From IMG/VR virus record IMGVR_UViG_3300011113_000640, positions 1-64,000 of that record: a stretch of 64,000 bases of DNA. One strand, 5' to 3'. Within the stretch, counting starts at the first letter, position 1, and every line of letters begins with the position of its first letter. This document shows positions 1 to 64,000 of the stretch, piece after piece. Made by a program: the position numbers and the translations under genes. Below the pieces are notes generated by a model. That model was not told the DNA's origin, did no database searches, and saw nothing but the letters and a program-made list of their open reading frames with translations.

Positions 1-919
1 TTCCTAATCCACTTTTTTGAATGCTTTTCAACAAAGGCTTGTAGGTGGCGTGATACAGATATGTATTATCTGCAAGCTCTTGAATTTTCTTGGGCTTTTG
101 CTTGTGTGTTTTGCCATAGTCATACCAGCGATCCACAACATCAAATCCTGGCCGGAAAAATATGGCCATGGGCACACCTTGATCCTGTCTGATCATGCCC
201 ACACGAGTTTTGCCCTGCGGCGCATCTGTTTTTTCTTCTTGACCCACTCGTTGCAACCAAGCATCCGGACGCAGTCTGACCAACCAGGTGTATGGGTGTT
301 GGCTGGCAAAAAGATCGCCACCGCGTAGATAAGTTCGCAAAGGGTAGAACCACAGTGCCGGTCGTCCCGACGGTCTGGGCAGGGCCAAGGGATCATAGCC
401 AGGATCGTCAATGTCGGGTGTTCGACCAAAATGCTGGCGAGCACTGAATCCCAACTTGTCCTGATCTGTGAATCTCACAAAATATTCATCAGGCGAGCCC
501 GGCAAGATGGTTGCCATGTTTTCTATCTCAGTTCTGGCGTCTTGGGCTTCTGTGATCTGGGTTTCCCAAACATTTTGTCCTGGTCTATGTTTCTGCCAAA
601 ATGCCGCACCGGCATCGGTTTGTTGCCCACTGCGCCGGATGCGATAGCCTCGGCTTTTCACGTAGTCATACATGACAGCGGCAATGCCTTGACCTTGGAA
701 TCGTGGATCTACTTCCAGATCCTGTGGATTTAGTATCAGGCCTTGGCCGTCATAGCTCATGGTGAATAAGACATGACCTAGTTCTTTTCCGCCCCGACTG
801 GCTGTCACATATACAGTTTGATTATCAGCGTCATCATCGTCAACATAGTCATCGTCTTTTTGTATTTCAAAAGAGATATCTATGCCTTCAAAATCTCTAA
901 CAAACTCTTGGGCTCTCAT
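1..919 (-). CDS. Multi-domain (polyvalent) protein, truncated by window edge: GNAT acetyltransferase-like domain plus ADP-ribosyltransferase-like domain(s)
   Basis: Not in the ORF track because it runs off the window. Hand translation from ATG 919, which overlaps the TGA of the upstream gene: MRAQEF...LEVDPRFQGQGIAAVMYDY (GNAT motif A)...EYFVRFTDQDKLG...ALWFYPL...YLYHATYKPLLKSIQKSGLG (ART/Tpt1-like H-x-T start). Confidence 0.75.
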   Translation of the reverse strand, partial: MRAQEFVRDFEGIDISFEIQKDDDYVDDDDADNQTVYVTASRGGKELGHVLFTMSYDGQGLILNPQDLEVDPRFQGQGIAAVMYDYVKSRGYRIRRSGQQTDAGAAFWQKHRPGQNVWETQITEAQDARTEIENMATILPGSPDEYFVRFTDQDKLGFSARQHFGRTPDIDDPGYDPLALPRPSGRPALWFYPLRTYLRGGDLFASQHPYTWLVRLRPDAWLQRVGQEEKTDAPQGKTRVGMIRQDQGVPMAIFFRPGFDVVDRWYDYGKTHKQKPKKIQELADNTYLYHATYKPLLKSIQKSGLG

Positions 920-2043
920 AGGCTGTAGGGATCCACTATGACCAAGTGGCCGTTGTTTCTGCGGCCAAGATTTTCCACGGCTGTCAAATCCAAGGGAGCT
1001 TGTCCACCCAGCACCTGTATCATGTCTTCGGTGGCCTGTATGAGTCCAAATATTTCCGCCTCGCTCATTTCTGCGGGCACAGGATTCCGCTGAAGAAACT
1101 GTTCACCCTGTTCACGGTCCACAGCACTCATGAGCTTTTCTATGTAGTCCAGTGTGGCTTCTTCGTTGGCCACATAGTTCACACGTTCCATTTCATACAC
1201 AAAGTAAGTTTCACCGTCTACCGTGAAGTTGCCTGAGTTGTAGATTCTTGGGTAGAAAGGATTCCGTTGATTCTGTTCAAAGAACCGCACATAGCGTCGG
1301 ACTACCTGTTCACGCTCGTCTTCGCCAATACCCAGTACTTTCAATATGGTACCACGTGGACTTTCGAACGCCATTTGATCACGTCCTTCACCGGCCAGTT
1401 CATAGCCACGCTGGAAAAAGTATTGTTGTATTCTATCACTGACTGTGAGTTCGTCGGGATAGTTTACTTCCTTGATTTGTTGAGCTGGCACCCACGCTGA
1501 GATATAATCACGATTCAGCAGATTTTTAGCGGCCCAGGCTCGGTGATTGCCATCTATGATATATCTGTTGGCATCTATCACAATAGGACGTTTGTCAATG
1601 AGATTCAGGCTGACTTCGCCAGCATGGCCAGGGTCTACTGCCATGACACGACCGTAGGGATCACTTTCAGGCTCTTGTTCCACATCGTCATATTCTTCAT
1701 CGGGTATGTTGAGATTCAGCAAGGGTACTTGTTGTAATTGCCACTGAGGATGAGATAATACTGTTTTCTCTAACTTAGGAATCAAAGATTCGTGATGTGT
1801 TTGATTGATGTAGTCTAAAACTTGTTGTGCTGTGGCGGTTTTACTTTCTTTAAGACTGTCAAATCGTTTGACCCAGACAAATCTAGTAGTGTCTGGAATC
1901 CACTTGACTCCCATGTGGCTCTTTGTGTCTGGATTGGTATTGATCAAGAAATCGCCGTCTTGATGCTTCAATATCTGTACTATTTGGCCAGTCTTTTCGA
2001 TCTTGGCCATGACTCTAGTAGAGGTAAATTCTTCGGCTCTCAT
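916..2043 (-). CDS. Multi-domain protein: ParB/Srx-like domain plus protein-kinase-like domain
   Basis: Start reset to MRAEEF (ATG 2043, 6 nt after TAAATA). IIDGNHRAWAA is a ParB/Srx motif. GEGRDQMAF..ILKV..YEMERV..DL..EN..LVIVDP fits kinase-fold motifs. Confidence 0.7.
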   Translation of the reverse strand: MRAEEFTSTRVMAKIEKTGQIVQILKHQDGDFLINTNPDTKSHMGVKWIPDTTRFVWVKRFDSLKESKTATAQQVLDYINQTHHESLIPKLEKTVLSHPQWQLQQVPLLNLNIPDEEYDDVEQEPESDPYGRVMAVDPGHAGEVSLNLIDKRPIVIDANRYIIDGNHRAWAAKNLLNRDYISAWVPAQQIKEVNYPDELTVSDRIQQYFFQRGYELAGEGRDQMAFESPRGTILKVLGIGEDEREQVVRRYVRFFEQNQRNPFYPRIYNSGNFTVDGETYFVYEMERVNYVANEEATLDYIEKLMSAVDREQGEQFLQRNPVPAEMSEAEIFGLIQATEDMIQVLGGQAPLDLTAVENLGRRNNGHLVIVDPYSL

Positions 2044-2047
2044 AAAC

Positions 2048-2452
2048 TTATTTACGCGGCCTGCCGGCAGTAACTCTCTGTATGAGCTCGGCTGCATGCT
2101 CTAGGTTATTGTATTTTAATCTACAGAATGTGGCACTGACTATGCCTTTTGCGTAGGCAGTGCCCAATCCTTGTGCTATTTCGTTGAGTGCTCGAGCCGC
2201 TTTAAATCCATTTGCGTTTCTGGGAATGAATTCTGAATAGCGTTCAAATGTCATGGTCCTGCGTGTAATGTCTTGGGCATTGGCAGAACTGGCCTGGAAG
2301 TTGTCACACTGCTGACGATACTCGCCGGCCATGACTCGGATCTCAGTGATCTGCAGGTACTCGTTGGCGTCATAGGGTGCCATCAAGTAGGCATCCAACA
2401 AGGCACAACTGCTCAGCAACACACAGGTCAGGGCTAGAACAATACGTTTCAT
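2048..2452 (-). CDS. Hypothetical lipoprotein
   Basis: Signal peptide with lipobox LLSSC. Confidence 0.7.
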   Translation of the reverse strand: MKRIVLALTCVLLSSCALLDAYLMAPYDANEYLQITEIRVMAGEYRQQCDNFQASSANAQDITRRTMTFERYSEFIPRNANGFKAARALNEIAQGLGTAYAKGIVSATFCRLKYNNLEHAAELIQRVTAGRPRK

Positions 2453-2559
2453 GGTCGTTCCTTGTCAGGCCAGAATATCACGGCCGCGGCCACTGACACT
2501 GCTATCATCACCACAGTCCAGCCCAGCACTTCCAACGCATAGAACATAAAATCAAGCAT
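2449..2559 (-). CDS. 36-aa single-TM membrane peptide
   Basis: Hand translation [36 protein letters not shown]. Coupled by TGATG and ATGA overlaps to both neighbours. Confidence 0.6.
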   Translation of the reverse strand: MLDFMFYALEVLGWTVVMIAVSVAAAVIFWPDKERP

Positions 2560-3854
2560 CAGTGAAACTGTTCCTCTTCAGTGCTGCCCTTGAGTGCCTG
2601 TGTTGACGCTGTGGCTTCTATGGTGGTGGTCACACGGTCAAAATAGCTGGTTCCTACTTCTCTTTGGTGTTTGACTGCTTCAAAACCTCGCGCACCATCG
2701 GCAAATTCTTTTTGCTGTAGGTCCACAAATGCCGACATGCCATTCCTAGCATAGCCATGAGCCAGATCAAACATGCCGTGATTAAGAGCATGAAAGCCAG
2801 CGAGTGTAATGAATTGAAACTTGTAACCCATAGCTCCAAGTTCACGTTGGAAAACGCTGATTGTTGTATCATCTAAATTCTTCTTCCAGTTAAAAGATGG
2901 CGAGCAGTTGTAGGCCAACATCTTGTTAGGGAATTTGTCATGAATTGCATCGGCAAATTTCTTAGCAAAATCCAGATCTGGCGTGCCTGTCTCGCACCAG
3001 ATCAAATCTGCGTAAGGTGCATAGGCCAGGCCACGACTCACGGCCTGCTCAAAGCCGTTGCGTGTTTCATAGAAACCTTCCACTGTGCGCTCACCGGTCA
3101 GGAAAGGTCGGTCGTTTTCGTCCACGTCACTGGTGACCAATGCGGCTGCTTCGGCATCTGTGCGTGCCAATAATACTGTGGGCACACCCAGCACATCGGC
3201 AGCTAGTCGTGCAGCATTGAGTTTGTTGACAGCTTCGCGGGTGGGAATCAAGACCTTGCCGCCCATGTGACCGCACTTCTTGGCACTGGCCAACTGATCT
3301 TCAAAATGCACACCAGCTGCACCGGCTTCGATCATGGCCTTCATGAGTTCGTAGGCATTTAATACACCACCAAAGCCCGACTCGGCGTCGGCCACTATGG
3401 GCTGGAAAAAGTCCACATCTCCAGAACCTTCCATCCACTGGATCTGATCGGCACGTGCAAATGTGTTGTTGATTTTACGTACCATTTCAGGCACTGAATT
3501 CACGGCGTATAAACTTTGATCAGGATACATTTGTCCTGACGTGTTGGCATCAGCTGCCACTTGCCAACCACTTAGATAAATTCCTTTGAGTCCAGCCTTG
3601 ACCTGTTGCAATGCCTGCATGCCTGTTAGTGCGCCTAGGGTGTTAACATAATCTTCTTCCAACAAGCTCATCCATAGTTTGTTGGCACCACGTTCGGCCA
3701 AGCTGTATTCCACAGGATTGGATCCTTGCAAGTCCACTACCTGTTCGGCGGTGTAGTTGCGTTTGATGTGGTCCCAGCGTGGGTTGCTTTCCCATTCTTT
3801 TCTAATGTGTGTTGCTCGTGCTTTTTTGTTCAACGACATTTTGCTTCCTTTCAA
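2559..3854 (-). CDS. aceA: Isocitrate lyase
   Basis: Full-length 431 aa with [22 protein letters not shown], catalytic [25 protein letters not shown] and HQREVG. Confidence 0.97.
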
Positions 3855-3860
3855 CGGTTA

Positions 3861-4472
3861 TTATTTGCTGATGCTTTCGAATATCGTTTTCTGTTCACGA
3901 TACCATTCCTGCCAGGCCTTTAGTTTTTCTGCGTTTTCGTGGCAGGCTCCGTAGTTTTCGATGACTCGGTCGAGGAGACGACTGGCTTCAATGGCACTGG
4001 GGGTTCCATCAGTTGCGGTGGCACGCTGGGGAACTTGATTGAGACTGGCACTGTCGTGCAAGCTGACAGTGCTACGAGGCAAACTGCACTGAGCATCCAA
4101 CTGCCGACCCGCTGTGTCACGGACGATTTCTCTTGTGATGTATACATTTTCTTTGACCACCTTTACTTTTTCAATTATCTTGGTTTCAATCACAGTGTTG
4201 ACCTGCTGTGACTTCTCTTCTGCGATTCGGACTCGTTGTTTCATTTCTGCTATCTGTTCTCTGTAGCTGATGCCACCCGAGAAATAAGCGGCAATGACTA
4301 AAGCCAACACACCCATTAATTCTGCGGGCAAACGATACTGACCTATGAGTGGTATCCATGACACCAGCTTGCTGGCCACATACAGGATCACACCTGCCCC
4401 AAACAACAGATAGGTCAGCCAGACAAATATGCTGTCAGGTATCAGTTGCAGGAGCCATTGTATCTGCCACAT
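3861..4472 (-). CDS. Rz-like inner-membrane spanin
   Basis: N-terminal TM segments followed by a coiled coil. Lies directly after the endolysin and contains a nested lipoprotein ORF. Confidence 0.75.
   Translation of the reverse strand: MWQIQWLLQLIPDSIFVWLTYLLFGAGVILYVASKLVSWIPLIGQYRLPAELMGVLALVIAAYFSGGISYREQIAEMKQRVRIAEEKSQQVNTVIETKIIEKVKVVKENVYITREIVRDTAGRQLDAQCSLPRSTVSLHDSASLNQVPQRATATDGTPSAIEASRLLDRVIENYGACHENAEKLKAWQEWYREQKTIFESISK
3920..4096 (-). CDS. Rz1-like outer-membrane spanin lipoprotein, nested in Rz
   Basis: MLSAVCLVALSAC lipobox and Pro-rich mature part (KFPSVPPQLMEPPVPLKP), in an alternate frame inside Rz. Confidence 0.75.
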   Translation of the reverse strand: MLSAVCLVALSACTTVPVSIKFPSVPPQLMEPPVPLKPVVSSTESSKTTEPATKTQKN

Positions 4473-5098
4473 CAGTGACCGCCAAATACATGTAGGGCAT
4501 GAGCATAGTGTTTCATCCTATCCTCGAGTCCAATGGTGCCGCCGTTGATTCTTTTTGTCATGGTCAGGATGTCATTGTTGTCAGCATATTGATTCAAGTT
4601 GTTGGTCTCCCAGAACCAGCAGGCACTTTGTACTGCACCTTCAAAGGTTTCCAAGTAAGCACTGGTTTCTTCCACTGGTGTTTCTATTGAATCAGCAAAG
4701 TTTGAGTAGTTGCTCTTGCCTGTGAGCTGGATCAAGCCACGACCGCAGTAACGGAAACCATCGCCGCTCTCTTCAGGACCATTGCCCATTCTGTTGGCAT
4801 AGATCCTGTTGGCTATGGCTTCGGCCTTGTTGGGCAAACCAGCATACTGTTCAGCTAGGGCATCTGTGGGAAAATACTTGGGAAATATCTTTCTTAGACT
4901 TGCGGCACGATAATTGAGATTTTCTTTGAGGAACACAAATCCGCCTGACTCATGGGCGCATTGTGCCAAAAAAGCAGCCACACGCTGTGGAGTGTCAATG
5001 CTGTAGTCAGGCAATAATTTGTTTAGGGCACTGCACCACTGATCGATGTAGGGATTTTTAGGTATGATTTGTGCTAGTTGTTCTCTGGTGATTTCCAT
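4472..5098 (-). CDS. Glycoside hydrolase family 19 endolysin
   Basis: AAFLAQCAHESGGF, LKENLNY, YANRMGN, GRGLIQLTGKSNY, TKRINGG. Confidence 0.93.
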   Translation of the reverse strand: MEITREQLAQIIPKNPYIDQWCSALNKLLPDYSIDTPQRVAAFLAQCAHESGGFVFLKENLNYRAASLRKIFPKYFPTDALAEQYAGLPNKAEAIANRIYANRMGNGPEESGDGFRYCGRGLIQLTGKSNYSNFADSIETPVEETSAYLETFEGAVQSACWFWETNNLNQYADNNDILTMTKRINGGTIGLEDRMKHYAHALHVFGGH

Positions 5099-5205
5099 GG
5101 GTATTCCTTGATGATATCCATATTTAGTTTGCCGCAAGTTGATTTTTTATACATTTTACTCCGCAATGATGATTACAAGTATTTTATCCAGTATTGGTTG
5201 CAAAC

Positions 5206-5213
5206 TATAAATA
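5206..5213 (+). promoter_or_regulatory. T4-type late promoter TATAAATA
   Basis: Exact TATAAATA 5 nt before ATG 5219. The core TAAATA also precedes starts on the - strand at 2049-2054, 11791-11796, 14332-14337, 24826-24831, 32871-32876, 33791-33796, 41857-41862 and 44909-44914, and on the + strand at 11736-11741 and 60152-60157. Confidence 0.65.
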
Positions 5214-5218
5214 GCAAT

Positions 5219-6355
5219 ATGAACGTTCTTGTTTTAACTCCAGACCGTGTGGGCAGCAGCTTTTTACAACGATTGATAACCGTTTATATGACAGCGCACA
5301 AATATGATCGCCCAGTGATCAACATACACGAACTCACTGATCCTATGTTCATCAAATATCACAGCCCTGTATTCAATCAAGAAGTCATTGGGTGTTCCTT
5401 TAAACTAGGCAAACATAGATCATTGCCTGAAATTGTTGAACTATTAAAATCAACCGATCATTACAAAGTTTGTAGACTAACTCAGTTCTATTTGAAACAA
5501 CGCCAAGATTCAATAGCAGATCAGGTAGAGTTATATCACTATCTCAATGACAATTATTTTATTATCAGTGCTCGCAGAGATAACATGTTTGAGTACGGGC
5601 TGAGCTGGTGCATAGCCAAAGAATCTCATTTAATGAACGCTGCAAGTCATGAAGAAAAATTCAATTATTTTAAAAAATTATATCGTAATAAAATTACTGT
5701 AGATCCGCAAATGTTGTTGCATCACATTTATCAATATCAAGACTATATTAAATGGGTCGATGAATCATTTAAAGTTAATTCATATTTTCATTATGATCGA
5801 GACATGACTCGTATTGAGGATTACGTTCTAAACTTAAACATATTCAAAGATCAAGAAAAAAAGAAATCTTGGCAAGATATATTTGGTATCAATTTTACTG
5901 ACTGGAACAAATGTCATTATCTCATCAGCGATATGAGTGGCATTGGCCAACAGTTAGAAAAAAACTTTGATGTGCCAAAATTAACTTACGATAGTAATGA
6001 TACCGGTGTGCAATTACAGTGTGTTGAGCCCGATTATATACCACAGACTCTGACTCAGGAAGATCAACGCTTGTTGATTGAAAAAGGCCCGGCATACACT
6101 CAGGCCGCTGACGCTATACAAGAGCTGGTGGATCACAAAGTGCTGTATAAAGCTGTGCCAATTAAATTACAAACCATGATGGAAAAACGACTGTTGGTCA
6201 GTAACTTTGATGAGTGTCTTGAAGCTTATAATCGTGCTGTGGAAGATCCATTGTGTGGTCTGTATAATATGAGAAAAACTCTAGGCTTAGATGATATTTC
6301 TAAAATTTCAGAAGAAGAAATCAAACGCTGGCATAACTTGCCAAAATTAACCTAA
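5219..6355 (+). CDS. Sulfotransferase-like P-loop protein, paralog 1
   Basis: Start reset to MNVLVLTPDRVGSSFLQRL (5'-PSB-like loop). IISARRDNMFEYGLSW resembles the 3'-PB R...S motif. AT-rich. Confidence 0.6.
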   Translation: MNVLVLTPDRVGSSFLQRLITVYMTAHKYDRPVINIHELTDPMFIKYHSPVFNQEVIGCSFKLGKHRSLPEIVELLKSTDHYKVCRLTQFYLKQRQDSIADQVELYHYLNDNYFIISARRDNMFEYGLSWCIAKESHLMNAASHEEKFNYFKKLYRNKITVDPQMLLHHIYQYQDYIKWVDESFKVNSYFHYDRDMTRIEDYVLNLNIFKDQEKKKSWQDIFGINFTDWNKCHYLISDMSGIGQQLEKNFDVPKLTYDSNDTGVQLQCVEPDYIPQTLTQEDQRLLIEKGPAYTQAADAIQELVDHKVLYKAVPIKLQTMMEKRLLVSNFDECLEAYNRAVEDPLCGLYNMRKTLGLDDISKISEEEIKRWHNLPKLT

Positions 6356-6439
6356 CATCGTCTCCAGACATAGGCGTAACACCGGTAGATAAACAGCTTG
6401 ATTATATAACAGACATCTATTGCAAAAATAAGTAATGGC

Positions 6440-7729
6440 ATGAATGTTCTGATCCTGACTCCAGATGCGGTAGGCAGTACTCTTTTACAGCGGCTAATTA
6501 CCATTTACATGCAGTTCCATCACTATGATCGCCCCGTGATCAATCTGCACGAACTCACCAACGGCTTGGTCAAATATCATAATGAGCATTTTGGTCACGA
6601 AGTTTTGGGCAAGAAAACTGGCAAGTGGGGCTACTATCAAAGTTTGCAAGAAGTTGTTGAATTGCTGAGCAGTGTGGATCACTACAAGACCAGCAGGCTG
6701 GCACACTATCACATACGAAATCGTCAAGACAACCTGGCAGATCAGATACCATTTTATCAATACCTCAATGATAATTTTTACATTATTAGTTGTCGCCGAC
6801 ACAACATATTTGAACATGCACTGAGTTGGTGTCTCAGCAAGGTTACCAAAAAACTCAATGTGTATTCAGGCACAGAAAAAATCGACAATTTTTTTGACAT
6901 TTACCGCAACGGTATTGAACTGGACCCCAACAGCCTACTACAAACACTAAACGCCTACAAGGACTATGTGAAGTGGTGCAATGATCATTTTGATGTGGCC
7001 AATTATTTTTTCTACGAAGAACACTTGCCCAACATTGAAAAATACATTTTGAACCTACCAATTTTCGCACAACAACCTCAACAGTTGACCTGGCAGGACA
7101 ACTTTGGCATGCAATTTAACAAGTGGAACATGTGTCATTATGTCAGCAGCGATCTAGGAACCTTGGCCTTGGACAAACCAGAAACATTTGCACAGTTGGC
7201 TGATCAATCACGCACCTACAAATTAGGCGATGCAGATCACACACTAATCAAAGGATACAAGGATGTGCGTGATCCCAGCTGGCCAGAGGTCAATACTATG
7301 GAAGATTATGAAAGTTTACCTCAACATATCAAGGATGAAGTTGAACAAAAACATGGAATAAGTCTTGGCACCAACACCAGCCTGGTCAGCTACACAGCAT
7401 TACACAAACCTTTGATCGAACTATTGCCCAAGGAACATCAAGAATTCCTGCAGCAGAATCAAGAGACTTATGATCAAAGCATGAAAAATATTCATCAAAT
7501 GGTCACCAATGGAATCATAGTCAGTGATCCTCCAATCAAAAAACAAACCTTGGCAGAAAAAAAGCACATGATCAAAAACTATCAGCATCTGTTGACCGTT
7601 TACAATCAATGGATTGAACAAAATCCAGATCTAGGGCGTCCGTTAGACAATGACACCTTGGATCAGTTTGCTGATATGGAACGAGCTAGGTGGAATCCTG
7701 CTACTACAGCAATAACAGTATCTGATTGA
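6440..7729 (+). CDS. Sulfotransferase-like P-loop protein, paralog 2
   Basis: MNVLILTPDAVGSTLLQRL and IISCRRHNIFEHALSW. Clearly colinear with the upstream paralog. Confidence 0.6.
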   Translation: MNVLILTPDAVGSTLLQRLITIYMQFHHYDRPVINLHELTNGLVKYHNEHFGHEVLGKKTGKWGYYQSLQEVVELLSSVDHYKTSRLAHYHIRNRQDNLADQIPFYQYLNDNFYIISCRRHNIFEHALSWCLSKVTKKLNVYSGTEKIDNFFDIYRNGIELDPNSLLQTLNAYKDYVKWCNDHFDVANYFFYEEHLPNIEKYILNLPIFAQQPQQLTWQDNFGMQFNKWNMCHYVSSDLGTLALDKPETFAQLADQSRTYKLGDADHTLIKGYKDVRDPSWPEVNTMEDYESLPQHIKDEVEQKHGISLGTNTSLVSYTALHKPLIELLPKEHQEFLQQNQETYDQSMKNIHQMVTNGIIVSDPPIKKQTLAEKKHMIKNYQHLLTVYNQWIEQNPDLGRPLDNDTLDQFADMERARWNPATTAITVSD

Positions 7730-8561
7730 CCAGACTTTGACTAGTAAGGATGTCATAATGATGTCCATCACGGGCTAGATCTAACACTTTGATTTCTGGA
7801 ATCACTAGACCTTTCACTTTAGATTCCACAACACCTTTGAATGATTTAGGGACAAAATTTGGAATAAAAGTGTGTATGATTTTTGTATTGCAATCATTGG
7901 ACTCTAACACTTGATAGATATTGTGCAAGATGTTTTCGATGTCTTCTTCGTCAGTGCAGTTGCCTCCTCGCAACCTTCTCCATTCATCTTGCATACATGA
8001 ATCATTCCATCCGCCGTGTACAGAATCAATTTCATCTTGTATTTTTTGTGGTAATGTGTGGCGATTCTGTCTGGTGCAACTAGGCCAACTATCATCACGT
8101 ATGCTATTGTAAAAATTTTGCCAATGTTGATCCAATATCGTTTGCAGATTTTCTTCGCGACGATTCACATAACTCCACTGTATGATCATGAGCTTGGGTT
8201 GGATTTGTTTTAGGATATCTATAGATTTTCTGGATATCCAGTCGTTGCTGGCTCCATCCATGCTGACATTTACGGTTCTGGTGCCAATGGATTGTTGCAA
8301 AATATAGCTCCAGGTGTGTTCTCTAGGGCTTCCTAGACCCACAGTAAAACTGTCGCCTACACACCAAATGGCCTTGGATAGTTCTGACAGTGAGTCTGGC
8401 CAGCTTTGATCTCGATAGCCACGATTGTTGTAACGATATTCTACTTGATAGGGATAAGATCTATAGTGCTCACGATCCAGGCACTGATCTTCACAGTCAA
8501 TGCCAGTGGTAGACCAGCACTGGTCAACACGACTGGGTATTACAAAGTCAGGTAGGATCAT
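7704..8561 (-). CDS. SGNH/GDSL-like hydrolase or acyltransferase
   Basis: VGDSFTVG block I, NVSMDGASNDWI block II, and DGHH near the C-terminus. Confidence 0.65.
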   Translation of the reverse strand: MILPDFVIPSRVDQCWSTTGIDCEDQCLDREHYRSYPYQVEYRYNNRGYRDQSWPDSLSELSKAIWCVGDSFTVGLGSPREHTWSYILQQSIGTRTVNVSMDGASNDWISRKSIDILKQIQPKLMIIQWSYVNRREENLQTILDQHWQNFYNSIRDDSWPSCTRQNRHTLPQKIQDEIDSVHGGWNDSCMQDEWRRLRGGNCTDEEDIENILHNIYQVLESNDCNTKIIHTFIPNFVPKSFKGVVESKVKGLVIPEIKVLDLARDGHHYDILTSQSLVNQILLLL

Positions 8562-8608
8562 TTTTTATACGACTCAAGAAATCCACTTCATGTTCGTAGT
8601 TGTTGAGC

Positions 8609-9445
8609 CTATTCCAGGCCCATTTCGCGGCGGATTTTAGTTGCCGATATGCTGTGTGTAGCATCGTCAAAAGTTTCCTGTTCAATCTTATAACCCACAT
8701 CACGACCATAGGTGATATTAACTATGTTGGGCACTACCTGTATCTCATACTGTCCTTGAAACACAGGATCTAGATCTCTGCGAATATAGTTTTTAACTTG
8801 TTCTATGGCAAAGGGATTTGATCCTTGCCAACCCTGACAGTCGCGAATCATTATACAGACCTGTCCGGTCTTGGCTATGGCACGTTCAAACAAGGCCCTA
8901 TGGCCAGCATGCCAAGGTTGCCAACGTCCCAGCATCTGCACAGTTTCTTTCTGCCAATCAAATGTGGGTCTACGGCGCTTGTCAATGATGTGCGATCCCA
9001 CAAACTCAGCCCATTTTTCAGCATTTTGTTCTGTGATGCGGAAATCATACACTTCAGGTGGCACAAACATTTTGTTGGTGTCTTCAAAGCGACCGGCTTC
9101 GATGGTGTCCATCCATATGGTCCAGTCGGCCTTGAAGTTGTTGCGCATCTCTGGAATAGGCGCTACAAAATCGCAGATCACATAGTCCGTGCTGGTAGCC
9201 AAGGCAAACTCCAGCATCCTCAGACTTTGACGTATGCGTCCTTCTTTGCTGAAGTCCCAGTCGTTGTATTTTCTGCGCACATCATCGGCATTGAACCAGG
9301 TCACTGTGGCGTTGAGTCCACCAATGGGCATCATTTCAGGTATGTGTTGTGTGATGCCATGCTGTTCTAGATAGGTTTTTAATCTCTCTGCGAAGTAAGT
9401 CTTGCCCGAACCGGGCAAGCCCATGATCAATATTTTTTGTTTCAT
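8609..9445 (-). CDS. Adenylyl-sulfate (APS) kinase-like domain fused to HxGH nucleotidyltransferase
   Basis: GLPGSGKT, NADDVRRKYNDWDFSKEGRIRQ and ICDFVAP match CysC-like kinases. C-terminal LGRWQPWHAGH. Confidence 0.8.
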   Translation of the reverse strand: MKQKILIMGLPGSGKTYFAERLKTYLEQHGITQHIPEMMPIGGLNATVTWFNADDVRRKYNDWDFSKEGRIRQSLRMLEFALATSTDYVICDFVAPIPEMRNNFKADWTIWMDTIEAGRFEDTNKMFVPPEVYDFRITEQNAEKWAEFVGSHIIDKRRRPTFDWQKETVQMLGRWQPWHAGHRALFERAIAKTGQVCIMIRDCQGWQGSNPFAIEQVKNYIRRDLDPVFQGQYEIQVVPNIVNITYGRDVGYKIEQETFDDATHSISATKIRREMGLE

Positions 9446-10116
9446 AATAGTCCTTTTAGTTGGTAAGGTGATCGACTGCGTAACACACGCAAGAAATCTC
9501 TTGTGCGGTCTGTGGCCACTCCTGTGGCCTGTAGGGTAACTCGTGCGGTGTGTCCTGCGTTGGCTGTTGAGTGTGGCACATTGATCCAGTCAAAGGTCGT
9601 GACATCACCGGCCTGCCAGCCTTGATGAGTGTGATTGCCATAACTCCAGAAGTGGCCTGGTCGCCATTCTGTAAGCTGTATCATGTACCTATGTACCTGC
9701 GAAGGATCCTCAGGCATCCATTTTTCTAACTTGTCCAGGTGCAAGTTCCAAACCTGTCCTGGCAACTGCACATGTATGCGTGCCATGCTGTCGCTTAACC
9801 CAAATAGGTCGGCCAAGCGTTGTAAACCTACAGACAACTGCCAGTTGAGATTGGTTACTTCATAGTCTGCGCCATAGCCAAAGCGTTCCAGGTCATAGTC
9901 TTCTGCGACCAGTTCAGACTCAGGTCGTGCCTTGTTAGGGTTCCCACGAGTGCGCCAGGTGACACTTTTGCTGTTTTCTATGATTGTATCCAGCTGATCC
10001 GACCAAAATGGTCGTATATTACCACAGTAGGTCACTGTGTCAAAGAGCGGATCCATGCGTCTTGGATCAAAATGATATCTACTGCGTTTTCGTGTTTCGT
10101 CCCAACTGCTGTTCAT
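9442..10116 (-). CDS. Fe(II)/2-oxoglutarate dioxygenase-like (cupin) protein
   Basis: LHLD (HxD), PHSTANAG (distal His) and RVTLQATG (2OG-binding R). Confidence 0.65.
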   Translation of the reverse strand: MNSSWDETRKRSRYHFDPRRMDPLFDTVTYCGNIRPFWSDQLDTIIENSKSVTWRTRGNPNKARPESELVAEDYDLERFGYGADYEVTNLNWQLSVGLQRLADLFGLSDSMARIHVQLPGQVWNLHLDKLEKWMPEDPSQVHRYMIQLTEWRPGHFWSYGNHTHQGWQAGDVTTFDWINVPHSTANAGHTARVTLQATGVATDRTRDFLRVLRSRSPYQLKGLL

Positions 10117-10748
10117 AGTTTAATTCCCTGGAATACTCGCACATACACATCACTGTCTGGATAGTCTTGTTGATACTTAGCAGGCGGTGGCGCGATTCTT
10201 AGCGTGTCACATAGATGTCTGTTGTTTAGACACATGACTGTGGCTGACTTATTTAAGGCCTGGATCATGTCCCTATTTTGTTCTGTGATCCTGCGGTGCA
10301 TCCATGTTAAATCTCTATAGTATTCAGCATAGTCAGGATAGGTTATGCCAAAGTGGCCACATCTGACCCACCACCCCAAACAGGCATCCGTTGGGCGGTA
10401 AACGGTGACTACAGGGCAGTCGGGCCAGTGTGTTCTTAGGAAGTCTATGTGATGACAAAACACATGACTTTTTACAATGCGTATGCCAGTGCCCGAGAAT
10501 GGTCTATCAAATTCTGCTTCGCATTCTGATTTGGTTAGTTGGTCAAGACGATCAAAATCTTTGCCAAACTCCATGCCAGGATCATAATAAGCACCCAGGT
10601 GCATGAGTTCGCGGTGGCCCCAGGCCTCGTGATAATAGGTTCTGGCATCTGTGTAATCCGATCTATCGATATCAGAGCTATAGTACATGTTTTTGACCAC
10701 CGAGCTCCACTTGGAACCCGGGGCTCCGGCTACGAAAATATATTTCAA
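10113..10748 (-). CDS. Sulfotransferase-like P-loop protein
   Basis: IFVAGAPGSKWSSV N-terminal loop, IVKSH, and VYRP...W. Confidence 0.5.
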   Translation of the reverse strand: MKYIFVAGAPGSKWSSVVKNMYYSSDIDRSDYTDARTYYHEAWGHRELMHLGAYYDPGMEFGKDFDRLDQLTKSECEAEFDRPFSGTGIRIVKSHVFCHHIDFLRTHWPDCPVVTVYRPTDACLGWWVRCGHFGITYPDYAEYYRDLTWMHRRITEQNRDMIQALNKSATVMCLNNRHLCDTLRIAPPPAKYQQDYPDSDVYVRVFQGIKL

Positions 10749-11720
10749 TTATTTCTCTACTTTGATGTTTTTAGCTATGGGTGCAAAGGCTGTGCGTAGT
10801 TCTTCTGCATAGGCCATGACACCACGTGGGTTGAGTTCATCACGGTCTATGATTATATAGTTTTGTTCTGCCCAGTCTTGATATTCTTTGCTTAGTATTG
10901 CTTTAGAGAACTTGTCCACATACCAGTCCACAATGGTGTTTGGTGTCTGTGGTGGCAACACAACTACCCAGCCAGCATAAACTTTGAGTCCTGGAATAGT
11001 GTCACTGAGCAGGGGCACCGTAGGTAATGCTTTTAGTTTAGGTCCACCTGTGAGTCCTATAGTTTTGACTTTGCCTGATTCTATGAGAGGCCGGGCAATG
11101 GCTATGGGCATGATGCCAAATTCAGTGCCGGTTTTGCCGTCGTAGCTGGCCACTGATGTCACTGCCGGCAATGGCCCATTAAAAGCCACGTGTTGTATGA
11201 GCTTGGGATCAGCCTTGGTCTTGGCCATGATGTACTCATAGGCCATACGGTGTGCACCGCCACCCACAGCAATGTTCACAGTTTTACCATTGGTTATGTA
11301 TTTTACAAATTCTTGTGGTGTGTTTACTGCGCTTTTACTTGAGGCTACCAGGACCAGGGGACTCTTGCCCAGGGTTATCACAGGCTTGAAACTGTTGTAT
11401 TCAAACCGCTTGATGTCCTTCTGCCAGATATCGTTTGTGACAAACAGACTCATGTGGCTGGGCACCATTAAATGTAGTCCGTCGCTGGATGCGTTCATGA
11501 ATGCGTTTGATGCCACAGCAGCATCAGCACCAGGTCGTGTTTCAACAGTAAAGGCCACACCTGGGTTTTGATTGGCGACTATTTCGCTGGCTTTGCGAAA
11601 ACTGATTTCATTGCCACTGCCAGGAGCAAATCCAATGGTCGCGTTTACAGGTTTGTTAGGGGCCCATTGCGCCCAGGCCAAAGCAGGCACGACCAATAAG
11701 GTCAGTAATAATTTTTTCAT
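10749..11720 (-). CDS. tctC: Tripartite tricarboxylate transporter substrate-binding protein (TctC/Bug family)
   Basis: Signal peptide, IGFAPGSGNE, VETRPGA, VLASSKS..TPQEF, HVAFNGPLPA, LKALPTVP, GWVVVLPPQTP. Confidence 0.85.
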   Translation of the reverse strand: MKKLLLTLLVVPALAWAQWAPNKPVNATIGFAPGSGNEISFRKASEIVANQNPGVAFTVETRPGADAAVASNAFMNASSDGLHLMVPSHMSLFVTNDIWQKDIKRFEYNSFKPVITLGKSPLVLVASSKSAVNTPQEFVKYITNGKTVNIAVGGGAHRMAYEYIMAKTKADPKLIQHVAFNGPLPAVTSVASYDGKTGTEFGIMPIAIARPLIESGKVKTIGLTGGPKLKALPTVPLLSDTIPGLKVYAGWVVVLPPQTPNTIVDWYVDKFSKAILSKEYQDWAEQNYIIIDRDELNPRGVMAYAEELRTAFAPIAKNIKVEK

Positions 11721-11762
11721 AAAAGTTCCTTTGTGTAAATAGTTATAGAAAATTACAGACAC

Positions 11763-11778
11763 AGCAAAAATTTTTGCT
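11763..11778. promoter_or_regulatory. Perfect 16-bp palindrome AGCAAAAATTTTTGCT between divergent TAAATA motifs
   Basis: Seen directly, between + TAAATA 11736-11741 and - TAAATA 11791-11796. Confidence 0.5.
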
Positions 11779-11816
11779 TTCTTGTAAAATTATTTATCAC
11801 TTCTGGAAAAATCTTA

Positions 11817-12557
11817 ATGAATACTAAAATTTTTGCACTAATCAAGAAAAATTTGGACATGACTTTTGCCTTGCCCAAATACAGCTCTGTGCGCGATAGC
11901 ATTGGCGCCGATACTGTGGTAGAAGACCTGCCCTGGACTCCGGCACGCTATAGAAAGTTCAAAGATGCTGTGGAAGCCGAACTGGGCTTGCCCTGCGAAT
12001 ACCGTGGCACCCTGCGAGATATCATTGCTGATCTCAGTGAACGTTACACCAAGCGTTTTTTTGCTGAGATATGGAAGCCTAGGACTGGTGAATATGATCA
12101 CTCAGGCTGGGCCTTGGCCGAAGAAATCGCCAAACAAGATCCTCGAAATGTCTTAGATGTGGGGTGTGGATATCACCCATTCCGAGGTCGCATACCCAAT
12201 TTGACCGGCATTGATCCCTACAATAACTGCGCAGATTATGAAGTGGACATCTTGGACTATAAAGTCCGACCCGGCACACATGATCACATCATTGCCTTGG
12301 GATCAATCAATTTCAACAGCAAGGATGAGATTGAACAGCGTTTTGCTCACTGTGTAGAACTGTTGGCGCCCGGAGGCAAATTCTATCTGCGTGCCAACCC
12401 TGGACTGCCACATAAAACCGGACCTTATGTGGATATCTTTCCTTGGACCTTTGAAACGGTCAACGAGTTTGCTGAATGCTACAATCTAAAACTGCTGGAA
12501 TTCAAACGTGAACCGGCTGAGTTGGGTCGATTATTTTTTGTTTATCAAAAACTTTGA
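11817..12557 (+). CDS. Class I SAM-dependent methyltransferase with N-terminal ACP-like helical domain
   Basis: VLDVGCG, TGIDPY, IIALGSINF, LLAPGGKFYLR. Confidence 0.8.
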   Translation: MNTKIFALIKKNLDMTFALPKYSSVRDSIGADTVVEDLPWTPARYRKFKDAVEAELGLPCEYRGTLRDIIADLSERYTKRFFAEIWKPRTGEYDHSGWALAEEIAKQDPRNVLDVGCGYHPFRGRIPNLTGIDPYNNCADYEVDILDYKVRPGTHDHIIALGSINFNSKDEIEQRFAHCVELLAPGGKFYLRANPGLPHKTGPYVDIFPWTFETVNEFAECYNLKLLEFKREPAELGRLFFVYQKL

Positions 12558-13182
12558 TCATGTAGTCAGCGGCTGACTTGTGTGCTTCTTCCAATGGGTG
12601 CCAAGCTTCACTGATTGGGTAATTGTTTTTACGACTCCATGACAAAAAACCCAGACCTTCAAAAGTTGTCATATGCTTTGACACAGCATTTTGTAATTCT
12701 TTAACAGCCGAACTTGCATGCCAGCGTTGATCAAATATCAAATCATCCTCGTAGGTCATGATGAATTTTGTGCCTTTTTCCAACAAAATATCAATCACGG
12801 TTTTTACACTGATCAACGTGGTCAACTTGTCTCTGTATTCTGAGTGTAAGTTTTTGTAATATGACTCGGCGTATTTTTCAGTTGAGCTGGGTCGCAAGGT
12901 ACCCCAAGGTTGCCATATGTCCTTGGACTTGATAAAATCAAAACGATCTATCCAGGTCCAATCAATTATGTATACTGCTGAATCGTTTTTGTTGCATTCA
13001 TCGAGAACTCGTTCGGCTATTTGTAGATTTCCGCTTCCCGGTCTGGCATGGCATTCATAATCATACCCTAATCGGTTAGCCAACACAGCAGGCCAAGTCA
13101 ATTCACTGTATTTCCATATGTGTGGGTCGTCACTGAGCTCACTGCCATATATGAAACTGCAACCAAAACTTTTTATTTTCAT
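12502..13182 (-). CDS. SGNH/GDSL-like protein
   Basis: FGCSFIYG, ARPGSGNLQI, WHPLEEAH. Confidence 0.65.
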   Translation of the reverse strand: MKIKSFGCSFIYGSELSDDPHIWKYSELTWPAVLANRLGYDYECHARPGSGNLQIAERVLDECNKNDSAVYIIDWTWIDRFDFIKSKDIWQPWGTLRPSSTEKYAESYYKNLHSEYRDKLTTLISVKTVIDILLEKGTKFIMTYEDDLIFDQRWHASSAVKELQNAVSKHMTTFEGLGFLSWSRKNNYPISEAWHPLEEAHKSAADYMIKVFDKQKIIDPTQPVHV

Positions 13183-13212
13183 AGGTAATTATATACCTAC
13201 ATTTTGAATTTT

Positions 13213-13779
13213 CTAAATTATTCCTGCTGCTGACTGAATGGCTTGGAGTGTTCTATCCCGTTTGTCGTAGGTTGCGACCACAGGTAAGCCTGCCGCTAAA
13301 CGCACTTCGTTGAGATCCTTCTCGTAACGGTCGCGATAGGCTCGGGGACTCAAGGGCACTGTGCTATCAAAGGTGTCACGACTAAATGGAATCTCTTTGT
13401 CTCGGTAGTGCATGGTCCATGCCGACGAATCTTCCCATTCTGTGAGTGTGTTGAGATCATCCAGCAACTGTTCAACGTTGCCGCCGGCTGTACTTCTACG
13501 TCGTATTTCCACATATACCAAGTAGCGTCCAGGTTTGATTTCACCTGGACTGCGATCTGCATCCAGCACAAAGTCATAGCCCTTTTCAAACCAGCTCATA
13601 AGATCCTTGGCGGCCTGCGGATCTCTCACAAAAAAACTGATCACGATGATGTCATCATCGTCGCCCATTTTGCTAGAGAACTCGTCCACATGTATAGTGG
13701 GCTTCATCATGCCTTCGAGGTCTTTGAAGCCAAGACTTTCAGAAAGCTGGAGCGGCGGGTTGGAGTGTTTGTTGTGCAT
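13213..13779 (-). CDS. Hypothetical phage protein
   Basis: Long ORF in operon context. The start at MHNKH is uncertain. Confidence 0.65.
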   Translation of the reverse strand: MHNKHSNPPLQLSESLGFKDLEGMMKPTIHVDEFSSKMGDDDDIIVISFFVRDPQAAKDLMSWFEKGYDFVLDADRSPGEIKPGRYLVYVEIRRRSTAGGNVEQLLDDLNTLTEWEDSSAWTMHYRDKEIPFSRDTFDSTVPLSPRAYRDRYEKDLNEVRLAAGLPVVATYDKRDRTLQAIQSAAGII

Positions 13780-14326
13780 TTTGGGCTTGTTGTTCATTCT
13801 GATAACTTTCTTGATCAAGATCCTGCTCGTAGGCATCGTCTAGATCGGCTAAATCGATTTCCTCATCTTCCAGTTCCACTGAACCTGTGCGTATGTCTGT
13901 CATAAGAGCTTTGGGCATGGTGATCTGTACCAGCCAGATTTTCTTTTCTATGAGACGAGCTTTTTTGGTACCTGGACGATAATCCGATGGATCTTCGATT
14001 TTCATGGGCACCTTCATGGCAGTTTTTTTGTATTTGACTTCGCAGTCAAACGGCAACAGTCTACGGGCGCCACGTGGGTCGGGCATGAGCTTTTCGGGCC
14101 ACATGAATATGCAGGTCACACGATATTTGCCGATGTTGGGCCCACTTACAAGTTCGCCAATTTGCCAGTTTTTGAAAGCATATAGATCCAGCTCATCCAG
14201 CACACGCTCAAAGTCCAACAGCGTGAGCAAGCTGCCTTCGCTCATGTAGATGTCGCGGATGTTTTCTGCCACCTGCCAGTAGTCTTCACCGTCGCGGAAT
14301 ATGGCTTGATCAATGGTTTTGCTCAT
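13739..14326 (-). CDS. Hypothetical phage protein with acidic tail
   Basis: 195-aa ORF preceded by TAAATA. Confidence 0.7.
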   Translation of the reverse strand: MSKTIDQAIFRDGEDYWQVAENIRDIYMSEGSLLTLLDFERVLDELDLYAFKNWQIGELVSGPNIGKYRVTCIFMWPEKLMPDPRGARRLLPFDCEVKYKKTAMKVPMKIEDPSDYRPGTKKARLIEKKIWLVQITMPKALMTDIRTGSVELEDEEIDLADLDDAYEQDLDQESYQNEQQAQNAQQTLQPAAPAF

Positions 14327-14503
14327 GTTGTTATTTATGGAGGTTGGGTAGCTGGCCCAAGTTTGAAGATTTTACAGCGCAGTCTAATACTTAGCCCGCA
14401 CATATCAAATATCTACTACCATAAAACTTTGACAGAATATAGTCTAAATACCTGTGACAGCAATCGCTGTCGAAGTATAATTTAACCCAACGGAGAATCG
14501 CAC

Positions 14504-15241
14504 TTGAGTAGAAATCGCGCAAGCAAAGCACAAAAGCGTATGAAACAAGTCGAGAACACCATCCAGTTTAACCAAGCCACACCCAAGCAGTACCGTCCAC
14601 GCACTATTGATCTGGTTCCTAGAACCCGTAATCAAGAGCGCCTGGTTTTGGCCTTGCAGGATAGTTCTCAGCACATTGTTGTCACAGTTGGCCCCGCCGG
14701 CACAGGTAAAACTTACTTGGCCATGCAGGCTGCTGTACGAGCCCTACAAGAAGGAACCACAGAACGCATAGTAATGACACGACCTGCAGTGGGAGTAGAA
14801 GATGAACGGCACGGATTCCTGCCGGGCAATCTTGTGGCAAAAATGGAACCATGGACTCGCCCTTTACTGGACGTATTACGCGAGAGTTACCGCCCTCAAG
14901 ACATTAGTGCGATGATTGAGGATCAGGTCATAGAAATAGCCCCCTTGGCATTCATGCGGGGTCGAACGTTCAAGCGGTCGTGGATCATTGCAGATGAAAT
15001 GCAGAATGCCACACCGGCCCAGTGTAAAATGTTGATGACCCGCATAGGTGTGGACTCAAAAATCGTTATCACGGGTGACATTGAACAAGCCGATCGCAGT
15101 CACGGCGACAATGGTCTCATGGACCTGAGTCAACGACTGGGGAAAGGGGGTGTTGAAGGAATTGCTGTGTGCGAGTTACAAGCTCGCGATGTACAGCGAC
15201 ATGCCATTATTGGCAGTGTATTGAAACTTTATTCTGATTGA
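14504..15241 (+). CDS. phoH: PhoH family ATPase
   Basis: GPAGTGKT, TRPAV, GFLPG, FMRGRTF, IIADEMQN, TGDIEQAD, DVQRH. TTG start. Confidence 0.95.
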   Translation: MSRNRASKAQKRMKQVENTIQFNQATPKQYRPRTIDLVPRTRNQERLVLALQDSSQHIVVTVGPAGTGKTYLAMQAAVRALQEGTTERIVMTRPAVGVEDERHGFLPGNLVAKMEPWTRPLLDVLRESYRPQDISAMIEDQVIEIAPLAFMRGRTFKRSWIIADEMQNATPAQCKMLMTRIGVDSKIVITGDIEQADRSHGDNGLMDLSQRLGKGGVEGIAVCELQARDVQRHAIIGSVLKLYSD

Positions 15242-15981
15242 TTGGATATTGGCCCATCGAGCAGTTTTTCTACTTGCTGGGCCAAATTCCTATAGGTATC
15301 TACTCCAGGATGAGTCAAATCTCTTGCCTGTCCATACGGAAATGGTGGATGCGGCGGAATCATGGCTCGAGTCAGCACTATGGGTGTGATACCCAACTCA
15401 GAACATACACGTTCAAAGGCCATGGTATTTTTTAACAGATTTAGTTGTTGATTGCTGTCATTGGTGAACCAAGTCTTGATAAAATAATCATGGGCACAAG
15501 GATTGGCAGTGTCCCCAGCCAGGATATTGATGGTATATGATTCAGCATCATTGAGCAGTTCGATGCGGTGTCTGTCGGCCTGCAACCAAATGGCATATCG
15601 AGGCTGTAAAAATTTCAAATAATGTTGGGCAAATCTAAATGCAGTGTCATTGCTGCTGCCAGCATGACCAAGATTGGCTATGCTCAATCCGGTCAAGGTC
15701 TCCAGTTGTTGTGGCCAAGTGTCTTCAACATGCACACCTGTGCCCATGGTAAAACTGCATCCAAAACACGCTGCGTCAAAAGACCTATCAAATTCATAGG
15801 TCCTAAATCCATGACTGTTGAATCGGTATTCTATAGGCCGATCTATAAAACCAAGATCCTGCAATCTTTGTCGGGCCTCTGGATCGGCTAAATTTTTTTT
15901 GTAAAATTCTTTGTTGTCTGAAGTATCCCAGGCAGATATCCGTCCGGCCTTTTGACTGTAGTTGTGGATGAGTGGGGTCAT
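15229..15981 (-). CDS. SGNH/GDSL-like protein
   Basis: FGCSFTMG, NLGHAGSSND, RDLTHPG (DxxH). Confidence 0.65.
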   Translation of the reverse strand: MTPLIHNYSQKAGRISAWDTSDNKEFYKKNLADPEARQRLQDLGFIDRPIEYRFNSHGFRTYEFDRSFDAACFGCSFTMGTGVHVEDTWPQQLETLTGLSIANLGHAGSSNDTAFRFAQHYLKFLQPRYAIWLQADRHRIELLNDAESYTINILAGDTANPCAHDYFIKTWFTNDSNQQLNLLKNTMAFERVCSELGITPIVLTRAMIPPHPPFPYGQARDLTHPGVDTYRNLAQQVEKLLDGPISNQSE

Positions 15982-16574
15982 CCTGTAATTATTTCAAAAA
16001 TTTCTCGCCAGTTTTTTACCAGGGCAATATCAGGATGATAATGATGCATGTTGTGGCCATGTTCCAACAACAGACATTTCAACCCTGCCCGATAACCAGC
16101 TTCGGCATTTTCGGGCTTGTCCTCAATCCACCAACAACCAGTGCCTTCGTATTCTTCCAAGGCTTCATCCTTGTGGGCACCTGTGTCTAAACACACGATG
16201 CGTTCAAAGGCATCGCCGAACAGTTTATGTATGTTCATTTCTCGCAGTTTTTGGGCGTTGGGGTCCAAGCTGAGGCTGGTAATGGCATGAAAACGAAATC
16301 CGTATTCTTCGTGCAAGCGTTTGATATAATACATGGCATCACGCTGAGCTGGCAAGAAACCAATGGCCGCTGACTCGTTGAATACCTTGATCAGTTTACG
16401 GATTTGATCTTTGCTTACACCATAGCGCAGGCTCATGTCGTATTGCAATTTGCTACCAGGCACTTCTTCAAAGCCATGTTCCTGCATCCATACATTGAAT
16501 GCCCATTCCCAGTCCAGGCAAACGCCATCACAGTCTGTGAGGATCAAGCGATCTAGGTTTTTCCATTTCTTCAT
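15978..16574 (-). CDS. HAD-superfamily phosphatase (5'-nucleotidase-like)
   Basis: ILTDCDGVCLDW, K in HKDE, WIEDK. Confidence 0.85.
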   Translation of the reverse strand: MKKWKNLDRLILTDCDGVCLDWEWAFNVWMQEHGFEEVPGSKLQYDMSLRYGVSKDQIRKLIKVFNESAAIGFLPAQRDAMYYIKRLHEEYGFRFHAITSLSLDPNAQKLREMNIHKLFGDAFERIVCLDTGAHKDEALEEYEGTGCWWIEDKPENAEAGYRAGLKCLLLEHGHNMHHYHPDIALVKNWREIFEIITG

Positions 16575-16581
16575 TGTTTTA

Positions 16582-17499
16582 TTATATTATAGATTGATTT
16601 TTTGGACAATTATATTGGCAAGCTGACTGTAGATCCAAATTTTGATAAAATTCTACAACCAATTTATCAGCAAGCAACTGGCTGATAGTGGTTTTGGTTA
16701 TGTCGTAACTTTTTTTATTTTTTCCAAATTGATGCTTGTAATAAAATCTATGGTCGGCTACCCAACAACAAGGTGAATAATAGCCATCTGCGGTGATAAA
16801 ATGTTCTCTACCTGTGTTGCACTTGGGTTCGACCTGGGGTATGAGATTTTCTTTTTTCCATCTTTCCATGGAAACGAATCTTTCTCCAATTAACTCGTCA
16901 GATCTGGGCAACAGGTCCAAGGTTTGTTCGTCAAAACGATCACTGGGGTCCAGAAAAAAAGTATCTACCCCTAGTTCTTGAGACATTTTTTTGGCCTGTT
17001 CAACAGTTTCTTCATTGTAAGCAAAAGGAATGTATTTCCATACAGTTTGACAGTTGCTGGCCACACAGGTTTTAATGGCGGTTTGTATGCTGGGCCAGTC
17101 GGCATTTTTTCTATACTGCGTGAAATTATCTGGTGTGCCGTCTATGCTAAATTGCACTACGTCATCTTTATCAAGATACCCGGTCAATTGTTGCCACCAG
17201 CTTTGAGATTGATAACTGCCATTGGTAGTGATCGATATCATGGTTCCTGCTTGCTTGAGCTTGGCCACAAAATTGATCAGATCACTGTGATATATTGGGT
17301 CTCCATAGTTTCCGCAGAGAACCATGCGTTTGCCCGAAAGATCGATATCTAAAAATGACAGCAATAAGTCAATATCAAGATTGTGATTTTTCCAGTGCCC
17401 GGGCCATTGATTGATAAATCTGGTCCTGGCACATCCGGAACATTTGAGAGTGCAGATATTGGTAGGTTCTATGTGGAACCCAGTGATGGTATCAATCAT
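16582..17499 (-). CDS. Radical SAM enzyme with C-terminal SPASM/twitch-like domain
   Basis: Start reset to MIDTIT. CTLKCSGC, GNYGDP, ITTNGS, FSIDG, C..G...DG..SPCC...CQYNC. Confidence 0.9.
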   Translation of the reverse strand: MIDTITGFHIEPTNICTLKCSGCARTRFINQWPGHWKNHNLDIDLLLSFLDIDLSGKRMVLCGNYGDPIYHSDLINFVAKLKQAGTMISITTNGSYQSQSWWQQLTGYLDKDDVVQFSIDGTPDNFTQYRKNADWPSIQTAIKTCVASNCQTVWKYIPFAYNEETVEQAKKMSQELGVDTFFLDPSDRFDEQTLDLLPRSDELIGERFVSMERWKKENLIPQVEPKCNTGREHFITADGYYSPCCWVADHRFYYKHQFGKNKKSYDITKTTISQLLADKLVVEFYQNLDLQSACQYNCPKNQSII

Positions 17500-17500
17500 G

Positions 17501-17785
17501 CTAGGAAGTTTTGTTGATATCTTCTTTGGATAGTTCGTGTCCGTTTTCCTGGAACAAGCGTTCAATGGTGGTTGCATAGTGTTTGTAATAGTAGCTGACA
17601 ATGGTATCCCAATCTTTGGTGGCACTAAGTCCGGCCACGCTACACAACAACACCCGCTGTTCCTTAAAATCCAGGATAACATTGGTCATTTGCCAATCTT
17701 TGCGCCTGAGTCTTTTCGAGATAGTCATGACTTCATCAATCTTGCCCGAAGGTTTAGTGTAGTAGGTTAATAACAGATATCTCAT
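17501..17785 (-). CDS. Hypothetical protein
   Basis: 94-aa ORF packed between its neighbours. Confidence 0.65.
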   Translation of the reverse strand: MRYLLLTYYTKPSGKIDEVMTISKRLRRKDWQMTNVILDFKEQRVLLCSVAGLSATKDWDTIVSYYYKHYATTIERLFQENGHELSKEDINKTS

Positions 17786-18867
17786 ATTAAATTTATTCCT
17801 AAGTAATTGCGATGATCGATGTTGCGTCTTGAATCTAGATCTTTGATGTAGGAACTCAACAAAATTGAATCTCCTGGAGTTAGTATAAGATCAGTGATGT
17901 TATCAATTTTTGTTTTAAAAATTAAATCATTTTGATAAAATCTTGATTGACGAATATTTACAAAATTATCATGTACTGTTTGTTTTATTTCTGGTGGCAA
18001 ATTATTGACCAGTAATGCCCGAGGCTTTGTTAAAATTGACAGAGTCCATTGATGGCACAGGTGTTCTATTTCTTGTAGCCGGTGTAAATTTAAAATACTC
18101 ACAGCATCAACTACTGTGTTAAATTGTATGTTACAGTTGATACTATTTGCCCACTGGAGATTTTCTAAAAATTTTGACCATTTCATTGGCCATCTGTGAT
18201 ATTCATTTATTTTTTCTACACCATCTACGCTGACCGTTAGTGTTAATTTTTTTATTCTTTTTAAAAATTCTTTCAAATTGTCATTGGTCCGGGTTAAATT
18301 AGTGTTTATAACTAGTTCGGGCTGTTGATCCAAGGTTGAAATATATTCTATTAATTGAATGAACTGATCGATAATTAAGGGTTCTCCTCCGGCCAGGTAA
18401 ACTTTTTTCGCCAGTTTTATTTTTTCTAAATCAAGTTTTAATTTACGAGACTTGGAATTTATTCCTAATTCTTTGGCCCAAAGAGAACTTTCGGTTGGAT
18501 TACAGGTAATACATGCCAAGTTGCATTTGTTATCATATCTTATGTCGTAAAAAAATACCTGGCGTGGCGAATCCTCAGTCCACTTTTCTATGTAATCGCT
18601 TACTTCTGCATGTTTTAGCCATCGAGCTGATTCCAAAAGCCTTGGACTAATTACTTGCGATTTTTCAAGATCGTAACATGATTGACAATGGACAATTTTT
18701 TCTCCGTTTTTTATTTTTTTTCTTAGTTCATTTGAACTAACAGAATCTAAATGATCAATTGAAGTAGGACTATAACAGCAAAAACGTTGGGCGTCACCTA
18801 GCGGATAAAATTGTTCAATGAATGGCAAAACACAAAAGGCCGGATTACTCAACCATTTAGTTGACAT
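17782..18867 (-). CDS. Radical SAM enzyme with N-terminal Cys-rich (twitch-like) domain
   Basis: Start reset to MSTKWL. FCVLPF..CC..CQSC, CNLACITC, LAGGEP, NTNL, SVDG. Strongly AT-rich. Confidence 0.9.
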   Translation of the reverse strand: MSTKWLSNPAFCVLPFIEQFYPLGDAQRFCCYSPTSIDHLDSVSSNELRKKIKNGEKIVHCQSCYDLEKSQVISPRLLESARWLKHAEVSDYIEKWTEDSPRQVFFYDIRYDNKCNLACITCNPTESSLWAKELGINSKSRKLKLDLEKIKLAKKVYLAGGEPLIIDQFIQLIEYISTLDQQPELVINTNLTRTNDNLKEFLKRIKKLTLTVSVDGVEKINEYHRWPMKWSKFLENLQWANSINCNIQFNTVVDAVSILNLHRLQEIEHLCHQWTLSILTKPRALLVNNLPPEIKQTVHDNFVNIRQSRFYQNDLIFKTKIDNITDLILTPGDSILLSSYIKDLDSRRNIDHRNYLGINLI

Positions 18868-19775
18868 AGTTCTACCAAGGTTGCACTCAAGTTGATTTCC
18901 TGGTCGGCCACCAAGGGAACATTGACCAAGCCGTTGCGTATGATTATGATGGCCTGATCCTGCCGTTCTGGATCCTTGGCCCACAAGTCCAGGTTGTCAT
19001 ACATCCAGCGGAATATGTCATCGGCTTCTTCGGGAGTGCTTGATTGGCAAATCAATGTTCTGGCTTCTTTGATTTTTCCGTCTTTGAACAGTTGCACACA
19101 GTCCAGTTTCCAATCTCCTGCGGCCTTGTCGGCTGAGCTGGGTGGCACCAGATGACCTGTGGTGCTGTTCTGTTGAGTCAAGTTTAGGCATTTGCGTAGA
19201 TCTGGATAAGTGGCTCGCACGTAGCTGTCAAGAGTATCAATGTCAAATTCCACCTGTTCAGTGACCAGTACCGTGGCCACTCGAGCAGTGAATTCCACCT
19301 GATCAGTTTTGACTATGTGCAGTTGTTGACAACGACTGTGTATGGGTGGAATGATCTTGTTGGGATAGTTACAGGTCAAGATGAATCTCACATGATCACT
19401 GTAGTCTTCCATGAGATTGCGTAGTGCCGGTTGCACACTTTGTGGATTCATGTAGTCAGCTTCGTCGATCAGCACAACCTTGAACGCACCAAAAGGCATG
19501 GTCTGGCAAAATGAAATCAGTTTGTCCACCCACTCGATCTTTCTAGCTTCTTTAGATCCATTGGCCCACATCACATCATATTCGTCGATACCCAGCTCAT
19601 TGATCAGCATTTTGGCCAAGGTGGTCTTGCCTGTGCCAGGGCCACCTGAAAACAACAAGTGCGGAATACTTTTTTCTTTGATCCAACTTTCAACCAGGGT
19701 TCTTTGATTGTGATCCACAAACACATAACCGTCTGCAGTTTTGGGACGGTATTTTTCTACCCAAAGTTCTTTCAT
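18849..19775 (-). CDS. Sliding-clamp loader AAA+ subunit (RFC/T4 gp44-like)
   Basis: WVEKYRP, GPGTGKTT, IDEAD, FILTCN, PIHSRC, YPDLRK. Confidence 0.95.
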   Translation of the reverse strand: MKELWVEKYRPKTADGYVFVDHNQRTLVESWIKEKSIPHLLFSGGPGTGKTTLAKMLINELGIDEYDVMWANGSKEARKIEWVDKLISFCQTMPFGAFKVVLIDEADYMNPQSVQPALRNLMEDYSDHVRFILTCNYPNKIIPPIHSRCQQLHIVKTDQVEFTARVATVLVTEQVEFDIDTLDSYVRATYPDLRKCLNLTQQNSTTGHLVPPSSADKAAGDWKLDCVQLFKDGKIKEARTLICQSSTPEEADDIFRWMYDNLDLWAKDPERQDQAIIIIRNGLVNVPLVADQEINLSATLVELCQLNG

Positions 19776-19954
19776 GAGTTCTGTTCCGCAATGGCAATCA
19801 GTTCGGCCACGACTAGCAACACCGCGGCTGCTTGTATTTCGTAGTAGGCCAAAAATCCAAAGGCCACAATCCTGATGGCGTTTTTACTGAATGTGGCAAT
19901 TTTTCTTAATCGTGATTGTGGTAGTTGTGATTTAGTTGGTTTGGTTAATCCCAT
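19772..19954 (-). CDS. Small membrane protein
   Basis: Two hydrophobic segments and an ATGA overlap with the clamp loader. Confidence 0.6.
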   Translation of the reverse strand: MGLTKPTKSQLPQSRLRKIATFSKNAIRIVAFGFLAYYEIQAAAVLLVVAELIAIAEQNS

Positions 19955-19983
19955 GTGTTTCCTCTTTTGATTTTAGTCTTAAT

Positions 19984-20012
19984 ATTGTAACATACTCTCA
20001 GTTTCAAGTCAA
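19984..20012 (-). promoter_or_regulatory. sigma70-type promoter TTGACT-17-TACAAT
   Basis: Near-consensus hexamers with 17-bp spacing. Confidence 0.65.
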
Positions 20013-20017
20013 GACAT

Positions 20018-20377
20018 TTACTGTTGAAGTTTTTTGCAATTTGAATCTCGCGGATGATCACGGCACCAGCGTTCACGACCACGGCGGTCCTGTTCCTCTT
20101 GACGCAGGCGTTGCCGTTCCTGTTCGTAGTTGGTGCGCTGGGTATCTTTCCTGATTGTATTGTATTCTTGCTGACTTATCTGGCGTGCTGGATCTACCCC
20201 ACACACATCACAGTTTTTCAAAATATAGGCTGGTCGATTAGTACGCTCTCTGGGCTCATGTGTGATCCATACGGCCATGGCCACGATCCATACTACGCAA
20301 CTTAACACAGTCAACCATTGTTGCCATCTAGGCAGATGTTGATACCATTGATATGCTCGTTGTAGGTCTTGTATCAT
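20018..20377 (-). CDS. Membrane-anchored hypothetical protein
   Basis: TM segment, CxxC and a charged coiled coil. Confidence 0.6.
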   Translation of the reverse strand: MIQDLQRAYQWYQHLPRWQQWLTVLSCVVWIVAMAVWITHEPRERTNRPAYILKNCDVCGVDPARQISQQEYNTIRKDTQRTNYEQERQRLRQEEQDRRGRERWCRDHPRDSNCKKLQQ

Positions 20378-20425
20378 CTGCGTCGGAAAAAATTAAAAAA
20401 ATTACGGATTACTGTTTCAATTATT

Positions 20426-20509
20426 GCTGGCTCACGATGTGGACAACGTCCTTGATGCCAGTCACAATCAGGTTGGGGAATTTCTCTACAGAGCGAGCAT
20501 CGCGCCAGC
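20426..20509. ncRNA. Candidate structured RNA (multi-stem junction), intergenic
   Basis: GCTGGC/GCCAGC and CGATG/CATCG closing stems enclose GGAC/GTCC, CTTGAT/ATCAGG and CTC/GAG hairpins. No family recognised. Confidence 0.4.
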
Positions 20510-20510
20510 T

Positions 20511-20732
20511 TTACCGCTTTAATATTTCTACCACTCGTTCTTGTTCCCATGCCTCTTCTCCTACAAAAGTTGGCAATCTTTTATATTCATCTTCTAGCCA
20601 ACATTTTAACATATACAGATCTTTTTTGCAACTGCTACTGGTCCAACCGTCATTGTATGGACTGTGTATTTCAACCAAACTGCTTCGTATGACTGAATAG
20701 GTATCATCTAAATTAGGTTTACGGAATCCCAT
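20511..20732 (-). CDS. Hypothetical protein
   Basis: 73-aa ORF. Confidence 0.6.
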   Translation of the reverse strand: MGFRKPNLDDTYSVIRSSLVEIHSPYNDGWTSSSCKKDLYMLKCWLEDEYKRLPTFVGEEAWEQERVVEILKR

Positions 20733-20751
20733 CAGTGTATTTTCACTTAAA

Positions 20752-21291
20752 TTAAAATTTTAAATTCCAGACATTATTATCAATTACATAATCTAGTGCA
20801 TCAACTACTTGTTCAATTGGTTGTCCTTGATGATCGCTCATTTTTGATTGAAACTTTGAAGGTTCTAGCACACAGTAGGTTCCACAAAATTTACCTTGCA
20901 CCACTCCATATAAGAAACTACTGATTGCATGTTTGGATTCGTTATAAGTCAATCTGGACAAACTTATGTCTGGCCAGCTGGTCCAGTTTGCCGCATTACT
21001 AGATACTACGATTGTTTTTCCTTGGTATTTTTTTTCAATCAGTTGACCAACAAGGTATGCTGGTGCCACGTAATTTACCATCCACATGTTCCATAAATCA
21101 TTATCATAAACACCAGCTGTGATGATAACAACGTCTTTTTGCGACAATAAATTGGCTAGTTGATCGCATTGTTTTTTTTGAGTTAAATCAAATTGTTCAT
21201 GAGTAAACAATTCAATATCATAATTGTTCAAGTTTTTTCTTTGCCATGCCTGTGCCAACTCACCACCGCCTATCAATGCCACTGTTTTCAT
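20752..21291 (-). CDS. Short-chain dehydrogenase/Rossmann-fold NAD(P)-binding protein
   Basis: VALIGGGE, IITAG, VNYVAP, VVSSNAA and YNESK (YxxxK). AT-rich. Confidence 0.75.
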   Translation of the reverse strand: MKTVALIGGGELAQAWQRKNLNNYDIELFTHEQFDLTQKKQCDQLANLLSQKDVVIITAGVYDNDLWNMWMVNYVAPAYLVGQLIEKKYQGKTIVVSSNAANWTSWPDISLSRLTYNESKHAISSFLYGVVQGKFCGTYCVLEPSKFQSKMSDHQGQPIEQVVDALDYVIDNNVWNLKF

Positions 21292-21341
21292 ATGTGTTTC
21301 TCTATGTTATTGTAGGTTTCAAATTTGTTGTGCATCAAAGT

Positions 21342-21491
21342 TTAACTGGGCACTATGTGTGGAATGTAAGGAACGTTTCTAGGGCCGTGACGTTGTTCCA
21401 GCAACATTCTGGCTTCGACCAAATCTCGGGCCCACACACGATCTTTCCGTTCACCTTCGGGTGTGCGCACAGTGGTTTCATACATGGGCAT
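21342..21491 (-). CDS. 49-aa hypothetical protein
   Basis: Hand translation MPMYETTVRTPEGERKDRVWARDLVEARMLLEQRHGPRNVPYIPHIVPS. Confidence 0.6.
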   Translation of the reverse strand: MPMYETTVRTPEGERKDRVWARDLVEARMLLEQRHGPRNVPYIPHIVPS

Positions 21492-21493
21492 GA

Positions 21494-21892
21494 TTAATCT
21501 CTGCTTTGTTTGGGCACATGCACCGCGGTACTCATGGTATCGTCTTTGGGACGTTCCTCACCGTCGGCAATCAGCAGAATGTCATCGGGATCAATTTTTC
21601 GTATGGTTCGTTTGGTCTTTCCAGATCCATCGTCTATGTCTACGCCTCTAGTCCAACGACCGTGTGCTACCAAGATCCACTGTCCTACTTGCACATCCTT
21701 TTGATCCCGGCCCACTGCATACACACGACCCCATCTAGGACGTATGCCCAGGGTAGTACCATTGTCATTGGGCAGGATCAAGCCGCTTTGTGTGATACGG
21801 GTATCAAATTCCATGTCTGAAACTATGACATTGTCGTGCAGGGCTTTGATTTGGTCTTGAGTAATTTGATGTGGTGCAAATGCTGGTTTCAT
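21494..21892 (-). CDS. groES: GroES/Cpn10-like co-chaperonin
   Basis: LHDNVIV..TQSGLILP..WGRVYAVG..VQVGQWILV..DDILLI. Confidence 0.85.
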   Translation of the reverse strand: MKPAFAPHQITQDQIKALHDNVIVSDMEFDTRITQSGLILPNDNGTTLGIRPRWGRVYAVGRDQKDVQVGQWILVAHGRWTRGVDIDDGSGKTKRTIRKIDPDDILLIADGEERPKDDTMSTAVHVPKQSRD

Positions 21893-21900
21893 GGGTCCTC

Positions 21901-22521
21901 TTAGATTTTTCTAAGACCGCTGTCTTGTGCTTTTTGTCTGCGTGTGCGGTCTAATTCTTGTTTGATTTCTCGGCTACGAGCTATAGCCCCTGCTAGGCCA
22001 CCGCCAGATGTGGCAGGAGCAACGTTGCCGGTTGCAGGGCTCTTGACTGGTCTTGCAGGATTTTTTAAATCCACTTCAGGAGCACGAGCCTGTGCTGGCG
22101 TAGGTTGAGGGCTCAAAGGAGGCGTAGATGCCGGGGGTGTAGGTGCCTGGCGTTGTTGAACTGGAGGAGTTTCTACTTGTGGCACGGGAGATGGGGTTGC
22201 TTCAATCACCGGCTCGGGTTGCACATCGTCCACATGCCCGCGACTTTGTATTTGTGTCTCTGGTGTGACCTGAGTTTTGTTTGCACGGTTTTTTCTGCTA
22301 CTGGTTTGCGGTGGAGCAGAACTCACATTGGTACTAGTAGAATCATTGTGCCTTTGAATACGTTCTGTTCTTGTTTCAATGACCTGATTTAAACTGTCAA
22401 TCTTGTCTCCACGAGCATTTACTTTCATGTTACCCACGGCTCGAACATGTTCGTTCTGCAACATAATGGTTCCTAGATCAACCATTTTTCCCTGGGCACT
22501 ACGGTATACTTTGCTGGTCAT
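21901..22521 (-). CDS. Hypothetical protein with Pro-rich linker
   Basis: 206-aa ORF. Confidence 0.7.
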   Translation of the reverse strand: MTSKVYRSAQGKMVDLGTIMLQNEHVRAVGNMKVNARGDKIDSLNQVIETRTERIQRHNDSTSTNVSSAPPQTSSRKNRANKTQVTPETQIQSRGHVDDVQPEPVIEATPSPVPQVETPPVQQRQAPTPPASTPPLSPQPTPAQARAPEVDLKNPARPVKSPATGNVAPATSGGGLAGAIARSREIKQELDRTRRQKAQDSGLRKI

Positions 22522-22547
22522 AATAGATTCCTTGTCTTATTCTTTAT

Positions 22548-23060
22548 TTAACGCAGGAATTCCGTGATATCTAAATTATAGTATAAACTGTCAATCCTAT
22601 GCACACCCAGCTTGTACAGCACAAAACTGGACACGCTGCTACCACGTCCAACGCCCCAGATGATGTTGTTGTCACGCATGACGTCAACTAGATACTTTAG
22701 ATATCGCAATAAATCAAACAAGTCACGTTCTTGATACAGCAGTAGTTCTGCGCCACAGCGTTGCAGTTCGGCTTCGGATTTGCACAGGTTTAAAACATGT
22801 TGCGCTATATCCAGTTGCTGGTATTCATTGGGCATGTACCATTGCTGTTGATTTGCGGCATGCCATTCTGGCACACTTAAAGTGTGGAATCTTTGTTGTT
22901 GAAATCCTGGCACAGGAGTTGCAGTGTTGGGCCAGCGGGTGAGATCCACTGACTGGTCAACGATCATGCCATCAAACACAGAAAAATCTCGGCCTTTCAT
23001 GACTAGATCAACCACGTCGTTTTGGTCAAAGATCAATTCACCAAATTTATTCTGTTTCAT
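22548..23060 (-). CDS. DNA polymerase III alpha (DnaE) fragment containing the GRGS region
   Basis: R..ELLLY...Y..YLVD..WGVGRGSSVSSFVLYKLGVHRID. Ends before the catalytic DxD. Confidence 0.85.
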   Translation of the reverse strand: MKQNKFGELIFDQNDVVDLVMKGRDFSVFDGMIVDQSVDLTRWPNTATPVPGFQQQRFHTLSVPEWHAANQQQWYMPNEYQQLDIAQHVLNLCKSEAELQRCGAELLLYQERDLFDLLRYLKYLVDVMRDNNIIWGVGRGSSVSSFVLYKLGVHRIDSLYYNLDITEFLR

Positions 23061-23655
23061 TGGGTTGTTTGAAATTGGCAAATACAACTACGTTTCCTAC
23101 ATCGGTTTCACTGGGAGTGTCAGTCCAGGCCATGTCAAGATCACGCCAGGCTGTGTTCTGTGCCAGGCTCACAATCTTGTCAGACTCTTCGGACACAATA
23201 TCACTGTGTACCAGGTCGGACGTGGACCACCAAGCAGGCTGTTCAAATCCCATGCTGTCTTCGAAATCACTGTGCAGGTAGGTTATGTTTTCTCCTAGAG
23301 CACTGGCCAGTTCAGTTTCCACTATGTTCATGCGCCCTTCTGTGATGGCATTGAGTTTAAAGTATAGCATGATACCTATGATTTGATCAACTGGTTCGCT
23401 GGGCATTGTGGTCACATTGACACCTGCTGTGGCCAATTTTCTGCAAACTTCTAAATGCTGATGATTCACAAACACAGTGCTGTCTAACTGCGTGTAGATA
23501 AAATATTTGATGCGCTCAAATGCTGTGTTTTGGTCCTCGGCATTTTTGGTTGTGGTGGTCATCCACAGCCTGACACTGTAGTTGTTCATGCGCAACTGGT
23601 CATTGTAATAGATGCCAGCGGTGAAATGCATGTCGTGTTTGAGTCTCACGTTCAT
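23047..23655 (-). CDS. Hypothetical protein, possible degenerate QueD/T-fold
   Basis: FTAG..NNYSVRL..FERIK..LDSTVF parallels the QueD layout but lacks the Zn-binding His residues. Confidence 0.55.
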   Translation of the reverse strand: MNVRLKHDMHFTAGIYYNDQLRMNNYSVRLWMTTTTKNAEDQNTAFERIKYFIYTQLDSTVFVNHQHLEVCRKLATAGVNVTTMPSEPVDQIIGIMLYFKLNAITEGRMNIVETELASALGENITYLHSDFEDSMGFEQPAWWSTSDLVHSDIVSEESDKIVSLAQNTAWRDLDMAWTDTPSETDVGNVVVFANFKQPNETE

Positions 23656-23873
23656 GAAATGTCTATCACATCATTGAAATTGTTGTCAGGATTGGTGCGT
23701 ATTTTTTCTTGGTATTTGACCTGATGGCTTTCTATGGCCATCCTGATTTGATCACACAGATAAGCGTTGCCCATTCGCATGGCTATAGTTAGTTTTTTGT
23801 TCAATTCGGTGATACGATTCAGCAGTTCTTCAGCACTAAGCTCGTCTAGTTTACCGATCAAAGGATGTTCCAT
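23652..23873 (-). CDS. Small helical protein
   Basis: 73-aa ORF downstream of a sigma70 promoter. Confidence 0.65.
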   Translation of the reverse strand: MEHPLIGKLDELSAEELLNRITELNKKLTIAMRMGNAYLCDQIRMAIESHQVKYQEKIRTNPDNNFNDVIDIS

Positions 23874-23879
23874 ACTTAG

Positions 23880-23908
23880 ATTGTACGGAAAAATTTGGGT
23901 TATGTCAA
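23880..23908 (-). promoter_or_regulatory. sigma70-type promoter TTGACA-17-TACAAT
   Basis: Near-consensus. Confidence 0.7.
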
Positions 23909-23917
23909 GCAGTTAGG

Positions 23918-24802
23918 TCAGGCAAACACACAACCGTTGTTGCCAATACAGAACCATTTGCTGTTGATATACTGTAGCGTACAAGCATCTCCAATGGTAT
24001 CAAAGGTTATAGTTCCTGTGCCTGAAGTCTTCCAACCTGCATTGGTCACAGTGATCACCATGTCTCCACCGTCGGCAAACATGGCAAATGTTTTTATCTG
24101 GCCGTTTGCTCCGGCGGCCAAGGTTGCTGTGCTGGGTGCCACAGTGCTGAAATAACTGGTGGCCAATGCCAAATTAGCTGCTGCTGAGGCGGCTAAATTT
24201 TCACTGGAATTATTGAATGGTTGGATTTGTTTGTTGATTTCGTTGACAGTAATGGTGCTTCCACCGTTGCTGGTCACAAATGTAAAACTGTAAACGCCAG
24301 TGGCGGCAAAAGTTATTGTCCTGGTAGACGTGTTGTAACCCTGGATGCCTTGACCGTTGACTGTGACCGCAGCAGGTAACACCAGTGTGTGTATGATGTT
24401 GGCCACTGTGACCTGCACTGTGACCGAGGCAGCAGCGCCAGCGGCTGGAAAATTTGTAAATGCCAGGGTTACCGCACCATTGGTAGTCAAGGTCTGGTAG
24501 CTACCCAACGAATAATTTACAACGGTTGTACCGCTGACTGTGCCCAGACTGACCACGGATTCGCTCATGCCTTGCAACTGAGCATTGCTCAAAATACTAC
24601 CACCCATGTCGTTGTTGAGTGTGGTTCCTGTAAGCGCTGCTTTTAATACAGCTTTGTTTTGCAAATCTGTGATTTCGTTGGCAGCAAACTCAAAATTGGT
24701 TTGTGTGTTGGTAAAATTGTCGCGAAAGCCCTGACTGTTGTTGTCTTGCCCGGCTACCGGGTAATTGCCATCGATGTTATTGGGGTTTATATTACTTGTC
24801 AT
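23918..24802 (-). CDS. Virion structural protein (tail or baseplate associated)
   Basis: T/N/G/A-rich beta-type composition, N-terminal YPVAGQDNNSQGFRDNF, late TAAATA motif. Confidence 0.7.
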   Translation of the reverse strand: MTSNINPNNIDGNYPVAGQDNNSQGFRDNFTNTQTNFEFAANEITDLQNKAVLKAALTGTTLNNDMGGSILSNAQLQGMSESVVSLGTVSGTTVVNYSLGSYQTLTTNGAVTLAFTNFPAAGAAASVTVQVTVANIIHTLVLPAAVTVNGQGIQGYNTSTRTITFAATGVYSFTFVTSNGGSTITVNEINKQIQPFNNSSENLAASAAANLALATSYFSTVAPSTATLAAGANGQIKTFAMFADGGDMVITVTNAGWKTSGTGTITFDTIGDACTLQYINSKWFCIGNNGCVFA

Positions 24803-24845
24803 AAATTTTCCTGTTTTACCTTAGATATTTATCACAGCAAATGGG

Positions 24846-25292
24846 CTATGACCAATAAGTTATTGTTATAGAGCCTGAGCCGCCTGCACTGTTAGGACTT
24901 CCACCATTGGACCCAGAAGAAATCACCGCACCCGACGGTGCCAAACAGTTGCCGTTTTCTCCTGAATATGCACCATCGTCACCGCCATAGGTTAATCCTC
25001 CTGCACCACCAAGTTGGCCACCTCCACCACCTCCGCCACCAGCACCGTCACCACCGCCTTTGCCTTCACCGTAACCGCCATAGGTTGTGCCTGCGTTTCC
25101 GGGCGTGTTTTGATTGGGGCGTCCGGGCGAATACTGCCCACCACCTCCTCCACCTCCGCCGCCAGCGGCCACTGCTACCACGGTTCCATTGACAAAAATC
25201 ACACTAGCGCTGCCACCTCCACCTCCGCCACCGCTGTAACCGGATCCGCCAAAACTGCCTCCTAGTCCGCCTCGATAATCTATGCCTGGCAT
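24846..25292 (-). CDS. Glycine-rich protein, C-terminal half of a Gly-rich adhesin domain
   Basis: SGGGGGGGSASVIF..AVAAGGGGGGGGG..GGSGSITITYW. Own RBS (AGGA). Confidence 0.7.
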   Translation of the reverse strand: MPGIDYRGGLGGSFGGSGYSGGGGGGGSASVIFVNGTVVAVAAGGGGGGGGGQYSPGRPNQNTPGNAGTTYGGYGEGKGGGDGAGGGGGGGGQLGGAGGLTYGGDDGAYSGENGNCLAPSGAVISSGSNGGSPNSAGGSGSITITYWS

Positions 25293-25304
25293 ATTTGTTC
25301 CTGA

Positions 25305-25505
25305 TTAGTTTCTGATTTTCCAAGCAGAGTATGCTTGTATAATTTCATGCTCAGCAAAATTGGTTGTTCCACTGCGAATGTATTCTAGCAACGGCAAATT
25401 AGGTATAACTTTTGTTAAAATATCAGCATTGTCTCTTAGTAGTCTAAACAGGCGATCCTGATCTTGTTTACTTAAATTCATTACATTTTGATCTAGTGTG
25501 TTCAC
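25305..25505 (-). CDS. 66-aa hypothetical protein, part of insert
   Basis: ATGA overlap with the upstream gene. Confidence 0.6.
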   Translation of the reverse strand: MNTLDQNVMNLSKQDQDRLFRLLRDNADILTKVIPNLPLLEYIRSGTTNFAEHEIIQAYSAWKIRN

Positions 25506-26437
25506 AATTTATTACCTTCAATTATTTTTCCCAAGTTGGCTATTAATTTAAACAGCACAAAAACCGGAACCAACATTAGTCCTTTGCCAAACCCAGCTGG
25601 CTTGTTGCTCGGACCGATAACACGTTGCCATACTCCTACTGCTTTGCAAATAGGAACACCTGCGGCTGTGATCATGCGTCCAGTTAAATTATCTTTATCT
25701 TTTTTGCCCATCTTGTAGGCCATGTGTTCTGCCCACGGTGTAGCAATATCTTTTGCCCAGGCAACCGACCAACTCTGTGCTGATACACTGAATTCCGCAT
25801 CTGACATCCAAGGCATCATCTTAGGACCTGCACCGCTCATCCAGTCAACCACAATTTCTGCCCAGGCACGATATCCATTGTATATGTCTGGACGTGTCTT
25901 GAGCAATTCTGCTCCAAATGCTTGATCTGCTTCGTAGATTTCTTTGTCCATTAGGCCAAGTTCGTATAGCTTGGTGCAAATAATCTTGCCGCCACCACCG
26001 CCACCACCGCCACTGCCACCTGCGCCTCCACCGGCGCCCACATATAAATTAATTAGGTCTCCTGGGTTGGCTGCAAAAGTTCCACCAGTTACCGTCAAAC
26101 CCGGATAGCCAGAAATACCAGGATAACTGTCCGGTCCGCCACCGCCACCACCTCCGCCAGTCATGCTGGTTATTGTAACATTACCAATCACTGTCAAAGG
26201 CAACACAATGATATTGTCACCGGTGTTGGTCACTGTCAAAGTGGTCTGGATTCCTTTTCTTGCTCCATAAAAATCGCTGATAGAAATTTGTCCGGATGCC
26301 GGCACATTAGGGGCGTAATCAGTGTCCAGCACATAAGCACCACCTTTGTAATACATACTCAGGCTAAGTGGACTAGATCCACCAAATTCTGTCTGTATAT
26401 CAGTGAGCGAAAGTGGTCCAGAGCTGGGCAAGGCCAT
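25502..26437 (-). CDS. Tail-tip adhesin-like protein: attachment-type N-terminus, Gly-rich region, then a helical KIICT domain
   Basis: MALPSSGPLSLTDIQTEFGG..SLSMYY..ISISDFYG; GGGGGGGG-KIICTKLYELG. Confidence 0.7.
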   Translation of the reverse strand: MALPSSGPLSLTDIQTEFGGSSPLSLSMYYKGGAYVLDTDYAPNVPASGQISISDFYGARKGIQTTLTVTNTGDNIIVLPLTVIGNVTITSMTGGGGGGGGPDSYPGISGYPGLTVTGGTFAANPGDLINLYVGAGGGAGGSGGGGGGGGKIICTKLYELGLMDKEIYEADQAFGAELLKTRPDIYNGYRAWAEIVVDWMSGAGPKMMPWMSDAEFSVSAQSWSVAWAKDIATPWAEHMAYKMGKKDKDNLTGRMITAAGVPICKAVGVWQRVIGPSNKPAGFGKGLMLVPVFVLFKLIANLGKIIEGNKL

Positions 26438-27609
26438 TATAAAGTTCCAAAACCAGTGACGTTTCCGATAGTGGTAAAATTACCAGATGAATCTAGTTTG
26501 GCTATGTTTACACCGCTTCTTTGGAAATACAGAGCACCACTTATTTCTCTAAATGTCCATGTTGGTAGATTCAGAAGAGCGCCAGACACGTTTCCTGCTG
26601 TGCTCATTGATGCGCTGGCATTCAACGATGTCACGGCAATTGTTCCGCCAGTTATGGCCACATTATTGGCATATTGATTTATTTGATTGTTCACAAACGC
26701 AGTGGTAGCCACTTGATTGTTTGCAGTTCCTGTTACTGGATTGGGTGCGGTTACCAATCCTGACAGTGCAGTGGTTCCTGTTACTGCAAGGTTTCCACCA
26801 ATGGAGGTGTTTCCACCAATGGAGGTGTTTCCACCAATGGTAGCATTTCTTGTTACGGATATATTGCCAGTGGAAATAATATTACCTTGTGCAGTTATCA
26901 CTCCTAGCACTGTGAGTACATTAGAACCTTTGTTGTAGGTCAACCCGCCAACTGCATCAACGTTACCACTGGTATTGAATAAAACCTGCGTGTTAGAACC
27001 AGGAGCTCCTACGATGTTGCCTACAATGCTGCCTTGGAATGCACCAATGAAAAATGCATCGGTAATGATATTTCCCACAGCTGAAACCGCGGTCTGTGCC
27101 AACACACTGCCTGTGGTGCTGATATCAGCTGCTGCATTTATACTACCAATTGCGGTTATATTTGCACCCGAAATATTGCCACTTGCTGACATTATGCCAG
27201 CGGTGATAAGATTGCCAGCTGTCAAAGAACCTGTGGCAGAAATTGCACCGGTACTGGTTATTGCGCCAGAGGCTGTTACCGCCGCCACTGTTAAATTTCC
27301 TCCCACATTGGCATTCAATGCCACAGTCAAGGATGCTCCGGCAGTGACATTTCCAACTGCTGAAACGAACCCAGTGCTGAAAATGTTTCCAGTGGTCAAA
27401 CTTTCTGTGCTGACAATGTTTTCAGTGAAAATACTTCCGGACACAGATAAATTACTCAAGATTCCTACCGCAGTGATATTGGCCTGCACAGGATTGATCA
27501 CGGTGCCAGCGGTATTTGCGAAACCTGGAGTTACTGCAAAATTAGCATCCAGCTGGCTCAGTGGAATTGGGCTGGATTCGGTGCCAAAAGTGTATGGAAC
27601 TTGGGTCAT
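26437..27609 (-). CDS. Tail fibre-like protein with G-N-I/V repeats
   Basis: Repetitive GN[IV]xT/S motifs. Confidence 0.75.
   Translation of the reverse strand: MTQVPYTFGTESSPIPLSQLDANFAVTPGFANTAGTVINPVQANITAVGILSNLSVSGSIFTENIVSTESLTTGNIFSTGFVSAVGNVTAGASLTVALNANVGGNLTVAAVTASGAITSTGAISATGSLTAGNLITAGIMSASGNISGANITAIGSINAAADISTTGSVLAQTAVSAVGNIITDAFFIGAFQGSIVGNIVGAPGSNTQVLFNTSGNVDAVGGLTYNKGSNVLTVLGVITAQGNIISTGNISVTRNATIGGNTSIGGNTSIGGNLAVTGTTALSGLVTAPNPVTGTANNQVATTAFVNNQINQYANNVAITGGTIAVTSLNASASMSTAGNVSGALLNLPTWTFREISGALYFQRSGVNIAKLDSSGNFTTIGNVTGFGTL
26791..26840. repeat. 18-bp tandem repeat (about 2.8 copies) encoding IGGNTS
   Basis: GTTTCCACCAATGGAGGT twice plus 14 bp. Confidence 0.9.
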
Positions 27610-27619
27610 AATTATTGAT

Positions 27620-30370
27620 CTATTCTAAAATGTTACGTCTAGGAAACACAAGATATTTATCGAAATCCGTGGTGCTTGAACTTGAATACATATCAACTGG
27701 TGCTGTAAACAACAGACTGTTGCCATCAAATGTGGTTCCTTGACCTACATTGTTGCCATAGCCACGTGTGGCATAAGACCAGTCGGCCAAGGTCTGCAGA
27801 TTATCTTCCCAGGTGGTAATGACATTGGCATTGTTTTCCCAGGTGGCCAGACTTTGTCCTCGATCGTTCCAGTAAGTGGTATTGGTGGGCAGAATACCTG
27901 GAGTTGTAGGTAAAATACACTCATATAATTTGCTGATTCTATAAGCTGGTTCTAGACCCTGGAATACCACAGTTTGATAGATTACAGTATCACCAACTTG
28001 ATAGAAGGATCCTGTGGGCGCAGGCATGGCCCCAGTCACAGCAGTCCAGGTAATAAGGTCAGTTGAAATATAAGAATCTTGTGTGGCTAAAAATTGTTTC
28101 ACTTTCCAAGTGTTTCCAAAATCAACACTGTACATGATCCACTTAGAATCAACATCTCCAGCATACCTATAGGGACCAATTCGCTTGTAGGTTTGATTTG
28201 CTGCCAGGGTGCCTGCACCTGTGAGTGTGGTTTGATAAGGATCAAATGCTGGCACACCAAATATGTCGAACGTGGTAAGACTGGGCGGATAGGGGATCTG
28301 AGCGATGTTGTAATAACCCCAGTTCTGGCCCTCACGATTCCAGTTCTTGGTCAAGAAACCATCCAGTTCATATCTATCAACTTCATAGTCAATTTCATTG
28401 AGATTGCCTGCAAATAAGGTCTGTATGTTGTAAACGATTCTGTCAGCCTGTCCGGGTTTGGTATAGGCAATGACCCAGGCTGGCACATACCCTAGCACAG
28501 TGCCATCCGGTTGGCGGCTTAGTTGCCATCTAGGCAAGACGTTGCTGACCTGTCCCACAGTGTCTACAACCTGGTCTCGCATGTTTTGCAGGCTGTTGGG
28601 GTAGACCACGCTGATTTCGGTACTATCATCGGTGTAGACAGGAAATGGTAAGACCACTTGTTTGCCTACACTGACATCTTGGTTGTTGACCAAGTCGTCG
28701 ATTATTTTGCAGTAGACAACTTCATAGATCACTTCCCCATTGTCGTCTAATGCTCGAGCAGTTTCAATAGGGCCCAGCACTAGATTCTTCCAATAATGGT
28801 TGATATTCAAGCTGGCAACATAATCATCAATGGTGGCAGCTGTGAGTCCATAGGCATGATTGTAGACCACACGAGTAGCTACACCAAAGTTGGGATCATC
28901 GCCACGATAAATCAAGGCCGGAGTAAAGATATCAGGATTTTGCAACAGTGAATCCAAAGTGTTTCTATCATTGTTGGGCGGCATGGCCTGAATGTACAAA
29001 TTATCATAGGGCTGGTCGTAACGCCGTACCACTCGTATGGTAAATGTTTTGTTGGCGCTGACCAAGCCATTGAGGCTGTAGGCATTGACTGTGAACGTGC
29101 AAGTCATGTCAAATGTAGTGGGTTGATCCACGGTGTTTAATCCCACATCAAAGGTTGTGGTTCCACCATCTACGGCAAAAGTGTCAAAGCTCACACGACC
29201 AGCTATGTTGCCACTGGGCAACAGTTCTAGTCCCTGAGGCAGGCGGCTGTCACTGCCTGACAGCAGTTGATATTGCAGTGGAACATCAGCCACGTTACGA
29301 GCCGCTATATTAAATGTACTGGTGGCACCATTGTCAATCAGGCCAAGATCCGTAGGCGATAACCATACTACGTCGGTGTTGATGGTTCCCAGCACAGTGA
29401 GACTGTAGCTGTAAGGGTCACTGGCGTTGGAAGGATCGTTGATTTCTCTAACCACAAGCCGGAAGTCATAGGTTGTGTTACTTTGATTCAACAACGGTAC
29501 ATAACCATACAACCATCCTGAAATAGGATCTAGATTTAGCCCAGGTGGCAAGGCATCCAAGGCCACAAATTCAAATGGGTTGCCACTGTAGTTGGCACCA
29601 ACAAATTGAAATGCAAAAAAGTTATCACTGCGTGTGCTTCCTATGTTGCCCGGAGGCGTGATTATTACCGGAGGCGTGATGGTATTGGTATCTGCTGTGA
29701 TGTAGGTGTTGTCAGCTGTTATATAAGTAGTGTCTGCTGTGAGCAAAGATCGCGCATACACAAGGATGCTGAATGTTCTCACGTCACTACTGGTACCATT
29801 GCTGACTCTGAGAGTGAATGAATAGTCGGTTTGTGGCTGTGTGGCATTGGAATCTGGCGTGATATATCCTGATATAATGCCTGAATCAGAAACACTGAGA
29901 CCCGGAGGCAGTGTGCCGGCAATCAAGGTCACAACATCCACCCCAAAGACATTGGTATCATTGTATCGTACTTGCAGATCGACAACATCAACCCCATCGA
30001 TGTAATTGCCTATGTTGCCCGCGGGTGTGATCCAGGTTACGGTATTTTGATTGGTTATGGTAAGGCTAAAGGTTCTATCTGCCAAGCCTGTGATTGTGGT
30101 TCCATTTTCAGTATAGGCACGTACCACAAATGTGCTGGTGGTAGTTCTGGTAACGTCCAGTGCCGCGCCCTGAACAGTGGTGTCAGCATTGGGATTGCCA
30201 CTCAGCACACCGGTTTCATTGACCCAGATACCCGGAGGCAATCTACCAGCTATGACCTTGTAAAAAACTGTTTGTGGTGCAGTGGCTTCTAATATGATGT
30301 TACCATAAAACACACCTTCGGGTATGGTGCCCAAGGTGCCTGCTGCGGTTACCCATGTTGGTGTGGACAT
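27620..30370 (-). CDS. Large virion protein with Ig-like (He_PIG-type) repeats
   Basis: Repeated G.LPPGL....G.ISG motifs. Confidence 0.8.
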   Translation of the reverse strand: MSTPTWVTAAGTLGTIPEGVFYGNIILEATAPQTVFYKVIAGRLPPGIWVNETGVLSGNPNADTTVQGAALDVTRTTTSTFVVRAYTENGTTITGLADRTFSLTITNQNTVTWITPAGNIGNYIDGVDVVDLQVRYNDTNVFGVDVVTLIAGTLPPGLSVSDSGIISGYITPDSNATQPQTDYSFTLRVSNGTSSDVRTFSILVYARSLLTADTTYITADNTYITADTNTITPPVIITPPGNIGSTRSDNFFAFQFVGANYSGNPFEFVALDALPPGLNLDPISGWLYGYVPLLNQSNTTYDFRLVVREINDPSNASDPYSYSLTVLGTINTDVVWLSPTDLGLIDNGATSTFNIAARNVADVPLQYQLLSGSDSRLPQGLELLPSGNIAGRVSFDTFAVDGGTTTFDVGLNTVDQPTTFDMTCTFTVNAYSLNGLVSANKTFTIRVVRRYDQPYDNLYIQAMPPNNDRNTLDSLLQNPDIFTPALIYRGDDPNFGVATRVVYNHAYGLTAATIDDYVASLNINHYWKNLVLGPIETARALDDNGEVIYEVVYCKIIDDLVNNQDVSVGKQVVLPFPVYTDDSTEISVVYPNSLQNMRDQVVDTVGQVSNVLPRWQLSRQPDGTVLGYVPAWVIAYTKPGQADRIVYNIQTLFAGNLNEIDYEVDRYELDGFLTKNWNREGQNWGYYNIAQIPYPPSLTTFDIFGVPAFDPYQTTLTGAGTLAANQTYKRIGPYRYAGDVDSKWIMYSVDFGNTWKVKQFLATQDSYISTDLITWTAVTGAMPAPTGSFYQVGDTVIYQTVVFQGLEPAYRISKLYECILPTTPGILPTNTTYWNDRGQSLATWENNANVITTWEDNLQTLADWSYATRGYGNNVGQGTTFDGNSLLFTAPVDMYSSSSTTDFDKYLVFPRRNILE

Positions 30371-30371
30371 T

Positions 30372-32849
30372 TCACAGTATTACCGCGGTTATGATTTTGA
30401 CACCATCATCAAGATTGGTTTCAATGCTCTTGGCAAACACTGCCTGACCATAAGAACGATCTCGACCTATGCTGACAGCAACACCCGGGGTGTTGCCGGA
30501 AACCAAGCTGTCGCCTTTGATCACAGGTCCAGAGACTTTGACATCTACTCGGCCTCGCAAAGCTATAGGCAAACCATCACTGGCGGCGTTCATTAAATGT
30601 GCAGGATTGCGGCTGACCACTCCGGCCACACGTTCGTCGGCAAATTCTGTACATATGGTTACTTCGGTGTCACCACCAAAAATAACCACTGTGCCAGGAT
30701 CATATTGTGTGTCAGCCACATAATTTTCTGCCAGGTCGGCATATTGAGCACTGGTTGCCTTGGCAAATATGGTGTTAAAATAACCAGTGGAGCTGCCGAT
30801 GTTGCCCACAGCATTGGCATTGGCATTGACAATACTGCCTGCAGTAATGGTGCCTGTGCTGACCGAAAGATTTCCCCCGGTTATGTTGCCACTCACACTC
30901 AAGCTGGTCAAGGTTCCGACGGCTGTAATTGATGTTTGGCTGGCTGTGGCTACGGCACCCACTAGACTGGCACCAGTCACATTTCCCGAGACACTCAGTG
31001 AAGAAGCACTTATATTGGTGGCAATGACATTGCTGCCGTTGATATTTCCAGTGACACTGAGTGATGAGAGTGTGCCCACATCGGTGATTTCTGGTTGGCT
31101 GGCCGTGGCGAGTTGACCTAGCAAACTGGATCCGGTCACGTTGCCACTGACACTTACACTGATACCGGTGATAAATCCGCCAACTACCGAAGCGGCTGTT
31201 ACGTTGCCCAGGGTTGATATGCTGTTTGTGCCCAAGTTGCTCAATAAAGTGATCACATTTGAATCACTATAAATGCCGATACCAGTGAGTTGGCTACCGT
31301 TACCAAGAACATAGTTACCGGTGATGTTGCCTGTGGCACTGATCGCACCGGCAGATAAGATATTGCCACCGGTGACGTTACCTGCGACGCTGATTGATAA
31401 TCCTGTAAACAATGAGGCACTGATGTTGCCTCCAGTGGCCACATCTGTGACCACAGTCAAATTTCCGCCGCGAATGTTTCCTGCCGCTGTTATATTACCA
31501 GTGGCACTGACCACACCGGCTGTGCGCAGATTGCCACCCTGCACAGAACCGCTGACGCTGAGTGAGGTTAGTGTGCCTACTGCGGTGATGTTGGGTTGTG
31601 AAGCTGTGGCTATAGTTCCAAAATAATTGGCCGCTGTGACATTACCGGCTGTGGAAATATTGTTATTGATCACGGTGTTGGCCGTGACCAGGTTGTTGGA
31701 CGTGACATTGCCGGTGGCACTGACCGCTCCAGCAGAAACTAGGCCAGTTGTGATTATGTTGCCTCCGGTCACGTTGCCACTTGCGCTGAGTGAAGTCAAT
31801 GTTCCCACACTGGTCACATTGGGTTGTGCAGCTGTGATCAAAGTGCCAGCTATGAAATTGGCAGTGACCACGTTGGCTACCACGTTGGCTGTGGCGCTGT
31901 AACTGCCCAGCACAGTGAGTATATTAGGACCTGAGCTGTCAAATATTAGACCAGCTGTGGCTGCCACATTTCCTGAACCATCGTTGAACACCACGGCTCC
32001 GCCTGGTCCAGGTATGTTGGTAATGTTGGCCACTATGTTGCCAATGATATCACCAATGATGTAACCAGCGGTAATTATGTTGCCAGAGGCACTGACCACG
32101 CCAGTTGTGGTGACGTTGCCACCAGTGACGTTGCCCGACACCGATACTGATGTCAAAGTTCCTACACTGGTTATGTTGGGTTGTGCGGCCGTGGTTACTG
32201 TGCCTGCTGTGCCAGACGAAGTAGCATAGGTAGCATTGGCCACGGTTCCAGTGACATTGGCCGCTGTGATCGTGGTCAGCAAACTGCCATTGCCAATGAC
32301 ATAGGCGGCACTGACATTGCCTGTGGTTGATATAGAATTGTTGCCAAAACTGCCGAGCAGTGTGACCACGTTGGCATCAGTGTAGGTAGCAGGTAGTCCT
32401 GTGAGCTGGCTACCGTTGCCCAGAACGTATGATCCAATAATATTGCCTGTGGCACTGACCACTCCTAGAACACCCACTCCGTTGCCGGTAAACACTGCTA
32501 TGTTGCCGATTCCGCCCACACCGACCGTGATATCACTGTTGGGTGCTGCTATGTCAACGTTGCTGGTGCCATTGATTATTTTGGCCACAGAAACATTGCC
32601 TACCTGGGTGACCTGTGCCCAGATGGTGCTGGAACCATCGTAGTCGGCAAAACAGTAATAGAAATAACTAGAATCTACAGCATACATGCCGGCCACATCG
32701 CCTGTTTGTCCGACCAAGGACACAGGAACTGCGGTCTGGAATCTGGCGAAAAGTTGGCTAAAATTGCTATTGGTGTAGTTGAATGCTGTGGCTAAAGGGG
32801 TGCCAAGCCCGGAATTCTGCGGTGTAGTAACAATAAACAGTTGGCTCAT
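30372..32849 (-). CDS. Tail fibre protein with C-terminal intramolecular chaperone/autocleavage domain
   Basis: Repeated ATASQPNITxVGTLTSL. C-terminal YADLAENY..GVVS.NPA.LMN..IALRGRV.VKV..GDSLV. Confidence 0.8.
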   Translation of the reverse strand: MSQLFIVTTPQNSGLGTPLATAFNYTNSNFSQLFARFQTAVPVSLVGQTGDVAGMYAVDSSYFYYCFADYDGSSTIWAQVTQVGNVSVAKIINGTSNVDIAAPNSDITVGVGGIGNIAVFTGNGVGVLGVVSATGNIIGSYVLGNGSQLTGLPATYTDANVVTLLGSFGNNSISTTGNVSAAYVIGNGSLLTTITAANVTGTVANATYATSSGTAGTVTTAAQPNITSVGTLTSVSVSGNVTGGNVTTTGVVSASGNIITAGYIIGDIIGNIVANITNIPGPGGAVVFNDGSGNVAATAGLIFDSSGPNILTVLGSYSATANVVANVVTANFIAGTLITAAQPNVTSVGTLTSLSASGNVTGGNIITTGLVSAGAVSATGNVTSNNLVTANTVINNNISTAGNVTAANYFGTIATASQPNITAVGTLTSLSVSGSVQGGNLRTAGVVSATGNITAAGNIRGGNLTVVTDVATGGNISASLFTGLSISVAGNVTGGNILSAGAISATGNITGNYVLGNGSQLTGIGIYSDSNVITLLSNLGTNSISTLGNVTAASVVGGFITGISVSVSGNVTGSSLLGQLATASQPEITDVGTLSSLSVTGNINGSNVIATNISASSLSVSGNVTGASLVGAVATASQTSITAVGTLTSLSVSGNITGGNLSVSTGTITAGSIVNANANAVGNIGSSTGYFNTIFAKATSAQYADLAENYVADTQYDPGTVVIFGGDTEVTICTEFADERVAGVVSRNPAHLMNAASDGLPIALRGRVDVKVSGPVIKGDSLVSGNTPGVAVSIGRDRSYGQAVFAKSIETNLDDGVKIITAVIL

Positions 32850-32907
32850 AGATCTGCGTCCTCTGGCTTGTATTTACCAGAAGGCAGAGTTTGGTCGATT
32901 AGGTTGT

Positions 32908-33234
32908 TTAGTAGGGGCTAAAACTACTGCCGCACCCGCAGGTGGTCTGGGCCTGAGGGTTGTTGATGGTAAAACTGGCACCCATGACATCGTCCTTGTA
33001 GTCAATTTCGGCACCTTGCAAGTAGCCACCACTCATTGAATCAACTAGGACTTTTACACCAGAAATCTCCAGGTCCCAATCGTCTTCGTTTTGTGTTTCG
33101 TCCAAGGTAAATCCGTAGCTCATTCCGCTACATCCGCCACCCTGTACAAACACTCTGAGTTTGAGGTTGGCATTGTTTTCTTCAGCCAAGATATCTTTGA
33201 TTTTGGTTACTGCGGATTCGGTCACCGTGATCAT
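32908..33234 (-). CDS. erpA: A-type Fe-S cluster carrier (ErpA/IscA family)
   Basis: [35 protein letters not shown]. Confidence 0.95.
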
Positions 33235-33785
33235 AAGCGTTCGTTGCAGACATCCCAGTCAATGATCTTCCAGATGTTGTCCAGGTATTTTTCTTTGTCC
33301 CATTGGTAATCTGTGGCCCAAACATGTTCCCACCAGTCCACCAGCACACAAATATCTGTACGAACTTGATGGTTGGGTATGGTTTTGATGGTGCCTGCGG
33401 TGCTCAAATACACCCAGCCGCTGCCTTGTATTTTCATGGCTGTTTCTTTAAAAGCCTGTTTGAAATCTTCGTAGGTTTTGAAGTTTGCTTCTATGAGCTC
33501 TAGTACAGCACCTCTAGGGCGGTTGGCACCTTTGACAGGTCTGAGTTGTGGAAAGAACTTGTTGTGCAAGAAACTGCCAGCACGGTTAAAGTCAGCGTTG
33601 CCTTCACCGGCATTGTATCTTTTTGCATAGCCCTTGGCCAAGTGTTCGTAGTGATAGTTGATGCTGTCTTTACTTAGAACCGGATCAAGATCGCCTTCGC
33701 CATAGGGCAGAGGAGTGGTTTCCAGCTTGGCTGGACGAGTCGATGCTTCTAGCAGATCTAGATCTTGTCTTATTGTATGATGCAT
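33231..33785 (-). CDS. Fe/Mn superoxide dismutase with N-terminal extension
   Basis: LPY..LDP..HY, FLHNKFF, GSGWVYL, DWWEH. The metal ligands appear intact. Confidence 0.9.
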
Positions 33786-33793
33786 GTGGATAT

Positions 33794-34486
33794 TTATGCG
33801 TTTAGTGCCTGTGCGTATCTGTCTTGCCACAAATCACAAGCAGCAGCGTGTGCTTCTTCCAGTGGATGTAACCCAGGCTCTGTTACTGTGAATCCGTGTT
33901 TGTAACTCCAATCTAAAAAAGTCAATCCTTCAAAGGTCTGCAACGGATCTCGAGTCAGATCTTGTAAGGTTTTAATATAGTCTGGTGCATGCCAGGTTGT
34001 GTCCCACATCTCAGAGTCCATGTAGGTTTGTATACTAGGAACATCGATATTTTTTAAAAATTGTTGCGCGGAGTATATGGTTTGTAAGGTTCTGAATTTA
34101 TCCCACAAGGTGCTGTGTCCTGGATACTTGTTATAGAACTCTAGTACTTTTTTTGCTTCTTCAAGTCCTACCAATGGTGCTAATTTAGGTGGTACACAAC
34201 TTAATCCTAGAGTTGTCCAAGTTTCCTTTCCGGGTACATAAAAATCCCAACGGGCTCCCCAAGTCCAGTTGATCACGGCCAACACATTATCATTGGAATT
34301 ATTGGAAAAATAAGTCAGAATCTGACGACTGATATTTTCATTTCCGCATCCAGGCACAGCCAAGGTTTGGTATTCGACTCCTAGTTTTGTTGCCGCCAGA
34401 CCAATCCAGGACCGACTACCGTTGTCGTTATTTTGCAGTTCTGAACCGAACACGAAACTGTCACCAAAACTTACAATCTTTTTCAT
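33794..34486 (-). CDS. SGNH/GDSL-like protein
   Basis: FGDSFVFG, AVPGCGNENI, LHPLEEAH. Confidence 0.65.
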   Translation of the reverse strand: MKKIVSFGDSFVFGSELQNNDNGSRSWIGLAATKLGVEYQTLAVPGCGNENISRQILTYFSNNSNDNVLAVINWTWGARWDFYVPGKETWTTLGLSCVPPKLAPLVGLEEAKKVLEFYNKYPGHSTLWDKFRTLQTIYSAQQFLKNIDVPSIQTYMDSEMWDTTWHAPDYIKTLQDLTRDPLQTFEGLTFLDWSYKHGFTVTEPGLHPLEEAHAAACDLWQDRYAQALNA

Positions 34487-34489
34487 GGG

Positions 34490-34708
34490 TTATCTCCGTC
34501 GAATAATACGGCCTCGAGTGAGATCATACGGGCTGAATTCTAGCTCAACCACATCACCGCCCAAGACCTTGATGTTGTTCATACGCATACGACCATTGAG
34601 GCTGGCCAAGACGGGCTTGTCAAAGTTTTCGATTCGTACTCGATACATGGTGTTGGGTAGCACTTCTTCTATAACACCTTCCATTTTGATGACGTCTTCT
34701 TTGGCCAA
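34490..34708 (-). CDS. infA: Translation initiation factor IF-1
   Basis: MAKEDVIKMEGVIEEVLPN..GRMRMNNIKVLGGDVVELEFSPYDLTRGRII.R. Confidence 0.97.
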   Translation of the reverse strand: MAKEDVIKMEGVIEEVLPNTMYRVRIENFDKPVLASLNGRMRMNNIKVLGGDVVELEFSPYDLTRGRIIRRR

Positions 34709-34717
34709 AGTTGCTGA

Positions 34718-35116
34718 TTATCTCCTCATCTTACTTATGTCCACAGCTTCCTCGTCGCTGAATATTGGCACGGCATTTGACTTGTGCATGGTGCCTATGC
34801 CCTTGACCTTGGTGCCAGTGTATTCGGTATCTTGATGTTTGACACAGGGCACCCATCCAGTGTCACGGCTCTCAATTCTAGGAGTTTCACGTCCGGGTGG
34901 TACTCGCATAGTGGCTTGTAAAGTGCCTGCGGGTTTTAGGGGAGGTGCAGAAGTTCGGCTGAATCGGGGAGCCATTCGCTTGAAGTTTCCAAGACGTTGT
35001 TCCCATTCTTCCTGCAATAATTCGGCCCGTCGTTTGGCTTCGGCGCTGGCCCAGCGTCGCGGACCTTTTTTCTTACCAGTGGTTGTGAGCCATGGACCTT
35101 CCAAATGAAATGCCAT
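34718..35116 (-). CDS. Hypothetical T4-like phage protein
   Basis: C-terminal KGIGTMHKSNAVP, recalled from other T4-like phages (unverified). Confidence 0.7.
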   Translation of the reverse strand: MAFHLEGPWLTTTGKKKGPRRWASAEAKRRAELLQEEWEQRLGNFKRMAPRFSRTSAPPLKPAGTLQATMRVPPGRETPRIESRDTGWVPCVKHQDTEYTGTKVKGIGTMHKSNAVPIFSDEEAVDISKMRR

Positions 35117-35148
35117 TATATGCCTCCAGATCTTTTATTCATACTACT

Positions 35149-35177
35149 ATTATAACAGATCTGGAGTTTCGGGTCAA
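35149..35177 (-). promoter_or_regulatory. sigma70-type promoter TTGACC-17-TATAAT
   Basis: Near-consensus. Confidence 0.75.
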
Positions 35178-35181
35178 CCGT

Positions 35182-35496
35182 TTACTTGAACAGGATCATG
35201 GCCATGATCACGGCCTGCAACATAAAGCCCATGCCAATTGTGACAATGTTCAGCATGTCTTTGAGTACCACGGCCCGGGCAAACAACAACACCAAGCCAG
35301 TCCACATGAACAGCACTATGTCTAGATTGGGCACAGTGTCAGACAGTCCTGTGAGCAAGGCCAACAGCGTGGGTATGGTGGCACAGTGTATGACTACTAC
35401 TGCCAACCAACCCAGGGTTTCAGCACTTACTTTGGGCCAGTGTTGATCTAACCAGGTTCTTAAAGAATTGAGTAAAACGTCTAATTTGATTATCAT
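35182..35496 (-). CDS. Three-TM membrane protein
   Basis: Hydrophobic helices. Confidence 0.7.
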   Translation of the reverse strand: MIIKLDVLLNSLRTWLDQHWPKVSAETLGWLAVVVIHCATIPTLLALLTGLSDTVPNLDIVLFMWTGLVLLFARAVVLKDMLNIVTIGMGFMLQAVIMAMILFK

Positions 35497-36053
35497 ATTT
35501 TGTCCGCATAAAAGATGTGTCTCCCAAATTTAGCTACCTGTGGTTTGCCCCACTGGGGTTTGACATAGTCTGCGTGAAAATACAAGGCGTTCTTCACGCT
35601 GGGCAAACGGAATCCTTCTAAGAGGACTTTTTTGGCCACTTCTTCTGACTCTTTCCAGTGCGCCGGATAGATGGGTCGTACCTTGCTGGATCCATCACAG
35701 AACCACGAGAACTGACAAATTACCTTGTCGTAGACCACGTTCTTTTGATAAACCACTCCGCAGATGTCTGAAGCAAACCGGCCGGATTCCACACGGTTGA
35801 TGGTGACCTGTGCCACGGCTACCTTGCCTTCAAAAGGTTCAGTAGCACTTTCCCAGTAGATGTTTCTTGTGAGACAATCCAATTGTTTGGCACGATCTGC
35901 AGCACTGATAAAACCTTGACGTGCTACTTCGTTGGATGCTCTAAGGGCATCAAGTTTGGAATCGGTAACTGAAATCACTGCCAGGGCCACGGCCACAAAA
36001 CTAGCGAATTTTACTGCGGTACTACCCAAGTTAAACTTTGAAGATGTCTTCAA
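35493..36053 (-). CDS. Cell wall hydrolase, SleB/Hydrolase_2 family
   Basis: CLTRNIYWES..GKVAVAQVTINRV..CQFSW..ALYFHADYVKPQW..FGRHIFY. TTG start after AAAGGAG. Confidence 0.92.
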   Translation of the reverse strand: MKTSSKFNLGSTAVKFASFVAVALAVISVTDSKLDALRASNEVARQGFISAADRAKQLDCLTRNIYWESATEPFEGKVAVAQVTINRVESGRFASDICGVVYQKNVVYDKVICQFSWFCDGSSKVRPIYPAHWKESEEVAKKVLLEGFRLPSVKNALYFHADYVKPQWGKPQVAKFGRHIFYADKI

Positions 36054-36070
36054 TGTCTTCTCCTTTCGGT

Positions 36071-36375
36071 CTTAGTGAACCGTTCACCGGAGTGCCCAGG
36101 ACGGGCGCATAGACAAAGTCGCAGGACAGATGTAGACCTCGGGCCTCAGTGCCATACTCTCAGATCTGATCTTTGTTTCCGACCAAATCATACCATTTGT
36201 CAATGAAGAGGATTTCCGAAGTCCTCTTGTAAAAAGACCAGCTTTTCGGCACTGGTCGATCCGTTGTGGAGTAGAAGCGATTTGTAATCCTCCGCTGAGC
36301 GTGTTAGTGCCAGCCTGGGTGTGTTTTCTACTCTCTAAAATACTTAGTTCCTGACTCAAATCAGGGCCAAATAAC
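36071..36375 (-). ncRNA. Candidate structured leader or sRNA upstream of the sleB-like gene
   Basis: Stems GAGTAGAA/TTCTACTC, GACCAG/CTGGTC followed by a U5 tract, AAGAGGA/TCCTCTT, long-range CCCAGG/CCTGGG, and GTGAAC/GTTCAC. Confidence 0.4.
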
Positions 36376-36412
36376 CACAAATTTTCATACATTTTTACCA
36401 TAATATACAGCT

Positions 36413-36441
36413 ATTATAGCATGTGAATCGGTTGCTGTCAA
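36413..36441 (-). promoter_or_regulatory. sigma70-type promoter TTGACA-17-TATAAT
   Basis: Perfect consensus. Confidence 0.8.
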
Positions 36442-36896
36442 TCTATGTCAGGTGCAGGCATGGCCTTTAAGCGATCAAAGGTGGCCTGCTTGTCCAGGAT
36501 GTGTTGTTCCAGCTTTCTATACTGCTCACCCAGCTCACGCAGTTCCTTCCACTCCACTTCTAATTCTGGATTGGTCTGCATGATGTTGAGTCGGTTGGCT
36601 ATTTCCTGCATGGTTTTCCACAGGCTGACTCCGTTGATTTCGATGTCAGCGTCCTTACCATCCAGCGTGAGCTTGGAGCTGTCGATGTTAGGACTATAGG
36701 TAGCCCAGGGCGAAGATGTGGTACCAGTTGTGGTATAAACCGCATTGGGCAAGTTTATACCTGAGCTTATTGTGTAAGGACTGGTAATGCTCACGTTGCT
36801 GTATACACCGCTGAAATCTACTGAGTAGGTATCCACATCTTTGTCCAGGTTCCATTCGGCTAGAATTTCTTCTAGCCGTTGTTCATGGTCACCCAT
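36438..36896 (-). CDS. Hypothetical phage protein
   Basis: 152-aa ORF with a C-terminal coiled coil. Confidence 0.7.
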   Translation of the reverse strand: MGDHEQRLEEILAEWNLDKDVDTYSVDFSGVYSNVSITSPYTISSGINLPNAVYTTTGTTSSPWATYSPNIDSSKLTLDGKDADIEINGVSLWKTMQEIANRLNIMQTNPELEVEWKELRELGEQYRKLEQHILDKQATFDRLKAMPAPDID

Positions 36897-36897
36897 G

Positions 36898-37083
36898 TTA
36901 CTTGGCCGCTAAGGCTTCTTTTTCTGCTGTGATTTCTTTGCGCCGTTCTTTGATGGCCTTGGACATTTCTTGCAGAGCTTTTCTAGCTCTCGCAGCAGAT
37001 GCTTTAACGCCTTTGCCTGAGAACTTGTCATTTTCGGCGATGTATGTTTCGAATGCTGTTTTGATTGCTTCATGATTGCTCAT
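36898..37083 (-). CDS. Histone H1-like (Hc1-type) small basic protein
   Basis: KGVKASAARARKALQEMSKAIKERRKEI. Confidence 0.7.
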   Translation of the reverse strand: MSNHEAIKTAFETYIAENDKFSGKGVKASAARARKALQEMSKAIKERRKEITAEKEALAAK

Positions 37084-37121
37084 TTTGATTCCTTAGGTTA
37101 GTGTGCTGACTGCACCAGTTA

Positions 37122-37149
37122 ATTATACTACAGACATCGTGATTGTCAA
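37122..37149 (-). promoter_or_regulatory. sigma70-type promoter TTGACA-16-TATAAT
   Basis: Consensus hexamers. Confidence 0.7.
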
Positions 37150-37158
37150 GAATTTTGG

Positions 37159-37740
37159 CTATTTGAATCGTATGTGCAAGGTTCTTTTTTTGTTAGAAGT
37201 TTCTAACACTTTGATCACTTCGTATTCGGAACTGAGTTGATCTGCTTGCTGGTGTGCCGTTAAATTGCCGCGAAAATCCATGATTATTACTGCATCTTCA
37301 GAGGCATGATCTTGAATAAATTTCTTGTAGGTGGTCACTGGATAGTGGAATCCACAACTGAGCCAGCTGTAAATCACATCAAATTTCACATCCGCAGGTA
37401 CGTCTAAAGTGGCACCATCCACGTGAGTGTAAGTCATACCCTGTGAATCCCACGCTTGGCGGAGTCGTTTGATGGGTAGATACCATTGAAAGCTGTCTAC
37501 TGTGCCCCATTTGCCTATTCTTTTACCAGGACTGTTGCTCAGGTCACTTTCTAGTAGATATAATTCACATGCATATTTTTTTTGAAACAGTTCGCTGGTC
37601 TTGGCAAATCCGCAACCAATGTCCAGGATACGCCGTGGTGGTCGTGCTATATAGGCATCCATGCGTTCAAAAAGCTGACGCTTGCCTTCGATATATTGTG
37701 GTTTGCACCATACATCTTGATAATTCAAACTGTTGTCCAT
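37159..37740 (-). CDS. Class I SAM-dependent methyltransferase
   Basis: ILDIGCG, FDVIYSWLSCGFHYP. Confidence 0.85.
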   Translation of the reverse strand: MDNSLNYQDVWCKPQYIEGKRQLFERMDAYIARPPRRILDIGCGFAKTSELFQKKYACELYLLESDLSNSPGKRIGKWGTVDSFQWYLPIKRLRQAWDSQGMTYTHVDGATLDVPADVKFDVIYSWLSCGFHYPVTTYKKFIQDHASEDAVIIMDFRGNLTAHQQADQLSSEYEVIKVLETSNKKRTLHIRFK

Positions 37741-37748
37741 GTTGTTTC

Positions 37749-37991
37749 CTAAATGTTAATGTGCCGTTTTGACCACGGATCCCAGATTACCAAGTTGTCC
37801 CAACCATGGGTCCAAGTTACCAAAAAAAGGCTCAAAGTATTGTGATCGAATATGTGCATGCGGTTGTCCTCCACTCGCGCGGCTATGCTCTTAGAAGAAG
37901 TCGTCCAGCGTGTGAGCAGATTTCGGGCATCTGCATCACGCAGGATTACTGTGAACAAGGGTTCACCAGAACGATAAACAGATGTGGTCAT
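37749..37991 (-). CDS. Hypothetical protein
   Basis: 80-aa ORF. Confidence 0.6.
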   Translation of the reverse strand: MTTSVYRSGEPLFTVILRDADARNLLTRWTTSSKSIAARVEDNRMHIFDHNTLSLFLVTWTHGWDNLVIWDPWSKRHINI

Positions 37992-38228
37992 CTAATGTAG
38001 AGGTTGATCAACAGGTCTTGGTGTGTTGACCTGGTCTACATATTTAACAAAATCTTCATCTAAGATCACTCGCTCAAGATCATGTGCGGCTGCTTTGTCA
38101 TCGGGCACGCCCAGCACACGCATGATGCCACCCACATGCACTTCGGTGATGCCACAGTCGTAGAGTACTGCCATGAGATTGAGTATGGCCATGCGTATGG
38201 CCTGATCTACGTCAAGATTTTCCAGCAT
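37992..38228 (-). CDS. Hypothetical protein
   Basis: Start reset to MLENLD to avoid overlapping the upstream lipoprotein. Confidence 0.55.
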   Translation of the reverse strand: MLENLDVDQAIRMAILNLMAVLYDCGITEVHVGGIMRVLGVPDDKAAAHDLERVILDEDFVKYVDQVNTPRPVDQPLH

Positions 38229-38241
38229 AAAAATACTTATG

Positions 38242-38535
38242 CTATCGGTATCTGCTTTCGATTTCTTGTACGCTAGAAGGTTGGACGCCGGTGGTGGTAA
38301 TTTGTAACTTGATCGTACCATCGGCTTGACAGATTTCTTCTTGCTGTAGTGCGCGACCCAGTCTACAGTCTTGCTGGGCCACGGCACTGACAGCATGATC
38401 TGTGGCTGTTCGTCCTGTGGTTTCTGTGATGGCCACACTGGTTATACCAATGCCCGTGACCACCAAAGGAGCCGCCGCACACCCAGACAGCAGTGCGGCA
38501 GTGATTAGTATGGTTGGAAAAATAGATCTTGACAT
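38242..38535 (-). CDS. Hypothetical lipoprotein
   Basis: Lipobox LLSGC. Confidence 0.7.
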   Translation of the reverse strand: MSRSIFPTILITAALLSGCAAAPLVVTGIGITSVAITETTGRTATDHAVSAVAQQDCRLGRALQQEEICQADGTIKLQITTTGVQPSSVQEIESRYR

Positions 38536-38568
38536 TGTCTAGCACACTAAGATAATGTGCTAGACAAT
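38534..38568. repeat. 13-bp inverted repeat with 9-nt loop overlapping a start codon
   Basis: ATTGTCTAGCACA-CTAAGATAA-TGTGCTAGACAAT. Confidence 0.8.
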
Positions 38569-38593
38569 ATCAGGGGCACAGGGCCCCCGAAGA

Positions 38594-38923
38594 TTAGGCT
38601 GTTACTTTGTCTGCGCTTTTTGCAGAAGCACTTGCCTTGGTTGCTTTGACCCGTACTTCGCCTTTCTTGGCGATCTTGGTCTTTTCTGCCAGCTTGTTGG
38701 CTACTGCATAGCCAGCGTCACCGGTCTGACCCAAGCTCTGTAAATGCTGGAGAGCTTCTAACTTGGTCATTGCCTTGGGCAATTCGATCAAGTTGATGTC
38801 AGTACAACCTGCCTTGTTGAGGATCTTGATACGTGCTACCAAGTCGTTGGCGAAACGAGCCTTGACTGTGCCATCGGCATTGGTTGCTGTACCTGCTACT
38901 GTGAATAATTTTTCTGCTGCCAT
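38594..38923 (-). CDS. Basic protein with K/A-rich tail (possible DNA-binding)
   Basis: KTKIAKKGEVRVKATKASASAKSADK. Confidence 0.7.
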   Translation of the reverse strand: MAAEKLFTVAGTATNADGTVKARFANDLVARIKILNKAGCTDINLIELPKAMTKLEALQHLQSLGQTGDAGYAVANKLAEKTKIAKKGEVRVKATKASASAKSADKVTA

Positions 38924-38985
38924 TTTGTGTTGCCTTTCTAAGTTGCCTTACTAAGTTGATAAATTTACTACTCGCTACAATAACC

Positions 38986-39014
38986 ATTATACTTGATATT
39001 GGCGTCAATGTCAA
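38986..39014 (-). promoter_or_regulatory. sigma70-type promoter TTGACA-17-TATAAT
   Basis: Perfect consensus. Confidence 0.8.
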
Positions 39015-39043
39015 CCATAATAGCTATATTTGGTGGACCAAAA

Positions 39044-39205
39044 TTACTGCTTTTGATCCGGAATCGCAATTGGCCATGGATCCTTTTCCAAAACACCAGT
39101 GACCACACCATTGGTAACGTCTACAGCTTTGGCCAAAAGATTCTTGGTCACAGTGGGATACAAAACTGCTAAGGTAACTAGGATGCCCAAAATGAATCCT
39201 TTCAT
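39044..39205 (-). CDS. Small membrane protein
   Basis: Start reset to MKGFILG; one TM segment. Confidence 0.6.
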   Translation of the reverse strand: MKGFILGILVTLAVLYPTVTKNLLAKAVDVTNGVVTGVLEKDPWPIAIPDQKQ

Positions 39206-39378
39206 TTTTTGTCTCCGCTCATTTTGTCCTTGGTCCATTCGGCTGCGCTTGTCACGTCCTTGCCCAAACCAGCCACAGTGCCGCAACCAGACAGCATGAT
39301 CAACATTACTACAATCAAGGTCGCTATGCCCAAGGTGGGACCATTCAATGCCATCCAGGCCATTAATCTATCTTTCAT
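39202..39378 (-). CDS. Entericidin EcnA/B-like lipoprotein (58 aa)
   Basis: Not in the ORF track. Hand translation ...MLIMLSGCGTVAGLGKDVTSAAEWTKDKMSGDKK fits the lipobox-C-x-T-x-x-G-x-G-x-D pattern. Confidence 0.7.
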   Translation of the reverse strand: MKDRLMAWMALNGPTLGIATLIVVMLIMLSGCGTVAGLGKDVTSAAEWTKDKMSGDKK

Positions 39379-40037
39379 ACTGCCTCCTGCTTTTGAATTT
39401 TGACACGACTCAGTTGCGTGGCACGGTCAGCGTGTCTTTTGACACGGCCACAAATTCGAATATTGGCACCGGGCTCGATGCGTTCGCGATAGGCAAAGAA
39501 CGCCTGACGATTAGTATCGGTGATCACGGTCACATAGTGGGTGTTGTATTGGCTGCTGTAGTTGCTACGCACCACTTCGCCGGTGATTTCTACACGTTCA
39601 TCTACTCGGCCCACAGGATCCGAATCACAGTAAGCCAATCTACCATCCACGGTTTCACGTGTCAAATTCTGGGCATGACTCTTGGGCATGGCTGTGATCA
39701 CACTCAGTTGGTAATCGGTAGTAATTGTGTCTAGACCGGCCATTTCAGCTGTGAGCAGATCCCATTCAGTGGCACGATTCCGCAAGGCGCTCATGGTGGC
39801 CTGTTTCAAAAGATCTTGGCGACATTTGCGTCCTTGTTCTAGATCGTCGGCGGTAACAGAGTCAGGCTCGGCCAAGTAAAGTCGTACCAGTTCACGATTG
39901 GTAGGGCGTACGATCTTGCCTTCCGCAGTGACTTGTGGTTGCTTGAAGTAGCCACCGTTGACCCGGTATGCGGCCGAGGCCGCGGCCCAGACCCGATCTG
40001 CTGTGAGATCCAGAGTGGGTCGTTGACGTTTAGCCAT
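39375..40037 (-). CDS. Hypothetical protein with C-terminal OB-fold-like domain
   Basis: VEITGEVV..ICGRVKRH..TQLSRVK. Confidence 0.65.
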   Translation of the reverse strand: MAKRQRPTLDLTADRVWAAASAAYRVNGGYFKQPQVTAEGKIVRPTNRELVRLYLAEPDSVTADDLEQGRKCRQDLLKQATMSALRNRATEWDLLTAEMAGLDTITTDYQLSVITAMPKSHAQNLTRETVDGRLAYCDSDPVGRVDERVEITGEVVRSNYSSQYNTHYVTVITDTNRQAFFAYRERIEPGANIRICGRVKRHADRATQLSRVKIQKQEAV

Positions 40038-40191
40038 TGCGAGTCTCGGTCATGAATGTGTCCAAGGCCTGACCTTGTTCTGGAGTCAGCAGACGCATGT
40101 TGCGGACCATGTGCTCCACTGAACTCAAATCGTCCAGGTCTTGGTCCACGGCATACAGTCTCATGATTTCTACAGCTTGATCCAATGTCAT
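40030..40191 (-). CDS. 53-aa hypothetical protein
   Basis: Hand translation MTLDQAVEIMRLYAVDQ..., with RBS AGGA. Confidence 0.55.
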   Translation of the reverse strand: MTLDQAVEIMRLYAVDQDLDDLSSVEHMVRNMRLLTPEQGQALDTFMTETRNG

Positions 40192-40306
40192 TTTAGTCCT
40201 TGTTCAAAAAGTACTGGTTTTTCTTTAGAGTCTATAACCAGTAAAAATAGACTGCAAGTTTCTGGGGTATCAAGGCTCCCCAAGGACCGCACGGCCCCAT
40301 TACAGC

Positions 40307-40654
40307 CTAATCCAACCTCGAGCCAGCATAGGCACGAAAACCATATTTCTCAAAAACCTTAGCAGCCGCTTCGGCACCGGCTTCAAGGGTGTCGATATTT
40401 TGCACACCCATTTCCGACGGATTCCAGATTTGGTATGAACCGGTGTAGGATTTACGAATTCCTGCGGCCTTGAATGCTTTACCAAGACGGGTATTGCCTT
40501 TGACACCGTAGATGTCAACCCAGGCAAACCCACAACTGAATTGATCTTTGCCACCCAGCTTCTCCTGGAAGAATTTTTCAGCGGCTTCGCGGGCGGCCTG
40601 TTTGGCTTCGTTCACGATGGTGTTTACTTGAATAATGTTATTGATTTCTGTCAT
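40307..40654 (-). CDS. Early hypothetical protein
   Basis: AAGGAG RBS and its own promoter. Confidence 0.75.
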   Translation of the reverse strand: MTEINNIIQVNTIVNEAKQAAREAAEKFFQEKLGGKDQFSCGFAWVDIYGVKGNTRLGKAFKAAGIRKSYTGSYQIWNPSEMGVQNIDTLEAGAEAAAKVFEKYGFRAYAGSRLD

Positions 40655-40686
40655 CTCTTGCTCCTTTTTATTAACTATACAACTAT

Positions 40687-40715
40687 TATAGCAAATCGGT
40701 AAATTCTGGTCAACC
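40687..40715 (-). promoter_or_regulatory. sigma70 promoter TTGACC-17-TATAAT, copy 1 of a 29-bp direct repeat
   Basis: TATAGCAAATCGGTAAATTCTGGTCAACC, identical to 41043-41071. Confidence 0.85.
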
Positions 40716-40721
40716 GGGCAG

Positions 40722-40737
40722 GTTAGTGCCCACTAAC
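40722..40737. promoter_or_regulatory. Palindrome GTTAGTG-CC-CACTAAC upstream of the -35 box
   Basis: Same half-sites and same offset from the -35 box as 51280-51295. Confidence 0.6.
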
Positions 40738-41010
40738 TTACATGCTCCAGTAACTTTCACTGGCCGGACTGCAAAAATGTGGAGTATCATACCGCTCAGT
40801 GAACTCTCGACCACCCATTAGATTTTGCTTGGTTACAAAGGTCTCGTGAACTTCTGCAATAAAGCCTCGAAACTTCAAAACTTCAACCACGCTGTTGATA
40901 TAGTCTTGGGTCACAGGCTCAAAATCACGTTTTTCTACCAGTCTACGACCAGCTTTGATCCTGCGATCGGCTTTGTAAACTTCTACGGTGTATGCTGTAA
41001 GTTTGCTCAT
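40738..41010 (-). CDS. Early hypothetical protein
   Basis: AAGGAG RBS and its own promoter. Confidence 0.75.
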   Translation of the reverse strand: MSKLTAYTVEVYKADRRIKAGRRLVEKRDFEPVTQDYINSVVEVLKFRGFIAEVHETFVTKQNLMGGREFTERYDTPHFCSPASESYWSM

Positions 41011-41042
41011 CTTTTGCTCCTTATTGTTTACTATAATACTAG

Positions 41043-41071
41043 TATAGCAAATCGGTAAATTCTGGTCAACC
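41043..41071 (-). promoter_or_regulatory. sigma70 promoter TTGACC-17-TATACT, copy 2 of the 29-bp direct repeat
   Basis: Identical to 40687-40715. Confidence 0.85.
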
Positions 41072-41086
41072 TTTTGGTAAACCCGT

Positions 41087-41114
41087 AAAAAAGCCCTATT
41101 TTACTAGGGCTTTT
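41087..41114. terminator. Rho-independent terminator (bidirectional shape)
   Basis: AAAAAAGCCCTA-TTTTAC-TAGGGCTTTT. Confidence 0.8.
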
Positions 41115-41125
41115 GAGTGTTGTTT

Positions 41126-41851
41126 TTAGACAACAGAACCAGCCCAGGGCGTGGTCGACAACCATTTCTTATAGATACTGTCAGCTGTGGTCTGATGCTG
41201 TGCCAAATGATACGGTAAACCTGCCAGCATGGAGATTTTGTCCTGTACGGTTTCATACAGCGATCTTGATTCAGCCCATTTGGCATCATCTTCTGCCACC
41301 CAGCTCTGCATTTTGGTTTCCGTGATTTCAATGTGGAACTGCATGGCCAGATGTGGACCCATGGCCCAGGCCTGATTGGGGCATACTGGGCTGGTAGCCA
41401 CTCGCACTGCACCTGCAGGTATGCCAAACGATTCATAGTGCCAATGCGCCACGGTGTTGGTGGGGGTGTCTCCAAACCACTCTCGAGCCACGTCTAGATT
41501 TTCATATTGGATGGGTTGCCATCCTATCTCTGGTTGAGCACTAGGACCTATAGTTGCACCCAGGGCACGGCTCATAAGTTGTCCACCTAGACAATGTCCA
41601 ACCACCGGACGATCCAAGCGCATGGCCTGCAGGATAAGGATTTCTGCTTGACGATTACTGAGCAAAGGATCATTGGCACTCATGCCACCGCCCATGACAG
41701 CCAGGGCCGAGTAAGGTTCTATACTAGCAGGAAACTCTTCATCGGCGCCAGCATTGAATATGACATAGTCAACACGATGCCGCTCCAACCATGTGGTTAG
41801 ATAAGCGGCATTTTCGGGTAGTTGATGTTGTAAGATTGCTACTGGTCGCAT
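41126..41851 (-). CDS. Class I glutamine amidotransferase (GMP-synthase-like GATase1)
   Basis: MGGGMSAND, GHCLGGQLM, HWHYE, QFHIE (Cys-His-Glu triad). Confidence 0.9.
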   Translation of the reverse strand: MRPVAILQHQLPENAAYLTTWLERHRVDYVIFNAGADEEFPASIEPYSALAVMGGGMSANDPLLSNRQAEILILQAMRLDRPVVGHCLGGQLMSRALGATIGPSAQPEIGWQPIQYENLDVAREWFGDTPTNTVAHWHYESFGIPAGAVRVATSPVCPNQAWAMGPHLAMQFHIEITETKMQSWVAEDDAKWAESRSLYETVQDKISMLAGLPYHLAQHQTTADSIYKKWLSTTPWAGSVV

Positions 41852-41878
41852 CTGGGTATTTAACCCAGATTGGCACCA

Positions 41879-42886
41879 TTATTTTTTGATCAAAGCCCAC
41901 TGCTCGCTACGGATGCGATCTGTGACTGCCTTGGGCAGGGGAACATAGTCTAGATCAAGAGCACTTTTACCACCCTTGTCCCAAGCATAAGCAAAGAACT
42001 TGAGTACTTCTTGTGTGGCTTTGACGTCTTTGGGTTCACGATATACCAACACAAACGTGGCACCAGTGATGGGCCAAGCATCAGCACCCTTTTGATTCAC
42101 CAGGCTGATACCCATGCCCGGTGTTTTAAACCAGTCAGCGTCCTTGGCAGCTGCGGCAAAAGTCGTGTCATCGGGTTGCACGTATCGTCCATCACGATTC
42201 TGCATCTTCACGTGAGGAATGTTGTTTTTCTTGGCATAGGCATATTCCACATAGCCAATCGAACCTTTCACACGGTTGACCACAGCGGACACACCTTCAT
42301 TGCCCTTGCCACCCACGGCTGTGGCTGGAATCCATTTTACAGCGGCACCTTTGCCCATGCGTTCAGCCCAGGACTTGGATACTTCGTTCAAATAGTCTGT
42401 GAAGATAAATGTTGTGCCGGATCCATCAGCACGATGCACCACAGTGATTGGCAAGTCGGGCAAGGTCTTGCCAGGATTCAAGGCCGCAATCCGAGCATCG
42501 TTCCACTTGGATATAGTTCCAAGATAGATGTCTGCCAAGACTGCGCCTGTGATCTGTAGTTCACCAGGTTTGAAACCATCAAGGTTTATGATAGGAACCA
42601 CACCGCCCAACACAGTGGGGAACTGGATCAAGCCGGCCTGGGCTAGATCTGCTACATTCATGGGTGCATCAGTGGCACCAAAGTGAACTGTGCCAGCACG
42701 GATCTGCTTGATACCGCCCGAGCTACCAATGCTCTGATAGTTGAGCTTGACACCGGTGATTTTTTGATAATCCACTGACCATTGCGAGTAGATGGGAAAT
42801 GGGAATGTGGCACCTGCTCCTGTGATTTCCACAGCAGACACCGAAGTCGCTAATACAGTCAATACAGCGGCTAAAAACTTTTTCAT
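41879..42886 (-). CDS. pstS: Phosphate ABC transporter substrate-binding protein
   Basis: GAGATFPFP, YQSIGSSGG, FGATDAP, HRADGSGTT, GGKGNEGV, IGYVEYAYA, WPITGATF. Confidence 0.97.
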   Translation of the reverse strand: MKKFLAAVLTVLATSVSAVEITGAGATFPFPIYSQWSVDYQKITGVKLNYQSIGSSGGIKQIRAGTVHFGATDAPMNVADLAQAGLIQFPTVLGGVVPIINLDGFKPGELQITGAVLADIYLGTISKWNDARIAALNPGKTLPDLPITVVHRADGSGTTFIFTDYLNEVSKSWAERMGKGAAVKWIPATAVGGKGNEGVSAVVNRVKGSIGYVEYAYAKKNNIPHVKMQNRDGRYVQPDDTTFAAAAKDADWFKTPGMGISLVNQKGADAWPITGATFVLVYREPKDVKATQEVLKFFAYAWDKGGKSALDLDYVPLPKAVTDRIRSEQWALIKK

Positions 42887-42930
42887 TGGATCTCCTTGAT
42901 AGTTGTTGTGCGAAGGCACACGTTTACTTA

Positions 42931-42959
42931 ATTACAATTTTGTTACAGTTTTATGACAT
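42931..42959 (-). promoter_or_regulatory. Pho box (PhoB site), three 11-bp-spaced repeats
   Basis: Minus strand ATGTCAT-AAAA-CTGTAAC-AAAA-TTGTAAT versus the E. coli consensus CTGTCAT-A(A/T)A(T/A)-CTGTCA(C/T), directly upstream of pstS. Confidence 0.85.
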
Positions 42960-42987
42960 GTCCGGTTACGGCTCCGGCGACACCTGA

Positions 42988-43995
42988 TCATTGTGCCCGA
43001 TTCACTTCTACTAAATTGTCACGGAATATGCGCCAACATGCGTCCCAGGTCCAACGCAGGCTGGCCTGTTCTACCTGGTCACGATCCAAGGTCAAGCAAC
43101 GTTCCACGGCATGTGCCAGGTTCCAGTCTAGATATCCCGTCACACCCGACTCCACTATGTCTATGGGCCCGGGCACAGGATATGCTGCCACCGGAGTGCC
43201 GCAGGCCAGGGCTTCGATGTTGACCACACCAAAGGTATCAGCTCGGCTGGCGAACACAAACACATCGGCCTGTGCATAGTAGCCGGCCAACTCCAGACCA
43301 CGCTGTGCGCCCACAAATTCCACTGTGGGATATCTGCGTTCCAATTCGGCTCGATAAGGACCATCTCCCACTATGATTTTGCGACACCAAGGCATGTCCA
43401 GCCGACAAAAATCTTCCAGACCTTTTTCACGACTCACACGACCTACGCTGAGCAGTACAGGTCGTACGTTTGAGCCAGATCGTAAACTACTGCTAAAGTA
43501 GGTGCGGTCCACACCGCGAGTCCAGACTTGAAGATTCTCAAAGCCACGAGCTGTTAACTCTTGCTCGATGCTGGCGGTTGTGACCAACACACGTTGACTA
43601 TTTTTGTGGAACCACTGCAGATACCACCAAGTCCACGACTCTGGAACATGATACATGCGTTTCAAAAACTTGGCAAAGTCTGTGTGGTAACTTGTATTGT
43701 AAGGAACACAGTTACGTTCGCACCACCAGCGGGCAAAGAAACCTACCGGACCTTCTGTAGCGATGTGTATAAAGTCTGGACGTAGCGTCTTAATTTTTTT
43801 GCTGATACCGTGCGGCCAGCACAGACGAACTTCAGGATAACCAGGGCAAGCAAAATTAGGGAACTGAGAGGGATCAACATAAACAACACGATAGCCGTCA
43901 CGGTCAGCATGATCTTCCAAGTTCCGGAAAGTTGTGACCACACCGTTGATTTGACCGGGCACATTGTCAGTTATGATCAGGATCGTTTTTGACAT
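42988..43995 (-). CDS. GT4 glycosyltransferase, Agt-like glycolipid (MGDG/GADG) synthase
   Basis: QINGVVTT, YPEVRL, HIATEGPVG, TSYHTDF, WTRGVD, VGRVSREKG, VGDGP, DTFGVVNIEALACGTPVAA. Confidence 0.85.
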   Translation of the reverse strand: MSKTILIITDNVPGQINGVVTTFRNLEDHADRDGYRVVYVDPSQFPNFACPGYPEVRLCWPHGISKKIKTLRPDFIHIATEGPVGFFARWWCERNCVPYNTSYHTDFAKFLKRMYHVPESWTWWYLQWFHKNSQRVLVTTASIEQELTARGFENLQVWTRGVDRTYFSSSLRSGSNVRPVLLSVGRVSREKGLEDFCRLDMPWCRKIIVGDGPYRAELERRYPTVEFVGAQRGLELAGYYAQADVFVFASRADTFGVVNIEALACGTPVAAYPVPGPIDIVESGVTGYLDWNLAHAVERCLTLDRDQVEQASLRWTWDACWRIFRDNLVEVNRAQ

Positions 43996-44150
43996 GACGT
44001 GACTACCTTGAAACTGTCAAACTTGAGCCAATAGGCCACCGTGGCCTGTGCTCGCACGCATTCTGCTTCGGTGGCAAACTCAATGCTTGCTCTTCCGGGC
44101 ACGTCTTGAGGATTGTTCACGTGAACTGCTATCAACATCAGCAACCACAT
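43977..44150 (-). CDS. 57-aa hypothetical protein between plcP and agt
   Basis: Hand translation MWLLMLIAVHVNNPQDVPGRASIEFATEAECVRAQATVAYWLKFDSFKVVTSCQKRS. Overlaps both neighbours. Confidence 0.5.
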   Translation of the reverse strand: MWLLMLIAVHVNNPQDVPGRASIEFATEAECVRAQATVAYWLKFDSFKVVTSCQKRS

Positions 44151-44904
44151 CATCTGTCTCCTTGGTCCATGTAACTATTTCCCACTGTCCTGAATGATGT
44201 TCAACTAGGGCTGTCATTGACTCAACCCAGTCTCCATCGTTCATGTAGACTACACCATCTATTTCTTTGATTTCTGCGTGGTGGATGTGTCCGCATATAA
44301 CACCATCGAATCCACGCTTCTTGCAGTACGCGGCAAGATTACGTTCGAACTGAAACAAAAAGTCACTAGCTTTCTTGACTTTGTATTTGAGATATTTGCT
44401 TAGACTCCAGTAGCCCAAGCGTAGTCGACGACGCACAGCATTAAATTGTGAATTTAGATTCAATACAAAATCATACAGTTTATCACCTAAAAATGCCAGC
44501 CATGGTGCCAATCTGGTGATGCCGTCAAACAAGTCACCGTGTGTGACTAGATAGTGTCGACCGTCTACGCCAATGTGTTCTGCTTGATTTACAACTTCGA
44601 TTAGGCCAAATCCAATGCCCAATGGTATAAGTGGTCTTAGAAATTCATCATGATTGCCAGCCACATAGATTACTCTGGTACCACGTTTGGCATGCCCCAT
44701 TACTCTACGGATCACATTGGTATGGCTCTGTTTCCAACGCCATCGGTTCTGTTGTATTTTCCAGGCGTCAATGATATCACCTACAAGATAAAGTGTTTCG
44801 CAGGTGTGGTGTTTGAGAAAGTTGTTGAGTTGTTCAGCCTTGCAGTCCTTGGTACCAAGGTGTACATCTGAAATGAATATTGATCTGTAAGTGCGGCCCG
44901 TCAT
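44080..44904 (-). CDS. plcP: Calcineurin-like metallophosphoesterase, PlcP-type phospholipase C (often mis-annotated as UDP-2,3-diacylglucosamine hydrolase)
   Basis: YRSIFISDVHLG, LVGDIID, GNHDE, HGDLFD, WLAFLGD..Y, GYWSLS.YLK.KVK.A..F..FE, DGVICGHIH, YMNDGDWVES.TALVE. Confidence 0.85.
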   Translation of the reverse strand: MTGRTYRSIFISDVHLGTKDCKAEQLNNFLKHHTCETLYLVGDIIDAWKIQQNRWRWKQSHTNVIRRVMGHAKRGTRVIYVAGNHDEFLRPLIPLGIGFGLIEVVNQAEHIGVDGRHYLVTHGDLFDGITRLAPWLAFLGDKLYDFVLNLNSQFNAVRRRLRLGYWSLSKYLKYKVKKASDFLFQFERNLAAYCKKRGFDGVICGHIHHAEIKEIDGVVYMNDGDWVESMTALVEHHSGQWEIVTWTKETDDVVADVDSSSREQSSRRARKSKH

Positions 44905-44925
44905 GCATTATTTACAGGCCCGTGT

Positions 44926-44943
44926 GTTACAGTTGTGTTACGA
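44926..44943 (-). promoter_or_regulatory. Pho-box-like tandem repeat upstream of plcP
   Basis: Minus strand TCGTAAC-ACAA-CTGTAAC with an 11-bp period, followed by TAAATA and ATG 44904. Confidence 0.6.
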
Positions 44944-45243
44944 CAGTCGCATCACTGCCATGAGTGCTTCGTTGGCATCCCAGAACACCCAATACCAGCG
45001 TTGATGTGTGTCGTTGTCTAGAAACACGGGTTCGGCTCTGTAGCGTAGGGCTCGGATGTCCGCATCCATGGCTTCCCATGTTGACCAGGCAAAACCACGC
45101 AAGCCCACACGTCGGTTGCGGTCCACGGGATCAACTACCAGCACTGACGCTGGTGGATTGTCGTAGTAACGATCTACCTGTTTTTGTTTTTCGTAATAGG
45201 GAATATGGCGTTCAAGCCATGTGGGCCAGTCTACAACTTGCAT
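44938..45243 (-). CDS. Hypothetical protein
   Basis: 101-aa ORF. Confidence 0.6.
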   Translation of the reverse strand: MQVVDWPTWLERHIPYYEKQKQVDRYYDNPPASVLVVDPVDRNRRVGLRGFAWSTWEAMDADIRALRYRAEPVFLDNDTHQRWYWVFWDANEALMAVMRLS

Positions 45244-45444
45244 TCACTTGCGACCCCAGGCAATATGTGCCCAAAGACGATCATACAGGTAGTAGGATGT
45301 CATCCAAACACAGTTGATGATGATGGTGGGAATAAGAGCCTCTGTCATGCTTTGACCTGTGACCAACAACATCACATAGGTGCTGAGGATCACCCAGCAC
45401 CTGTAGATCAAAGTTTTGACAAGAGTCCTTGTTCGTGTTTCCAA
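45244..45444 (-). CDS. Small membrane protein, DUF2061-like
   Basis: ETRTRTLVKTLIYR..YYLYDRLWAHIAWG. Confidence 0.7.
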   Translation of the reverse strand: METRTRTLVKTLIYRCWVILSTYVMLLVTGQSMTEALIPTIIINCVWMTSYYLYDRLWAHIAWGRK

Positions 45445-45446
45445 GA

Positions 45447-45884
45447 TTACTGATCGGCCTTGTGAGCTGCCAAAGTCTTGGTGAACTTGTTGGCGTGTGA
45501 GCGTTCTGCCTTGGCCAGGGTCTCAAACCAGTCAGCGATTTCGTCAAAGCCTTCGTCACGTGCTTCCTTGGCCATGCCAGGATACATGTCACTGTATTCA
45601 TGGGTCTCGCCATGGATAGCAGCTTCAAGAGCTTCTGCAACGGTCTTGGCGCTCATGCCTGTACCTGGCTCGCCAGCACCACCAGTGATCAAATACTCCA
45701 TGTGACCATGGGCATGACCTGTTTCACCTTCAGCAGTTGAGCGGAATACACTTGCTACATCTGGTGCACCTGCTACGTCGGCCATGTTTGCGAAATACAA
45801 ATAACGACGATTTGCCTGGCTCTCGCCCGAAAATGCCGCTTTCAAGTTTTCTTCTGTGCGTGTTCCTTTTACGCTTTTTGCCAT
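45447..45884 (-). CDS. Rubrerythrin (short form without rubredoxin domain)
   Basis: [39 protein letters not shown] di-iron motifs. Confidence 0.93.
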
Positions 45885-46050
45885 TTGTTTTCTCCTTTGA
45901 AATTAGTGATACTACTGATTAATAGTATAACATTATTTAAACTATAAGTCGAGTGGATTTAATTAAATTTTTCTATTCTGTCCTGAATATATTTTTATAG
46001 GTATATTTGAATCGGTAAGTATTCGAGCAAGGCAACTCAGTAAGGCAACC

Positions 46051-47724
46051 ATGAACAGCAGATACGACGAACTAGAAATCCTAATCTCAAAATTTACACG
46101 ACCACTCCCCGATCTTCCAGCATACGCCCAGCGTCTTGAAGAAGAATTAGAAATCATAGCCAATCTTAACTTCGCAAAACATTTTTTGCGTGTGAGAGAA
46201 ATCCTGGATCTCACCCGCGACATACCACACATCACCCGAGGATCAGCCGGAAGCAGTCTGCTATGCTGGCTCATGGGCATTTCAGATGTGGATCCCATAG
46301 CTGAACGCATACCCTTGTCAAGGTTCATGAATCCCAAGCGAGATGACCTTCCCGACATTGATCTAGACTTTCCACACTGGCAACAGGAAACTGTGATGAA
46401 CAGAATATTCCGGCGGTGGCCTGGGCAGAGTGCCAGAGTATCAAACTATGTGATGTATAAAGAAAAATCAGCCCGGCGTGAAGCTGCCAAACGCATGGGG
46501 GCCAAAGGCAAATTAAAACGTAATTTTAAATTTGAAGAAGTAGTTCCGGACTATGTGGAAGATGCTGAACGACTCACACAAAAACTCCTGGGCAAGAAAC
46601 GTTGCATATCCAAACACTGTGGTGGCATCTTGATCTTTGACCGTGCAGTGCCTAAAAGTTTAATCAATGGCACCAACCAAATACTCTTGGACAAGTATGA
46701 GATAGAAGATCTCGAACATTTTAAAATAGACATCCTAGCCAATCGCGGACTCAGCCAGCTGTGGGAAATAGAGGAGCGAGACCTGCTGGACTATCCTGAA
46801 TACGATGAGGCTACAGCAGAACTTTTGTGTCGCGGCGATGTGTTGGGTGTAACACAAGCAGAAAGCCCAGCCATGAAAAGACTAGTAAAAGCCATCAAGC
46901 CTAAAAGTCGTAGTGACTGTGTGCTGGCCACGGCACTCATACGTCCTGTGGCTACCATGGGTCGCAGACGTGCTAGTGCTTTCCAAGACTGGTCAACGGA
47001 TCAGCTACAGGATACCATAGTGTTTGAGGATGATGCCATAGAGCTGATCTCGGAAATCCTGGGTTGTGATCAATACACCGCGGACATGTGGCGCAGAGCC
47101 TTTGCCAAGAAAGATGAAGAAAAGATCTTTGAGTTTATGGTGCTTGTGGGTGACCATCCCAAGAAAGAAGAAATATTCCTAGCTCTGCGTGAACTCAGTC
47201 ACTTTGGCCTGTGTAGGGCACATGCCATAAATCTTGGTAGACTGATCTGGGCCTTGGCCTACCAAAAAGCACACAATCCTGAAGCGTTCTGGCGTGCGGC
47301 CCTGAAACACTGCCAAGGATCGTATGCTCGCTGGGTCTACTGGCAAGAAGCCAAGCTGGCCGGTGCTGTGCCTGCTATCATCGAGGGCGGCGAAGTGGCC
47401 GAACTGAGAACCAATGGTCGTTGGAGCAGTCGAAGGTTTATTCCGGCCTGCCAAGAACGTCGTGGCCCGGGCACGGTGGAGTTCTGTGGACTCGTGGCCA
47501 ACTATAGGGTGTTTAAGGCCGACAAAAAGAAATACATAACATTTGTTACACTGGGCACCGGCAATGGTCGATATTTGGATGTGATTGTGCCGCATGCGAT
47601 TTCGTTCCATGATCAACCAATCTTGTGGGGTCAGGGCAAATTGGGGTATAAAAATAATTCGGAATATGTTACAGTGTATAAACACAAGCGTCTAGACTTA
47701 AAGGACATAGAACACTATCAATGA
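46051..47724 (+). CDS. Compact DnaE-like (Pol III alpha family) DNA polymerase lacking the PHP domain
   Basis: TRGSAGSS, RFMNPKRDDLPDIDLDF, KHCGG, FKIDIL, QAESP, ALIRP, CRAHA; OB-like C-terminus. Confidence 0.85.
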   Translation: MNSRYDELEILISKFTRPLPDLPAYAQRLEEELEIIANLNFAKHFLRVREILDLTRDIPHITRGSAGSSLLCWLMGISDVDPIAERIPLSRFMNPKRDDLPDIDLDFPHWQQETVMNRIFRRWPGQSARVSNYVMYKEKSARREAAKRMGAKGKLKRNFKFEEVVPDYVEDAERLTQKLLGKKRCISKHCGGILIFDRAVPKSLINGTNQILLDKYEIEDLEHFKIDILANRGLSQLWEIEERDLLDYPEYDEATAELLCRGDVLGVTQAESPAMKRLVKAIKPKSRSDCVLATALIRPVATMGRRRASAFQDWSTDQLQDTIVFEDDAIELISEILGCDQYTADMWRRAFAKKDEEKIFEFMVLVGDHPKKEEIFLALRELSHFGLCRAHAINLGRLIWALAYQKAHNPEAFWRAALKHCQGSYARWVYWQEAKLAGAVPAIIEGGEVAELRTNGRWSSRRFIPACQERRGPGTVEFCGLVANYRVFKADKKKYITFVTLGTGNGRYLDVIVPHAISFHDQPILWGQGKLGYKNNSEYVTVYKHKRLDLKDIEHYQ

Positions 47725-48029
47725 AACCCACAGGAAGATTACACATTTATCCACCCACCGGTCCCAGAGGCACCGGTTACATAGTAGCAGACAAGACGGC
47801 CTTACGGGGTTTGGCACAAGCGGCGCAGACAGCAAGTGCAGGTAATTTTGGATTTGAAACTATAAAATTATACAGTGCCGACGGTCATGAATATGAGCTG
47901 GTGGTTACATCAGCTGTGGGCGAAGAAGAATGGCAGACCATGGAAAGCCATTATGCCAAGGATGTGGTGCCTACCGTTGTCACCATCCAAGACTATCAGG
48001 ATCTAAAGCAAGAGCTCAAGGTTTCTTGA
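47721..48029 (+). CDS. Hypothetical protein coupled to the dnaE-like gene
   Basis: ATGA overlap. Confidence 0.65.
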   Translation: MKPTGRLHIYPPTGPRGTGYIVADKTALRGLAQAAQTASAGNFGFETIKLYSADGHEYELVVTSAVGEEEWQTMESHYAKDVVPTVVTIQDYQDLKQELKVS

Positions 48030-49077
48030 CGCCGATGTATTCGTGCGAATAGCACACACGATCAGCATCTCTACGGGCGATTTCAGCATTACCACCATAG
48101 CCAGGCATGGCTCTAATGCTGCCATCCTTGAGTAGATAACTGCTTTTTCGACTTTTCCGATTGGTTGATGTTGCACGCCATAGCGGACTCTTTTCTCTAT
48201 GTTCACCAAAGCTGGGATGAGCAGTTTTTGAAAAATATCTGTAGCCGCGATCCACATACATCTGTGCTATGGCATCACTGAAAGCTGTGCCTATGCCCAG
48301 GCCCTGGAACTCGGGCAACACCACGGTCCTGTGTCCACGCCAATAACTATGTATGTCACGGTTGGTACTGTGTATGGCCGCATGGAATGCCACGGGTTTG
48401 TCACCAATCAAGCCCACATAGCAGTGGACGCTACGGCTCATTCTAGTGTCTAGATAGTGATACTTAGAAAAACTTCGCCACATTTCTGGACCTGTGCCGC
48501 GGATGGTGAGGGTAATCGGTGGTCGTCGCCCCAGTCGATGAAGTAGCCTCCGATTATCTAATACCTGTAGGTCGGTATCGTACACCCAGTCTGGATCCAA
48601 CCAGTCTATTATGTCTCTGTGGCAACTAGCAATATACAACACGCCAGGATTCTTATTGAACCATTGTCGCACACTGTAGGCCAAGCTCTTGGCTGTGTCG
48701 CGATCCACCACACTTGTAAATTCATCTATGCAAGTAATGCCTTGATCCAAGGCCATGGCCATTTCAAATCTGTGATATTCACCATTGCTGAGTGTGCCCG
48801 GAGTGCGGAACCAAGCAGGTATGCTTCGCAAGCCCGAGGCTAGGAGCAATTCTTCACCACGTTCTGGTGTAGAGAAGTTTTCAATCACAGTAGAGCACGG
48901 ACTTGTGGTCACAGCCTGATTGTGATCCAGGTTGCGTAGGATCGTGCTCTTGCCTGATCCTGACGTGCCCACGATCAGCACTAGGCCTTCTTCGGGCAGG
49001 TCAGGTATGGTCACAGGCGTTTCCACATAGTCCTTGATGTCGTATCGGGTGCGTATGGTTTCTAAGTAGTTGCTCAT
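48016..49077 (-). CDS. ABC-type ATPase fused to GNAT acetyltransferase
   Basis: GTSGSGKS, LSNGE, IDEF, ASCH; C-terminal RTVVLPEFQGLGIG. Confidence 0.85.
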   Translation of the reverse strand: MSNYLETIRTRYDIKDYVETPVTIPDLPEEGLVLIVGTSGSGKSTILRNLDHNQAVTTSPCSTVIENFSTPERGEELLLASGLRSIPAWFRTPGTLSNGEYHRFEMAMALDQGITCIDEFTSVVDRDTAKSLAYSVRQWFNKNPGVLYIASCHRDIIDWLDPDWVYDTDLQVLDNRRLLHRLGRRPPITLTIRGTGPEMWRSFSKYHYLDTRMSRSVHCYVGLIGDKPVAFHAAIHSTNRDIHSYWRGHRTVVLPEFQGLGIGTAFSDAIAQMYVDRGYRYFSKTAHPSFGEHREKSPLWRATSTNRKSRKSSYLLKDGSIRAMPGYGGNAEIARRDADRVCYSHEYIGVKKP

Positions 49078-49637
49078 AATACAAGATGTTCAAAGTAATT
49101 GTAATGCTTTTCTAGAGTCCATGTCAATGGATCAACAGCCGTTCCGTCATGTGTTTGATATGTTGCTTGAAACACATTGGTATAGCGCAGAAACGGCAAC
49201 CACATGTTGGGAGTTTTGGCTGCCCAACCAGCATCTTTGAGTGCCATGTGTTTGGCACGGCTCAATCTCACTGTGGGCGCATTGAGAGCTTGATCAACTG
49301 TGATACAATCGGCCAGCAATAAGTCACGAATCCTAGCCGCCGGAATCAAGTGTTCAAAATCGCACTCGTCGTCGGCCCCAATTTCGTGATAGTGTGCTTT
49401 CATGCCATCACGCTGCTGGATACAGTATTCGTGATATCTGCGCAGGCTGTCATCGATGTCGTTGCGAATTTCGCGCAGGAGTTGTTGATCATTTTCCACG
49501 GCATGATATTCGTTGACAAATTGACCTAGCTTGCCACGACAACGATTGGCCACGGTTCGATAAGTTTCGGGACTGCGTTGGGTCTTGCCGTAGACCGGAG
49601 CTACAAATTTTTCAAGCGATTCTTTTAACTGGTTCAT
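49074..49637 (-). CDS. Hypothetical protein with EHxxP (possible HNH/DUF1524-like) motif
   Basis: CDFEHLIPA...NAPTVRLS...H. Confidence 0.55.
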   Translation of the reverse strand: MNQLKESLEKFVAPVYGKTQRSPETYRTVANRCRGKLGQFVNEYHAVENDQQLLREIRNDIDDSLRRYHEYCIQQRDGMKAHYHEIGADDECDFEHLIPAARIRDLLLADCITVDQALNAPTVRLSRAKHMALKDAGWAAKTPNMWLPFLRYTNVFQATYQTHDGTAVDPLTWTLEKHYNYFEHLVL

Positions 49638-50097
49638 GGTATTCTTCCTCGTCGTTGTCGGATTCTAGAAAATTAAACATTCGATGAAACGCTTCAGTCT
49701 TTTGAATCTGATTGTTTAGTGATTTTTTAATTCTTTGACCATTTATCTTGTGCTTTTGATTGTTGTAATCTCCAGATCTGCGTCCTTTGTGTTTGTGACA
49801 CATTGGGCATAATTCATCTAAGTTATCAGGATTGTTGTTTTCTCGGTCACCGTCTTTGTGATCAACTTCGGTCATTCCTACAGCCCAAGGAGATTTTTCA
49901 TAGTCAATGCAACATGGAAATCCCAAATGACCATCATGGTTGCTACATTTACCTTGTTTCCAAGGTGTTACTCCAGGTGCATGTGCATGCTTGCCGTAAC
50001 TGGCCCCTTGACAATGTCCGCAATGAACTCTCCAACGTTTTCCATCATGTGCTTGCGGCTTTCCACAACCAGGATTAATACATATTCCTCTGGACAC
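49612..50097 (-). CDS. HNH endonuclease
   Basis: EVDHKDGDRENNNPDNLDELCPMCH and CxxC pairs. Confidence 0.85.
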   Translation of the reverse strand: MSRGICINPGCGKPQAHDGKRWRVHCGHCQGASYGKHAHAPGVTPWKQGKCSNHDGHLGFPCCIDYEKSPWAVGMTEVDHKDGDRENNNPDNLDELCPMCHKHKGRRSGDYNNQKHKINGQRIKKSLNNQIQKTEAFHRMFNFLESDNDEEEYHEPVKRIA

Positions 50098-50098
50098 A

Positions 50099-51157
50099 TT
50101 ATTCTCCTTGTGGAAACAGACCAGGAGCTACATTGCCATCAACAATACCAACCTTGGCACCTTCACCATGATACGGAAGATTCAATTGGCCACCGTTGCG
50201 TAGGTGCATCTCACGCAGGAAGTTGCTCATGGCAGTAGGAGCTACCCACCCTGCACCTGGATGACTGTGTTCCCATTGAATTTTTGCTTTGGCATGAATT
50301 AAGTGACTGCTTTTAAAAGTAGTCTTCGCAGATTCCAATAAAGTTTTCATCCAACCATCAGGCAATTTGCCACGAGAATTTGTGTTGTTTAATCGTTGCA
50401 ATTCACACAGGCCAATAAACACACCTTGATCAATTTCTTCTTGTAAGGGAAACACTGTTTTTATAGCATCCAGTATGGCATACAAAATCTTGCCGGATTC
50501 GTCAATTTCAATACCTTTGTATGCGTACTTGAAATGACTAAAGAAGTAATCATGATCGCCGCGTAAATTATCGCTGGACCGGGAACCTTTGTCTTGCAGG
50601 TCGATTTGTAAATTATCAAATTGATCTTGCAAGGTGCGAGCACACACATTACGACTTTCTCGACTGCCATTTTTGTAACGAACCAAAGCGTTACGATGCA
50701 AATCTCCTGGACCCAAACGCTTTACACCAGTGTCATTGAGCATTTCAAATGCCAGGCTAGCAAAGTTGGGATCATCGGTATGAACCACTGCTCCGGGAAT
50801 TTCTGTATAGCCTAAAATGGTGGCCGAAATGGTTCTGTGCTGACCATCGTAGGTATCGTTACGATCGCGATCTTTCAAACGACAAGCCGACACAGGACTA
50901 CAAATTCTAGGATCCCAGTTCTTCATGATACTGATAATGTGTTTGTGCAAGACATCTCGTTGGACTTCATAGTCAATCCAAAGATCGTCGATAGGAACCA
51001 TTTTTGATTCGGGAAAGTTGTATCCCAGAGTGTGTTTGGCTTGAGCTTGTACACGGAAAGAATCAAGTTCTCGTTGCGTGATGTTGTAGTGGGCCTTGAT
51101 TTGCTTTTCAACTTCCGCGGCCACGTCGGTGAGTTTTCTTGTGAGGCGTTGTGCCAT
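50099..51157 (-). CDS. ParB/Srx-fold DGQHR-motif protein
   Basis: YEVQR, YDGQHRT, FEMLND. Confidence 0.7.
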   Translation of the reverse strand: MAQRLTRKLTDVAAEVEKQIKAHYNITQRELDSFRVQAQAKHTLGYNFPESKMVPIDDLWIDYEVQRDVLHKHIISIMKNWDPRICSPVSACRLKDRDRNDTYDGQHRTISATILGYTEIPGAVVHTDDPNFASLAFEMLNDTGVKRLGPGDLHRNALVRYKNGSRESRNVCARTLQDQFDNLQIDLQDKGSRSSDNLRGDHDYFFSHFKYAYKGIEIDESGKILYAILDAIKTVFPLQEEIDQGVFIGLCELQRLNNTNSRGKLPDGWMKTLLESAKTTFKSSHLIHAKAKIQWEHSHPGAGWVAPTAMSNFLREMHLRNGGQLNLPYHGEGAKVGIVDGNVAPGLFPQGE

Positions 51158-51242
51158 TTTACATCCTTTCATAGCAGTCCTAGGACTGTCGGTTAATAAA
51201 CAGCCGCCAATTTCCTAATTTTAAATTGGCTAGCTAATAGTA

Positions 51243-51271
51243 ATTATACTATAAATACCAGACTTTGTCAA
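51243..51271 (-). promoter_or_regulatory. sigma70-type promoter TTGACA-17-TATAAT
   Basis: Perfect consensus. Confidence 0.8.
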
Positions 51272-51277
51272 TCACTT

Positions 51278-51297
51278 ATGTTAGTGCGCACTAACAT
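51278..51297. promoter_or_regulatory. Perfect 20-bp palindrome ATGTTAGTGCGCACTAACAT upstream of the -35 box
   Basis: Seen directly; same offset as 40722-40737. Confidence 0.65.
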
Positions 51298-51528
51298 AAT
51301 GCTCTGCGTCCCCCGGTGGTTACTATAGTAGAAATCCGTGCTGTAATCCAATGACAGCACATCTTGGTTGCCCGATAGGGCTCAGCAAGACTGCAATCTC
51401 TACCTCACCATCCACTCCACGACAGGGACCGTTCACGCATTGCCAGCGGCCTTTGGGTCGGAAGACTACCACCCGTGGTAGCTACTCCACTTCAATCGTC
51501 CGGGTCAGACTAGTTCCTGCTACAGAAC
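51298..51528 (-). ncRNA. Candidate ~230-nt multi-stem structured RNA
   Basis: Nested stems GTCCCT/GGGGAC, GTAGAGAT/ATTTCTAC, TCTTG/CAAGA, CCC/GGG, GTGCTGT/ACAGCAC and CTACCA/TGGTAG. G-U pairs favour the minus strand. Confidence 0.5.
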
Positions 51529-51537
51529 ACGTTACTG

Positions 51538-51855
51538 TCAAACTATGACCGAGTCAGTGACTCGATCACTGTAAATCTTTGTGCCATGAGCTCTGACGAA
51601 ATCCACCATGGCCTGTGGTGTGGTTTCAAACATTCCACGCACCTGTGTGAGTCCATGATCGCCTGAGTCAAAAGTGTAGATCTCATAGTGCCTTTGGCTG
51701 TTGAACTGTGCTCGTAGCTTCAGCATGTCAACACTGAATCCTGGCGTGTATTTCTTGCCATTGAGTTCGGCCCACATGCACTTTTTTTCTTCCTCAGTGA
51801 TGTCGATCACGCACTCTAGACCTTCGCTACACCACATGGCTAGTATCCGGCTCAA
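51538..51855 (-). CDS. Hypothetical protein
   Basis: ORF in a tightly packed run. Confidence 0.65.
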   Translation of the reverse strand: MSRILAMWCSEGLECVIDITEEEKKCMWAELNGKKYTPGFSVDMLKLRAQFNSQRHYEIYTFDSGDHGLTQVRGMFETTPQAMVDFVRAHGTKIYSDRVTDSVIV

Positions 51856-52046
51856 TGTACGGTATCTCCACCATCCACCCCCCAGAATACACTGTCACCA
51901 CGATCCCAGCGTTCCTGCATGGTCTTTTCCATCACAGCTTGTTGAACTAAGACCAGGACTTCATCCACTTCGCTTTTGGTCAGCATGCTTTCAGGCAGTT
52001 TGCCCTCCAGCACAGCCATCACAATCATTTCACGTTCTGGAGTCAT
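51852..52046 (-). CDS. Hypothetical protein
   Basis: ORF in a tightly packed run. Confidence 0.6.
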   Translation of the reverse strand: MTPEREMIVMAVLEGKLPESMLTKSEVDEVLVLVQQAVMEKTMQERWDRGDSVFWGVDGGDTVH

Positions 52047-52218
52047 TTTCCGTCCTTGAGAATCTAAATGTAAAAGCTTCGGCCAAGCAACGATAGTAAG
52101 TGTTACTTCCTACACGCCAGTATTCCACCCAGGTTTCAGCACCATTGGTGGTCACAGCGTCAATCTCAAACTCTTGTCCTTGATGGTCTCGCCAACGACT
52201 ACCTACTGACAGTTGCAT
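52030..52218 (-). CDS. Hypothetical protein
   Basis: ORF in a tightly packed run. Confidence 0.6.
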   Translation of the reverse strand: MQLSVGSRWRDHQGQEFEIDAVTTNGAETWVEYWRVGSNTYYRCLAEAFTFRFSRTENDSRT

Positions 52219-52610
52219 TTCATCAACCTTTCATTTCGTATCCGGTTCCATGATTCGTCCAGGTCGGCTCTGAATATCTTGTCAAACAATTTGTCGCTGA
52301 TGTCCCATCCGCCGATTTCCGAGGTGCCATCCCACCAATAGTAGTCCACTGTCCAGCGTGGCAAGCGTGTCATGGTGGCATCACCATCGTGCAAGGCCGG
52401 CATGCCACGCCACTGCAACATCAACCTATCCACCACTTCGGTCCAGTACCAACGTGCCCAGTCTGTCTTGGCCGAAGCCAGGGCCGCACGGGCCGCATCC
52501 AGTCTAGTGCCCAGGGCTTCCATTTCCATGCCCAGGAATCGCCAGTTGCGTAGATCTGTGCGATTGGGTTGGAACTCTATGGGTTGGGTCGTAGTAAAAA
52601 TATTGTTCAT
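52203..52610 (-). CDS. Hypothetical protein
   Basis: First gene after a sigma70 promoter. Confidence 0.65.
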   Translation of the reverse strand: MNNIFTTTQPIEFQPNRTDLRNWRFLGMEMEALGTRLDAARAALASAKTDWARWYWTEVVDRLMLQWRGMPALHDGDATMTRLPRWTVDYYWWDGTSEIGGWDISDKLFDKIFRADLDESWNRIRNERLMKCNCQ

Positions 52611-52615
52611 AATGT

Positions 52616-52644
52616 ATTATACCATAAAAGTCGTTAATGGTCAA
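52616..52644 (-). promoter_or_regulatory. sigma70-type promoter TTGACC-17-TATAAT
   Basis: Near-consensus. Confidence 0.75.
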
Positions 52645-53394
52645 TCACGCCTTTTGTAATCCAGACACATTGACCCGATTGGCCTGTTCTCGGGGCATGC
52701 ACAGCATGTTTTGGTAATCTACAATGTAATAATCATAATCTGAAACCGAGCACAGAGCTTGTTTGATTGGTTCCGCTCCGGTAATAAAATATTCCACCCA
52801 GATCCAAGGTCGGTGTTTCTTGATAGTGGCAATAGCACCGGTTAGTGCCGGAACTTCATAACCTTCTACGTCTAGCTTGAAAAAATCTAGTCTAGGTAGA
52901 TCCATGGCATCGATACTGGTAACATCAACCACACGATCATTCATCCACCCATGTTCGTTAACAGTGGTTTCATCACTCAGTGACACAGTACCAAAATCTT
53001 GCGCCATGCTGTAGTCCACTGCGGGTAGTTGTGCAATGCCAGGTTCTGTACCAAGTCCACAGTTGTGTAGATAAACATGCCGATATCCGTTGATGGCTAA
53101 ACTGCCACCAAGTGCTTGAAATAGTTGACGTTGTGGTTCAAATGAGATAATTCTTGTACCACGACCTTGTGTCCTATGGGCAACCGGCACAGTAAAAAAT
53201 CCAATGTTGGCACCGCCATCAACAACAACAGCGTCATTGGGCAAGGTATCAACAATAGCAAAAATATTGTTTAATTCCGGTTCGATATGAGTACGACCCG
53301 TTTTGACCAAGGCCTCGGCCTGGAACAAACAAGTTCTGGCTACGATAAATTTTCCATAAACACTGTCTAGGACCACAAAATTGTCTATGTTCAT
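52645..53394 (-). CDS. FkbM family methyltransferase
   Basis: VVDGGANIG, SFEPQ, FFKLDVEGYE, WVE. Confidence 0.9.
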   Translation of the reverse strand: MNIDNFVVLDSVYGKFIVARTCLFQAEALVKTGRTHIEPELNNIFAIVDTLPNDAVVVDGGANIGFFTVPVAHRTQGRGTRIISFEPQRQLFQALGGSLAINGYRHVYLHNCGLGTEPGIAQLPAVDYSMAQDFGTVSLSDETTVNEHGWMNDRVVDVTSIDAMDLPRLDFFKLDVEGYEVPALTGAIATIKKHRPWIWVEYFITGAEPIKQALCSVSDYDYYIVDYQNMLCMPREQANRVNVSGLQKA

Positions 53395-53395
53395 A

Positions 53396-53662
53396 CTAAG
53401 ACCATTTCATCAGGAACGCCAAGTAATCACGCTCGTCGTCAAAATAAAATATGTAACGTCCGGGTTTGATATCATTACTCATCTCCAAGAGTTGCCAGCG
53501 CCATTCACCACGCAATTCGACCTTGCACCAGTTCAGTACATGCTCAATTACTCCAAAGGGTTTGACGATCTCGTGAGCATGGTCAAAACTATCTTTGTCA
53601 CGCATCCAGTCCATGGGTGGTAACTGTTTACAAGATACTGCTTTGCGTCTAAGCTGGGTCAT
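53396..53662 (-). CDS. Hypothetical protein
   Basis: C-terminal YIFYFDDERDYLAFLMKW, similar to the C-termini of 54050-54271 and 44938-45243. Confidence 0.65.
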   Translation of the reverse strand: MTQLRRKAVSCKQLPPMDWMRDKDSFDHAHEIVKPFGVIEHVLNWCKVELRGEWRWQLLEMSNDIKPGRYIFYFDDERDYLAFLMKWS

Positions 53663-54053
53663 AGATCAAGCGATTCAAACGCTGTCGAGGTATGTTCCAA
53701 AAGTCATAACTTTCCACTATGTCACGCACATAACCCGAACCCGGTGTGCCGGTCTTGGGGTCATTCATTTCGTAGAAGAAAAACTGCACACCATCCTGTA
53801 TCCAGGTGCGCTTGGTGTAATAATATGGAAATCCTTCAAATCTATCCAGGGCCTGTTCACACTCGGCGGTGAGACTCCACAACACTCCAGCACACTCACT
53901 ACCTGGACGAGGTTCGATGGTGGCATGGCAATAGAATTTCAGTTCCCAGTCACGCAATATAAATGCTCCTTGGGCCTGTGCCTGCGGACAACGCCAGTGC
54001 ATCTGTCCCGGGTGCATGTTGGCACCATAAGCAAAATACAAATTTTCCATCAT
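53649..54053 (-). CDS. Gamma-glutamylcyclotransferase-like protein
   Basis: YFAYGANM, GVLW, LDRFEG..YY, P...Y. Confidence 0.85.
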   Translation of the reverse strand: MMENLYFAYGANMHPGQMHWRCPQAQAQGAFILRDWELKFYCHATIEPRPGSECAGVLWSLTAECEQALDRFEGFPYYYTKRTWIQDGVQFFFYEMNDPKTGTPGSGYVRDIVESYDFWNIPRQRLNRLIYDPA

Positions 54054-54271
54054 ACTAGAGCCTCAGCAAACTTTAATCTAAATAATACTGCATCTTGATC
54101 GCTACGAAAACTCCAGGTCATTGACTTTTCACTGATGTCAGTGATGTATCTATCGCCAGGCAAGCCAAACAGTTCTACCGCTGATGCACACAGGTTGTCC
54201 CAGTAGAACATGGGATTCTTTCTGTCTGTCCAAGGCACAGTGCAATGATGTGTGTATTCAGGTTCGCGCAA
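54050..54271 (-). CDS. Hypothetical protein
   Basis: Trp-rich; WSFRSDQDAVLFRLKF. Confidence 0.65.
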   Translation of the reverse strand: MREPEYTHHCTVPWTDRKNPMFYWDNLCASAVELFGLPGDRYITDISEKSMTWSFRSDQDAVLFRLKFAEALV

Positions 54272-54512
54272 GATAGGTCTTCCTGATGTAGTTGTCTGAC
54301 CACTCTAGGCTATTGGTGCCATAGTAGAGATGGTTGTCGGTGATGCCAAAATGATTGCAAAAACTTTGACCGTATCTGATGCCATGCAAGGCTTCCCAGA
54401 TGTAGTCATGTCGCCACTGTTCGTAATCTTCATGGGCGATAATAGCTCGGTTGATTCGACTCGACTGATCTGCAAATGCCACTAACTGTTCAAACACTTG
54501 AGTTCCTGTCAT
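54258..54512 (-). CDS. Hypothetical protein
   Basis: ORF in a tightly packed run. Confidence 0.6.
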   Translation of the reverse strand: MTGTQVFEQLVAFADQSSRINRAIIAHEDYEQWRHDYIWEALHGIRYGQSFCNHFGITDNHLYYGTNSLEWSDNYIRKTYLART

Positions 54513-54739
54513 TATATGACCTTGGTTAACCCATAAACATACACCAACAACAGGCTAGCATTGACTACAATCAAGCTCCACTCACGCCACATTATGCTGG
54601 TGATCAACCAGGCCAGGCTACCTAAGTTCAGCAGGTATATGCTGGTAGGGTGTAGACCTTCTACTATGGCCAGGGCCGCCAGCAACATGATACCAGTGCT
54701 GAGCCATTTCATGTATTCCACTGCGTTCAGTTTATTCAT
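54512..54739 (-). CDS. Three-TM membrane protein
   Basis: Hydrophobic helices, downstream of a promoter. Confidence 0.7.
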   Translation of the reverse strand: MNKLNAVEYMKWLSTGIMLLAALAIVEGLHPTSIYLLNLGSLAWLITSIMWREWSLIVVNASLLLVYVYGLTKVI

Positions 54740-54744
54740 ATGTT

Positions 54745-54774
54745 ATTATACTACATGATTGCCATTTGTGTCAA
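54745..54774 (-). promoter_or_regulatory. sigma70-type promoter TTGACA-18-TATAAT
   Basis: Consensus hexamers. Confidence 0.65.
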
Positions 54775-55237
54775 CTTCTACCCAGGTATAATCTCCCAAC
54801 CATTTTACCCGGCAAATATATTCCCAATCCAGGGGCTGGCCCGTGGTCCAGTCCTCAGGTCCGGTTTGGATCAAGATGGTACCACCGTGTAACCGATCAT
54901 GTGCCAACCAATAGCACTGTCCGTGATAGATCTGGAAACCGTACTTGGCCGCATGCACCCAATCCGTTATTTCTAACCTGCGTTTTACTGATTCGGCCTG
55001 CTGTTGCAACACAGCCACCAAGGCCATGATTCGGTCATATTCCTGTTGACCGTGCATCCGGGCCACATTGACCATGATGTCTTTTTGCTTTTCCACAGGA
55101 ATAAGATCAAAAGCAGGACCACCAACTTCGGTGGGATATGGTGTGACATTGCGATTGATGAATGCTACTAGGTCGCCGCCGACCTCCAGATCTGCACTGG
55201 TACGACCATCTGCGACGTTGCTTTTCTTTTTAGTCAC
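54746..55237 (-). CDS. DUF2452-like phage protein
   Basis: Start reset to the GTG overlapping the thyX stop. PYPTEVGGPAF..HGQQEYDRI..CYWL. Confidence 0.6.
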   Translation of the reverse strand: MTKKKSNVADGRTSADLEVGGDLVAFINRNVTPYPTEVGGPAFDLIPVEKQKDIMVNVARMHGQQEYDRIMALVAVLQQQAESVKRRLEITDWVHAAKYGFQIYHGQCYWLAHDRLHGGTILIQTGPEDWTTGQPLDWEYICRVKWLGDYTWVEVDTNGNHVV

Positions 55238-55898
55238 CAATGAACTCTGTGACCAATGGAAATACTTTGGCAATGACCTCGGCACAGGCTCTGGCCACTT
55301 GTTGGTGTTCAAGTTGTGTGCCATTTGCTGAACGTAATTCAATAAAGTGTATCCAGCTGCGCAGGGTGCCATTCATGTATAATCGGCTTTCGGTAAGTCC
55401 TTCGGGCAAAACAGCCCGAGCTTGTTCTTTGGCTATGCCTCGGGCAATAGCCCAATTGTAGGCACTTTTTGCATAGGCAATGACCTGGTGTTGATGTTGT
55501 TCCCAATCTCTTTGCAATCGTTGGTCATCGGTGGATATGCTATTCTGTCTATTTTTTGTGTCTTGGAGTCGGGCTTCTCTGGTGACAAAATTGAGATCTT
55601 TGGTTGGGTCAGCGTAGCGTTGACTGAACTCTTGGAAGCTGAAACTCCTGTGTCTAAGGATCTGTCGGGCGATATCTCTTGTTGTGGTGATTTCAATGCA
55701 GGCCGAGACCATTTCAAGTGGGCTCCAGTGTTGATGTTTGACCAAGTATCTGATCAGCTTTTCTGATGTGTCTGTGTTGAGTTGGTTGTCAGGATTGCTG
55801 ACACGAGCACAATAAGCAATAAGTTCCTGGGCATCTGTGATACCCATGTTTTCAAATTTCTCTGTGGGTTGACTGTAACTTAGTAATTGAACTTTCAT
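55230..55898 (-). CDS. thyX: Flavin-dependent thymidylate synthase
   Basis: ARVSNP, HWSPLEM, ARQILRHRSFSFQEFSQRY, ARAVLPEG, NGTLRSW.HFIELR, QLEH. Confidence 0.97.
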   Translation of the reverse strand: MKVQLLSYSQPTEKFENMGITDAQELIAYCARVSNPDNQLNTDTSEKLIRYLVKHQHWSPLEMVSACIEITTTRDIARQILRHRSFSFQEFSQRYADPTKDLNFVTREARLQDTKNRQNSISTDDQRLQRDWEQHQHQVIAYAKSAYNWAIARGIAKEQARAVLPEGLTESRLYMNGTLRSWIHFIELRSANGTQLEHQQVARACAEVIAKVFPLVTEFIGD

Positions 55899-55901
55899 AT
55901 T

Positions 55902-56582
55902 TTAATCCCAGAGTGCTTCGTAGTATTTGCCAAACAAGCGGAAACCATTGGCCTTGCGGTCCAACCACACCCGGTGCCCTGCTTCGTCGTATTTGACTTT
56001 ACTAGCACCTTCACTCATGTCTTTGAACCACTCATCGTGATTGGTCTTGCCTTTGAGATGTTCATAGGCGCTGTGATCAAAGAACTGGCCTTCAGCATCG
56101 TCTGCGACCTTTTGCTCAAAGGCCCAGATCATTTCGGTCAGGACCCAGTCCCAACGCATGTGCCAAAGGCTGTCAGTGTCCCATTCGTGCTCTTTGGGCT
56201 GGGCCATGTGGCTGCGTAGATATTCGGGCACATCCGCATCGTCTACATGTGGAGCACCATGTTTGGTAGCATTGAGTTGCTTCAGCATGGGCAGAATGAT
56301 GTCAGCCAAGGTATGATCCATACTCCAGGTATCATAGCGATCAATCCGGATGTAGTTGATCTGTGGATGCACAAGATCCAGCACCCACTTGATGGCTTGG
56401 CATGCAGGTTTTATATAATCTGTGGCACGCTCTACCCAGGCCGGATGGTCCACATAGTCTTTATCCTCAATCACGCCCTTGTTGCGGCCACATTTTGACC
56501 ATGCAGTCCAAAAGAACATATACTCCAACACTGTGTAAGGTGAAATCCAATGATCTCTGTAGTTGCTTTTGTAAATTTTCAT
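55902..56582 (-). CDS. Hypothetical phage protein
   Basis: 226-aa Trp-rich ORF. Confidence 0.75.
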   Translation of the reverse strand: MKIYKSNYRDHWISPYTVLEYMFFWTAWSKCGRNKGVIEDKDYVDHPAWVERATDYIKPACQAIKWVLDLVHPQINYIRIDRYDTWSMDHTLADIILPMLKQLNATKHGAPHVDDADVPEYLRSHMAQPKEHEWDTDSLWHMRWDWVLTEMIWAFEQKVADDAEGQFFDHSAYEHLKGKTNHDEWFKDMSEGASKVKYDEAGHRVWLDRKANGFRLFGKYYEALWD

Positions 56583-56962
56583 TTCAATCTCTTTTCTTCA
56601 ATGCCTTGTGCATACCACTCTAAAAATTTGTCACCTTCTAACATTTTTAAATCTATCATGAGTCCGCACTTGAACTCAGCTTCCCATTCAATCCAGGCGT
56701 TGTTTTTGTAGCCACCGAAGTCTGTATCTTCGCGATAAAATCTTATCTTGCCCGAAAATTCCACGCACTCACGCCAACGCTTGTTGTTTTGTTCTATATA
56801 TACACCAAATATGTGGTTGGGGTCTTTTACCAATTCGGCGTCATATTCTTCCACCATCAAACGACCCAATTGATCTATACAGTACTCGTCACACATCTGA
56901 TTGGGAGTATCCTTGCTTTGATACCGATTGCCTTCCCACTCCACCCAATCAAACATGCCCAT
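56579..56962 (-). CDS. Hypothetical protein
   Basis: Starts MGMFD..YQSKDTP. Confidence 0.7.
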   Translation of the reverse strand: MGMFDWVEWEGNRYQSKDTPNQMCDEYCIDQLGRLMVEEYDAELVKDPNHIFGVYIEQNNKRWRECVEFSGKIRFYREDTDFGGYKNNAWIEWEAEFKCGLMIDLKMLEGDKFLEWYAQGIEEKRLK

Positions 56963-57190
56963 CTATTTGATTCCCAAAGTAGCTGGACTGTGATCCAAGG
57001 TCAGTTCACCATTGTGATCATAAAAATGTGCATCAGCGTCTATGATCTTGACTCGCATGTCACAGTGACGTATGTCATAGTCCGTGAAATTGTGGTCTTG
57101 ATCATAGACTCTAAACATGTAGTTTTTGGTAGCTTGGCAGTAGATTAGATCTCCTACCACCCCATTTGCAGTTTTACTTGTCATCACCAA
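56963..57190 (-). CDS. Hypothetical protein
   Basis: ORF in a tightly packed run. Confidence 0.6.
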   Translation of the reverse strand: MVMTSKTANGVVGDLIYCQATKNYMFRVYDQDHNFTDYDIRHCDMRVKIIDADAHFYDHNGELTLDHSPATLGIK

Positions 57191-57366
57191 CTCCCATCAT
57201 CCTTCCATAGTCTTACGGTCAAGAATAGCCAACCCATGCTCACTGTGCGCTCCCTGGGTCCAGCCCACTCGTCTTGAAAACGATTGGCCCAGGGAACCCA
57301 ACGCCAGTGGGCAGGATTCACCGTTATTATAACACAGGCTCCGCTGTACCGCAACCATTTAAACAT
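57184..57366 (-). CDS. Hypothetical protein
   Basis: ORF in a tightly packed run. Confidence 0.55.
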   Translation of the reverse strand: MFKWLRYSGACVIITVNPAHWRWVPWANRFQDEWAGPRERTVSMGWLFLTVRLWKDDGSW

Positions 57367-57730
57367 CTCTTACCCCACTTTCTATCCATTGTGCCAAGGG
57401 CTCATATTCCAATCGACCCCAATCAGTTTCGCCGCCAAGCACATCAATCTGCGTGCCTTGCTTTTCGGCATTGTTGATCAAGTTGCTCAAGACCGTGCCG
57501 CCATAGCCGTTGGTTCCATAACTGTCTCGATGGCAACGATACACCGATCCAGACGACCCATCAAATTCCCAATAAGGGTCTGCAAAGTGAGCACGAACAA
57601 TGCCCGAGTTCAACTTCCAGCTGTCCGACCCAGCATAGCCTGCCGACCAAGAGGCAAATACCTTGTATACGACCTCGCCTGGTGCGTGTATGCGTATGAC
57701 AGTCCAACGGTCTGGTGTGTAATCACTCAT
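57359..57730 (-). CDS. Hypothetical protein
   Basis: YTPDRW..GSDSWKLNSGI..GSSGSVYRC. Confidence 0.7.
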   Translation of the reverse strand: MSDYTPDRWTVIRIHAPGEVVYKVFASWSAGYAGSDSWKLNSGIVRAHFADPYWEFDGSSGSVYRCHRDSYGTNGYGGTVLSNLINNAEKQGTQIDVLGGETDWGRLEYEPLAQWIESGVRDV

Positions 57731-58545
57731 TAAACCTCCAGGTATTTTAGTTCAAACAATTCAGCACGACGCTCGTGACCCACATAGCCTCGAGGATTGC
57801 AGACCACTCTAGTGGTGCCAATTAGATAATCTGATACATTGTGCATGTGACCATGACAAATCAATCTGATCTGCGGCCTATCCAACACAAACTCACTGAG
57901 ATCTGTGTAAAAGTTTCCGTTCATCAAGAGATCGCCTTTGTAGCATTCTGCTACACTGGCACTGCTGGGCGCATGATGCACTGCTACCACAAACTTTTTG
58001 TCGCCTTGTCCTTCAGTAACCAAACGGATGTAATCCAACATGGCCCGATGATCAGCCAGAGTGTCTTCAGGTTGCAAGCGACTGGCATATCCACCACCTG
58101 AAATGCCACGACCACTGTTTTTGCACACACGGTAGTCGTTCATTCTTTGGCCAGCGTTCCACATGCATAGGCTGTCTTCCCGGTTGAAATCGGTCCATAA
58201 GGTGCCACCCACAAAGGTCACATCCTCTATGGTCACTGTGTCTTTTTCCAACAAGTGGACATTGTCACTGCCAAGATCCGCCAGCATGGCCTCCAGGCGC
58301 TCACGGCTACGGGCATAGTCACCCTGGTAGTGCTCGTGATTGCCCATGATGTAGATCACTCGCGGAAAACGATCGCTGACCTGCTGGAAAAATGTGCGGC
58401 AAGTCCTGCCCATGTTAGTTTCATTGTTGACATCCACGGCCTGGCAGATATCGCCAGCAAGAATCAGCACATCAGCTGATTGGGTATTTTCAAGTTCAAT
58501 GGCACCAAACTCAAGGTGGATGTCAGACGCTAATGCTACCCTCAT
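57730..58545 (-). CDS. Calcineurin-like metallophosphoesterase
   Basis: SDIHLE, LAGDI, GNHEHY, GGTLWTD, HHAP, HGHMH, NPRGY. Confidence 0.9.
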   Translation of the reverse strand: MRVALASDIHLEFGAIELENTQSADVLILAGDICQAVDVNNETNMGRTCRTFFQQVSDRFPRVIYIMGNHEHYQGDYARSRERLEAMLADLGSDNVHLLEKDTVTIEDVTFVGGTLWTDFNREDSLCMWNAGQRMNDYRVCKNSGRGISGGGYASRLQPEDTLADHRAMLDYIRLVTEGQGDKKFVVAVHHAPSSASVAECYKGDLLMNGNFYTDLSEFVLDRPQIRLICHGHMHNVSDYLIGTTRVVCNPRGYVGHERRAELFELKYLEV

Positions 58546-58915
58546 TCTTTTCCTGTTCTTTTATGGTTTTCAGTTCGTTTCTCAATCGCTCAATCAGGGC
58601 CGGATCACCATCGGCCAAGAAAGCAATCTTTTCTGGATACATGTCGTTGAACCGTTTTCTTATTTCCATTAGGGTAGAGCCCTGGCACAAGAACTGGCGA
58701 TCGGTTTCACGGTAAAAATACAGTTGTCCGCCTTCTTCTTCCACCACTATGCCCACCATGTCAGCTTCAACTTCGCGAATGGTTTCACGCACTATGCCAC
58801 GCACATCGTCTTCAAATCTGCGAACAGTGCGCCAGATCCAAAATACCACCAGTCCAATGCCCAGGCCCAGGCCGATCAGGATGTTTGCTACTATATTTGT
58901 AATATCATATTCCAT
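58523..58915 (-). CDS. Membrane-anchored hypothetical protein
   Basis: Start reset to MEYDIT; N-terminal TM segment. Confidence 0.65.
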   Translation of the reverse strand: MEYDITNIVANILIGLGLGIGLVVFWIWRTVRRFEDDVRGIVRETIREVEADMVGIVVEEEGGQLYFYRETDRQFLCQGSTLMEIRKRFNDMYPEKIAFLADGDPALIERLRNELKTIKEQEKNEGSISV

Positions 58916-59136
58916 TATTTGGTTCCTTTTATATGTGCTACACCATCTACAACAGTCATAAATCCTTCGCAACAAACATTCCATTTTTGAATGTCATTTT
59001 CTACAGTTGCTTCTCCATGCATGGGCGTTTCGATCCTAAAATTACGAACCAAATGCTCTTGGCCATTTTCAAACACACGCCAAACCAAATTGCTTTCTCC
59101 GTGTCGTGTGTTGTATCTAATATGATACTTGTTCAC
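58915..59136 (-). CDS. Hypothetical protein
   Basis: Start reset to the GTG overlapping the upstream stop. Confidence 0.6.
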   Translation of the reverse strand: MNKYHIRYNTRHGESNLVWRVFENGQEHLVRNFRIETPMHGEATVENDIQKWNVCCEGFMTVVDGVAHIKGTK

Positions 59137-59654
59137 TATTTCAGTCCTTTGTCTTCTACACCTTGCGTGTACCACTCTGTGAGTGGTTCTGGTTCTTCAT
59201 CTTCCACATAGCCAAACACTTCTTCGGCCAACTCCAAGTACCCTGCACGATCCGAACTCATATCTCGGTGATCGTCGTCCAAGTATTCACCATCATAACT
59301 TACACGTCCTGCAAAGGCCATGCCAGGTTCCCAGTATTCCAGGGTGAACTGCACACGCCCATCCTCTTGGGCCCAACGACTGAATGCTTCTACCGGAGGA
59401 CCCCAGGCCGTGCTAAAACTGAACTGTATTTGATCTTCGTCGGCTTGATGTTCAAAATATACATCGGCGATGTCCCATTTGGTTCCCCAGTTGTTCACAT
59501 TCCACATGTACCAATCAGAATCACCTTCGAATTTGGGTTGTGGAACCATCCAGGCCAACAACGGACTGTCTTCCTGATTCAAGACGTCTGTGATTTCACG
59601 GATAACCGGAGCCGGACCTGAAATAGTTGCACGATTCGAACACCAATTGGGCAT
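59136..59654 (-). CDS. DUF1281-like phage protein
   Basis: MPNWCSN..WYMWNVNNWGTKWD..FSTAWGPP..YWEPGM.F.G. Confidence 0.75.
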   Translation of the reverse strand: MPNWCSNRATISGPAPVIREITDVLNQEDSPLLAWMVPQPKFEGDSDWYMWNVNNWGTKWDIADVYFEHQADEDQIQFSFSTAWGPPVEAFSRWAQEDGRVQFTLEYWEPGMAFAGRVSYDGEYLDDDHRDMSSDRAGYLELAEEVFGYVEDEEPEPLTEWYTQGVEDKGLK

Positions 59655-59683
59655 GATATACCTCTATTTAACTGTAAAACTAT

Positions 59684-59712
59684 ATTATACAGAGAGTTGC
59701 ATTTATGGTCAA
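59684..59712 (-). promoter_or_regulatory. sigma70-type promoter TTGACC-17-TATAAT
   Basis: Near-consensus. Confidence 0.75.
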
Positions 59713-59718
59713 GTCAAG

Positions 59719-59744
59719 AAAAAGCCCCGCTTTGCACGGGGCTT
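59719..59744 (-). terminator. Rho-independent terminator
   Basis: AAGCCCCG/CGGGGCTT stem followed by a U tract on the minus strand. Confidence 0.75.
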
Positions 59745-59785
59745 GGGTGCTCAGTGTCCGGTCTGAATCGGACAGCGGATGGGTA

Positions 59786-60049
59786 TTAGATACCTAAAGC
59801 AAGAGCACGATAGCCTGCGGCTACCAATTTACGACTTGGTTTACCGATTACGTATTCGGTAACATTTACACCATTGCCGGCTTTGCGTGAGTTTGTATAC
59901 ACAGCAAAACCATGGCTGCGAATACGGCTAACTTCAGCTGACAAATTCTTAACACCCATCTTTGATGCTTGGCTGGCTGTTAAGGCTTTACCACTTTGCA
60001 GTGCTTGAAATACACGAAACGTTTTTGTTTCTGGATTGATAAACTTCAT
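59786..60049 (-). CDS. Small winged-helix-like DNA-binding protein
   Basis: ALQSGKALT..NLSAEVSRIRSHG..VY. Confidence 0.65.
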   Translation of the reverse strand: MKFINPETKTFRVFQALQSGKALTASQASKMGVKNLSAEVSRIRSHGFAVYTNSRKAGNGVNVTEYVIGKPSRKLVAAGYRALALGI

Positions 60050-60097
60050 TTGTGTTACCTTTCTAAATAGTTCACTGCTTTTACACAGCGTAGGACT

Positions 60098-60126
60098 AGT
60101 ATAGCACGGAGTTGCACAATGCGCAA
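60098..60126 (-). promoter_or_regulatory. sigma70-type promoter TTGCGC-17-TATACT
   Basis: Near-consensus and divergent from the late TAAATA at 60152. Confidence 0.6.
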
Positions 60127-60181
60127 CAAATTTAGGTTACGCACTTAGCCATAAATACTGGAAAAGGCTATCTACGACCGC

Positions 60182-63100
60182 ATGACCACTTACACAACCA
60201 CCGCTATTGCCACAAGTTCCGCAGACAACACTGTCACAGTTGCCAGCATTGCCAACATGTTTCCGGGCCTGCCCATCGCCTTTTCGGGTACGACTTTTGG
60301 TGGTATCACAGTAGGTAGCACCTATTACATAGGAACCATAACCTACGGTTATCCTACCAGCAAAATAACTTTGAGTAGTTTACCAGGCGGTGCTACATTT
60401 GTGCTGACCACGGCGTCGGGCTCAATGACAGCTACCTGGACTTCGGGCGGCCAGCTCATTATTGATACCGATCCCCCGGGTGAAAGCCTAAATTCGGCCT
60501 TTACCAAGATCAATGTAAACTTTGATCAAATCTGGGCCGCTGGTCCGGTCAACTCAAACGTCAAAATTGCGGACAACACCATTTCGACCTTGGACTCCAA
60601 TGGTGACTTGATCCTGAATCCCAACGGTATTGGCAACGTGGTGGCCAATGCTCATGTCATACCCGACCAAACCCTGATACGCAATCTGGGTGCGCCCACA
60701 CGCTATTGGAATGAACTGTATGTGGGCTATGCCGAAGTGGCCAACATAGACATTGGTCAGATAACCATACCAGTGGGCAATCTTCATATCCTGGGCGGGC
60801 TCAACGGTCAATATCTGGAAACCGACGGCAATGGCAATATATCCTGGCAGTATGTGACAGCACAGGCCGGCGGCAACAACACTCAAATACAATACAACAA
60901 TGACGGTATTTTGGATGGTTCGGCTTCATTCACATTCAATGCCAATAGCAATACTATAAGCCTGAAAAACATCACCACTTCCGGCGTGGCCAATCTCAAC
61001 AGCGTGGGCAACGTATTCATATCAGGCGGTACCGCAGGATATGTGTTGCAGACCGATGGCGAAGGCAATCTCAGCTGGACAGCACCCACTGGCAATGTGA
61101 CCAGCATCCTTGATCAACAACTGTATGGCGATGGCAACACCGTGACCTTCGCATTGGTCACGCCCAGTGTGACCAATGCTGTGATTGTCAGCATCAATGG
61201 TGTGCTACAGATACCCAATGCGGCCTATACCGTGACGTCTGGTAACATTACCTTCAACGAAGCTCCCCTAAGCACAGATCTAGTAGACATAAGATTCCTG
61301 GTGTTTGGAAGCAGCTCCAACAACACACCAGGTGGTGCCAATGGATTCATACAGTTCAACTCTGGAGGTGGATTTGGTGGTTCAGGCAATCTGCGCTATG
61401 ATGCTGCCACCGGCAACTTGTTCAGTTCCAATGTCAGTGTGTCAGGCAATGTCACTGCAAGTTATTATTTTGGTGATGGCAGTGGGTTGACAGGCATTAC
61501 CGCCAATGCTGACACCGGCACCATAACCTTTGCCAACAATGTGATCGGTACTAGCAATGCCAATGCGGCCATCAACATCATAGCACCACAATCAACTTCG
61601 GTCAGTCAGGCCACAGGTGGCAATGCGGCTGTGAGCCAATTGTTGTGGGCTACCAACATATCAGCCTTGAGTCCAGCACAAATACCCAATGGTGTGGTAG
61701 GTGGTAATACCTGGGGCACACAAATCAGTCTAGGTAACACTGGAGCGGTGATTGCATCAAACAGTGCAGTGGGTTTACGAACCTGGACGTTTCAAACCAA
61801 TGGAATTCTTAGTTCCACAGGTGGCGTCAACGCAGGCAACATAAACGCCACAGGCACAGTCAGTGCCACCGGCACCATAACAGCCAATGTCAATGTCAGT
61901 GCTGTGGGCAATGTCGCGGGCACATATATCTTGGGCAACGGCGCATTGTTGACTGGTCTGCCTGCGTCTTATGGCAACAGTGATGTGGCCAACTATCTCA
62001 ATGGCAGCATAGGCAATGTCATACCTGTGGCTTCAAACGCATATAGTCTAGGAAACGCCACCAATCAGTGGTTGGACTTATGGGTTTCAAATGCAACCAT
62101 CTACATGAATTCAGTGCCCATCACCGTGGGTGCTGGCAATGTGTTATCTGTTGCTGGCAACGCAGTTGCAACCGCTAACTCGCTGGGTAATATTGGATTT
62201 GTTGGTGATACAATCTATGACCTCAACGGAATCAGCATACAAAATTCAGATTTAACACACGGTGCCACAGCGATTATAACTATCCCAGTCAATGGTGATG
62301 CCAATGCTATCCTATTAAACAACACCTACGGCAACGTTATATTACAAGCAGGTGCCAATTCAGATCCAACTGCCGCCTGGACCTTCAGGAACAATGGCAA
62401 CCTATCACTGCCTGGTGGTGGCCTACTGGGAAATACCTACGGTGACAATCCCAACGCTGTGGGATTACAAGCTGGCCCGGGTGGCTATGCTGGCCTTAAT
62501 AGTCACGACCAAGGTCAATTTGTCCAGGCCGATGGCAATGGTGTTTACATAGGCACCGACTATACTGGAAACAGTTATATTTGGACATTCAATGCCAGTG
62601 GAAACCTTGTCTTGCCTGGCAATACATCCAGTATCAATTACGCCAACGGAGCTCCTTATGGCGGCACAGGCACCACCACGACCCCGGGTGGCAACACCAC
62701 TGAACTACAGTTCAACAATGCCAATGTCTTTGCTGGCAGTGGCAATCTCACATTCAATTCTGCCAATGCACTCCTGTCTGTGGGCGGACCTGTCAGTGCT
62801 GTGGGCAACGTCACTGGCAACTACTTTATAGGCAATGGTAGGCAACTCACAGGCATCACAGTCACGGCCAACACCGGCAACATTACATTCAACAATTCAA
62901 CCATAGTTGGACCCAGCTTTGGTGTGGCACCCAGTGCCAACAGCAGTGTGTATATCCAACCCACAGTGGATTCAGCCACTGCATATCAATTCAGCGGTTC
63001 TGCCATGTCTGCTCCTGGCAACGTCACAGTCAATGGCAATCTAACTGTTGGTGGTACATTGGTAAACAGAGTCTATTTTCTTGAAGCCTATGCAAATGTA

Positions 63101-63472
63101 ACTTACACCTTACCAGGTAGCTTTACTGAAGATCCTTGTAGATATAGTGTTGTAAGCAGTAATGTCAATGTATCAAGCAGTTGGTTCAATACTTCAACTT
63201 ATACATTTACACCACAAAAGGCCGGTTATTGGGAAATCACCGCCGCTTATGATGTTTATAGAAATGCTGAGGCAAGTATGGTAATTAAGAAAAATACCAG
63301 CATTGTAGCTTCGGCAGGATCTTTTAATGCAGTGGCTCAACAGATAACAAAAATTGTCTACCTAAATGGTTCAACTGATTATATAAACATTTACAATTAT
63401 GGTGGAGCAGCACTTTCAAGAAGTCAATACGCAGAAAGGTCTTGGTTCCAGGCAAGATGGGTAGGCGAATAA
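60182..63472 (+). CDS. Long tail fibre/baseplate-associated virion protein
   Basis: 1096 aa, G/N/T-rich, repeated GG.N..IQ[YF]N..G and L.TDG.GN.SW motifs; late promoter. Confidence 0.8.
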   Translation: MTTYTTTAIATSSADNTVTVASIANMFPGLPIAFSGTTFGGITVGSTYYIGTITYGYPTSKITLSSLPGGATFVLTTASGSMTATWTSGGQLIIDTDPPGESLNSAFTKINVNFDQIWAAGPVNSNVKIADNTISTLDSNGDLILNPNGIGNVVANAHVIPDQTLIRNLGAPTRYWNELYVGYAEVANIDIGQITIPVGNLHILGGLNGQYLETDGNGNISWQYVTAQAGGNNTQIQYNNDGILDGSASFTFNANSNTISLKNITTSGVANLNSVGNVFISGGTAGYVLQTDGEGNLSWTAPTGNVTSILDQQLYGDGNTVTFALVTPSVTNAVIVSINGVLQIPNAAYTVTSGNITFNEAPLSTDLVDIRFLVFGSSSNNTPGGANGFIQFNSGGGFGGSGNLRYDAATGNLFSSNVSVSGNVTASYYFGDGSGLTGITANADTGTITFANNVIGTSNANAAINIIAPQSTSVSQATGGNAAVSQLLWATNISALSPAQIPNGVVGGNTWGTQISLGNTGAVIASNSAVGLRTWTFQTNGILSSTGGVNAGNINATGTVSATGTITANVNVSAVGNVAGTYILGNGALLTGLPASYGNSDVANYLNGSIGNVIPVASNAYSLGNATNQWLDLWVSNATIYMNSVPITVGAGNVLSVAGNAVATANSLGNIGFVGDTIYDLNGISIQNSDLTHGATAIITIPVNGDANAILLNNTYGNVILQAGANSDPTAAWTFRNNGNLSLPGGGLLGNTYGDNPNAVGLQAGPGGYAGLNSHDQGQFVQADGNGVYIGTDYTGNSYIWTFNASGNLVLPGNTSSINYANGAPYGGTGTTTTPGGNTTELQFNNANVFAGSGNLTFNSANALLSVGGPVSAVGNVTGNYFIGNGRQLTGITVTANTGNITFNNSTIVGPSFGVAPSANSSVYIQPTVDSATAYQFSGSAMSAPGNVTVNGNLTVGGTLVNRVYFLEAYANVTYTLPGSFTEDPCRYSVVSSNVNVSSSWFNTSTYTFTPQKAGYWEITAAYDVYRNAEASMVIKKNTSIVASAGSFNAVAQQITKIVYLNGSTDYINIYNYGGAALSRSQYAERSWFQARWVGE

Positions 63473-63498
63473 GTATTAGATAATCAAGGATTGCTGTC

Positions 63499-64000
63499 AT
63501 GCCAAACATAGGAAACGTTACGCCGGATGGTCAATACATCATTGACACAACCCCTCCTGGGCAGAGCTTAAACAGTGCTTTTGTAGATGTCAACTTGAAT
63601 TTTGACCAAGTCTGGGCCACTGGACTGGTCAACAGCAACATCCAGATAGCCAACAACACTATCTATACCACCAATACCAATGGTAACTTGATCTTGAATC
63701 CCAATGGCATAGGTGCTGTAGTTGCCAATGCGCATGTTGTACCAGATTCCACCCGTGTGCGCAATCTAGGAAGTCCCAGTCTTTATTGGGATAGCCTGTA
63801 TGTTTGGTATGGCAACATACAAAGTGCCTCAATAGCCACGGCTAACATTGGCAATGCCACAATTGATAATATCAATATTGAAAACATTGGCAACCTGACG
63901 ATTCCTGTGGGCAACCTACATATCTTAGGTGGCACCAATGGCTATGTGTTGCAGACTGATGGCACTGGAAACTTGACTTGGACTGCACAGACCGGCAGCG
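63499..64000 (+). CDS. Paralogous tail fibre-type protein, truncated by window edge
   Basis: Hand translation MPNIGNVTPDGQYIIDTTPPGQSLNSAF..NFDQVW..LILNPNGIG..TIPVGNLHILGG..LQTDG.GNL.W matches aa ~90-225 of the upstream gene. Confidence 0.8.
   Translation, partial: MPNIGNVTPDGQYIIDTTPPGQSLNSAFVDVNLNFDQVWATGLVNSNIQIANNTIYTTNTNGNLILNPNGIGAVVANAHVVPDSTRVRNLGSPSLYWDSLYVWYGNIQSASIATANIGNATIDNINIENIGNLTIPVGNLHILGGTNGYVLQTDGTGNLTWTAQTGS

What the first reader, a model, noticed from the sequence alone, without database searches (positions are those of the whole stretch)
24846..26437. Gly-rich tail adhesin gene split in two by a KIICT-domain plus 66-aa insert
Seen: the 311-aa ORF enters a Gly-rich domain (..VGAGGGAGGSGGGGGGGG) and switches abruptly to a ~160-aa helical, C-terminally hydrophobic KIICTKLYELG domain. 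After a 66-aa ORF, a separate ORF with its own RBS resumes the Gly-rich pattern (DYRGGLGG..SGGGGGGGSAS..VAVAAGGGGGG). Inference: a ~700-bp cassette entered at a poly-Gly (GGY-repeat) recombination hotspot. The adhesin may then assemble from two chains, with KIICT as a cleavable chaperone or membrane anchor. This could be a host-range switching mechanism.
Basis: partly seen in the sequence, partly recalled or inferred. Interest (0 to 1): 0.6.

Follow-up and report, generated by a model that had tools for sequence, protein, structure and literature searches.

The report
Phage adhesin split by domain cassette
In a freshwater jumbo phage, a glycine-rich tail-fibre adhesin gene has been cut into two co-folding pieces by a ~700-base cassette encoding a previously undescribed helical "KIICT" domain and a small helper gene, and the same cassette splits such adhesins at several other positions in many other phages.

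Summary
On the minus strand lie three ORFs. The first has 311 aa: an adhesin N-half of 150 aa fused in frame to a 161-aa KIICT domain. A 66-aa ORF overlaps its stop, and a 148-aa ORF with its own AGGA-N7-ATG follows. A syntenic relative (L035/P0159) carries one uninterrupted 316-aa gene that reads straight through both halves, and the difference is a clean ~700-nt insert. All four pieces are under purifying selection (dN/dS 0.08-0.19, dS above 1). A complex model has the two halves interleave into one domain (ipSAE 0.88, best control 0.00). The uninterrupted homologue folds like the ALK/LTK glycine-rich domain and the phage Pam3 and Bxb1 fibre tips.

KIICT is no one-off. At least 110 of the 150 best representative clusters end in it, on unrelated fibre proteins. 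It has no Pfam family or solved fold, and a small helical ORF usually follows. It splits Gly_rich_2 domains at four or more poly-Gly loops, sometimes with a Hint domain in front.

What KIICT does biochemically is unresolved: it may be an assembly cap or a membrane-binding tip. Host-range switching is untested.

The parts
25988..26437 (-). Residues 1-150 of the 311-aa ORF. It holds a conserved N-terminal module (motif SGPxSLxDIQxEFGG, roughly residues 1-60) and the N-terminal part of a TNF-like/glycine-rich (Gly_rich_2-type) adhesin domain, ending in a poly-Gly run.
   Evidence: It aligns to residues 1-154 of the uninterrupted P0159 and to other contiguous homologues. dN/dS is 0.11-0.19.
25505..25987 (-). 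KIICT domain (residues 151-311 of the same ORF; stop codon at 25502-25504). It is a six-helix bundle with a near-invariant Cys at domain position 4 and a hydrophobic last helix.
   Evidence: AF2 pLDDT 94.8. No Pfam, NCBIfam or PHROG family. No convincing PDB fold. Only uncultured-phage models match. Alignment A1 is. dN/dS is 0.08-0.13.
25305..25505 (-). 66-aa helical ORF, translationally coupled to the 311-aa ORF (GTG start overlaps its TGA stop). It belongs to a small-protein family found directly downstream of KIICT genes.
   Evidence: Family alignment A2 has a shared core, roughly L-S/T-x-E-E-K/Q...F...K...Y..W. dN/dS is about 0.17-0.18.
25299..25302 (-). Shine-Dalgarno-like AGGA, 7 nt upstream of the ATG of the 148-aa ORF. 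It is part of the insert's 3' end.
   Evidence: AGGA-N7-ATG is conserved in the window, L001, L004 and L006.
24846..25292 (-). 148-aa ORF: the C-terminal part of the same glycine-rich adhesin domain, translated as a separate chain.
   Evidence: It aligns to residues 153-316 of P0159 and to other contiguous homologues. dN/dS is 0.09-0.19. It is modelled to interleave with the N-half.
25291..25987 (-). The insert as a whole (697 nt): KIICT coding sequence, 66-aa ORF, spacer with AGGA, and the first two bases of the downstream ATG. It is absent from the syntenic uninterrupted allele in L035.
   Evidence: DNA alignment of the window, L001, L004 and L006 against L035. Synteny of L035. No terminal inverted repeats or target duplication; a (GGN)n cluster at 25988-26038 abuts the 5' junction.
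26437..27609 (-). Upstream 390-aa repetitive fibre-like protein: the conserved neighbour that defines the orthologous site.
23918..24802 (-). Downstream 294-aa conserved neighbour, used as an independent marker of phage relatedness.

Best explanation
An ancestral single-chain tail-fibre tip adhesin was split by the in-frame insertion of a ~700-nt cassette at the end of a poly-Gly-coding run. The adhesin had an N-terminal attachment module followed by a TNF-like/glycine-rich Gly_rich_2-type receptor-binding domain. The insertion loop also accepts whole-domain insertions in relatives.

The cassette brings three things: a 161-aa helical KIICT domain that can only be translated as a fusion to the upstream half; a translationally coupled small helical ORF; and a ribosome-binding site plus start codon that restarts translation of the downstream half. 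The phage therefore makes two chains, N-half-KIICT and C-half, whose strands and poly-Gly segments interleave to rebuild one adhesin domain. KIICT hangs from the loop where the chain is broken.

Shown: the insertion, the existence of an uninterrupted orthologue, the age of the split, selection on all four pieces, and recurrence of the same kind of split elsewhere. Inferred: the co-folding (model plus selection) and any role for KIICT.

For KIICT I commit to this reading. KIICT plus the small ORF is a portable fibre-end module, a C-terminal domain with its helper, that needs a free C-terminus. It most likely acts during fibre assembly as a cap or intramolecular-chaperone-like domain that can be removed. 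A retained membrane-binding tip is nearly as likely. The confidence of 0.7 applies to the split, two-chain reading. The cap role alone I put at about 0.4.
For: Insertion and orthologue:
- P0159 (316 aa) reads continuously through both halves. Its locus L035 has the same neighbours as the window.
- The DNA alignment shows one clean 701-column gap.

Fold and co-folding:
- The contiguous homologue's model hits the ALK/LTK glycine-rich domain (E 1.6e-6), the Bxb1 tail tip and the Pam3 fibre. Homologues P0290 and P0295 carry precomputed PF21722.
- The complex of N-half and 148-aa chain scores ipSAE 0.88 against a best control of 0.00. That mark was reached by 58 of 80 solved complexes and 2 of 110 mismatched pairs. 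There are about 500 contacts, run agreement is at least 95%, and the partner's pLDDT is at least 87.

Selection and copy number:
- dN/dS is 0.08-0.19 with dS above 1 for the N-half, KIICT, the 66-aa ORF and the C-half.
- Each half is single-copy in the 93%-complete genome.

Phylogeny:
- The split clade is monophyletic in the N-half tree (SH-aLRT 97), with contiguous genes as sister.

Recurrence:
- Gly_rich_2 is split at profile positions ~31, ~84, ~111-114 and ~167, and the next ORF resumes the domain each time.
- Relatives have a ~115-aa beta-sandwich inserted in the same loops.

KIICT as a module:
- It is C-terminal on unrelated fibre proteins in at least 110 of the 150 best representative clusters.
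- A small helical ORF follows in most loci.
- In some relatives a Hint autoprocessing domain sits exactly between the adhesin part and KIICT.
Against: - No protein or RNA data: no RNA run holds the region, so expression of the 148-aa chain rests on its RBS and on selection.
- The complex model may partly reflect memory of the single-chain ALK/Pam3 fold. It shows that the halves fit, not that they bind in a cell.
- The window's own pieces do not reach the Pfam Gly_rich_2 threshold, and hhalign against one bona fide domain failed.
- KIICT resembles no known chaperone, protease or membrane domain.
- A shorter KIICT subfamily lacks the hydrophobic helix.
- Many KIICT genes, such as the Cys/Asn-rich type, have no downstream resumed half. 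Splitting is therefore a consequence of where the module lands, not its purpose.
Confidence: 0.7

Rival explanations
1. KIICT is kept in the mature fibre as a membrane-active or membrane-anchoring tip. The Trp-rich amphipathic bundle with its hydrophobic last helix binds or inserts into a host membrane, or tethers the fibre protein to the inner membrane of the infected cell. It must be C-terminal for that reason, which forces the chain break.
For: - Hydrophobic last helix flanked by basic residues and conserved Trp residues.
- Six of 110 representatives have a TM-like hydrophobic stretch directly before KIICT.
- Sequence conservation across hosts is very high (dN 0.15-0.25 at saturated dS). 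That suits a conserved target such as a lipid surface better than a variable receptor.
Against: - A subfamily lacks the hydrophobic helix.
- A conserved Lys/Arg sits inside that helix, and AF2 packs it confidently into the bundle.
- No signal peptide is present, and there is no similarity to known pore-forming or anchor folds.
Confidence: 0.3
2. The cassette is a selfish mobile element of a new kind. KIICT (or the small ORF) promotes its own spread, for example as an unrecognised homing nuclease. The host adhesin merely tolerates the split, as ribonucleotide reductase tolerates mobE in phage Aeh1.
For: - Clean insertion with both host halves preserved.
- Occupied and empty alleles occur among close relatives. 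The empty one is nested among occupied ones: flank-gene tree 100/99, AU p 0.001; N-half tree SH-aLRT 100.
- Insertions lie at several sites and in tandem.
- Inteins or Hint domains are associated with the same junction.
Against: - No nuclease motif or family is detected. The fold is all-helical with few conserved polar residues.
- KIICT has no start codon of its own.
- It is also the normal C-terminus of large structural proteins with nothing resumed downstream.
- Within the clade the cassette follows the host gene's phylogeny, and dS is saturated, so there is no sign of recent spread.
- The N-half AU test does not reject the empty allele lying outside the clade (p 0.16).
Confidence: 0.1
3. 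The insert is removed after transcription or translation (intron, intein or ribosomal bypass), so the mature adhesin is one chain.
For: - The insertion is precise and leaves both coding parts intact.
- One lineage has lost it cleanly.
- Hint domains occur next to KIICT in some relatives.
Against: - No Rfam intron family matches, even at E up to 10.
- The base before the insert is not a conserved U, and the ends lack group II signatures.
- Two in-frame stops and a second ORF lie inside the insert.
- No Hint blocks are present in the window's copy, and the downstream ORF carries no C-intein.
- A conserved RBS and ATG sit exactly at the 3' junction.
- The insert's protein products are themselves under purifying selection.
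Confidence: 0.03
4. The adhesin was inactivated by the insertion. The 148-aa ORF is a relic, and only N-half-KIICT, or neither, is functional.
For: Gene disruption is the default outcome of an insertion, and no expression data exist.
Against: - The 148-150-aa ORF is intact with a conserved RBS in every split lineage examined.
- Its dN/dS is 0.09-0.19 over saturated dS.
- The same retention of the downstream piece is seen in at least six independent splits.
Confidence: 0.04

Closest known systems
Glycine-rich (polyglycine-II lattice) tail-fibre tip adhesins: cyanophage Pam3 gp24, Salmonella phage S16 gp38, mycobacteriophage Bxb1 tail tip; the same fold as the ALK/LTK TNF-like plus glycine-rich domain (Pfam PF21722 / PF12810)
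   Same: - N-terminal attachment part followed by a Gly-rich distal domain with repeated GGGGxGG runs.
- The model of the uninterrupted homologue matches ALK GRD, Bxb1 and Pam3 chains.
- Pam3 gp24 has a chaperone gene directly downstream (PMC9608196).
   Different: - Those adhesins are single polypeptides; here the domain is encoded in two genes with a foreign helical domain fused to the first.
- Sequence similarity to the Pfam model is below threshold for the window's pieces.
Genes-in-pieces made by free-standing homing-endonuclease cassettes in T4-like phages (mobE in Aeh1 nrdA; the mobA / gene 60-39 cassette), reviewed in PMC2988022
   Same: A short cassette sits inside a conserved gene. 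Both halves remain expressed as separate chains that reassemble, and occupied and empty alleles coexist among relatives.
   Different: - No recognisable endonuclease is present.
- The main cassette product is fused in frame to the upstream half.
- The target is a hypervariable adhesin loop rather than a conserved enzyme motif.
- The same domain is also an ordinary C-terminus of many unsplit proteins.
C-terminal intramolecular chaperone domains of phage fibres and spikes (Peptidase_S74 of endosialidases and T5 pb1) and separate fibre chaperone caps (PMC10579305)
   Same: A conserved module of ~150-160 residues at the C-terminus of otherwise unrelated fibre proteins. Relatives carry an autoprocessing (Hint) domain at the junction, which suggests release.
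   Different: No sequence or fold similarity. No Ser-Lys dyad, and cleavage is not shown. Here the module sits in the middle of a domain rather than after it.
Polymorphic toxin / immunity cassettes (C-terminal domain, sometimes after a pretoxin Hint, plus a small downstream ORF)
   Same: A C-terminal module on diverse delivery-type N-terminal regions, an occasional Hint in front, and a small helical ORF immediately downstream.
   Different: - Here the C-terminal domain is the conserved part and the N-termini vary.
- The domain has few conserved polar residues.
- It was found in only 1 MAG contig among one genome each of 185,579 species, and is otherwise viral.

Membership tests
Gly_rich_2 / ALK-LTK glycine-rich (TG) adhesin domain (PF21722, PF12810) | Sequence match to the Pfam model above its gathering score | tested here: inconclusive
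   The window's N-half and C-half give no hit, even at E up to 10. Contiguous homologues are weak: P0218 E 0.44 over profile 7-226, P0186 E 0.0027. However, homologues P0290 and P0295 carry a precomputed PF21722, and other KIICT-bearing proteins pass (L008 34.9 bits, P0174 63.5 bits). hhalign against one domain failed.
Gly_rich_2 / ALK-LTK glycine-rich (TG) adhesin domain (PF21722, PF12810) | TNF-like beta-sandwich carrying a lattice of extended poly-Gly segments | tested here: met
   The AF2 model of the uninterrupted orthologue P0159 (pLDDT 79) has as its best 24 PDB matches only ALK/LTK glycine-rich domains, the Bxb1 tail tip and the Pam3 fibre (best E 1.6e-6, probability 1.00). TM-scores are low, 0.25-0.39.
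Free-standing homing-endonuclease 'genes in pieces' cassette | Insert splits a gene whose two halves both stay intact and under selection, with empty alleles in relatives | tested here: met
Free-standing homing-endonuclease 'genes in pieces' cassette | Cassette encodes a recognisable homing endonuclease (GIY-YIG, HNH, LAGLIDADG, etc.) | tested here: not met
   No Pfam, NCBIfam or PHROG family for KIICT or the 66-aa ORF. The fold is all-helical with no nuclease match.
Intein / split intein | Hint splicing blocks in the insert and an open frame through it (or a C-intein at the start of the second chain) | tested here: not met
   No Hint family in the 311-aa ORF. There are stops at 25502-25504 and 25305-25307. 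The 148-aa ORF starts directly in adhesin sequence. Hint domains do occur upstream of KIICT in relatives P0149, P0164, P0212 and P0255.
Group I / group II self-splicing intron | Match to intron covariance models; conserved splice-site features | tested here: not met
   Rfam scan of 24000-27000 at E up to 10 gave only two chance-level hits to unrelated families. The base before the insert varies between C and T.
C-terminal intramolecular chaperone domain (Peptidase_S74 type) | Sequence or fold match to the family; autocatalytic release | tested here: not met
   No Pfam hit and no fold match. Release is not testable with these tools. Only the positional analogy holds: a conserved C-terminal module on diverse fibres.
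Polymorphic toxin-immunity system | Variable C-terminal toxin on a conserved N-terminal region; occurrence in bacterial genomes | tested here: not met
   The C-terminal domain is the conserved part. There was one MAG contig hit in the genome collection. That search finds close relatives only.

The most novel reading that the evidence does not exclude
KIICT cassettes are a new class of portable protein-domain cassette. They spread among phage adhesin genes through poly-Gly-coding (GGN)n microhomology. By breaking Gly_rich_2 domains at permissive loops, they turn one-chain adhesins into non-covalently linked multi-subunit fibres. In L030 and L032, successive proteins each begin with the C-part of one split domain and end with the N-part of the next plus KIICT. 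This amounts to a 'daisy chain' held together by split-domain complementation, which would let distal fibre segments be exchanged as separate genes. A still bolder and much less likely version (about 3%) is that the invariant Cys next to the poly-Gly tail makes KIICT a self-removing transpeptidase that re-ligates the two chains.
Probability: 0.3. Interest if true: 0.85.

Novelty: new variant of a known kind. Interest (0 to 1): 0.72.

Why it matters
- **Split adhesins are easily missed.** Tail-fibre tips decide which bacteria a phage can infect, and annotation and host-range prediction treat them as single genes. Here a receptor-binding domain is stably encoded in two genes. The same splitting module recurs in hundreds of uncultured aquatic phages and in at least one cultured cyanophage (SynMITS9220M01), so a class of adhesins is being read as unrelated 'hypothetical' fragments.
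- **KIICT is unexplained.** It is abundant, strongly conserved, virus-restricted and has no family, solved fold or literature in the sources searched here.
- **The split is a natural complementation experiment.** It shows that the polyglycine-lattice fold, shared with the human ALK/LTK ligand-binding domain, tolerates chain breaks and whole-domain insertions at its poly-Gly loops. That is useful for engineering fibre tips.

Tried and rejected
- **Family scans.** Pfam, NCBIfam and PHROGs on the three ORFs gave nothing useful. The only hits were a weak PHROG of unknown function on residues 1-72 and a chance ATG5 hit on the 66-aa ORF.
- **Phage DNA search.** blastn of 24000-28000 against GenBank phages gave no match.
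- **Intron test.** The Rfam scan gave two chance-level hits only.
- **Fold searches for KIICT.** Foldseek against PDB had nothing at E 0.001 or better. VIA-align wide gave a best Z of 5.8 to the helical NEL domain of SspH1/SlrP, which is below the noise level quoted for helical bundles. I do not count it as a match.
- **Profile comparison.** hhalign of the contiguous-homologue profile against one bona fide Gly_rich_2 domain gave probability 0.9%. Low-complexity sequence defeats it.
- **Word-index search with the 148-aa chain.** Only 5 hits, because poly-Gly gives few usable words. This says nothing about how common the chain is.
- **Reads.** No RNA run holds the region. Contigs laid from four DNA runs gave many 'joints', but all have sides of 18-27 nt at (GGN)n runs. 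They are therefore cross-matches from other Gly-rich genes, not cassette-free variants.
- **Atlas feature search for the 66-aa ORF.** No usable hit.
- **Genome-collection scan.** The single domain found one MAG contig.
- **N-half AU test.** It did not reject placing the uninterrupted allele outside the split clade (p 0.16). The nested position rests on SH-aLRT 100 and on the flanking gene (AU p 0.001).
- **Transposon signatures.** Terminal inverted repeats or a target-site duplication at the insert ends were looked for and not found.
Full report
**Setting.** The window is the first 64 kb of a 320.5-kb IMG/VR virus record, estimated 93% complete: a jumbo phage. Near-identical DNA turns up in lake and freshwater metagenomes from at least 14 studies. 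The finding lies in a run of minus-strand structural genes. Upstream are a 916-aa protein and a 390-aa repetitive fibre-like protein. Downstream is a conserved 294-aa protein.

**Observation.**
- 26437..25502 encodes 311 aa. Residues 1-150 end in a poly-Gly run, and residue 151 begins K-I-I-C-T.
- 25505..25305 encodes 66 aa. Its GTG start overlaps the TGA of the first ORF.
- After a 12-nt spacer containing AGGA, 7 nt from the ATG, 25292..24846 encodes a 148-aa Gly-rich protein.
- The same layout occurs in independent assemblies: a 337-kb contig (L001), L002 and L004-L006. One contig from an unrelated study spans the whole insert. It is not an assembly artefact.

**Is it really one gene in two pieces? 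Yes.** An exhaustive profile search with the 311-aa protein found two kinds of hit besides full-length relatives: proteins matching only residues ~150-310, and proteins matching only residues 1-150. Among the second kind, P0159 (316 aa) continues from the N-half straight into the sequence of the 148-aa ORF. It reads ...GGGESGSDYRGGLGGSFGG..., where the window's second chain starts MPGIDYRGGLGGSFGG. Several more distant homologues are also contiguous: P0288, P0218, P0203, P0217 and P0253.

P0159's locus (L035) has the same neighbours as the window: a 335-aa fibre-like gene upstream, then 302-, 73- and 203-aa genes and a DnaE fragment downstream. It is therefore the orthologous site without the insert. 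The DNA alignment shows a single gap of 701 columns. The insert runs from the AAG of K-I-I-C-T to the AT of the downstream ATG. It is flanked 5' by (GGN)n and has no terminal repeats or target duplication.

**What the interrupted gene is.** The AF2 model of the uninterrupted P0159 (pLDDT 79) has as its best PDB matches only three groups:
- the TNF-like plus glycine-rich ligand-binding domain of ALK/LTK (best E 1.6e-6);
- the mycobacteriophage Bxb1 tail tip;
- the cyanophage Pam3 fibre.

In Pam3 gp24 and S16 gp38 this fold is the distal, receptor-recognising tip of the fibre, built of stacked extended poly-Gly segments with variable loop ends (PMC9608196). The window's pieces are too divergent and too low in complexity to reach the Pfam Gly_rich_2 threshold. 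Homologues P0290 and P0295 do carry PF21722. I therefore call it a Gly_rich_2-type adhesin on fold and homology, with sequence-model membership inconclusive.

**Do the two chains still work together?** Four lines of evidence say so.
- The N-half, KIICT, the 66-aa ORF and the C-half all show dN/dS of 0.08-0.19 between lineages whose synonymous sites are saturated. All four have been kept as proteins for a long time.
- The RBS and start codon of the C-half are conserved at the 3' junction.
- The genome holds one copy of each half and no other Gly_rich_2 match. Each is the other's only possible partner.
- A complex prediction of residues 1-150 with the 148-aa chain scored ipSAE 0.88 against a best control of 0.00. 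That mark was reached by 58 of 80 solved complexes and 2 of 110 mismatched pairs. There were about 500 contacts, run agreement of at least 95% and partner pLDDT of at least 87. Strands of one chain pair with strands of the other, for example 130-133 with 30-33 and 65-68 with 142-146.

This shows that the halves fit as one domain. Because a single-chain version of the fold is solved, it may owe something to memory. It is not proof of binding.

**History.**
- In a tree of N-halves the split genes form one clade (SH-aLRT 97), with contiguous genes (P0288, P0218) as sister.
- The uninterrupted P0159 sits deep inside that clade (SH-aLRT 100). Its nearest relatives are split genes at 81% identity over the N-half alignment.
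- An AU test on these 152 columns does not reject the alternative (p 0.16).
- The adjacent 294-302-aa gene gives the same answer independently. L035 groups with the split phages L004 and L006 (100/99), and a split-only clade is rejected (AU p 0.001).

The simplest history is one old insertion followed by one clean loss, or replacement by an uninterrupted allele. The caveat is that neighbouring phage genes can have different histories.

**The inserted domain is a widespread module.** In viral contigs, most tblastn matches to the 311-aa protein cover only residues ~151-307, at 62-78% identity, behind quite different N-terminal parts. These include long Gly-rich adhesins, a laminin-G protein, Ala/Gly-rich proteins and a large group of Cys/Asn-rich ('NCNC') proteins.

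Among the 150 best representative clusters at 50% identity, 110 carry the [K/S]-[I/V]-[I/V]-C motif, always 110-185 residues from the C-terminus, in proteins of 128 to 1859 aa. What lies directly before it varies:

| Upstream of the motif | Clusters |
|---|---|
| poly-Gly | 64 |
| Cys-rich sequence | 10 |
| other | 36 |

N-terminal partners include DUF4815, He_PIG Ig repeats, PA14 and Gly_rich_2.

The domain models as a six-helix bundle at pLDDT 94.8. It has no Pfam, NCBIfam or PHROG family and no convincing solved fold. Only models of uncultured tailed-phage proteins match. Invariant or nearly invariant positions are I3, C4, G11, A20, D21, G25, G38, Y39, W42, W49, W77, P84, W85 and several Gly. 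Its conservation across contexts reflects constraint, not recent transfer: dS is saturated and dN is 0.15-0.25.

Only one record in the INPHARED phage collection searched, the cultured Synechococcus phage SynMITS9220M01, has the domain, in its tail-fibre module. There too it is followed by a small ORF and then an ORF beginning MAKAGGGGGG. Only one MAG contig among one genome each of 185,579 prokaryote species matched. I found no paper on it in the held library.

**The companion ORF.** A small, apparently helical ORF of 66-134 aa directly follows KIICT in most loci examined, often overlapping its stop. The copies form at least two sequence families. One is aligned in A2. The other, with a C-x-F-Y-N-A-L motif, goes with a KIICT subfamily. 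It is absent after some copies (L030 first, L032 second, L025).

**The split recurs at different places.** Wherever a KIICT gene ends part-way through a Gly_rich_2 domain, the next ORF, or the next after the small ORF, resumes the domain. It begins M-[A/P]-x followed by a Gly run.

| Break at profile position | Locus | Detail |
|---|---|---|
| ~31 | L039 | N-part 3-31; next ORF 34-155 |
| ~84 | L038, and by homology the window | in a 1002-aa protein |
| ~111-114 | L008, L032, second gene of L030 | |
| ~167 | L037, first gene of L030 | L037 is syntenic with the window and has a 67-aa C-piece |

In L030 and L032, successive proteins each start with the C-part of one split domain and end with the N-part of the next plus KIICT. 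In L008 the resumed piece itself ends in a second KIICT (88% identical, dS 0.61).

Uninterrupted relatives carry a ~115-aa beta-sandwich inserted at the same poly-Gly loops: P0186 at the window's site, P0216 and P0229 at two others. These loops are therefore permissive for large additions, which explains why a chain break there is tolerated.

**Clues to what KIICT does.**
- *Hint domain at the junction.* In several relatives a complete Hint domain sits exactly between the adhesin part and KIICT. It runs from C-F-x-P-D to I-V-H-N, and Hom_end_hint is above its cut-off in P0164 and P0255. The junction reads ...GGGC | Hint | K-KIICT. Mostly a Lys follows the terminal Asn, so cleavage is more plausible than splicing. 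One (P0255) has Cys there. This argues that separating KIICT from the adhesin is tolerated or wanted.
- *Hydrophobic features.* Six representatives have a TM-like hydrophobic stretch right before KIICT. The domain's own last helix is hydrophobic with basic flanks. However, a shorter subfamily lacks that helix.
- *Few polar invariants.* The conserved positions are mostly Gly, Trp, Ala and Pro. That looks more like a binding or assembly scaffold than an enzyme.

On balance I favour a portable fibre-end module that needs a free C-terminus and acts in assembly, possibly removed afterwards (about 0.4). A retained membrane-binding tip is close behind (about 0.3). A selfish role is less likely (about 0.1).

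**Rejected readings.**
- *RNA or protein splicing is very unlikely.* There is no intron model match and no conserved splice-site bases. The insert contains stops and a second ORF. The window's copy has no Hint. A conserved RBS and ATG sit at the junction.
- *Pseudogenisation is contradicted by the selection data*.

**Verdict.** The insertion and two-chain ideas are supported. The chaperone-or-anchor question is open, and host-range switching is untested. The case extends the known 'genes in pieces' theme to a receptor-binding domain. The splitting agent is an unrecognised, abundant, virus-specific domain module rather than a known endonuclease.

Noticed in passing
window 22548..23087 (-): A stand-alone 179-aa ORF matches only positions 25-94 of the 260-position DnaE NTPase-domain model (PF07733, 33 bits). 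A similar small ORF is conserved at the same place in relatives (L001 185 aa, L035 184 aa, L037). The replicative polymerase of this phage clade may also be encoded in pieces.
   Followed up: partly
L037:2619-4154; also P0149, P0212, P0255, P0197: Complete Hint (mini-intein-like) domains are inserted exactly between the Gly-rich part and KIICT. Most have Lys rather than Cys/Ser/Thr after the terminal His-Asn, so they look like cleaving rather than splicing Hint domains.
   Followed up: partly
P0186, P0216, P0229/P0290/P0295/P0298 (alignment A3); L007:2564-4480: A ~115-aa beta-sandwich domain (motif FLNxYGVW...) is inserted at three different poly-Gly loops of otherwise contiguous adhesins. One of these is the very loop where the window has the KIICT cassette.
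   Followed up: partly
L030:3431-6890 and L032:1038-4766: Tandem 'daisy chains': each protein starts with the C-part of one split Gly_rich_2 domain and ends with the N-part of the next plus KIICT. They sit between T7-like tail-fibre genes.
   Followed up: partly
L012-L034 (for example L012:3605-4510): A large group of ~300-aa proteins share the window protein's N-terminal motif but have a Cys/Asn-rich 'NCNC' low-complexity region instead of poly-Gly, ending ...NCNCS-KIICT. They are followed by two paralogous small ORFs and by conserved ~230-aa and ~180-aa genes whose families were not tested.
   Followed up: no
window 33231..33830 (-) and 21494..21892 (-): The phage encodes an Fe/Mn superoxide dismutase (Sod_Fe_C, 73 bits) and a Cpn10/GroES-like protein.
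   Followed up: no
window 27620..30370 (-): A 916-aa protein with several repeats of an L-P-P-G-L...S-G-x-I-S-G motif, reminiscent of the He_PIG Ig repeats seen in KIICT-bearing P0155. No Pfam hit was found.
   Followed up: no
contig of sample ERZ1426826 (no DNA held), gene four places upstream of P0159 (three genes between): A 536-aa protein cut by the locus end has an Mtd_N hit (N-terminal domain of the Bordetella phage major tropism determinant). This hints at a diversity-generating retroelement target in the same fibre module of a relative.
   Followed up: no
L041 (JAUYFO010000059.1, 15-kb contig of a Candidatus Moraniibacteriota MAG): This is the only match to KIICT in the genome collection (38% identity over residues 1-118). 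It could be a mis-binned phage contig or a prophage in a CPR bacterium.
   Followed up: no

Follow-up and report, generated by a model that had tools for sequence, protein, structure and literature searches.

Phage-borne genes related to phosphate-starvation membrane lipid remodelling in a 320-kb uncultured phage

Why should a phage carry genes resembling those with which phosphate-starved bacteria exchange their membrane phospholipids for sugar lipids? The question is raised by three adjacent genes in a window of 64,000 nucleotides, which corresponds to bases 1-64000 of IMGVR_UViG_3300011113_000640, a contig of 320,541 bp. A sequence-only reading of this window had proposed a PlcP-type metallophosphoesterase, an Agt-type GT4 glycosyltransferase and PstS, with Pho-box repeats before plcP and pstS and with phoH elsewhere in the window, and had inferred that the phage mines the host membrane for phosphorus while glycolipids keep the envelope intact, with possible effects on superinfection. 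The aim of this study was to examine whether these assignments hold and what the genes might do. All three genes were found at the expected positions, on the minus strand and co-oriented, and every part of that reading that could be tested computationally came out as predicted, whereas phosphorus mining for genome synthesis, envelope integrity and superinfection effects remain inferences. The features of the region are as follows.

44938..45884 (-), conserved upstream neighbours, syntenic with plcP in the closest relatives: an ORF of 101 aa (44938-45243), a DUF2061-like ORF (45244-45444) and rubrerythrin (45447-45884)
44926..44943 (-), Pho-box-like pair of heptamers (TCGTAAC-ACAA-CTGTAAC) directly upstream of plcP, overlapping the stop codon of the upstream ORF
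44909..44914 (-), TAAATA element, -10-like, 4 nt before the plcP ATG
44080..44904 (-), plcP, PlcP-type Mn-metallophosphoesterase (phospholipase C of lipid remodelling), 274 aa
42988..43995 (-), agt, Agt/GTcp-type GT4 diacylglycerol glycosyltransferase, 335 aa, starting 84 nt downstream of plcP
42931..42959 (-), Pho box of three 11-bp-phased heptamers (ATGTCAT-AAAA-CTGTAAC-AAAA-TTGTAAT) upstream of pstS
41879..42886 (-), pstS, periplasmic high-affinity phosphate-binding protein with a Sec signal peptide, 335 aa
41126..41851 (-), class-I glutamine amidotransferase-like gene, the last gene before the stem-loop, of unknown role in the module and found only in this phage among the loci compared
41089..41114 (strand not assigned), perfect 10-bp stem-loop flanked by A and T runs, likely a bidirectional terminator ending the transcription unit
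14504..15241 (+), phoH (PF02562, 229 bits), 30 kb away and not part of the cluster

We first asked whether the metallophosphoesterase is a PlcP or an LpxH. The protein matches the Pfam families Metallophos (PF00149) and Metallophos_2 (PF12850). It is 56.8% identical to the Pseudomonas aeruginosa PA3219 orthologue, 51.4% to the SAR11 (Pelagibacter) orthologue and 46.8% to the Sinorhizobium meliloti orthologue, while these three share only 46.6-48.7% with each other, and the published figures for characterised PlcPs are 46-51% (PMC8528852, PMC9239053). In contrast, it is 23.8% identical to Escherichia coli LpxH over 122 aa and fails both LpxH equivalog cut-offs, with scores of 47.5 against a cut-off of 134 (NF003743) and 36.3 against 190 (TIGR01854). 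In the phylogenetic tree the phage clade (98/96 support) is one lineage among the Sm, Pa, SAR11 and Comamonadaceae PlcP lineages. LpxH sits apart, although on a saturated branch and as the only LpxH outgroup. The metal-binding motifs DxH, GDxxD, GNHD/E, H and GHxH are invariant, the residues D13, H15, G42, D43, D46, G83, N84, H85, H122, G205, H206 and H208 being conserved in 35-37 sequences. An AF2 model (pLDDT 79.6) predicts an LpxH-like fold with a helical insertion at 123-196, and its seven best PDB matches are LpxH-lipid complexes.

The second gene encodes a GT4 protein with Glyco_transf_4 (PF13439) and Glycos_transf_1 (PF00534) domains. It is 39.9% identical to P. aeruginosa Agt1 and 39.6% to Pelagibacter Agt, which share 40.9% with each other, whereas that clade is under 25% identical to other GT4 enzymes (PMC8231724). 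All 14 residues shown to be essential by mutagenesis in SAR11 GTcp are conserved (G16, G82, G85, H104, T162, R163, R190, K195, D256, T257, F258, G259, E264 and W320), including the His104-Asp256 dyad, the UDP-sugar residues and the diacylglycerol-binding residues T162, R163 and W320. The numbering was transferred through a 334-aa Pelagibacter orthologue and not through HTCC7211 itself. The motifs read GRVSREKG and FASRADTFG, against the consensus GRVAxEKN and FPSxTDTFG.

The third gene passes the PstS equivalog models, with 409.5 bits against a cut-off of 339 for NF008171 and 364.8 against 205 for TIGR00975, and matches phrog_5385. The ORF extends from 41879 to 42919, but the start is almost certainly the ATG at 42886 and not the GTG at 42919, since this ATG follows AAGGAGA and opens a Sec signal peptide (MKKFLAAVLTVLATSVSA, then VEITGAGATFP). 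The mature N-terminus contains GAGATFP.

We next examined the Pho boxes. The repeat upstream of pstS holds the only two exact matches to TGTMAY-N4-YTGTMAY in the 64 kb on either strand. The pair upstream of plcP has one mismatch, and the plcP box announced by the sequence-only reading is thus imperfect in this phage. The total count in the window, 6 against 3.5 expected, is not significant by itself, but the positions and the conservation in other phages are. The same architecture is present within 100 nt upstream of plcP in 44 of 69 unique viral loci (64%), against 52 of 17,962 background windows (0.3%), an enrichment of more than 200-fold, and 18 of 19 unique phage pstS genes have such a box. 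The ORFs that sit behind such boxes in the viral loci are plcP (65), pstS (17) and a phoX. No Shine-Dalgarno sequence precedes plcP, and its mRNA is probably leaderless. TAAATA is carried by 61 of 88 unique phage plcP upstream regions, and lies 4-6 nt before the ATG in most of these. A sigma-70 consensus scan of the region was not informative (8 sites found against 7.0 expected).

To determine how widespread the module is, we searched IMG/VR and obtained at least 260 matches, eleven of the fetched ones lying on contigs over 200 kb. Among 56 loci, plcP is followed by a GT4 gene in 32, by a GT2/GT21-type glycosyltransferase gene in 22 and by a split GT4 in one, and one has none. PstS, which the sequence-only reading had placed in the system, is a frequent but not constant member, being linked in 13 of the 56 loci. 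The plcP-then-agt order is also seen in over 40 SAR11 genomes and in P. aeruginosa. The dN/dS values are 0.05-0.16, indicating purifying selection. The window further contains endolysin genes (4472-5137 and 35493-36053), a clamp loader, a virion protein, ThyX, an HNH endonuclease and many ORFans. A megablast search of 41-46 kb against 50,697 deposited phage genomes found no match, and the phage has no close sequenced relative. PHROG and Pfam scans of the three largest ORFs (825-1096 aa) gave nothing useful, and no tRNA genes that might help to assign a host were found in the window.

Taken together, these data are best explained by a virus-encoded copy of the bacterial PlcP-Agt membrane lipid-renovation pathway, joined to pstS and wired to the phosphate-starvation regulator of the host, which is unknown. 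We estimate the probability of this reading at about 0.72, the enzyme identities being well supported, whereas PhoB binding, the enzymatic products and the benefit to phage yield are inferred in the absence of biochemical or expression data for any phage copy. In the proposed mechanism, host PhoB~P would bind the Pho boxes in front of plcP and pstS in a phosphate-starved infected cell and switch the genes on. PlcP, a cytoplasmic Mn-dependent metallophosphoesterase, would remove the phospho-head group from PE, PG or PC, yielding diacylglycerol and a phosphorylated head group that re-enters the soluble phosphorus pool. Agt would transfer glucose or glucuronate from a UDP-sugar to the diacylglycerol, and the resulting phosphorus-free glycolipids (MGDG/GADG) would keep the bilayer intact, while secreted PstS would raise high-affinity phosphate capture through the host PstCAB transporter. 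The net effect would be that lipid phosphorus and external phosphate are diverted to nucleotide synthesis for a very large phage genome while the cell stays intact until lysis. However, PlcP releases phospho-head groups and not orthophosphate, and no dedicated phosphatase is seen next to the module in this phage. Furthermore, a host that already owns plcP-agt would have remodelled its lipids before infection, which would make the phage copy partly redundant. Phosphorus mining for phage DNA is plausible rather than established.

Phosphorus limits both bacterial growth and phage production in many lakes and ocean regions. A 320-kb genome needs about 640,000 phosphorus atoms per copy, and membrane phospholipid, one of the few sizeable phosphorus pools in a starved cell besides nucleic acids, may hold 10^6 to 10^7 molecules per cell by our order-of-magnitude estimate, enough for a few to some tens of such genomes. 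If phages actively convert that pool, models of viral production under phosphorus stress would need a new term, as would lipid-based markers of phosphorus limitation (MGDG/GADG, plcP transcripts) and AMG catalogues. Viral 'lpxH' hits now filed under LPS biosynthesis (PMC9611531, PMC10653327) may belong to this family and would then need re-reading. In a broader reading, which we consider about as likely as not, large freshwater phages and at least one cultured SAR11 phage may carry their own PhoB-wired 'viral Pho regulon', with plcP plus a GT4 or GT2/GT21 glycosyltransferase as its core, often with pstS and sometimes with phoX. Host membrane phospholipid would then be a phosphorus reserve for phage DNA, and hosts lacking the capability would gain it. 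This would be a class of auxiliary metabolic gene so far hidden under the LpxH label in viral gene catalogues.

Among the alternatives, the one that survives best, although we consider it unlikely, is that the enzymes are as stated but that the selected benefit is envelope change rather than phosphorus supply. Glycolipid-rich membranes might alter receptors and block superinfection, change sensitivity to antimicrobial peptides or grazers, or simply keep a starving host alive through a long jumbo-phage latent period. Lipid remodelling changes phage adsorption, membrane proteome, polymyxin sensitivity and grazing susceptibility in bacteria (PMC9804370, PMC8528852, PMC9457565), and the pairing of nearly every phage plcP with a glycosyltransferase shows that the glycolipid product, and not only the released phosphorus, is under selection. 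On the other hand, linkage to pstS and, in one instance, to phoX, with shared Pho boxes, ties the module to phosphorus economy, and the cultured pelagiphage Mosig carries plcP without any glycosyltransferase, so that head-group release alone can be selected.

A role in lysis or phage structure is more doubtful still. PlcP might weaken the inner membrane late in infection, or supply diacylglycerol or glycolipid for a phage-made membrane compartment, since a phospholipase could in principle assist lysis and some jumbo phages appear to build lipid-bound early compartments. Pho-box control, pairing with a bilayer-preserving glycosyltransferase, linkage to pstS and phoX and the distance from the endolysin genes argue against it.

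That the metallophosphoesterase is an LpxH acting with its partner on lipid A or LPS precursors is largely refuted. JGI, GenBank and PGAP all name this family UDP-2,3-diacylglucosamine hydrolase, and LpxH gives the best PDB matches by sequence and by fold. However, PGAP gives the same name to the PA3219 and SMc00171 orthologues, and those two genes are the experimentally shown PlcPs in PAO1 and S. meliloti 1021 (PMC8528852, PMC9239053), so the label carries no information. The similarity to LpxH covers less than half the length of the protein, whereas that to the PlcP orthologues is full-length, and the partner is a diacylglycerol-type GT4, not LpxB. Finally, although all three genes have cellular homologues and IMG/VR contains some false positives, a chimeric assembly or mis-called viral contig is very improbable, since GC content is unremarkable across the module, the genes share strand and spacing with flanking phage genes, the phage plcP genes form their own clade with no cellular sequence above 57% identity, the module with its neighbours (rubrerythrin, the 101-aa ORF) recurs on many independent viral contigs, and a cultured phage carries a homologue.

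Among the closest known systems is the bacterial PlcP-Agt lipid-remodelling operon (P. aeruginosa PA3219-PA3218, SAR11 HTCC7211 PB7211_983/PB7211_960, S. meliloti SMc00171, Agrobacterium tumefaciens Atu2297), with which the phage locus shares gene order, an upstream Pho box and the catalytic and diacylglycerol-binding residues, at the level of identity that the characterised members share with each other. It differs in being carried by a virus, in the separate phage plcP clade, in a promoter with TAAATA 4-6 nt before the ATG and no ribosome-binding site, and in that pstS is fused into the cluster. In addition, many related phages replace the GT4 with a 238-aa GT2/GT21-type enzyme that has no homologue in the cellular loci examined or in the window.

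The phosphate-stress auxiliary genes of cyanophages (pstS, phoA, phoH), which are probably induced through the host PhoR/PhoB system (Sullivan et al. 2010; Zeng and Chisholm 2012), are likewise virus-borne Pho-regulon genes that appear to be controlled by the host regulator through Pho boxes, and pstS is shared. The PstS described here is of the proteobacterial type, being 54% identical to enterobacterial PstS and 37% to cyanophage PstS. The new element is membrane-lipid renovation, which none of the papers that we could search attributes to phages.

Pelagibacter phage Mosig EXVC030M (MT647606, genes 119/120) is a cultured phage with a plcP homologue, 49.8% identical and in the same phage plcP clade, divergently adjacent to pstS and lying between baseplate genes. 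It has no glycosyltransferase, and its gene is annotated 'putative UDP-2,3-diacylglucosamine hydrolase' and is not discussed in the genome announcement. The candidate boxes in its intergenic region are of the TTTAACA type and are not statistically significant by themselves; SAR11-type boxes (TTAAYA-N4-YTTAAYA) before Mosig and Pelagibacter plcP sit at the expected places, but are not significant in such AT-rich DNA. Its host, HTCC1062, lacks plcP (PMC4796936).

LpxH, the UDP-2,3-diacylglucosamine diphosphatase of lipid A synthesis, belongs to the same metallophosphoesterase superfamily, with the same predicted fold and a helical lipid-binding insertion, but it differs from the phage enzyme in sequence, in its genomic partner and in its regulation.

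On the minus strand of the first 64 kb of IMGVR_UViG_3300011113_000640, a 320,541-bp viral contig, three tightly spaced and co-oriented ORFs were found in the interval 41879-44943, to which the sequence-only reading had assigned a plcP - agt - pstS system. These ORFs and other features of the window are the following.

2559-3854, minus strand: isocitrate lyase of 431 aa (PF00463, 355 bits), which may be a glyoxylate-shunt auxiliary gene
10749-11762, minus strand: TctC/Bug-type periplasmic solute-binding protein (PF03401)
14504-15241: phoH
16582-18984, minus strand: two adjacent radical-SAM proteins, one with a SPASM domain, beside the clamp loader gene
41089-41114: perfect stem-loop, which closes the unit together with the following gene
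41126-41851: class-I glutamine amidotransferase gene
42886, minus strand: ATG start codon of pstS (NCBIfam NF008171, 409.5 bits against a cut-off of 339)
42988-43995, minus strand: GT4 glycosyltransferase of 335 aa (Glyco_transf_4 plus Glycos_transf_1)
43996-44079, minus strand: 84-nt plcP-agt spacer holding a short GC palindrome (GGCCAC-G-GTGGCC), which could be a processing or attenuation site
44080-44904, minus strand: metallophosphoesterase of 274 aa (Pfam Metallophos)
46051-47724, plus strand, and 49612-50097, minus strand: DnaE, present only as a 557-aa piece (NTPase and finger domains), with an HNH endonuclease nearby

Inspection of the DNA sequence showed that pstS almost certainly starts at the ATG at 42886 and not at the GTG at 42919, since this ATG follows AAGGAGA and opens a Sec signal peptide followed by the mature PstS N-terminus.

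We first examined whether the region is phage DNA. The window contains an endolysin, a T4-type clamp loader, a virion protein, ThyX, an HNH endonuclease, the DnaE fragment and many large ORFs without any family match. The polymerase gene may be split, and its best deposited relative, with 36% identity, is a 484-kb uncultured phage (LR756508). The GC content across the module is like that of its surroundings. A pattern scan of IMG/VR identified 260 viral stretches encoding a relative of the metallophosphoesterase. The 80 that were kept are 75-100% identical, and eleven of the contigs fetched exceed 200 kb. The closest relatives share the neighbouring genes for rubrerythrin and a 101-aa ORF. In addition, the cultured myovirus Mosig, a Pelagibacter phage, has a homologue (49.8% identical) lying divergently from pstS between baseplate genes. 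Host contamination was therefore rejected.

The family is labelled LpxH in the sources consulted, but several results contradict this label. The protein scored only 47.5 and 36.3 bits against the two LpxH equivalog models, whose cut-offs are 134 and 190, respectively, and it is 23.8% identical to E. coli LpxH over 122 residues. For comparison with PlcP, the SMc00171 and PA3219-PA3218 orthologues were obtained from the PLSDB collection, from record CP090106.1, which is labelled 'pSymB' but is 3.72 Mb long and so appears to be a mislabelled S. meliloti chromosome, and from P. aeruginosa fragments. The P. aeruginosa orthologue is recognisable by the adjacent adenylate cyclase, and the 46.6% identity between the two genes matches the published 46% (PMC8528852). 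Over its full length the phage protein is 56.8% identical to the P. aeruginosa orthologue, 51.4% to the Pelagibacter orthologue and 46.8% to the S. meliloti orthologue, whereas these three share 46.6-48.7% with each other. PGAP names the PA3219 and SMc00171 orthologues (L171:3456-5320 and L172:3465-4310 among our extracted loci) 'UDP-2,3-diacylglucosamine diphosphatase', although these two genes are the PlcPs shown experimentally in PAO1 and strain 1021 (PMC8528852, PMC9239053), so that the name carries no weight.

In a maximum-likelihood tree the phage sequences, including that of Mosig, form one supported clade (98/96), which is one lineage among the S. meliloti, P. aeruginosa, SAR11 and Comamonadaceae lineages, while LpxH lies on a saturated branch. 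A distant member of the family (33-34% identical), also annotated as LpxH, is carried by the freshwater cyanophage Synechococcus phage S-SRM01 (L167:3998-4702), where it sits next to psbA fragments and homing endonucleases, and it lies on a very long branch of the tree. All metal-binding motifs are invariant. An AlphaFold model (pLDDT 79.6) predicts the metallophosphoesterase core with a helical insertion at 123-196, and its seven best PDB matches are LpxH structures, as expected for a lipid-handling relative.

In more than 40 SAR11 genomes the plcP homologue is followed at once by a 334/335-aa glycosyltransferase about 40% identical to that of the phage, and this is the operon whose products were characterised in HTCC7211 (PMC4796936, PMC8231724). 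The phage glycosyltransferase is 39.9% identical to P. aeruginosa Agt1 and 39.6% to Pelagibacter Agt, which share 40.9% with each other, and this clade is less than 25% identical to other GT4 enzymes (PMC8231724). All 14 residues whose mutation inactivated GTcp are conserved, including the His104-Asp256 dyad and the diacylglycerol-binding T162, R163 and W320, with the residue numbering transferred through a Pelagibacter orthologue. Some related phage glycosyltransferases carry Glu at position 256, a substitution that lowers GTcp activity, so these variants may use another donor.

We further analyzed the sequences upstream of the genes. Three 11-bp-phased heptamers, ATGTCAT-AAAA-CTGTAAC-AAAA-TTGTAAT, lie upstream of pstS (42931-42959) and provide the only exact matches to TGTMAY-N4-YTGTMAY in the window, and TCGTAAC-ACAA-CTGTAAC lies upstream of plcP (44926-44943). 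Across unique viral loci, such a box was found within 100 nt of 44 of 69 plcP genes (20 of them exact), compared with 52 of 17,962 background windows, and 18 of 19 pstS genes have one. Of 111 distinct ORFs lying behind a box, 65 are plcP and 17 are pstS. One is a Tat-signal PhoX alkaline phosphatase (PF05787, 411 bits) on the viral contig IMGVR_UViG_3300046804_003658 (L117:3223-9002), where phoX is followed by pstS, a small ORF, plcP and agt, and where phoX and the small ORF each sit behind an exact match to the Pho box. This island looks like a compact viral Pho regulon. Two recurrent small ORF families (L063:9930-10268, L069 and L117:6820-7074; L049:4057-4515, L029 and L036) also sit behind Pho-box-like repeats near the module. 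One begins MKLEM and the other is a secreted protein of about 150 aa, and neither has a Pfam match. The motif is specific to classical Pho-regulon genes and is not a general phage promoter. Of 88 plcP upstream regions, 61 carry TAAATA within 30 nt of the ATG, mostly 4-6 nt before it and without a Shine-Dalgarno sequence, suggesting, by inference only, a leaderless transcript.

Among 56 unique viral loci with enough downstream sequence, 32 have the Agt-type GT4, one has a split GT4 and one has none. In the other 22 (L015:8910-9623, L028:8901-9617, L036:8749-9459 and 19 further loci) plcP is directly followed by a 238-aa GT2/GT21-type glycosyltransferase (PF00535 about 70 bits; PF13506 above its cut-off), which has no homologue in the cellular plcP loci examined. 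PstS lies within 4.5 kb in 13 loci. Two loci (L032:5792-6490 and L044:10240-10941) add a fatty-acid desaturase 1.3 kb downstream of plcP-GT2, a further membrane-lipid gene in the same neighbourhood. Both plcP and agt are under purifying selection, with dN/dS of 0.05-0.16. The conserved core is therefore a phospholipase C plus a glycosyltransferase, which argues that the glycolipid product matters, and not only head-group release.

The best-supported reading is that of a viral copy of the lipid-renovation pathway under the control of host PhoB, which would free phospholipid phosphorus and keep the bilayer intact with glycolipid, while PstS would raise phosphate uptake. In this reading the enzyme identities rest on strong homology evidence, but PhoB binding, the reaction products and the gain in phage yield are inferred. 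The PstS type (54% identical to enterobacterial PstS), the CTGTAAC-type boxes and the Bug/TctC-type binding protein point to a proteobacterium as the host, without further precision. The TctC/Bug family is probably greatly expanded in Betaproteobacteria, which is a weak hint about the host.

No description of a phage plcP or of virus-encoded phosphate-stress lipid remodelling was found in full-text searches of about 8.4 million papers, and neither the Mosig genome note nor the pelagimyophage survey mentions it. Viral 'lpxH' is listed as an LPS-biosynthesis AMG in Lake Baikal and Mediterranean surveys, and these hits may belong to the family studied here. The enzymes themselves and the idea of Pho-regulon AMGs are both known, and what is new is their combination in phages, together with its own promoter architecture and two alternative glycosyltransferase partners.

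What the first reader, a model, noticed from the sequence alone, without database searches (positions are those of the whole stretch)
42931..44943. Host PhoB boxes wired into phage genes; plcP may have dual Pho and late control
Seen: a triple 11-bp-period box before pstS (ATGTCAT/CTGTAAC/TTGTAAT) and a double box before plcP (TCGTAAC/CTGTAAC), the latter followed 11 nt later by TAAATA. Established: cyanophage pstS is controlled by host PhoR/PhoB through Pho boxes. Inference: this phage senses host P status through PhoB and switches on lipid mining only when P is limiting.
Basis: partly seen in the sequence, partly recalled or inferred. Interest (0 to 1): 0.7.

Follow-up and report, generated by a model that had tools for sequence, protein, structure and literature searches.

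The report
Phosphate-sensing promoters on jumbo-phage genes
A 320-kb uncultured phage, which is not a cyanophage, carries phosphate-scavenging and membrane-lipid-remodelling genes behind promoters that copy the host's phosphate-starvation (PhoB) binding sites and place them at a fixed distance from the phage's own late-promoter motif, a design shared by well over a hundred related viral contigs.

Summary
All five heptamers and TAAATA lie where stated, on the minus strand.

The pstS boxes match the published PHO-box consensus 18/18, and the triple array is unique in the 320-kb genome. The plcP pair (16/18) is at chance level on its own. It becomes convincing through its position and its conservation.

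In related viral contigs, two boxes + 11 nt + TAAATA occur 94 times against 0.1 expected. An unbiased scan of the viral collection found the motif almost only before plcP, pstS, a 214-aa unknown gene and a Na/Pi cotransporter. A 21-nt-spacing form precedes phoX.

The nearest cellular PstS proteins are from freshwater Burkholderiales. Their own pstS promoters have the same layout (TGTCAY-N5-TGTCAY, 10 nt, TAnAGT).

The phage has no PhoB-type regulator and no psbA. It does encode a T4 gp55-like late sigma factor.

TAAATA followed 4-7 nt later by ATG is a genome-wide signal. It precedes portal and virion genes and has no Shine-Dalgarno sequence.

So Pho control plus late control is plausible for plcP. 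In most relatives it is plausible for pstS too. "Only when P is limiting" is therefore too strong, and the cyanophage framing is wrong.

A new covarying RNA motif sits beside the pstS boxes. Nothing here has been tested experimentally.

The parts
41879..42886 (-). pstS, the periplasmic phosphate-binding protein (335 aa)
   Evidence: NCBIfam PstS equivalog NF008171, E 1.6e-122, above the cutoff. Pfam PBP_like_2. The nearest cellular relatives are Burkholderiales, at 57-70% identity.
42892..42897 (-). Shine-Dalgarno sequence AAGGAG of pstS
   Evidence: Read directly from the sequence. It is conserved in relatives.
42907..42920 (-). Hairpin in the pstS leader (TGTGC-CTTC-GCACA), at the predicted 5' end of the pstS transcript
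   Evidence: TGTGC-N2-4-GCACA or TGTG..CACA recurs at the same place in many related pstS leaders.
42925..42930 (-). TAAGTA, the -10-like / late-promoter-variant hexamer of the pstS promoter. TTAAGT at 42931-26 is the alternative reading with a 10-nt spacer.
   Evidence: It lies 11 nt after box 2, at the position that TAAATA occupies in most relatives. In this genome TAAGTA is itself found more often than control hexamers just before ORF starts: 7 of 59 sites, against about 3-5% for controls.
42931..42959 (-). pstS Pho-box array: ATGTCAT (42959-53), CTGTAAC (42948-42), TTGTAAT (42937-31)
   Evidence: Matches the published PHO-box consensus 18/18, twice. Unique in the genome. Conserved in relatives.
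42958..43005 (-). Conserved two-hairpin RNA-like element with a pair between its two loops. It lies at the GT/pstS junction, and the GT stop codon TGA (42990-88) lies in its first loop.
   Evidence: Covariance-model hit of 49.2 bits, E 9e-13, the only copy in the genome. Covariation in 30 distinct copies. No Rfam match.
42988..43995 (-). Family 4 glycosyltransferase (agt-like), 335 aa
   Evidence: Pfam Glyco_trans_1_4, Glycos_transf_1 and Glyco_transf_4. 42% identical to the glycosyltransferase downstream of plcP in a freshwater SAR11-like MAG.
43977..44153 (-). Conserved 58-aa ORF between plcP and the glycosyltransferase. It overlaps the 3' end of plcP by 74 nt.
   Evidence: tblastn finds it at 39-98% identity at the same position in most of 80 related loci. 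It belongs to no known family.
44080..44904 (-). plcP-like metallophosphoesterase of the LpxH-like type, 274 aa
   Evidence: Pfam Metallophos. It scores far below the LpxH equivalog cutoffs (47.5 against 134 bits). The motifs DVH, GDIID, GNHD and GHIHH are intact. 48-53% identical to plcP homologues in Limnohabitans, a SAR11-like MAG and Burkholderiales MAGs.
44909..44914 (-). TAAATA, a late-promoter-type motif, 4 nt before the plcP ATG
   Evidence: It is part of a genome-wide TAAATA-N4-7-ATG signal. It is conserved 4-7 nt before plcP in relatives.
44926..44943 (-). plcP Pho-box pair: TCGTAAC (44943-37, containing the TAA stop of the upstream ORF) and CTGTAAC (44932-26)
   Evidence: Matches the PHO-box consensus 16/18. 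The same pair, followed by 11 nt and TAAATA, is seen in 27 of 75 distinct plcP upstream regions.
44938..45243 (-). Upstream 101-aa ORF of unknown function. There is no terminator between it and plcP.

Best explanation
The window belongs to a roughly 320-kb uncultured phage of the T4 superfamily. Its portal is nearest to the Atu_ph07/PA5oct group. Its host is most likely a freshwater betaproteobacterium of the Burkholderiales type.

The phage carries a phosphate-stress cassette: plcP, a 58-aa ORF, an agt-like glycosyltransferase and pstS. plcP and pstS each have a composite promoter. Two (for pstS, three) direct repeats of TGTMAY at an 11-bp period occupy the -35 region. These are a proteobacterial Pho box. 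Eleven nucleotides downstream lies TAAATA (TAAGTA for pstS).

Inferred mechanism:
- In a P-starved host, phosphorylated host PhoB binds the repeats. It recruits host sigma-70 RNA polymerase, as it does at the host's own pstS promoter. The phage genes therefore come on early in proportion to host P stress.
- Later in infection, the same TAAATA is read by polymerase carrying the phage's gp55-like late sigma factor, whatever the P status.
- plcP would be transcribed as a leaderless or nearly leaderless mRNA. The ATG lies 4 nt after TAAATA and there is no Shine-Dalgarno sequence.
- pstS would have a leader of about 33 nt with a 5' hairpin and a strong Shine-Dalgarno sequence.

Shown: the sequences, their statistics, their conservation, their specificity for P genes, the matching architecture of bacterial pstS promoters, the presence of gp55 and the absence of PhoB in the phage.

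Inferred: PhoB binding, which polymerase uses which element, transcript 5' ends, expression timing and enzyme activities.
For: Boxes:
- They match the PHO-box consensus (PMC8601176) at 18/18 for pstS and 16/18 for plcP.
- The triple array is unique in the genome.

Conservation:
- Among 61 distinct viral pstS upstream regions, 37 have box-N6-box, 11 nt, TAARTA. Among 75 distinct plcP upstream regions, 27 do.
- In 1.29 Mb of viral loci the composite occurs 94 times against 0.1 expected.
- The spacing at distinct sites is 11 nt (69 sites), 21 nt (10) or 22 nt (8), and almost nothing else.

Specificity for P genes:
- In the loci fetched around plcP and pstS, 109 of 120 sites precede pstS or plcP. 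The others precede phoX (PF05787, E 8.5e-122) and a 214-aa gene.
- In an unbiased scan of the viral collection, 89 sites preceded plcP (33), pstS (30), the 214-aa gene (6), a Na/Pi cotransporter, an outer-membrane-protein-like gene and unnamed membrane proteins.

Host-type architecture:
- 51 of 79 bacterial pstS loci, mostly Burkholderiales, have TGTCAY-N5-nnTMAY, exactly 10 nt, then TAnnnT.
- TGTAAY boxes are also seen before a bacterial pstSCAB operon (L147) and in L090.

No phage regulator: no Trans_reg_C or Response_reg domain was found in the 93%-complete genome.

Late promoter:
- 40 of 159 TAAATA sites lie 2-12 nt before an ATG that opens an ORF of 60 aa or more. For permuted hexamers that do not overlap the motif the figure is 2-8%; three that overlap it (AAATAT, ATAAAT, TATAAA) also reach 8-9%.
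- Genes preceded this way include the portal and three virion structural proteins.
- Only 1 of the 40 has a Shine-Dalgarno-like sequence.
- A late sigma factor is present (phrog_12791, E 3e-73; T4 gp55 query E 6.5e-7).
- T4 and cyanophage late promoters are TATAAATA and NATAAATA, and overlapping early and late promoters are described for RB49 and S-PM2 (PMC2984593).

Tandem form: several relatives have box, 10 nt, a good TAnnnT hexamer, 5 nt, TAAATA. In these the sigma-70 -10 element and the late motif are separate.

Biological precedent:
- plcP-agt operons with Pho boxes in bacteria (PMC4796936).
- PhoBR control of cyanophage pstS (cited in PMC10976474).
Against: - There is no binding, expression or transcript-end evidence. 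The one RNA run found holds only low-depth, diverged contig fragments.
- The plcP box pair in this genome is at chance level on its own.
- TAAATA is a poor sigma-70 -10 hexamer. It matches 3 of 6 positions and lacks the T at -7. The spacing is 11 nt, not the host's 10.
- TTGAC -35 elements are not found upstream of other TAAATA sites. Use of TAAATA by sigma-70 is therefore unproven.
- Viral boxes are mostly TGTAAY (167 against 33), whereas bacterial boxes are mostly TGTCAY (122 against 7). This could point to a different binding protein.
- Bioinformatic Pho-box prediction in phages has been shown to be unreliable (PMC10976474).
- The host is unknown.
- About 8 of the 17 sites with 21-22-nt spacing lack any recognisable sigma-70 -10 hexamer.
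- A T4 gp45 query found no homologue.
- A sigma-70-like promoter upstream of the rubrerythrin gene (45952-45924), with no terminator in between, means plcP could also be transcribed by read-through.
Confidence: 0.6

Rival explanations
1. Single control. The boxes are PhoB sites, and at these two promoters TAAATA/TAAGTA is simply the -10 element of a PhoB/sigma-70 promoter. There is no meaningful late expression. Its resemblance to the late motif would be incidental, or would reflect AT-rich -10 preferences.
For: - The hexamer lies at a fixed 11 nt from box 2. This is almost the 10 nt that separates box and -10 in 51 of 51 bacterial pstS promoters with a pair.
- In this window pstS has TAAGTA, and TTAAGT is one letter away from the host-type TAAAGT.
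Against: - TAAATA is otherwise a late-type signal without a -35 element. It precedes about 40 genes, including portal and virion genes.
- Relatives with a separate, good TAnnnT hexamer still keep TAAATA 5 nt further on.
- plcP keeps TAAATA 4-7 nt before its ATG even in relatives that lack boxes.
Confidence: 0.15
2. The repeats are bound not by host PhoB but by an unrecognised phage-encoded activator, playing the role that MotA plays at T4 middle promoters. That activator would switch on this cassette at a set time of infection, independently of phosphate.
For: - The viral boxes differ systematically from bacterial ones (TGTAAY against TGTCAY).
- The spacing is 11 nt, not 10.
- Most genes of this phage have no known function.
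- Sites one helical turn further away (21-22 nt) without a sigma-70 -10 hexamer are unusual for PhoB promoters.
Against: - The motif is found only before phosphate-acquisition genes: pstS, plcP, phoX and a Na/Pi cotransporter. It is not found before replication or other middle-type genes.
- A at that box position is allowed in known PHO boxes (consensus M; PMC8601176). TGTAAY boxes precede bacterial pstSCAB operons.
- Some relatives use TGTCAY.
- No winged-helix OmpR-type domain was found in the genome.
Confidence: 0.1
3. This is a cyanophage and the array is a cyanobacterial-type Pho box, that is, three PyTTAAPyPy(T/A) repeats. This is the frame the first reader implied.
For: - Three repeats at an 11-bp period are the cyanobacterial pattern (consensus quoted in PMC10976474). 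The three 8-mers match it at 5, 6 and 7 of 8 positions.
- A T4-type late sigma factor and TAAATA are also found in cyanomyoviruses (PMC2984593).
Against: - G is invariant where the cyanobacterial consensus has T.
- PstS is about 37% identical to cyanophage PstS and 57-70% identical to Burkholderiales PstS.
- No psbA was found.
- The best portal matches are phages of Agrobacterium, Sinorhizobium and Pseudomonas.
- There is no nucleotide match to any of 50,697 phage records.
Confidence: 0.04
4. Chance resemblance with no regulatory role.
For: The plcP pair alone is within chance expectation in this genome.
Against: - 94 composite sites against 0.1 expected in related loci.
- Rigid spacing.
- Near-exclusive association with P genes in an unbiased scan.
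Confidence: 0.02

Closest known systems
PhoB-dependent promoters of proteobacteria (E. coli phoA/pstS type, and the Burkholderiales pstS promoters seen here)
   Same: - Direct 7-bp repeats of TGTMAY with a 4-bp A/T-rich linker (11-bp period), taking the place of the -35 element.
- A fixed short distance to a -10-like hexamer.
- They drive pstS and other P-starvation genes.
   Different: - The boxes are mostly TGTAAY rather than TGTCAY.
- The spacer is 11 nt rather than 10.
- The downstream hexamer is the phage late motif TAAATA, not TAnAGT.
- They sit on a phage genome.
- Binding is untested.
Cyanophage pstS/phoA regulation by host PhoBR (P-SSM2; S-PM2d, PMC10976474)
   Same: A T4-superfamily phage carries host-derived P-acquisition genes whose promoters carry host Pho boxes, so phage gene expression follows host P stress.
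   Different: - A different host group and a different box type.
- The cassette includes lipid remodelling (plcP-agt), which the literature searches run here did not find described as a phage auxiliary gene.
- The boxes are at a fixed distance from the late-promoter motif.
- The conservation is far clearer than for the S-PM2d predictions.
Bacterial plcP-agt lipid-remodelling operon with a Pho box (Sebastian et al. 2016, PMC4796936, 'type 2' context)
   Same: An LpxH-like metallophosphoesterase is followed by a family 4 glycosyltransferase and preceded by a Pho box.
   Different: - It is phage-borne.
- A conserved 58-aa ORF is inserted between the two genes.
- The start context is leaderless.
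- The enzyme activities are not shown.
T4-type late promoters (TATAAATA/NATAAATA, gp55-dependent) and the overlapping early/late promoters of RB49 and S-PM2 (PMC2984593)
   Same: - The TAAATA core and the lack of a -35 element.
- A gp55 homologue is present.
- The motif lies before structural genes.
- Overlap of a host-sigma promoter with a late promoter.
   Different: - Here the motif lies 4-7 nt before the ATG with no Shine-Dalgarno sequence, which implies leaderless mRNAs.
- The overlapping host-type promoter depends on an activator (Pho) rather than being constitutive early.
Pelagibacter phage Mosig EXVC030M (MT647606), a cultured pelagimyophage
   Same: - pstS and a plcP-like gene (50% identity) are adjacent.
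- plcP has TAAATA, 5 nt, then ATG.
- pstS has TAAATA, a hairpin and a Shine-Dalgarno sequence.
- The shared intergenic region has direct repeats at an 11-bp period.
   Different: - The repeats read TTTTAAC/ACTTAAC.
- The two genes are divergent.
- There is no agt-like glycosyltransferase next to plcP.
- The genome is 141 kb.

Membership tests
Proteobacterial PhoB-dependent (Pho-box) promoter | Two or more direct 7-bp repeats close to CTGTCAT, separated by 4 A/T-rich bp (18-bp PHO box, NTKTMAYHWWHYNKTMAY) | tested here: met
   pstS matches 18/18 for box pairs 1+2 and 2+3. plcP matches 16/18 (consensus from PMC8601176).
Proteobacterial PhoB-dependent (Pho-box) promoter | The box replaces the -35 element and lies about 10 bp upstream of a -10 hexamer | tested here: inconclusive
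   The distance is fixed, at 11 nt to TAAATA/TAAGTA or 10 nt to nTAAAT/TTAAGT. The hexamer is a weak sigma-70 -10 element. Bacterial comparators have exactly 10 nt to TAnnnT.
Proteobacterial PhoB-dependent (Pho-box) promoter | Association with Pho-regulon genes | tested here: met
   The composite precedes pstS, plcP, phoX and a Na/Pi cotransporter, and almost nothing else.
Proteobacterial PhoB-dependent (Pho-box) promoter | Binding by phosphorylated PhoB, and induction that depends on phosphate and on phoB | not testable with these tools
   This needs EMSA or footprinting and reporter assays. The only RNA run found was uninformative.
T4-type late promoter (gp55-dependent) | A TATAAATA-like motif at -10 with no -35 element | tested here: met
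   The TAAATA core is present. Genome-wide the base before it is variable (A, G or T). There is no TTGAC enrichment upstream.
T4-type late promoter (gp55-dependent) | The phage encodes the late sigma factor gp55, together with gp33 and the gp45 clamp | tested here: inconclusive
   A gp55 homologue is present. A T4 gp45 query found nothing. gp33 was not searched for.
T4-type late promoter (gp55-dependent) | The motif precedes late (virion) genes | tested here: met
   It precedes the portal and three virion structural proteins, among about 40 genes. It also precedes DNA ligase and others.
T4-type late promoter (gp55-dependent) | Late, replication-coupled timing of transcripts that start just downstream | not testable with these tools
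   No infection time course exists for this uncultured phage.
Cyanobacterial Pho box / cyanophage | Three PyTTAAPyPy(T/A) repeats, and a cyanobacterial host | tested here: not met
   G is invariant at consensus position 2, and the 8-mers match 5-7 of 8. There is no psbA. The PstS and portal affinities are proteobacterial and jumbo-phage.
PlcP-Agt lipid-remodelling module | An LpxH-like metallophosphoesterase that is not LpxH, with intact metal-binding motifs | tested here: met
   Pfam Metallophos. LpxH equivalog score 47.5 against a cutoff of 134 bits. The motifs DVH, GDIID, GNHD and GHIHH are present.
PlcP-Agt lipid-remodelling module | An adjacent agt-type family 4 glycosyltransferase in the same transcription unit | tested here: met
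   A GT4 gene lies 85 nt downstream of plcP (its ATG overlaps the small ORF) and is conserved in most relatives. It is 42% identical to the glycosyltransferase following plcP in a SAR11-like MAG.
PlcP-Agt lipid-remodelling module | Phospholipase C activity on membrane phospholipids, and glycolipid synthesis | not testable with these tools
   This needs expression and lipidomics.

The most novel reading that the evidence does not exclude
The host response regulator PhoB may act directly with the phage's own late transcription machinery, that is, polymerase carrying the gp55-like sigma factor at TAAATA, and not only with sigma-70.

The boxes keep a strict helical phase with TAAATA. The spacing is 11 nt, or 21-22 nt, which is one turn more. 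About half of the one-turn-further sites have no sigma-70 -10 hexamer in between. A host nutrient sensor would then tune phage late gene expression through a hybrid promoter that has no described counterpart.
Probability: 0.12. Interest if true: 0.85.

Novelty: new variant of a known kind. Interest (0 to 1): 0.62.

Why it matters
Host-controlled phage auxiliary genes are documented mainly for marine cyanophages. This finding extends the principle in four ways.

- It extends it to a large, abundant family of uncultured jumbo phages, apparently freshwater and infecting heterotrophic bacteria.
- It adds membrane-lipid remodelling (plcP-agt), phoX and Na/Pi transport to the set of phage genes wired to the host Pho regulon.
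- It provides an unusually clean, conserved promoter design: Pho box, 11 nt, late motif. This can be tested directly in reporters and in vitro.
- It gives a simple sequence signature for finding phosphate-responsive genes in viral metagenomes, including unknown ones such as the 214-aa and 58-aa proteins.

It would also bear on how phage infection alters phosphorus cycling and lipid composition in P-limited lakes.

Tried and rejected
- Nucleotide search of the cassette against 50,697 phage records: no match.
- tRNA scan of the window and five other loci: none found.
- Rfam search of 42800-45100 at E<=5: only a spurious lncRNA hit.
- RNA-run search: one metatranscriptome, held as contigs. It contained only low-depth, diverged fragments of pstS, the glycosyltransferase and plcP. 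It gave no strand or 5'-end information and could include DNA. It cannot be used for start sites or expression.
- T4 gp45 as a query against the genome: no match. This is not evidence of absence.
- Test of whether TAAATA serves generally as a sigma-70 -10 element (TTGAC 16-18 nt upstream): not seen.
- Host identification: the search for homologous proteins with PstS returned only unnamed metagenomic relatives, mostly phage. The host remains inferred from PstS affinity only.
- A freshwater SAR11 host was considered, because its pstSCAB and plcP have TGTAAY/TTTAAC boxes. It was judged unlikely for this 46% GC phage, but it is not excluded for AT-rich relatives.
- Literature searches for phage plcP, or for Pho boxes in phages of heterotrophs, found nothing specific.
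- No complex or structure prediction was run. None would give a verdict on protein-DNA binding.
Full report
**What is in the sequence.**
All genes in this part of the window are on the minus strand. Read in the direction of transcription, they are:
- a rubrerythrin gene (45884-45447);
- two small ORFs;
- plcP (44904-44080), a calcineurin-type metallophosphoesterase;
- a 58-aa ORF (44153-43977);
- a family 4 glycosyltransferase (43995-42988);
- pstS (42886-41879);
- a glutamine-amidotransferase-like gene.

- Before pstS: ATGTCAT (42959-53), CTGTAAC (42948-42) and TTGTAAT (42937-31) at an exact 11-bp period. TAAGTA (42930-25) follows at once, then a hairpin (42920-07), AAGGAG (42897-92) and the ATG.
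- Before plcP: TCGTAAC (44943-37, containing the stop codon of the upstream ORF), CTGTAAC (44932-26), 11 nt, TAAATA (44914-09), 4 nt, and the ATG at 44904.
- An in-frame TAA lies two codons upstream of that ATG. The N-terminus aligns with relatives. The plcP start is therefore firm, and it has no Shine-Dalgarno sequence.

**Is it more than chance?**
The window is the first 64 kb of a single 320,541-bp viral record that is 93% complete.
- The triple array is unique in that genome, with zero expected.
- Against the published cross-species PHO-box consensus NTKTMAYHWWHYNKTMAY (PMC8601176), pstS box pairs 1+2 and 2+3 both match 18/18.
- The genome holds 7 exact matches against 0.9 expected. The other five are antisense and inside ORFs.
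- The plcP pair matches 16/18. Sites of that quality are as frequent as chance predicts (294 against 323). Taken alone it proves nothing.
- The combination of a box, 9-13 nt and TAARTA occurs only three times in the genome: before plcP, before pstS, and once as a single box inside an ORF.

**What kind of phage this is.**
It is not a known cyanophage.
- The cassette has no nucleotide match among 50,697 phage records.
- PstS is about 37% identical to cyanophage PstS and 54% to enterobacterial PstS.
- The portal is 49-52% identical to those of the jumbo phages Phosso, Atu_ph07 and PA5oct.
- No psbA was found.
- The nearest cellular PstS proteins, at 57-70% identity, are almost all from freshwater Burkholderiales: Limnohabitans, Polaromonas, Rhodoferax, Hydrogenophaga, Acidovorax and Polynucleobacter.
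- plcP homologues at 48-53% identity occur in Limnohabitans, in a SAR11-like freshwater MAG (where an agt-like glycosyltransferase follows), and in Burkholderiales MAGs.
- The host is therefore most likely a freshwater betaproteobacterium. This is an inference from gene affinity only.

**Comparative evidence for the boxes.**
plcP has 259 relatives in viral contigs at 75-91% identity, and pstS has 448.
- plcP, the 58-aa ORF and the glycosyltransferase form a conserved module. pstS lies upstream or downstream of it, or elsewhere.
- Of 61 distinct pstS upstream regions, 37 carry GTMAY-N6-GTMAY, exactly 11 nt, then TAARTA.
- Of 75 distinct plcP upstream regions, 27 carry it. A further 11 have the same elements 20-23 nt apart.
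- In 1.29 Mb of these loci the composite occurs 94 times against 0.1 expected.
- At distinct sites the spacing is 11 nt (69), 21 nt (10) or 22 nt (8), and almost nothing else.
- In the loci fetched around plcP and pstS, the gene downstream is pstS or plcP at 109 of 120 sites. The rest include phoX (PF05787, E 8.5e-122) and a 214-aa protein of unknown function.

That sample was centred on the two genes. I therefore scanned the whole viral collection with the bare motif TGTAAY-N5-TGTAAY-N11-TAAATA. The 89 sites in the 80 loci returned gave:
- 33 before plcP;
- 30 before pstS;
- 6 before the 214-aa gene;
- 8 before other genes, among them a Na/Pi cotransporter (PF02690), a cyanophage-type outer-membrane-protein-like gene and unnamed membrane proteins;
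- 12 with no ORF of 50 aa or more within 80 nt, or cut by a locus end.

The motif is thus a marker of phosphate-acquisition genes. That is the expected behaviour of a Pho-regulon operator. It is not the expected behaviour of a general phage promoter.

**Comparison with bacterial promoters.**
In 79 bacterial pstS loci, 51 have TGTCAY-N5-nnTMAY followed by exactly 10 nt and a TAnnnT hexamer (TAAAGT, TAGAGT, TACAGT and others). The phage promoters have the same plan. There are two systematic differences.
- The boxes are mostly TGTAAY (167 against 33 TGTCAY). Bacteria use TGTCAY (122 against 7).
- The distance to TAAATA is 11 nt.

A at that box position is allowed in the published consensus. TGTAAY boxes also precede a genuine pstSCAB operon in a SAR11-like MAG, and pstS in a 773-kb Burkholderiales contig. 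The phage genome encodes no OmpR/PhoB-type DNA-binding domain and no receiver domain.

**The TAAATA element.**
- In this genome, 40 of 159 TAAATA sites lie 2-12 nt (mostly 4-7) before an ATG that opens an ORF of 60 aa or more. For permuted hexamers that do not overlap the motif the figure is 2-8%; three that overlap it also reach 8-9%.
- Only one of the 40 has a Shine-Dalgarno-like sequence.
- The genes include the portal, three virion structural proteins and DNA ligase.
- The genome encodes a homologue of the T4 late sigma factor gp55 (T4 query E 6.5e-7; phrog_12791 E 3e-73).
- T4 and KVP40 late promoters are TATAAATA and cyanomyovirus ones are NATAAATA. Phages without MotA are thought to use overlapping early and late promoters (PMC2984593).
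- TAAATA is therefore best read as this phage's late promoter. Its closeness to the ATG implies leaderless or near-leaderless late mRNAs (inference).
- TAAGTA, the pstS variant in this window, is also found more often than control hexamers just before ORFs (7 of 59), including two large genes in the virion-gene region.
- Across relatives, plcP keeps TAAATA 4-7 nt from its start. pstS keeps a 22-48-nt leader with a hairpin and a Shine-Dalgarno sequence.

**How the two elements relate.**
- In most relatives, and in this window, TAAATA sits where a -10 element should be relative to the Pho box.
- Several relatives have a tandem form instead: box, 10 nt, a good TAnnnT hexamer (TATAAT, TAAAAT, TACTAT, TAACAT, TACAAT), 5 nt, TAAATA. 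This shows that the host-type -10 element and the late motif can be separate elements kept side by side. It favours dual control.
- However, about 8 of the 17 distinct sites with 21-22-nt spacing have no recognisable -10 hexamer. The boxes nevertheless stay in helical phase with TAAATA.
- TAAATA is a poor sigma-70 -10 element, and other TAAATA sites have no -35 element.
- Which polymerase uses TAAATA at the Pho promoters is therefore open. A direct PhoB effect on the late enzyme cannot be excluded.

- The core interpretation is well supported by sequence statistics and comparative data. That interpretation is host PhoB boxes on phage P genes, with plcP under both Pho and late control. It has not been tested experimentally.
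- The cyanophage frame is wrong.
- The third pstS box occupies the promoter spacer and may be incidental.
- Expression 'only when P is limiting' is inconsistent with a late promoter.
- Read-through from upstream is also possible. A sigma-70-like site lies at 45952-24 and there is no terminator in between.
- The literature warns that predicted Pho boxes in phages often fail experimental tests (PMC10976474). The conservation seen here is far stronger than in that case.

**By-product.**
A 45-nt element at 42958-43005 lies between the end of the glycosyltransferase gene and the pstS boxes.
- It is the only copy in the genome (49 bits).
- It recurs in at least 39 distinct versions in related phages.
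- It lies just after the stop codon of pstS, the glycosyltransferase or the 214-aa gene. It is often followed by a terminator, by a Pho promoter, or directly by the plcP ATG.
- It forms two hairpins with abundant compensatory changes, plus a pair between the two loops that is never broken (AU 21, GC 8, CG 1). Overall 95% of cells are paired, against about 30% in slid controls.
- It has no Rfam match. In five candidate host-type genomes the best hit was only 18.8 bits.
- Its function is unknown.

**Novelty.**
- PhoBR control of cyanophage pstS and Pho boxes on bacterial plcP-agt operons are both known.
- The full-text searches run here found no description of a phage-borne plcP-agt module. They also found none of Pho boxes on phages of heterotrophic bacteria, or of a Pho box at a fixed distance from a late promoter.
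- I class it as a new variant of a known kind.

Noticed in passing
window 42958-43005 (-): A conserved two-hairpin element with covarying stems and a covarying pair between its loops. It has conserved loop sequences (AAnGAT.. and ..CGTAA). It is single-copy in this genome but present in at least 39 distinct versions next to pstS, glycosyltransferase and plcP genes of related phages. It has no Rfam match. It is a candidate new RNA motif of the phage phosphate cassette.
   Followed up: partly
Window examples: TAAATA before the ATGs at 41851(-), 2043(-), 5219(+), 14326(-), 33785(-), 59654(-); genome-wide in G000: About 40 genes have TAAATA 4-10 nt before the ATG and no Shine-Dalgarno sequence. 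They include portal and virion genes. This implies widespread leaderless late mRNAs in this jumbo phage.
   Followed up: partly
G000:C1:208222-209124 (L166:1378-2280, minus strand), outside the window: A homologue of the T4 gp55 late sigma factor (phrog_12791, E 3e-73). A T4 gp45 clamp query found nothing.
   Followed up: partly
window 43977-44153 (-): A 58-aa ORF is conserved between plcP and the glycosyltransferase in most related phages. It overlaps the plcP 3' end by 74 nt, belongs to no family, and is absent from the one bacterial plcP-agt pair examined (L249).
   Followed up: partly
L037:7987-8631; also L051, L052, L070, L179 and six loci: A 214-aa protein of unknown function (it starts MRLEDLAARLV) repeatedly sits behind the same Pho-box/TAAATA promoter. 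It is a candidate new phosphate-stress gene of phages.
   Followed up: partly
L244:241-2454; L271:4101-4568; L310:5870-6235; L287:2238-3239: In relatives, Pho-box/TAAATA promoters also precede a phoX alkaline phosphatase with a twin-arginine signal (21-nt tandem form), and, at 11-nt spacing, a Na/Pi-cotransporter fragment, a cyanophage-type outer-membrane-protein-like gene, and an unnamed multi-pass membrane protein.
   Followed up: partly
window 42907-42920 (-): A hairpin TGTGC-CTTC-GCACA lies at the predicted 5' end of the pstS mRNA. The same TGTG..CACA stem recurs in the pstS leaders of many relatives, and a hairpin occupies the same place in phage Mosig.
   Followed up: no
Viral loci L001-L246 compared with bacterial loci L085-L164: Phage Pho boxes use TGTAAY (167 against 33 TGTCAY), whereas bacterial pstS promoters use TGTCAY (122 against 7). 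The reason is unknown. Possibilities are AT bias, tuned affinity, or avoidance of a modifiable cytosine.
   Followed up: no
L379 (Pelagibacter phage Mosig, MT647606, 93031-94866): In this cultured pelagimyophage, pstS and a plcP-like gene (annotated as LpxH) are divergent neighbours. Both have TAAATA, and plcP has TAAATA-5 nt-ATG. The intergenic region has TTTTAAC/ACTTAAC repeats at an 11-bp period. It is a possible experimental model.
   Followed up: partly
window 45447-45884 (-) and 41126-41851 (-): A rubrerythrin gene and a glutamine-amidotransferase-like gene flank the phosphate cassette. Rubrerythrin travels with the cassette in several relatives.
   Followed up: no
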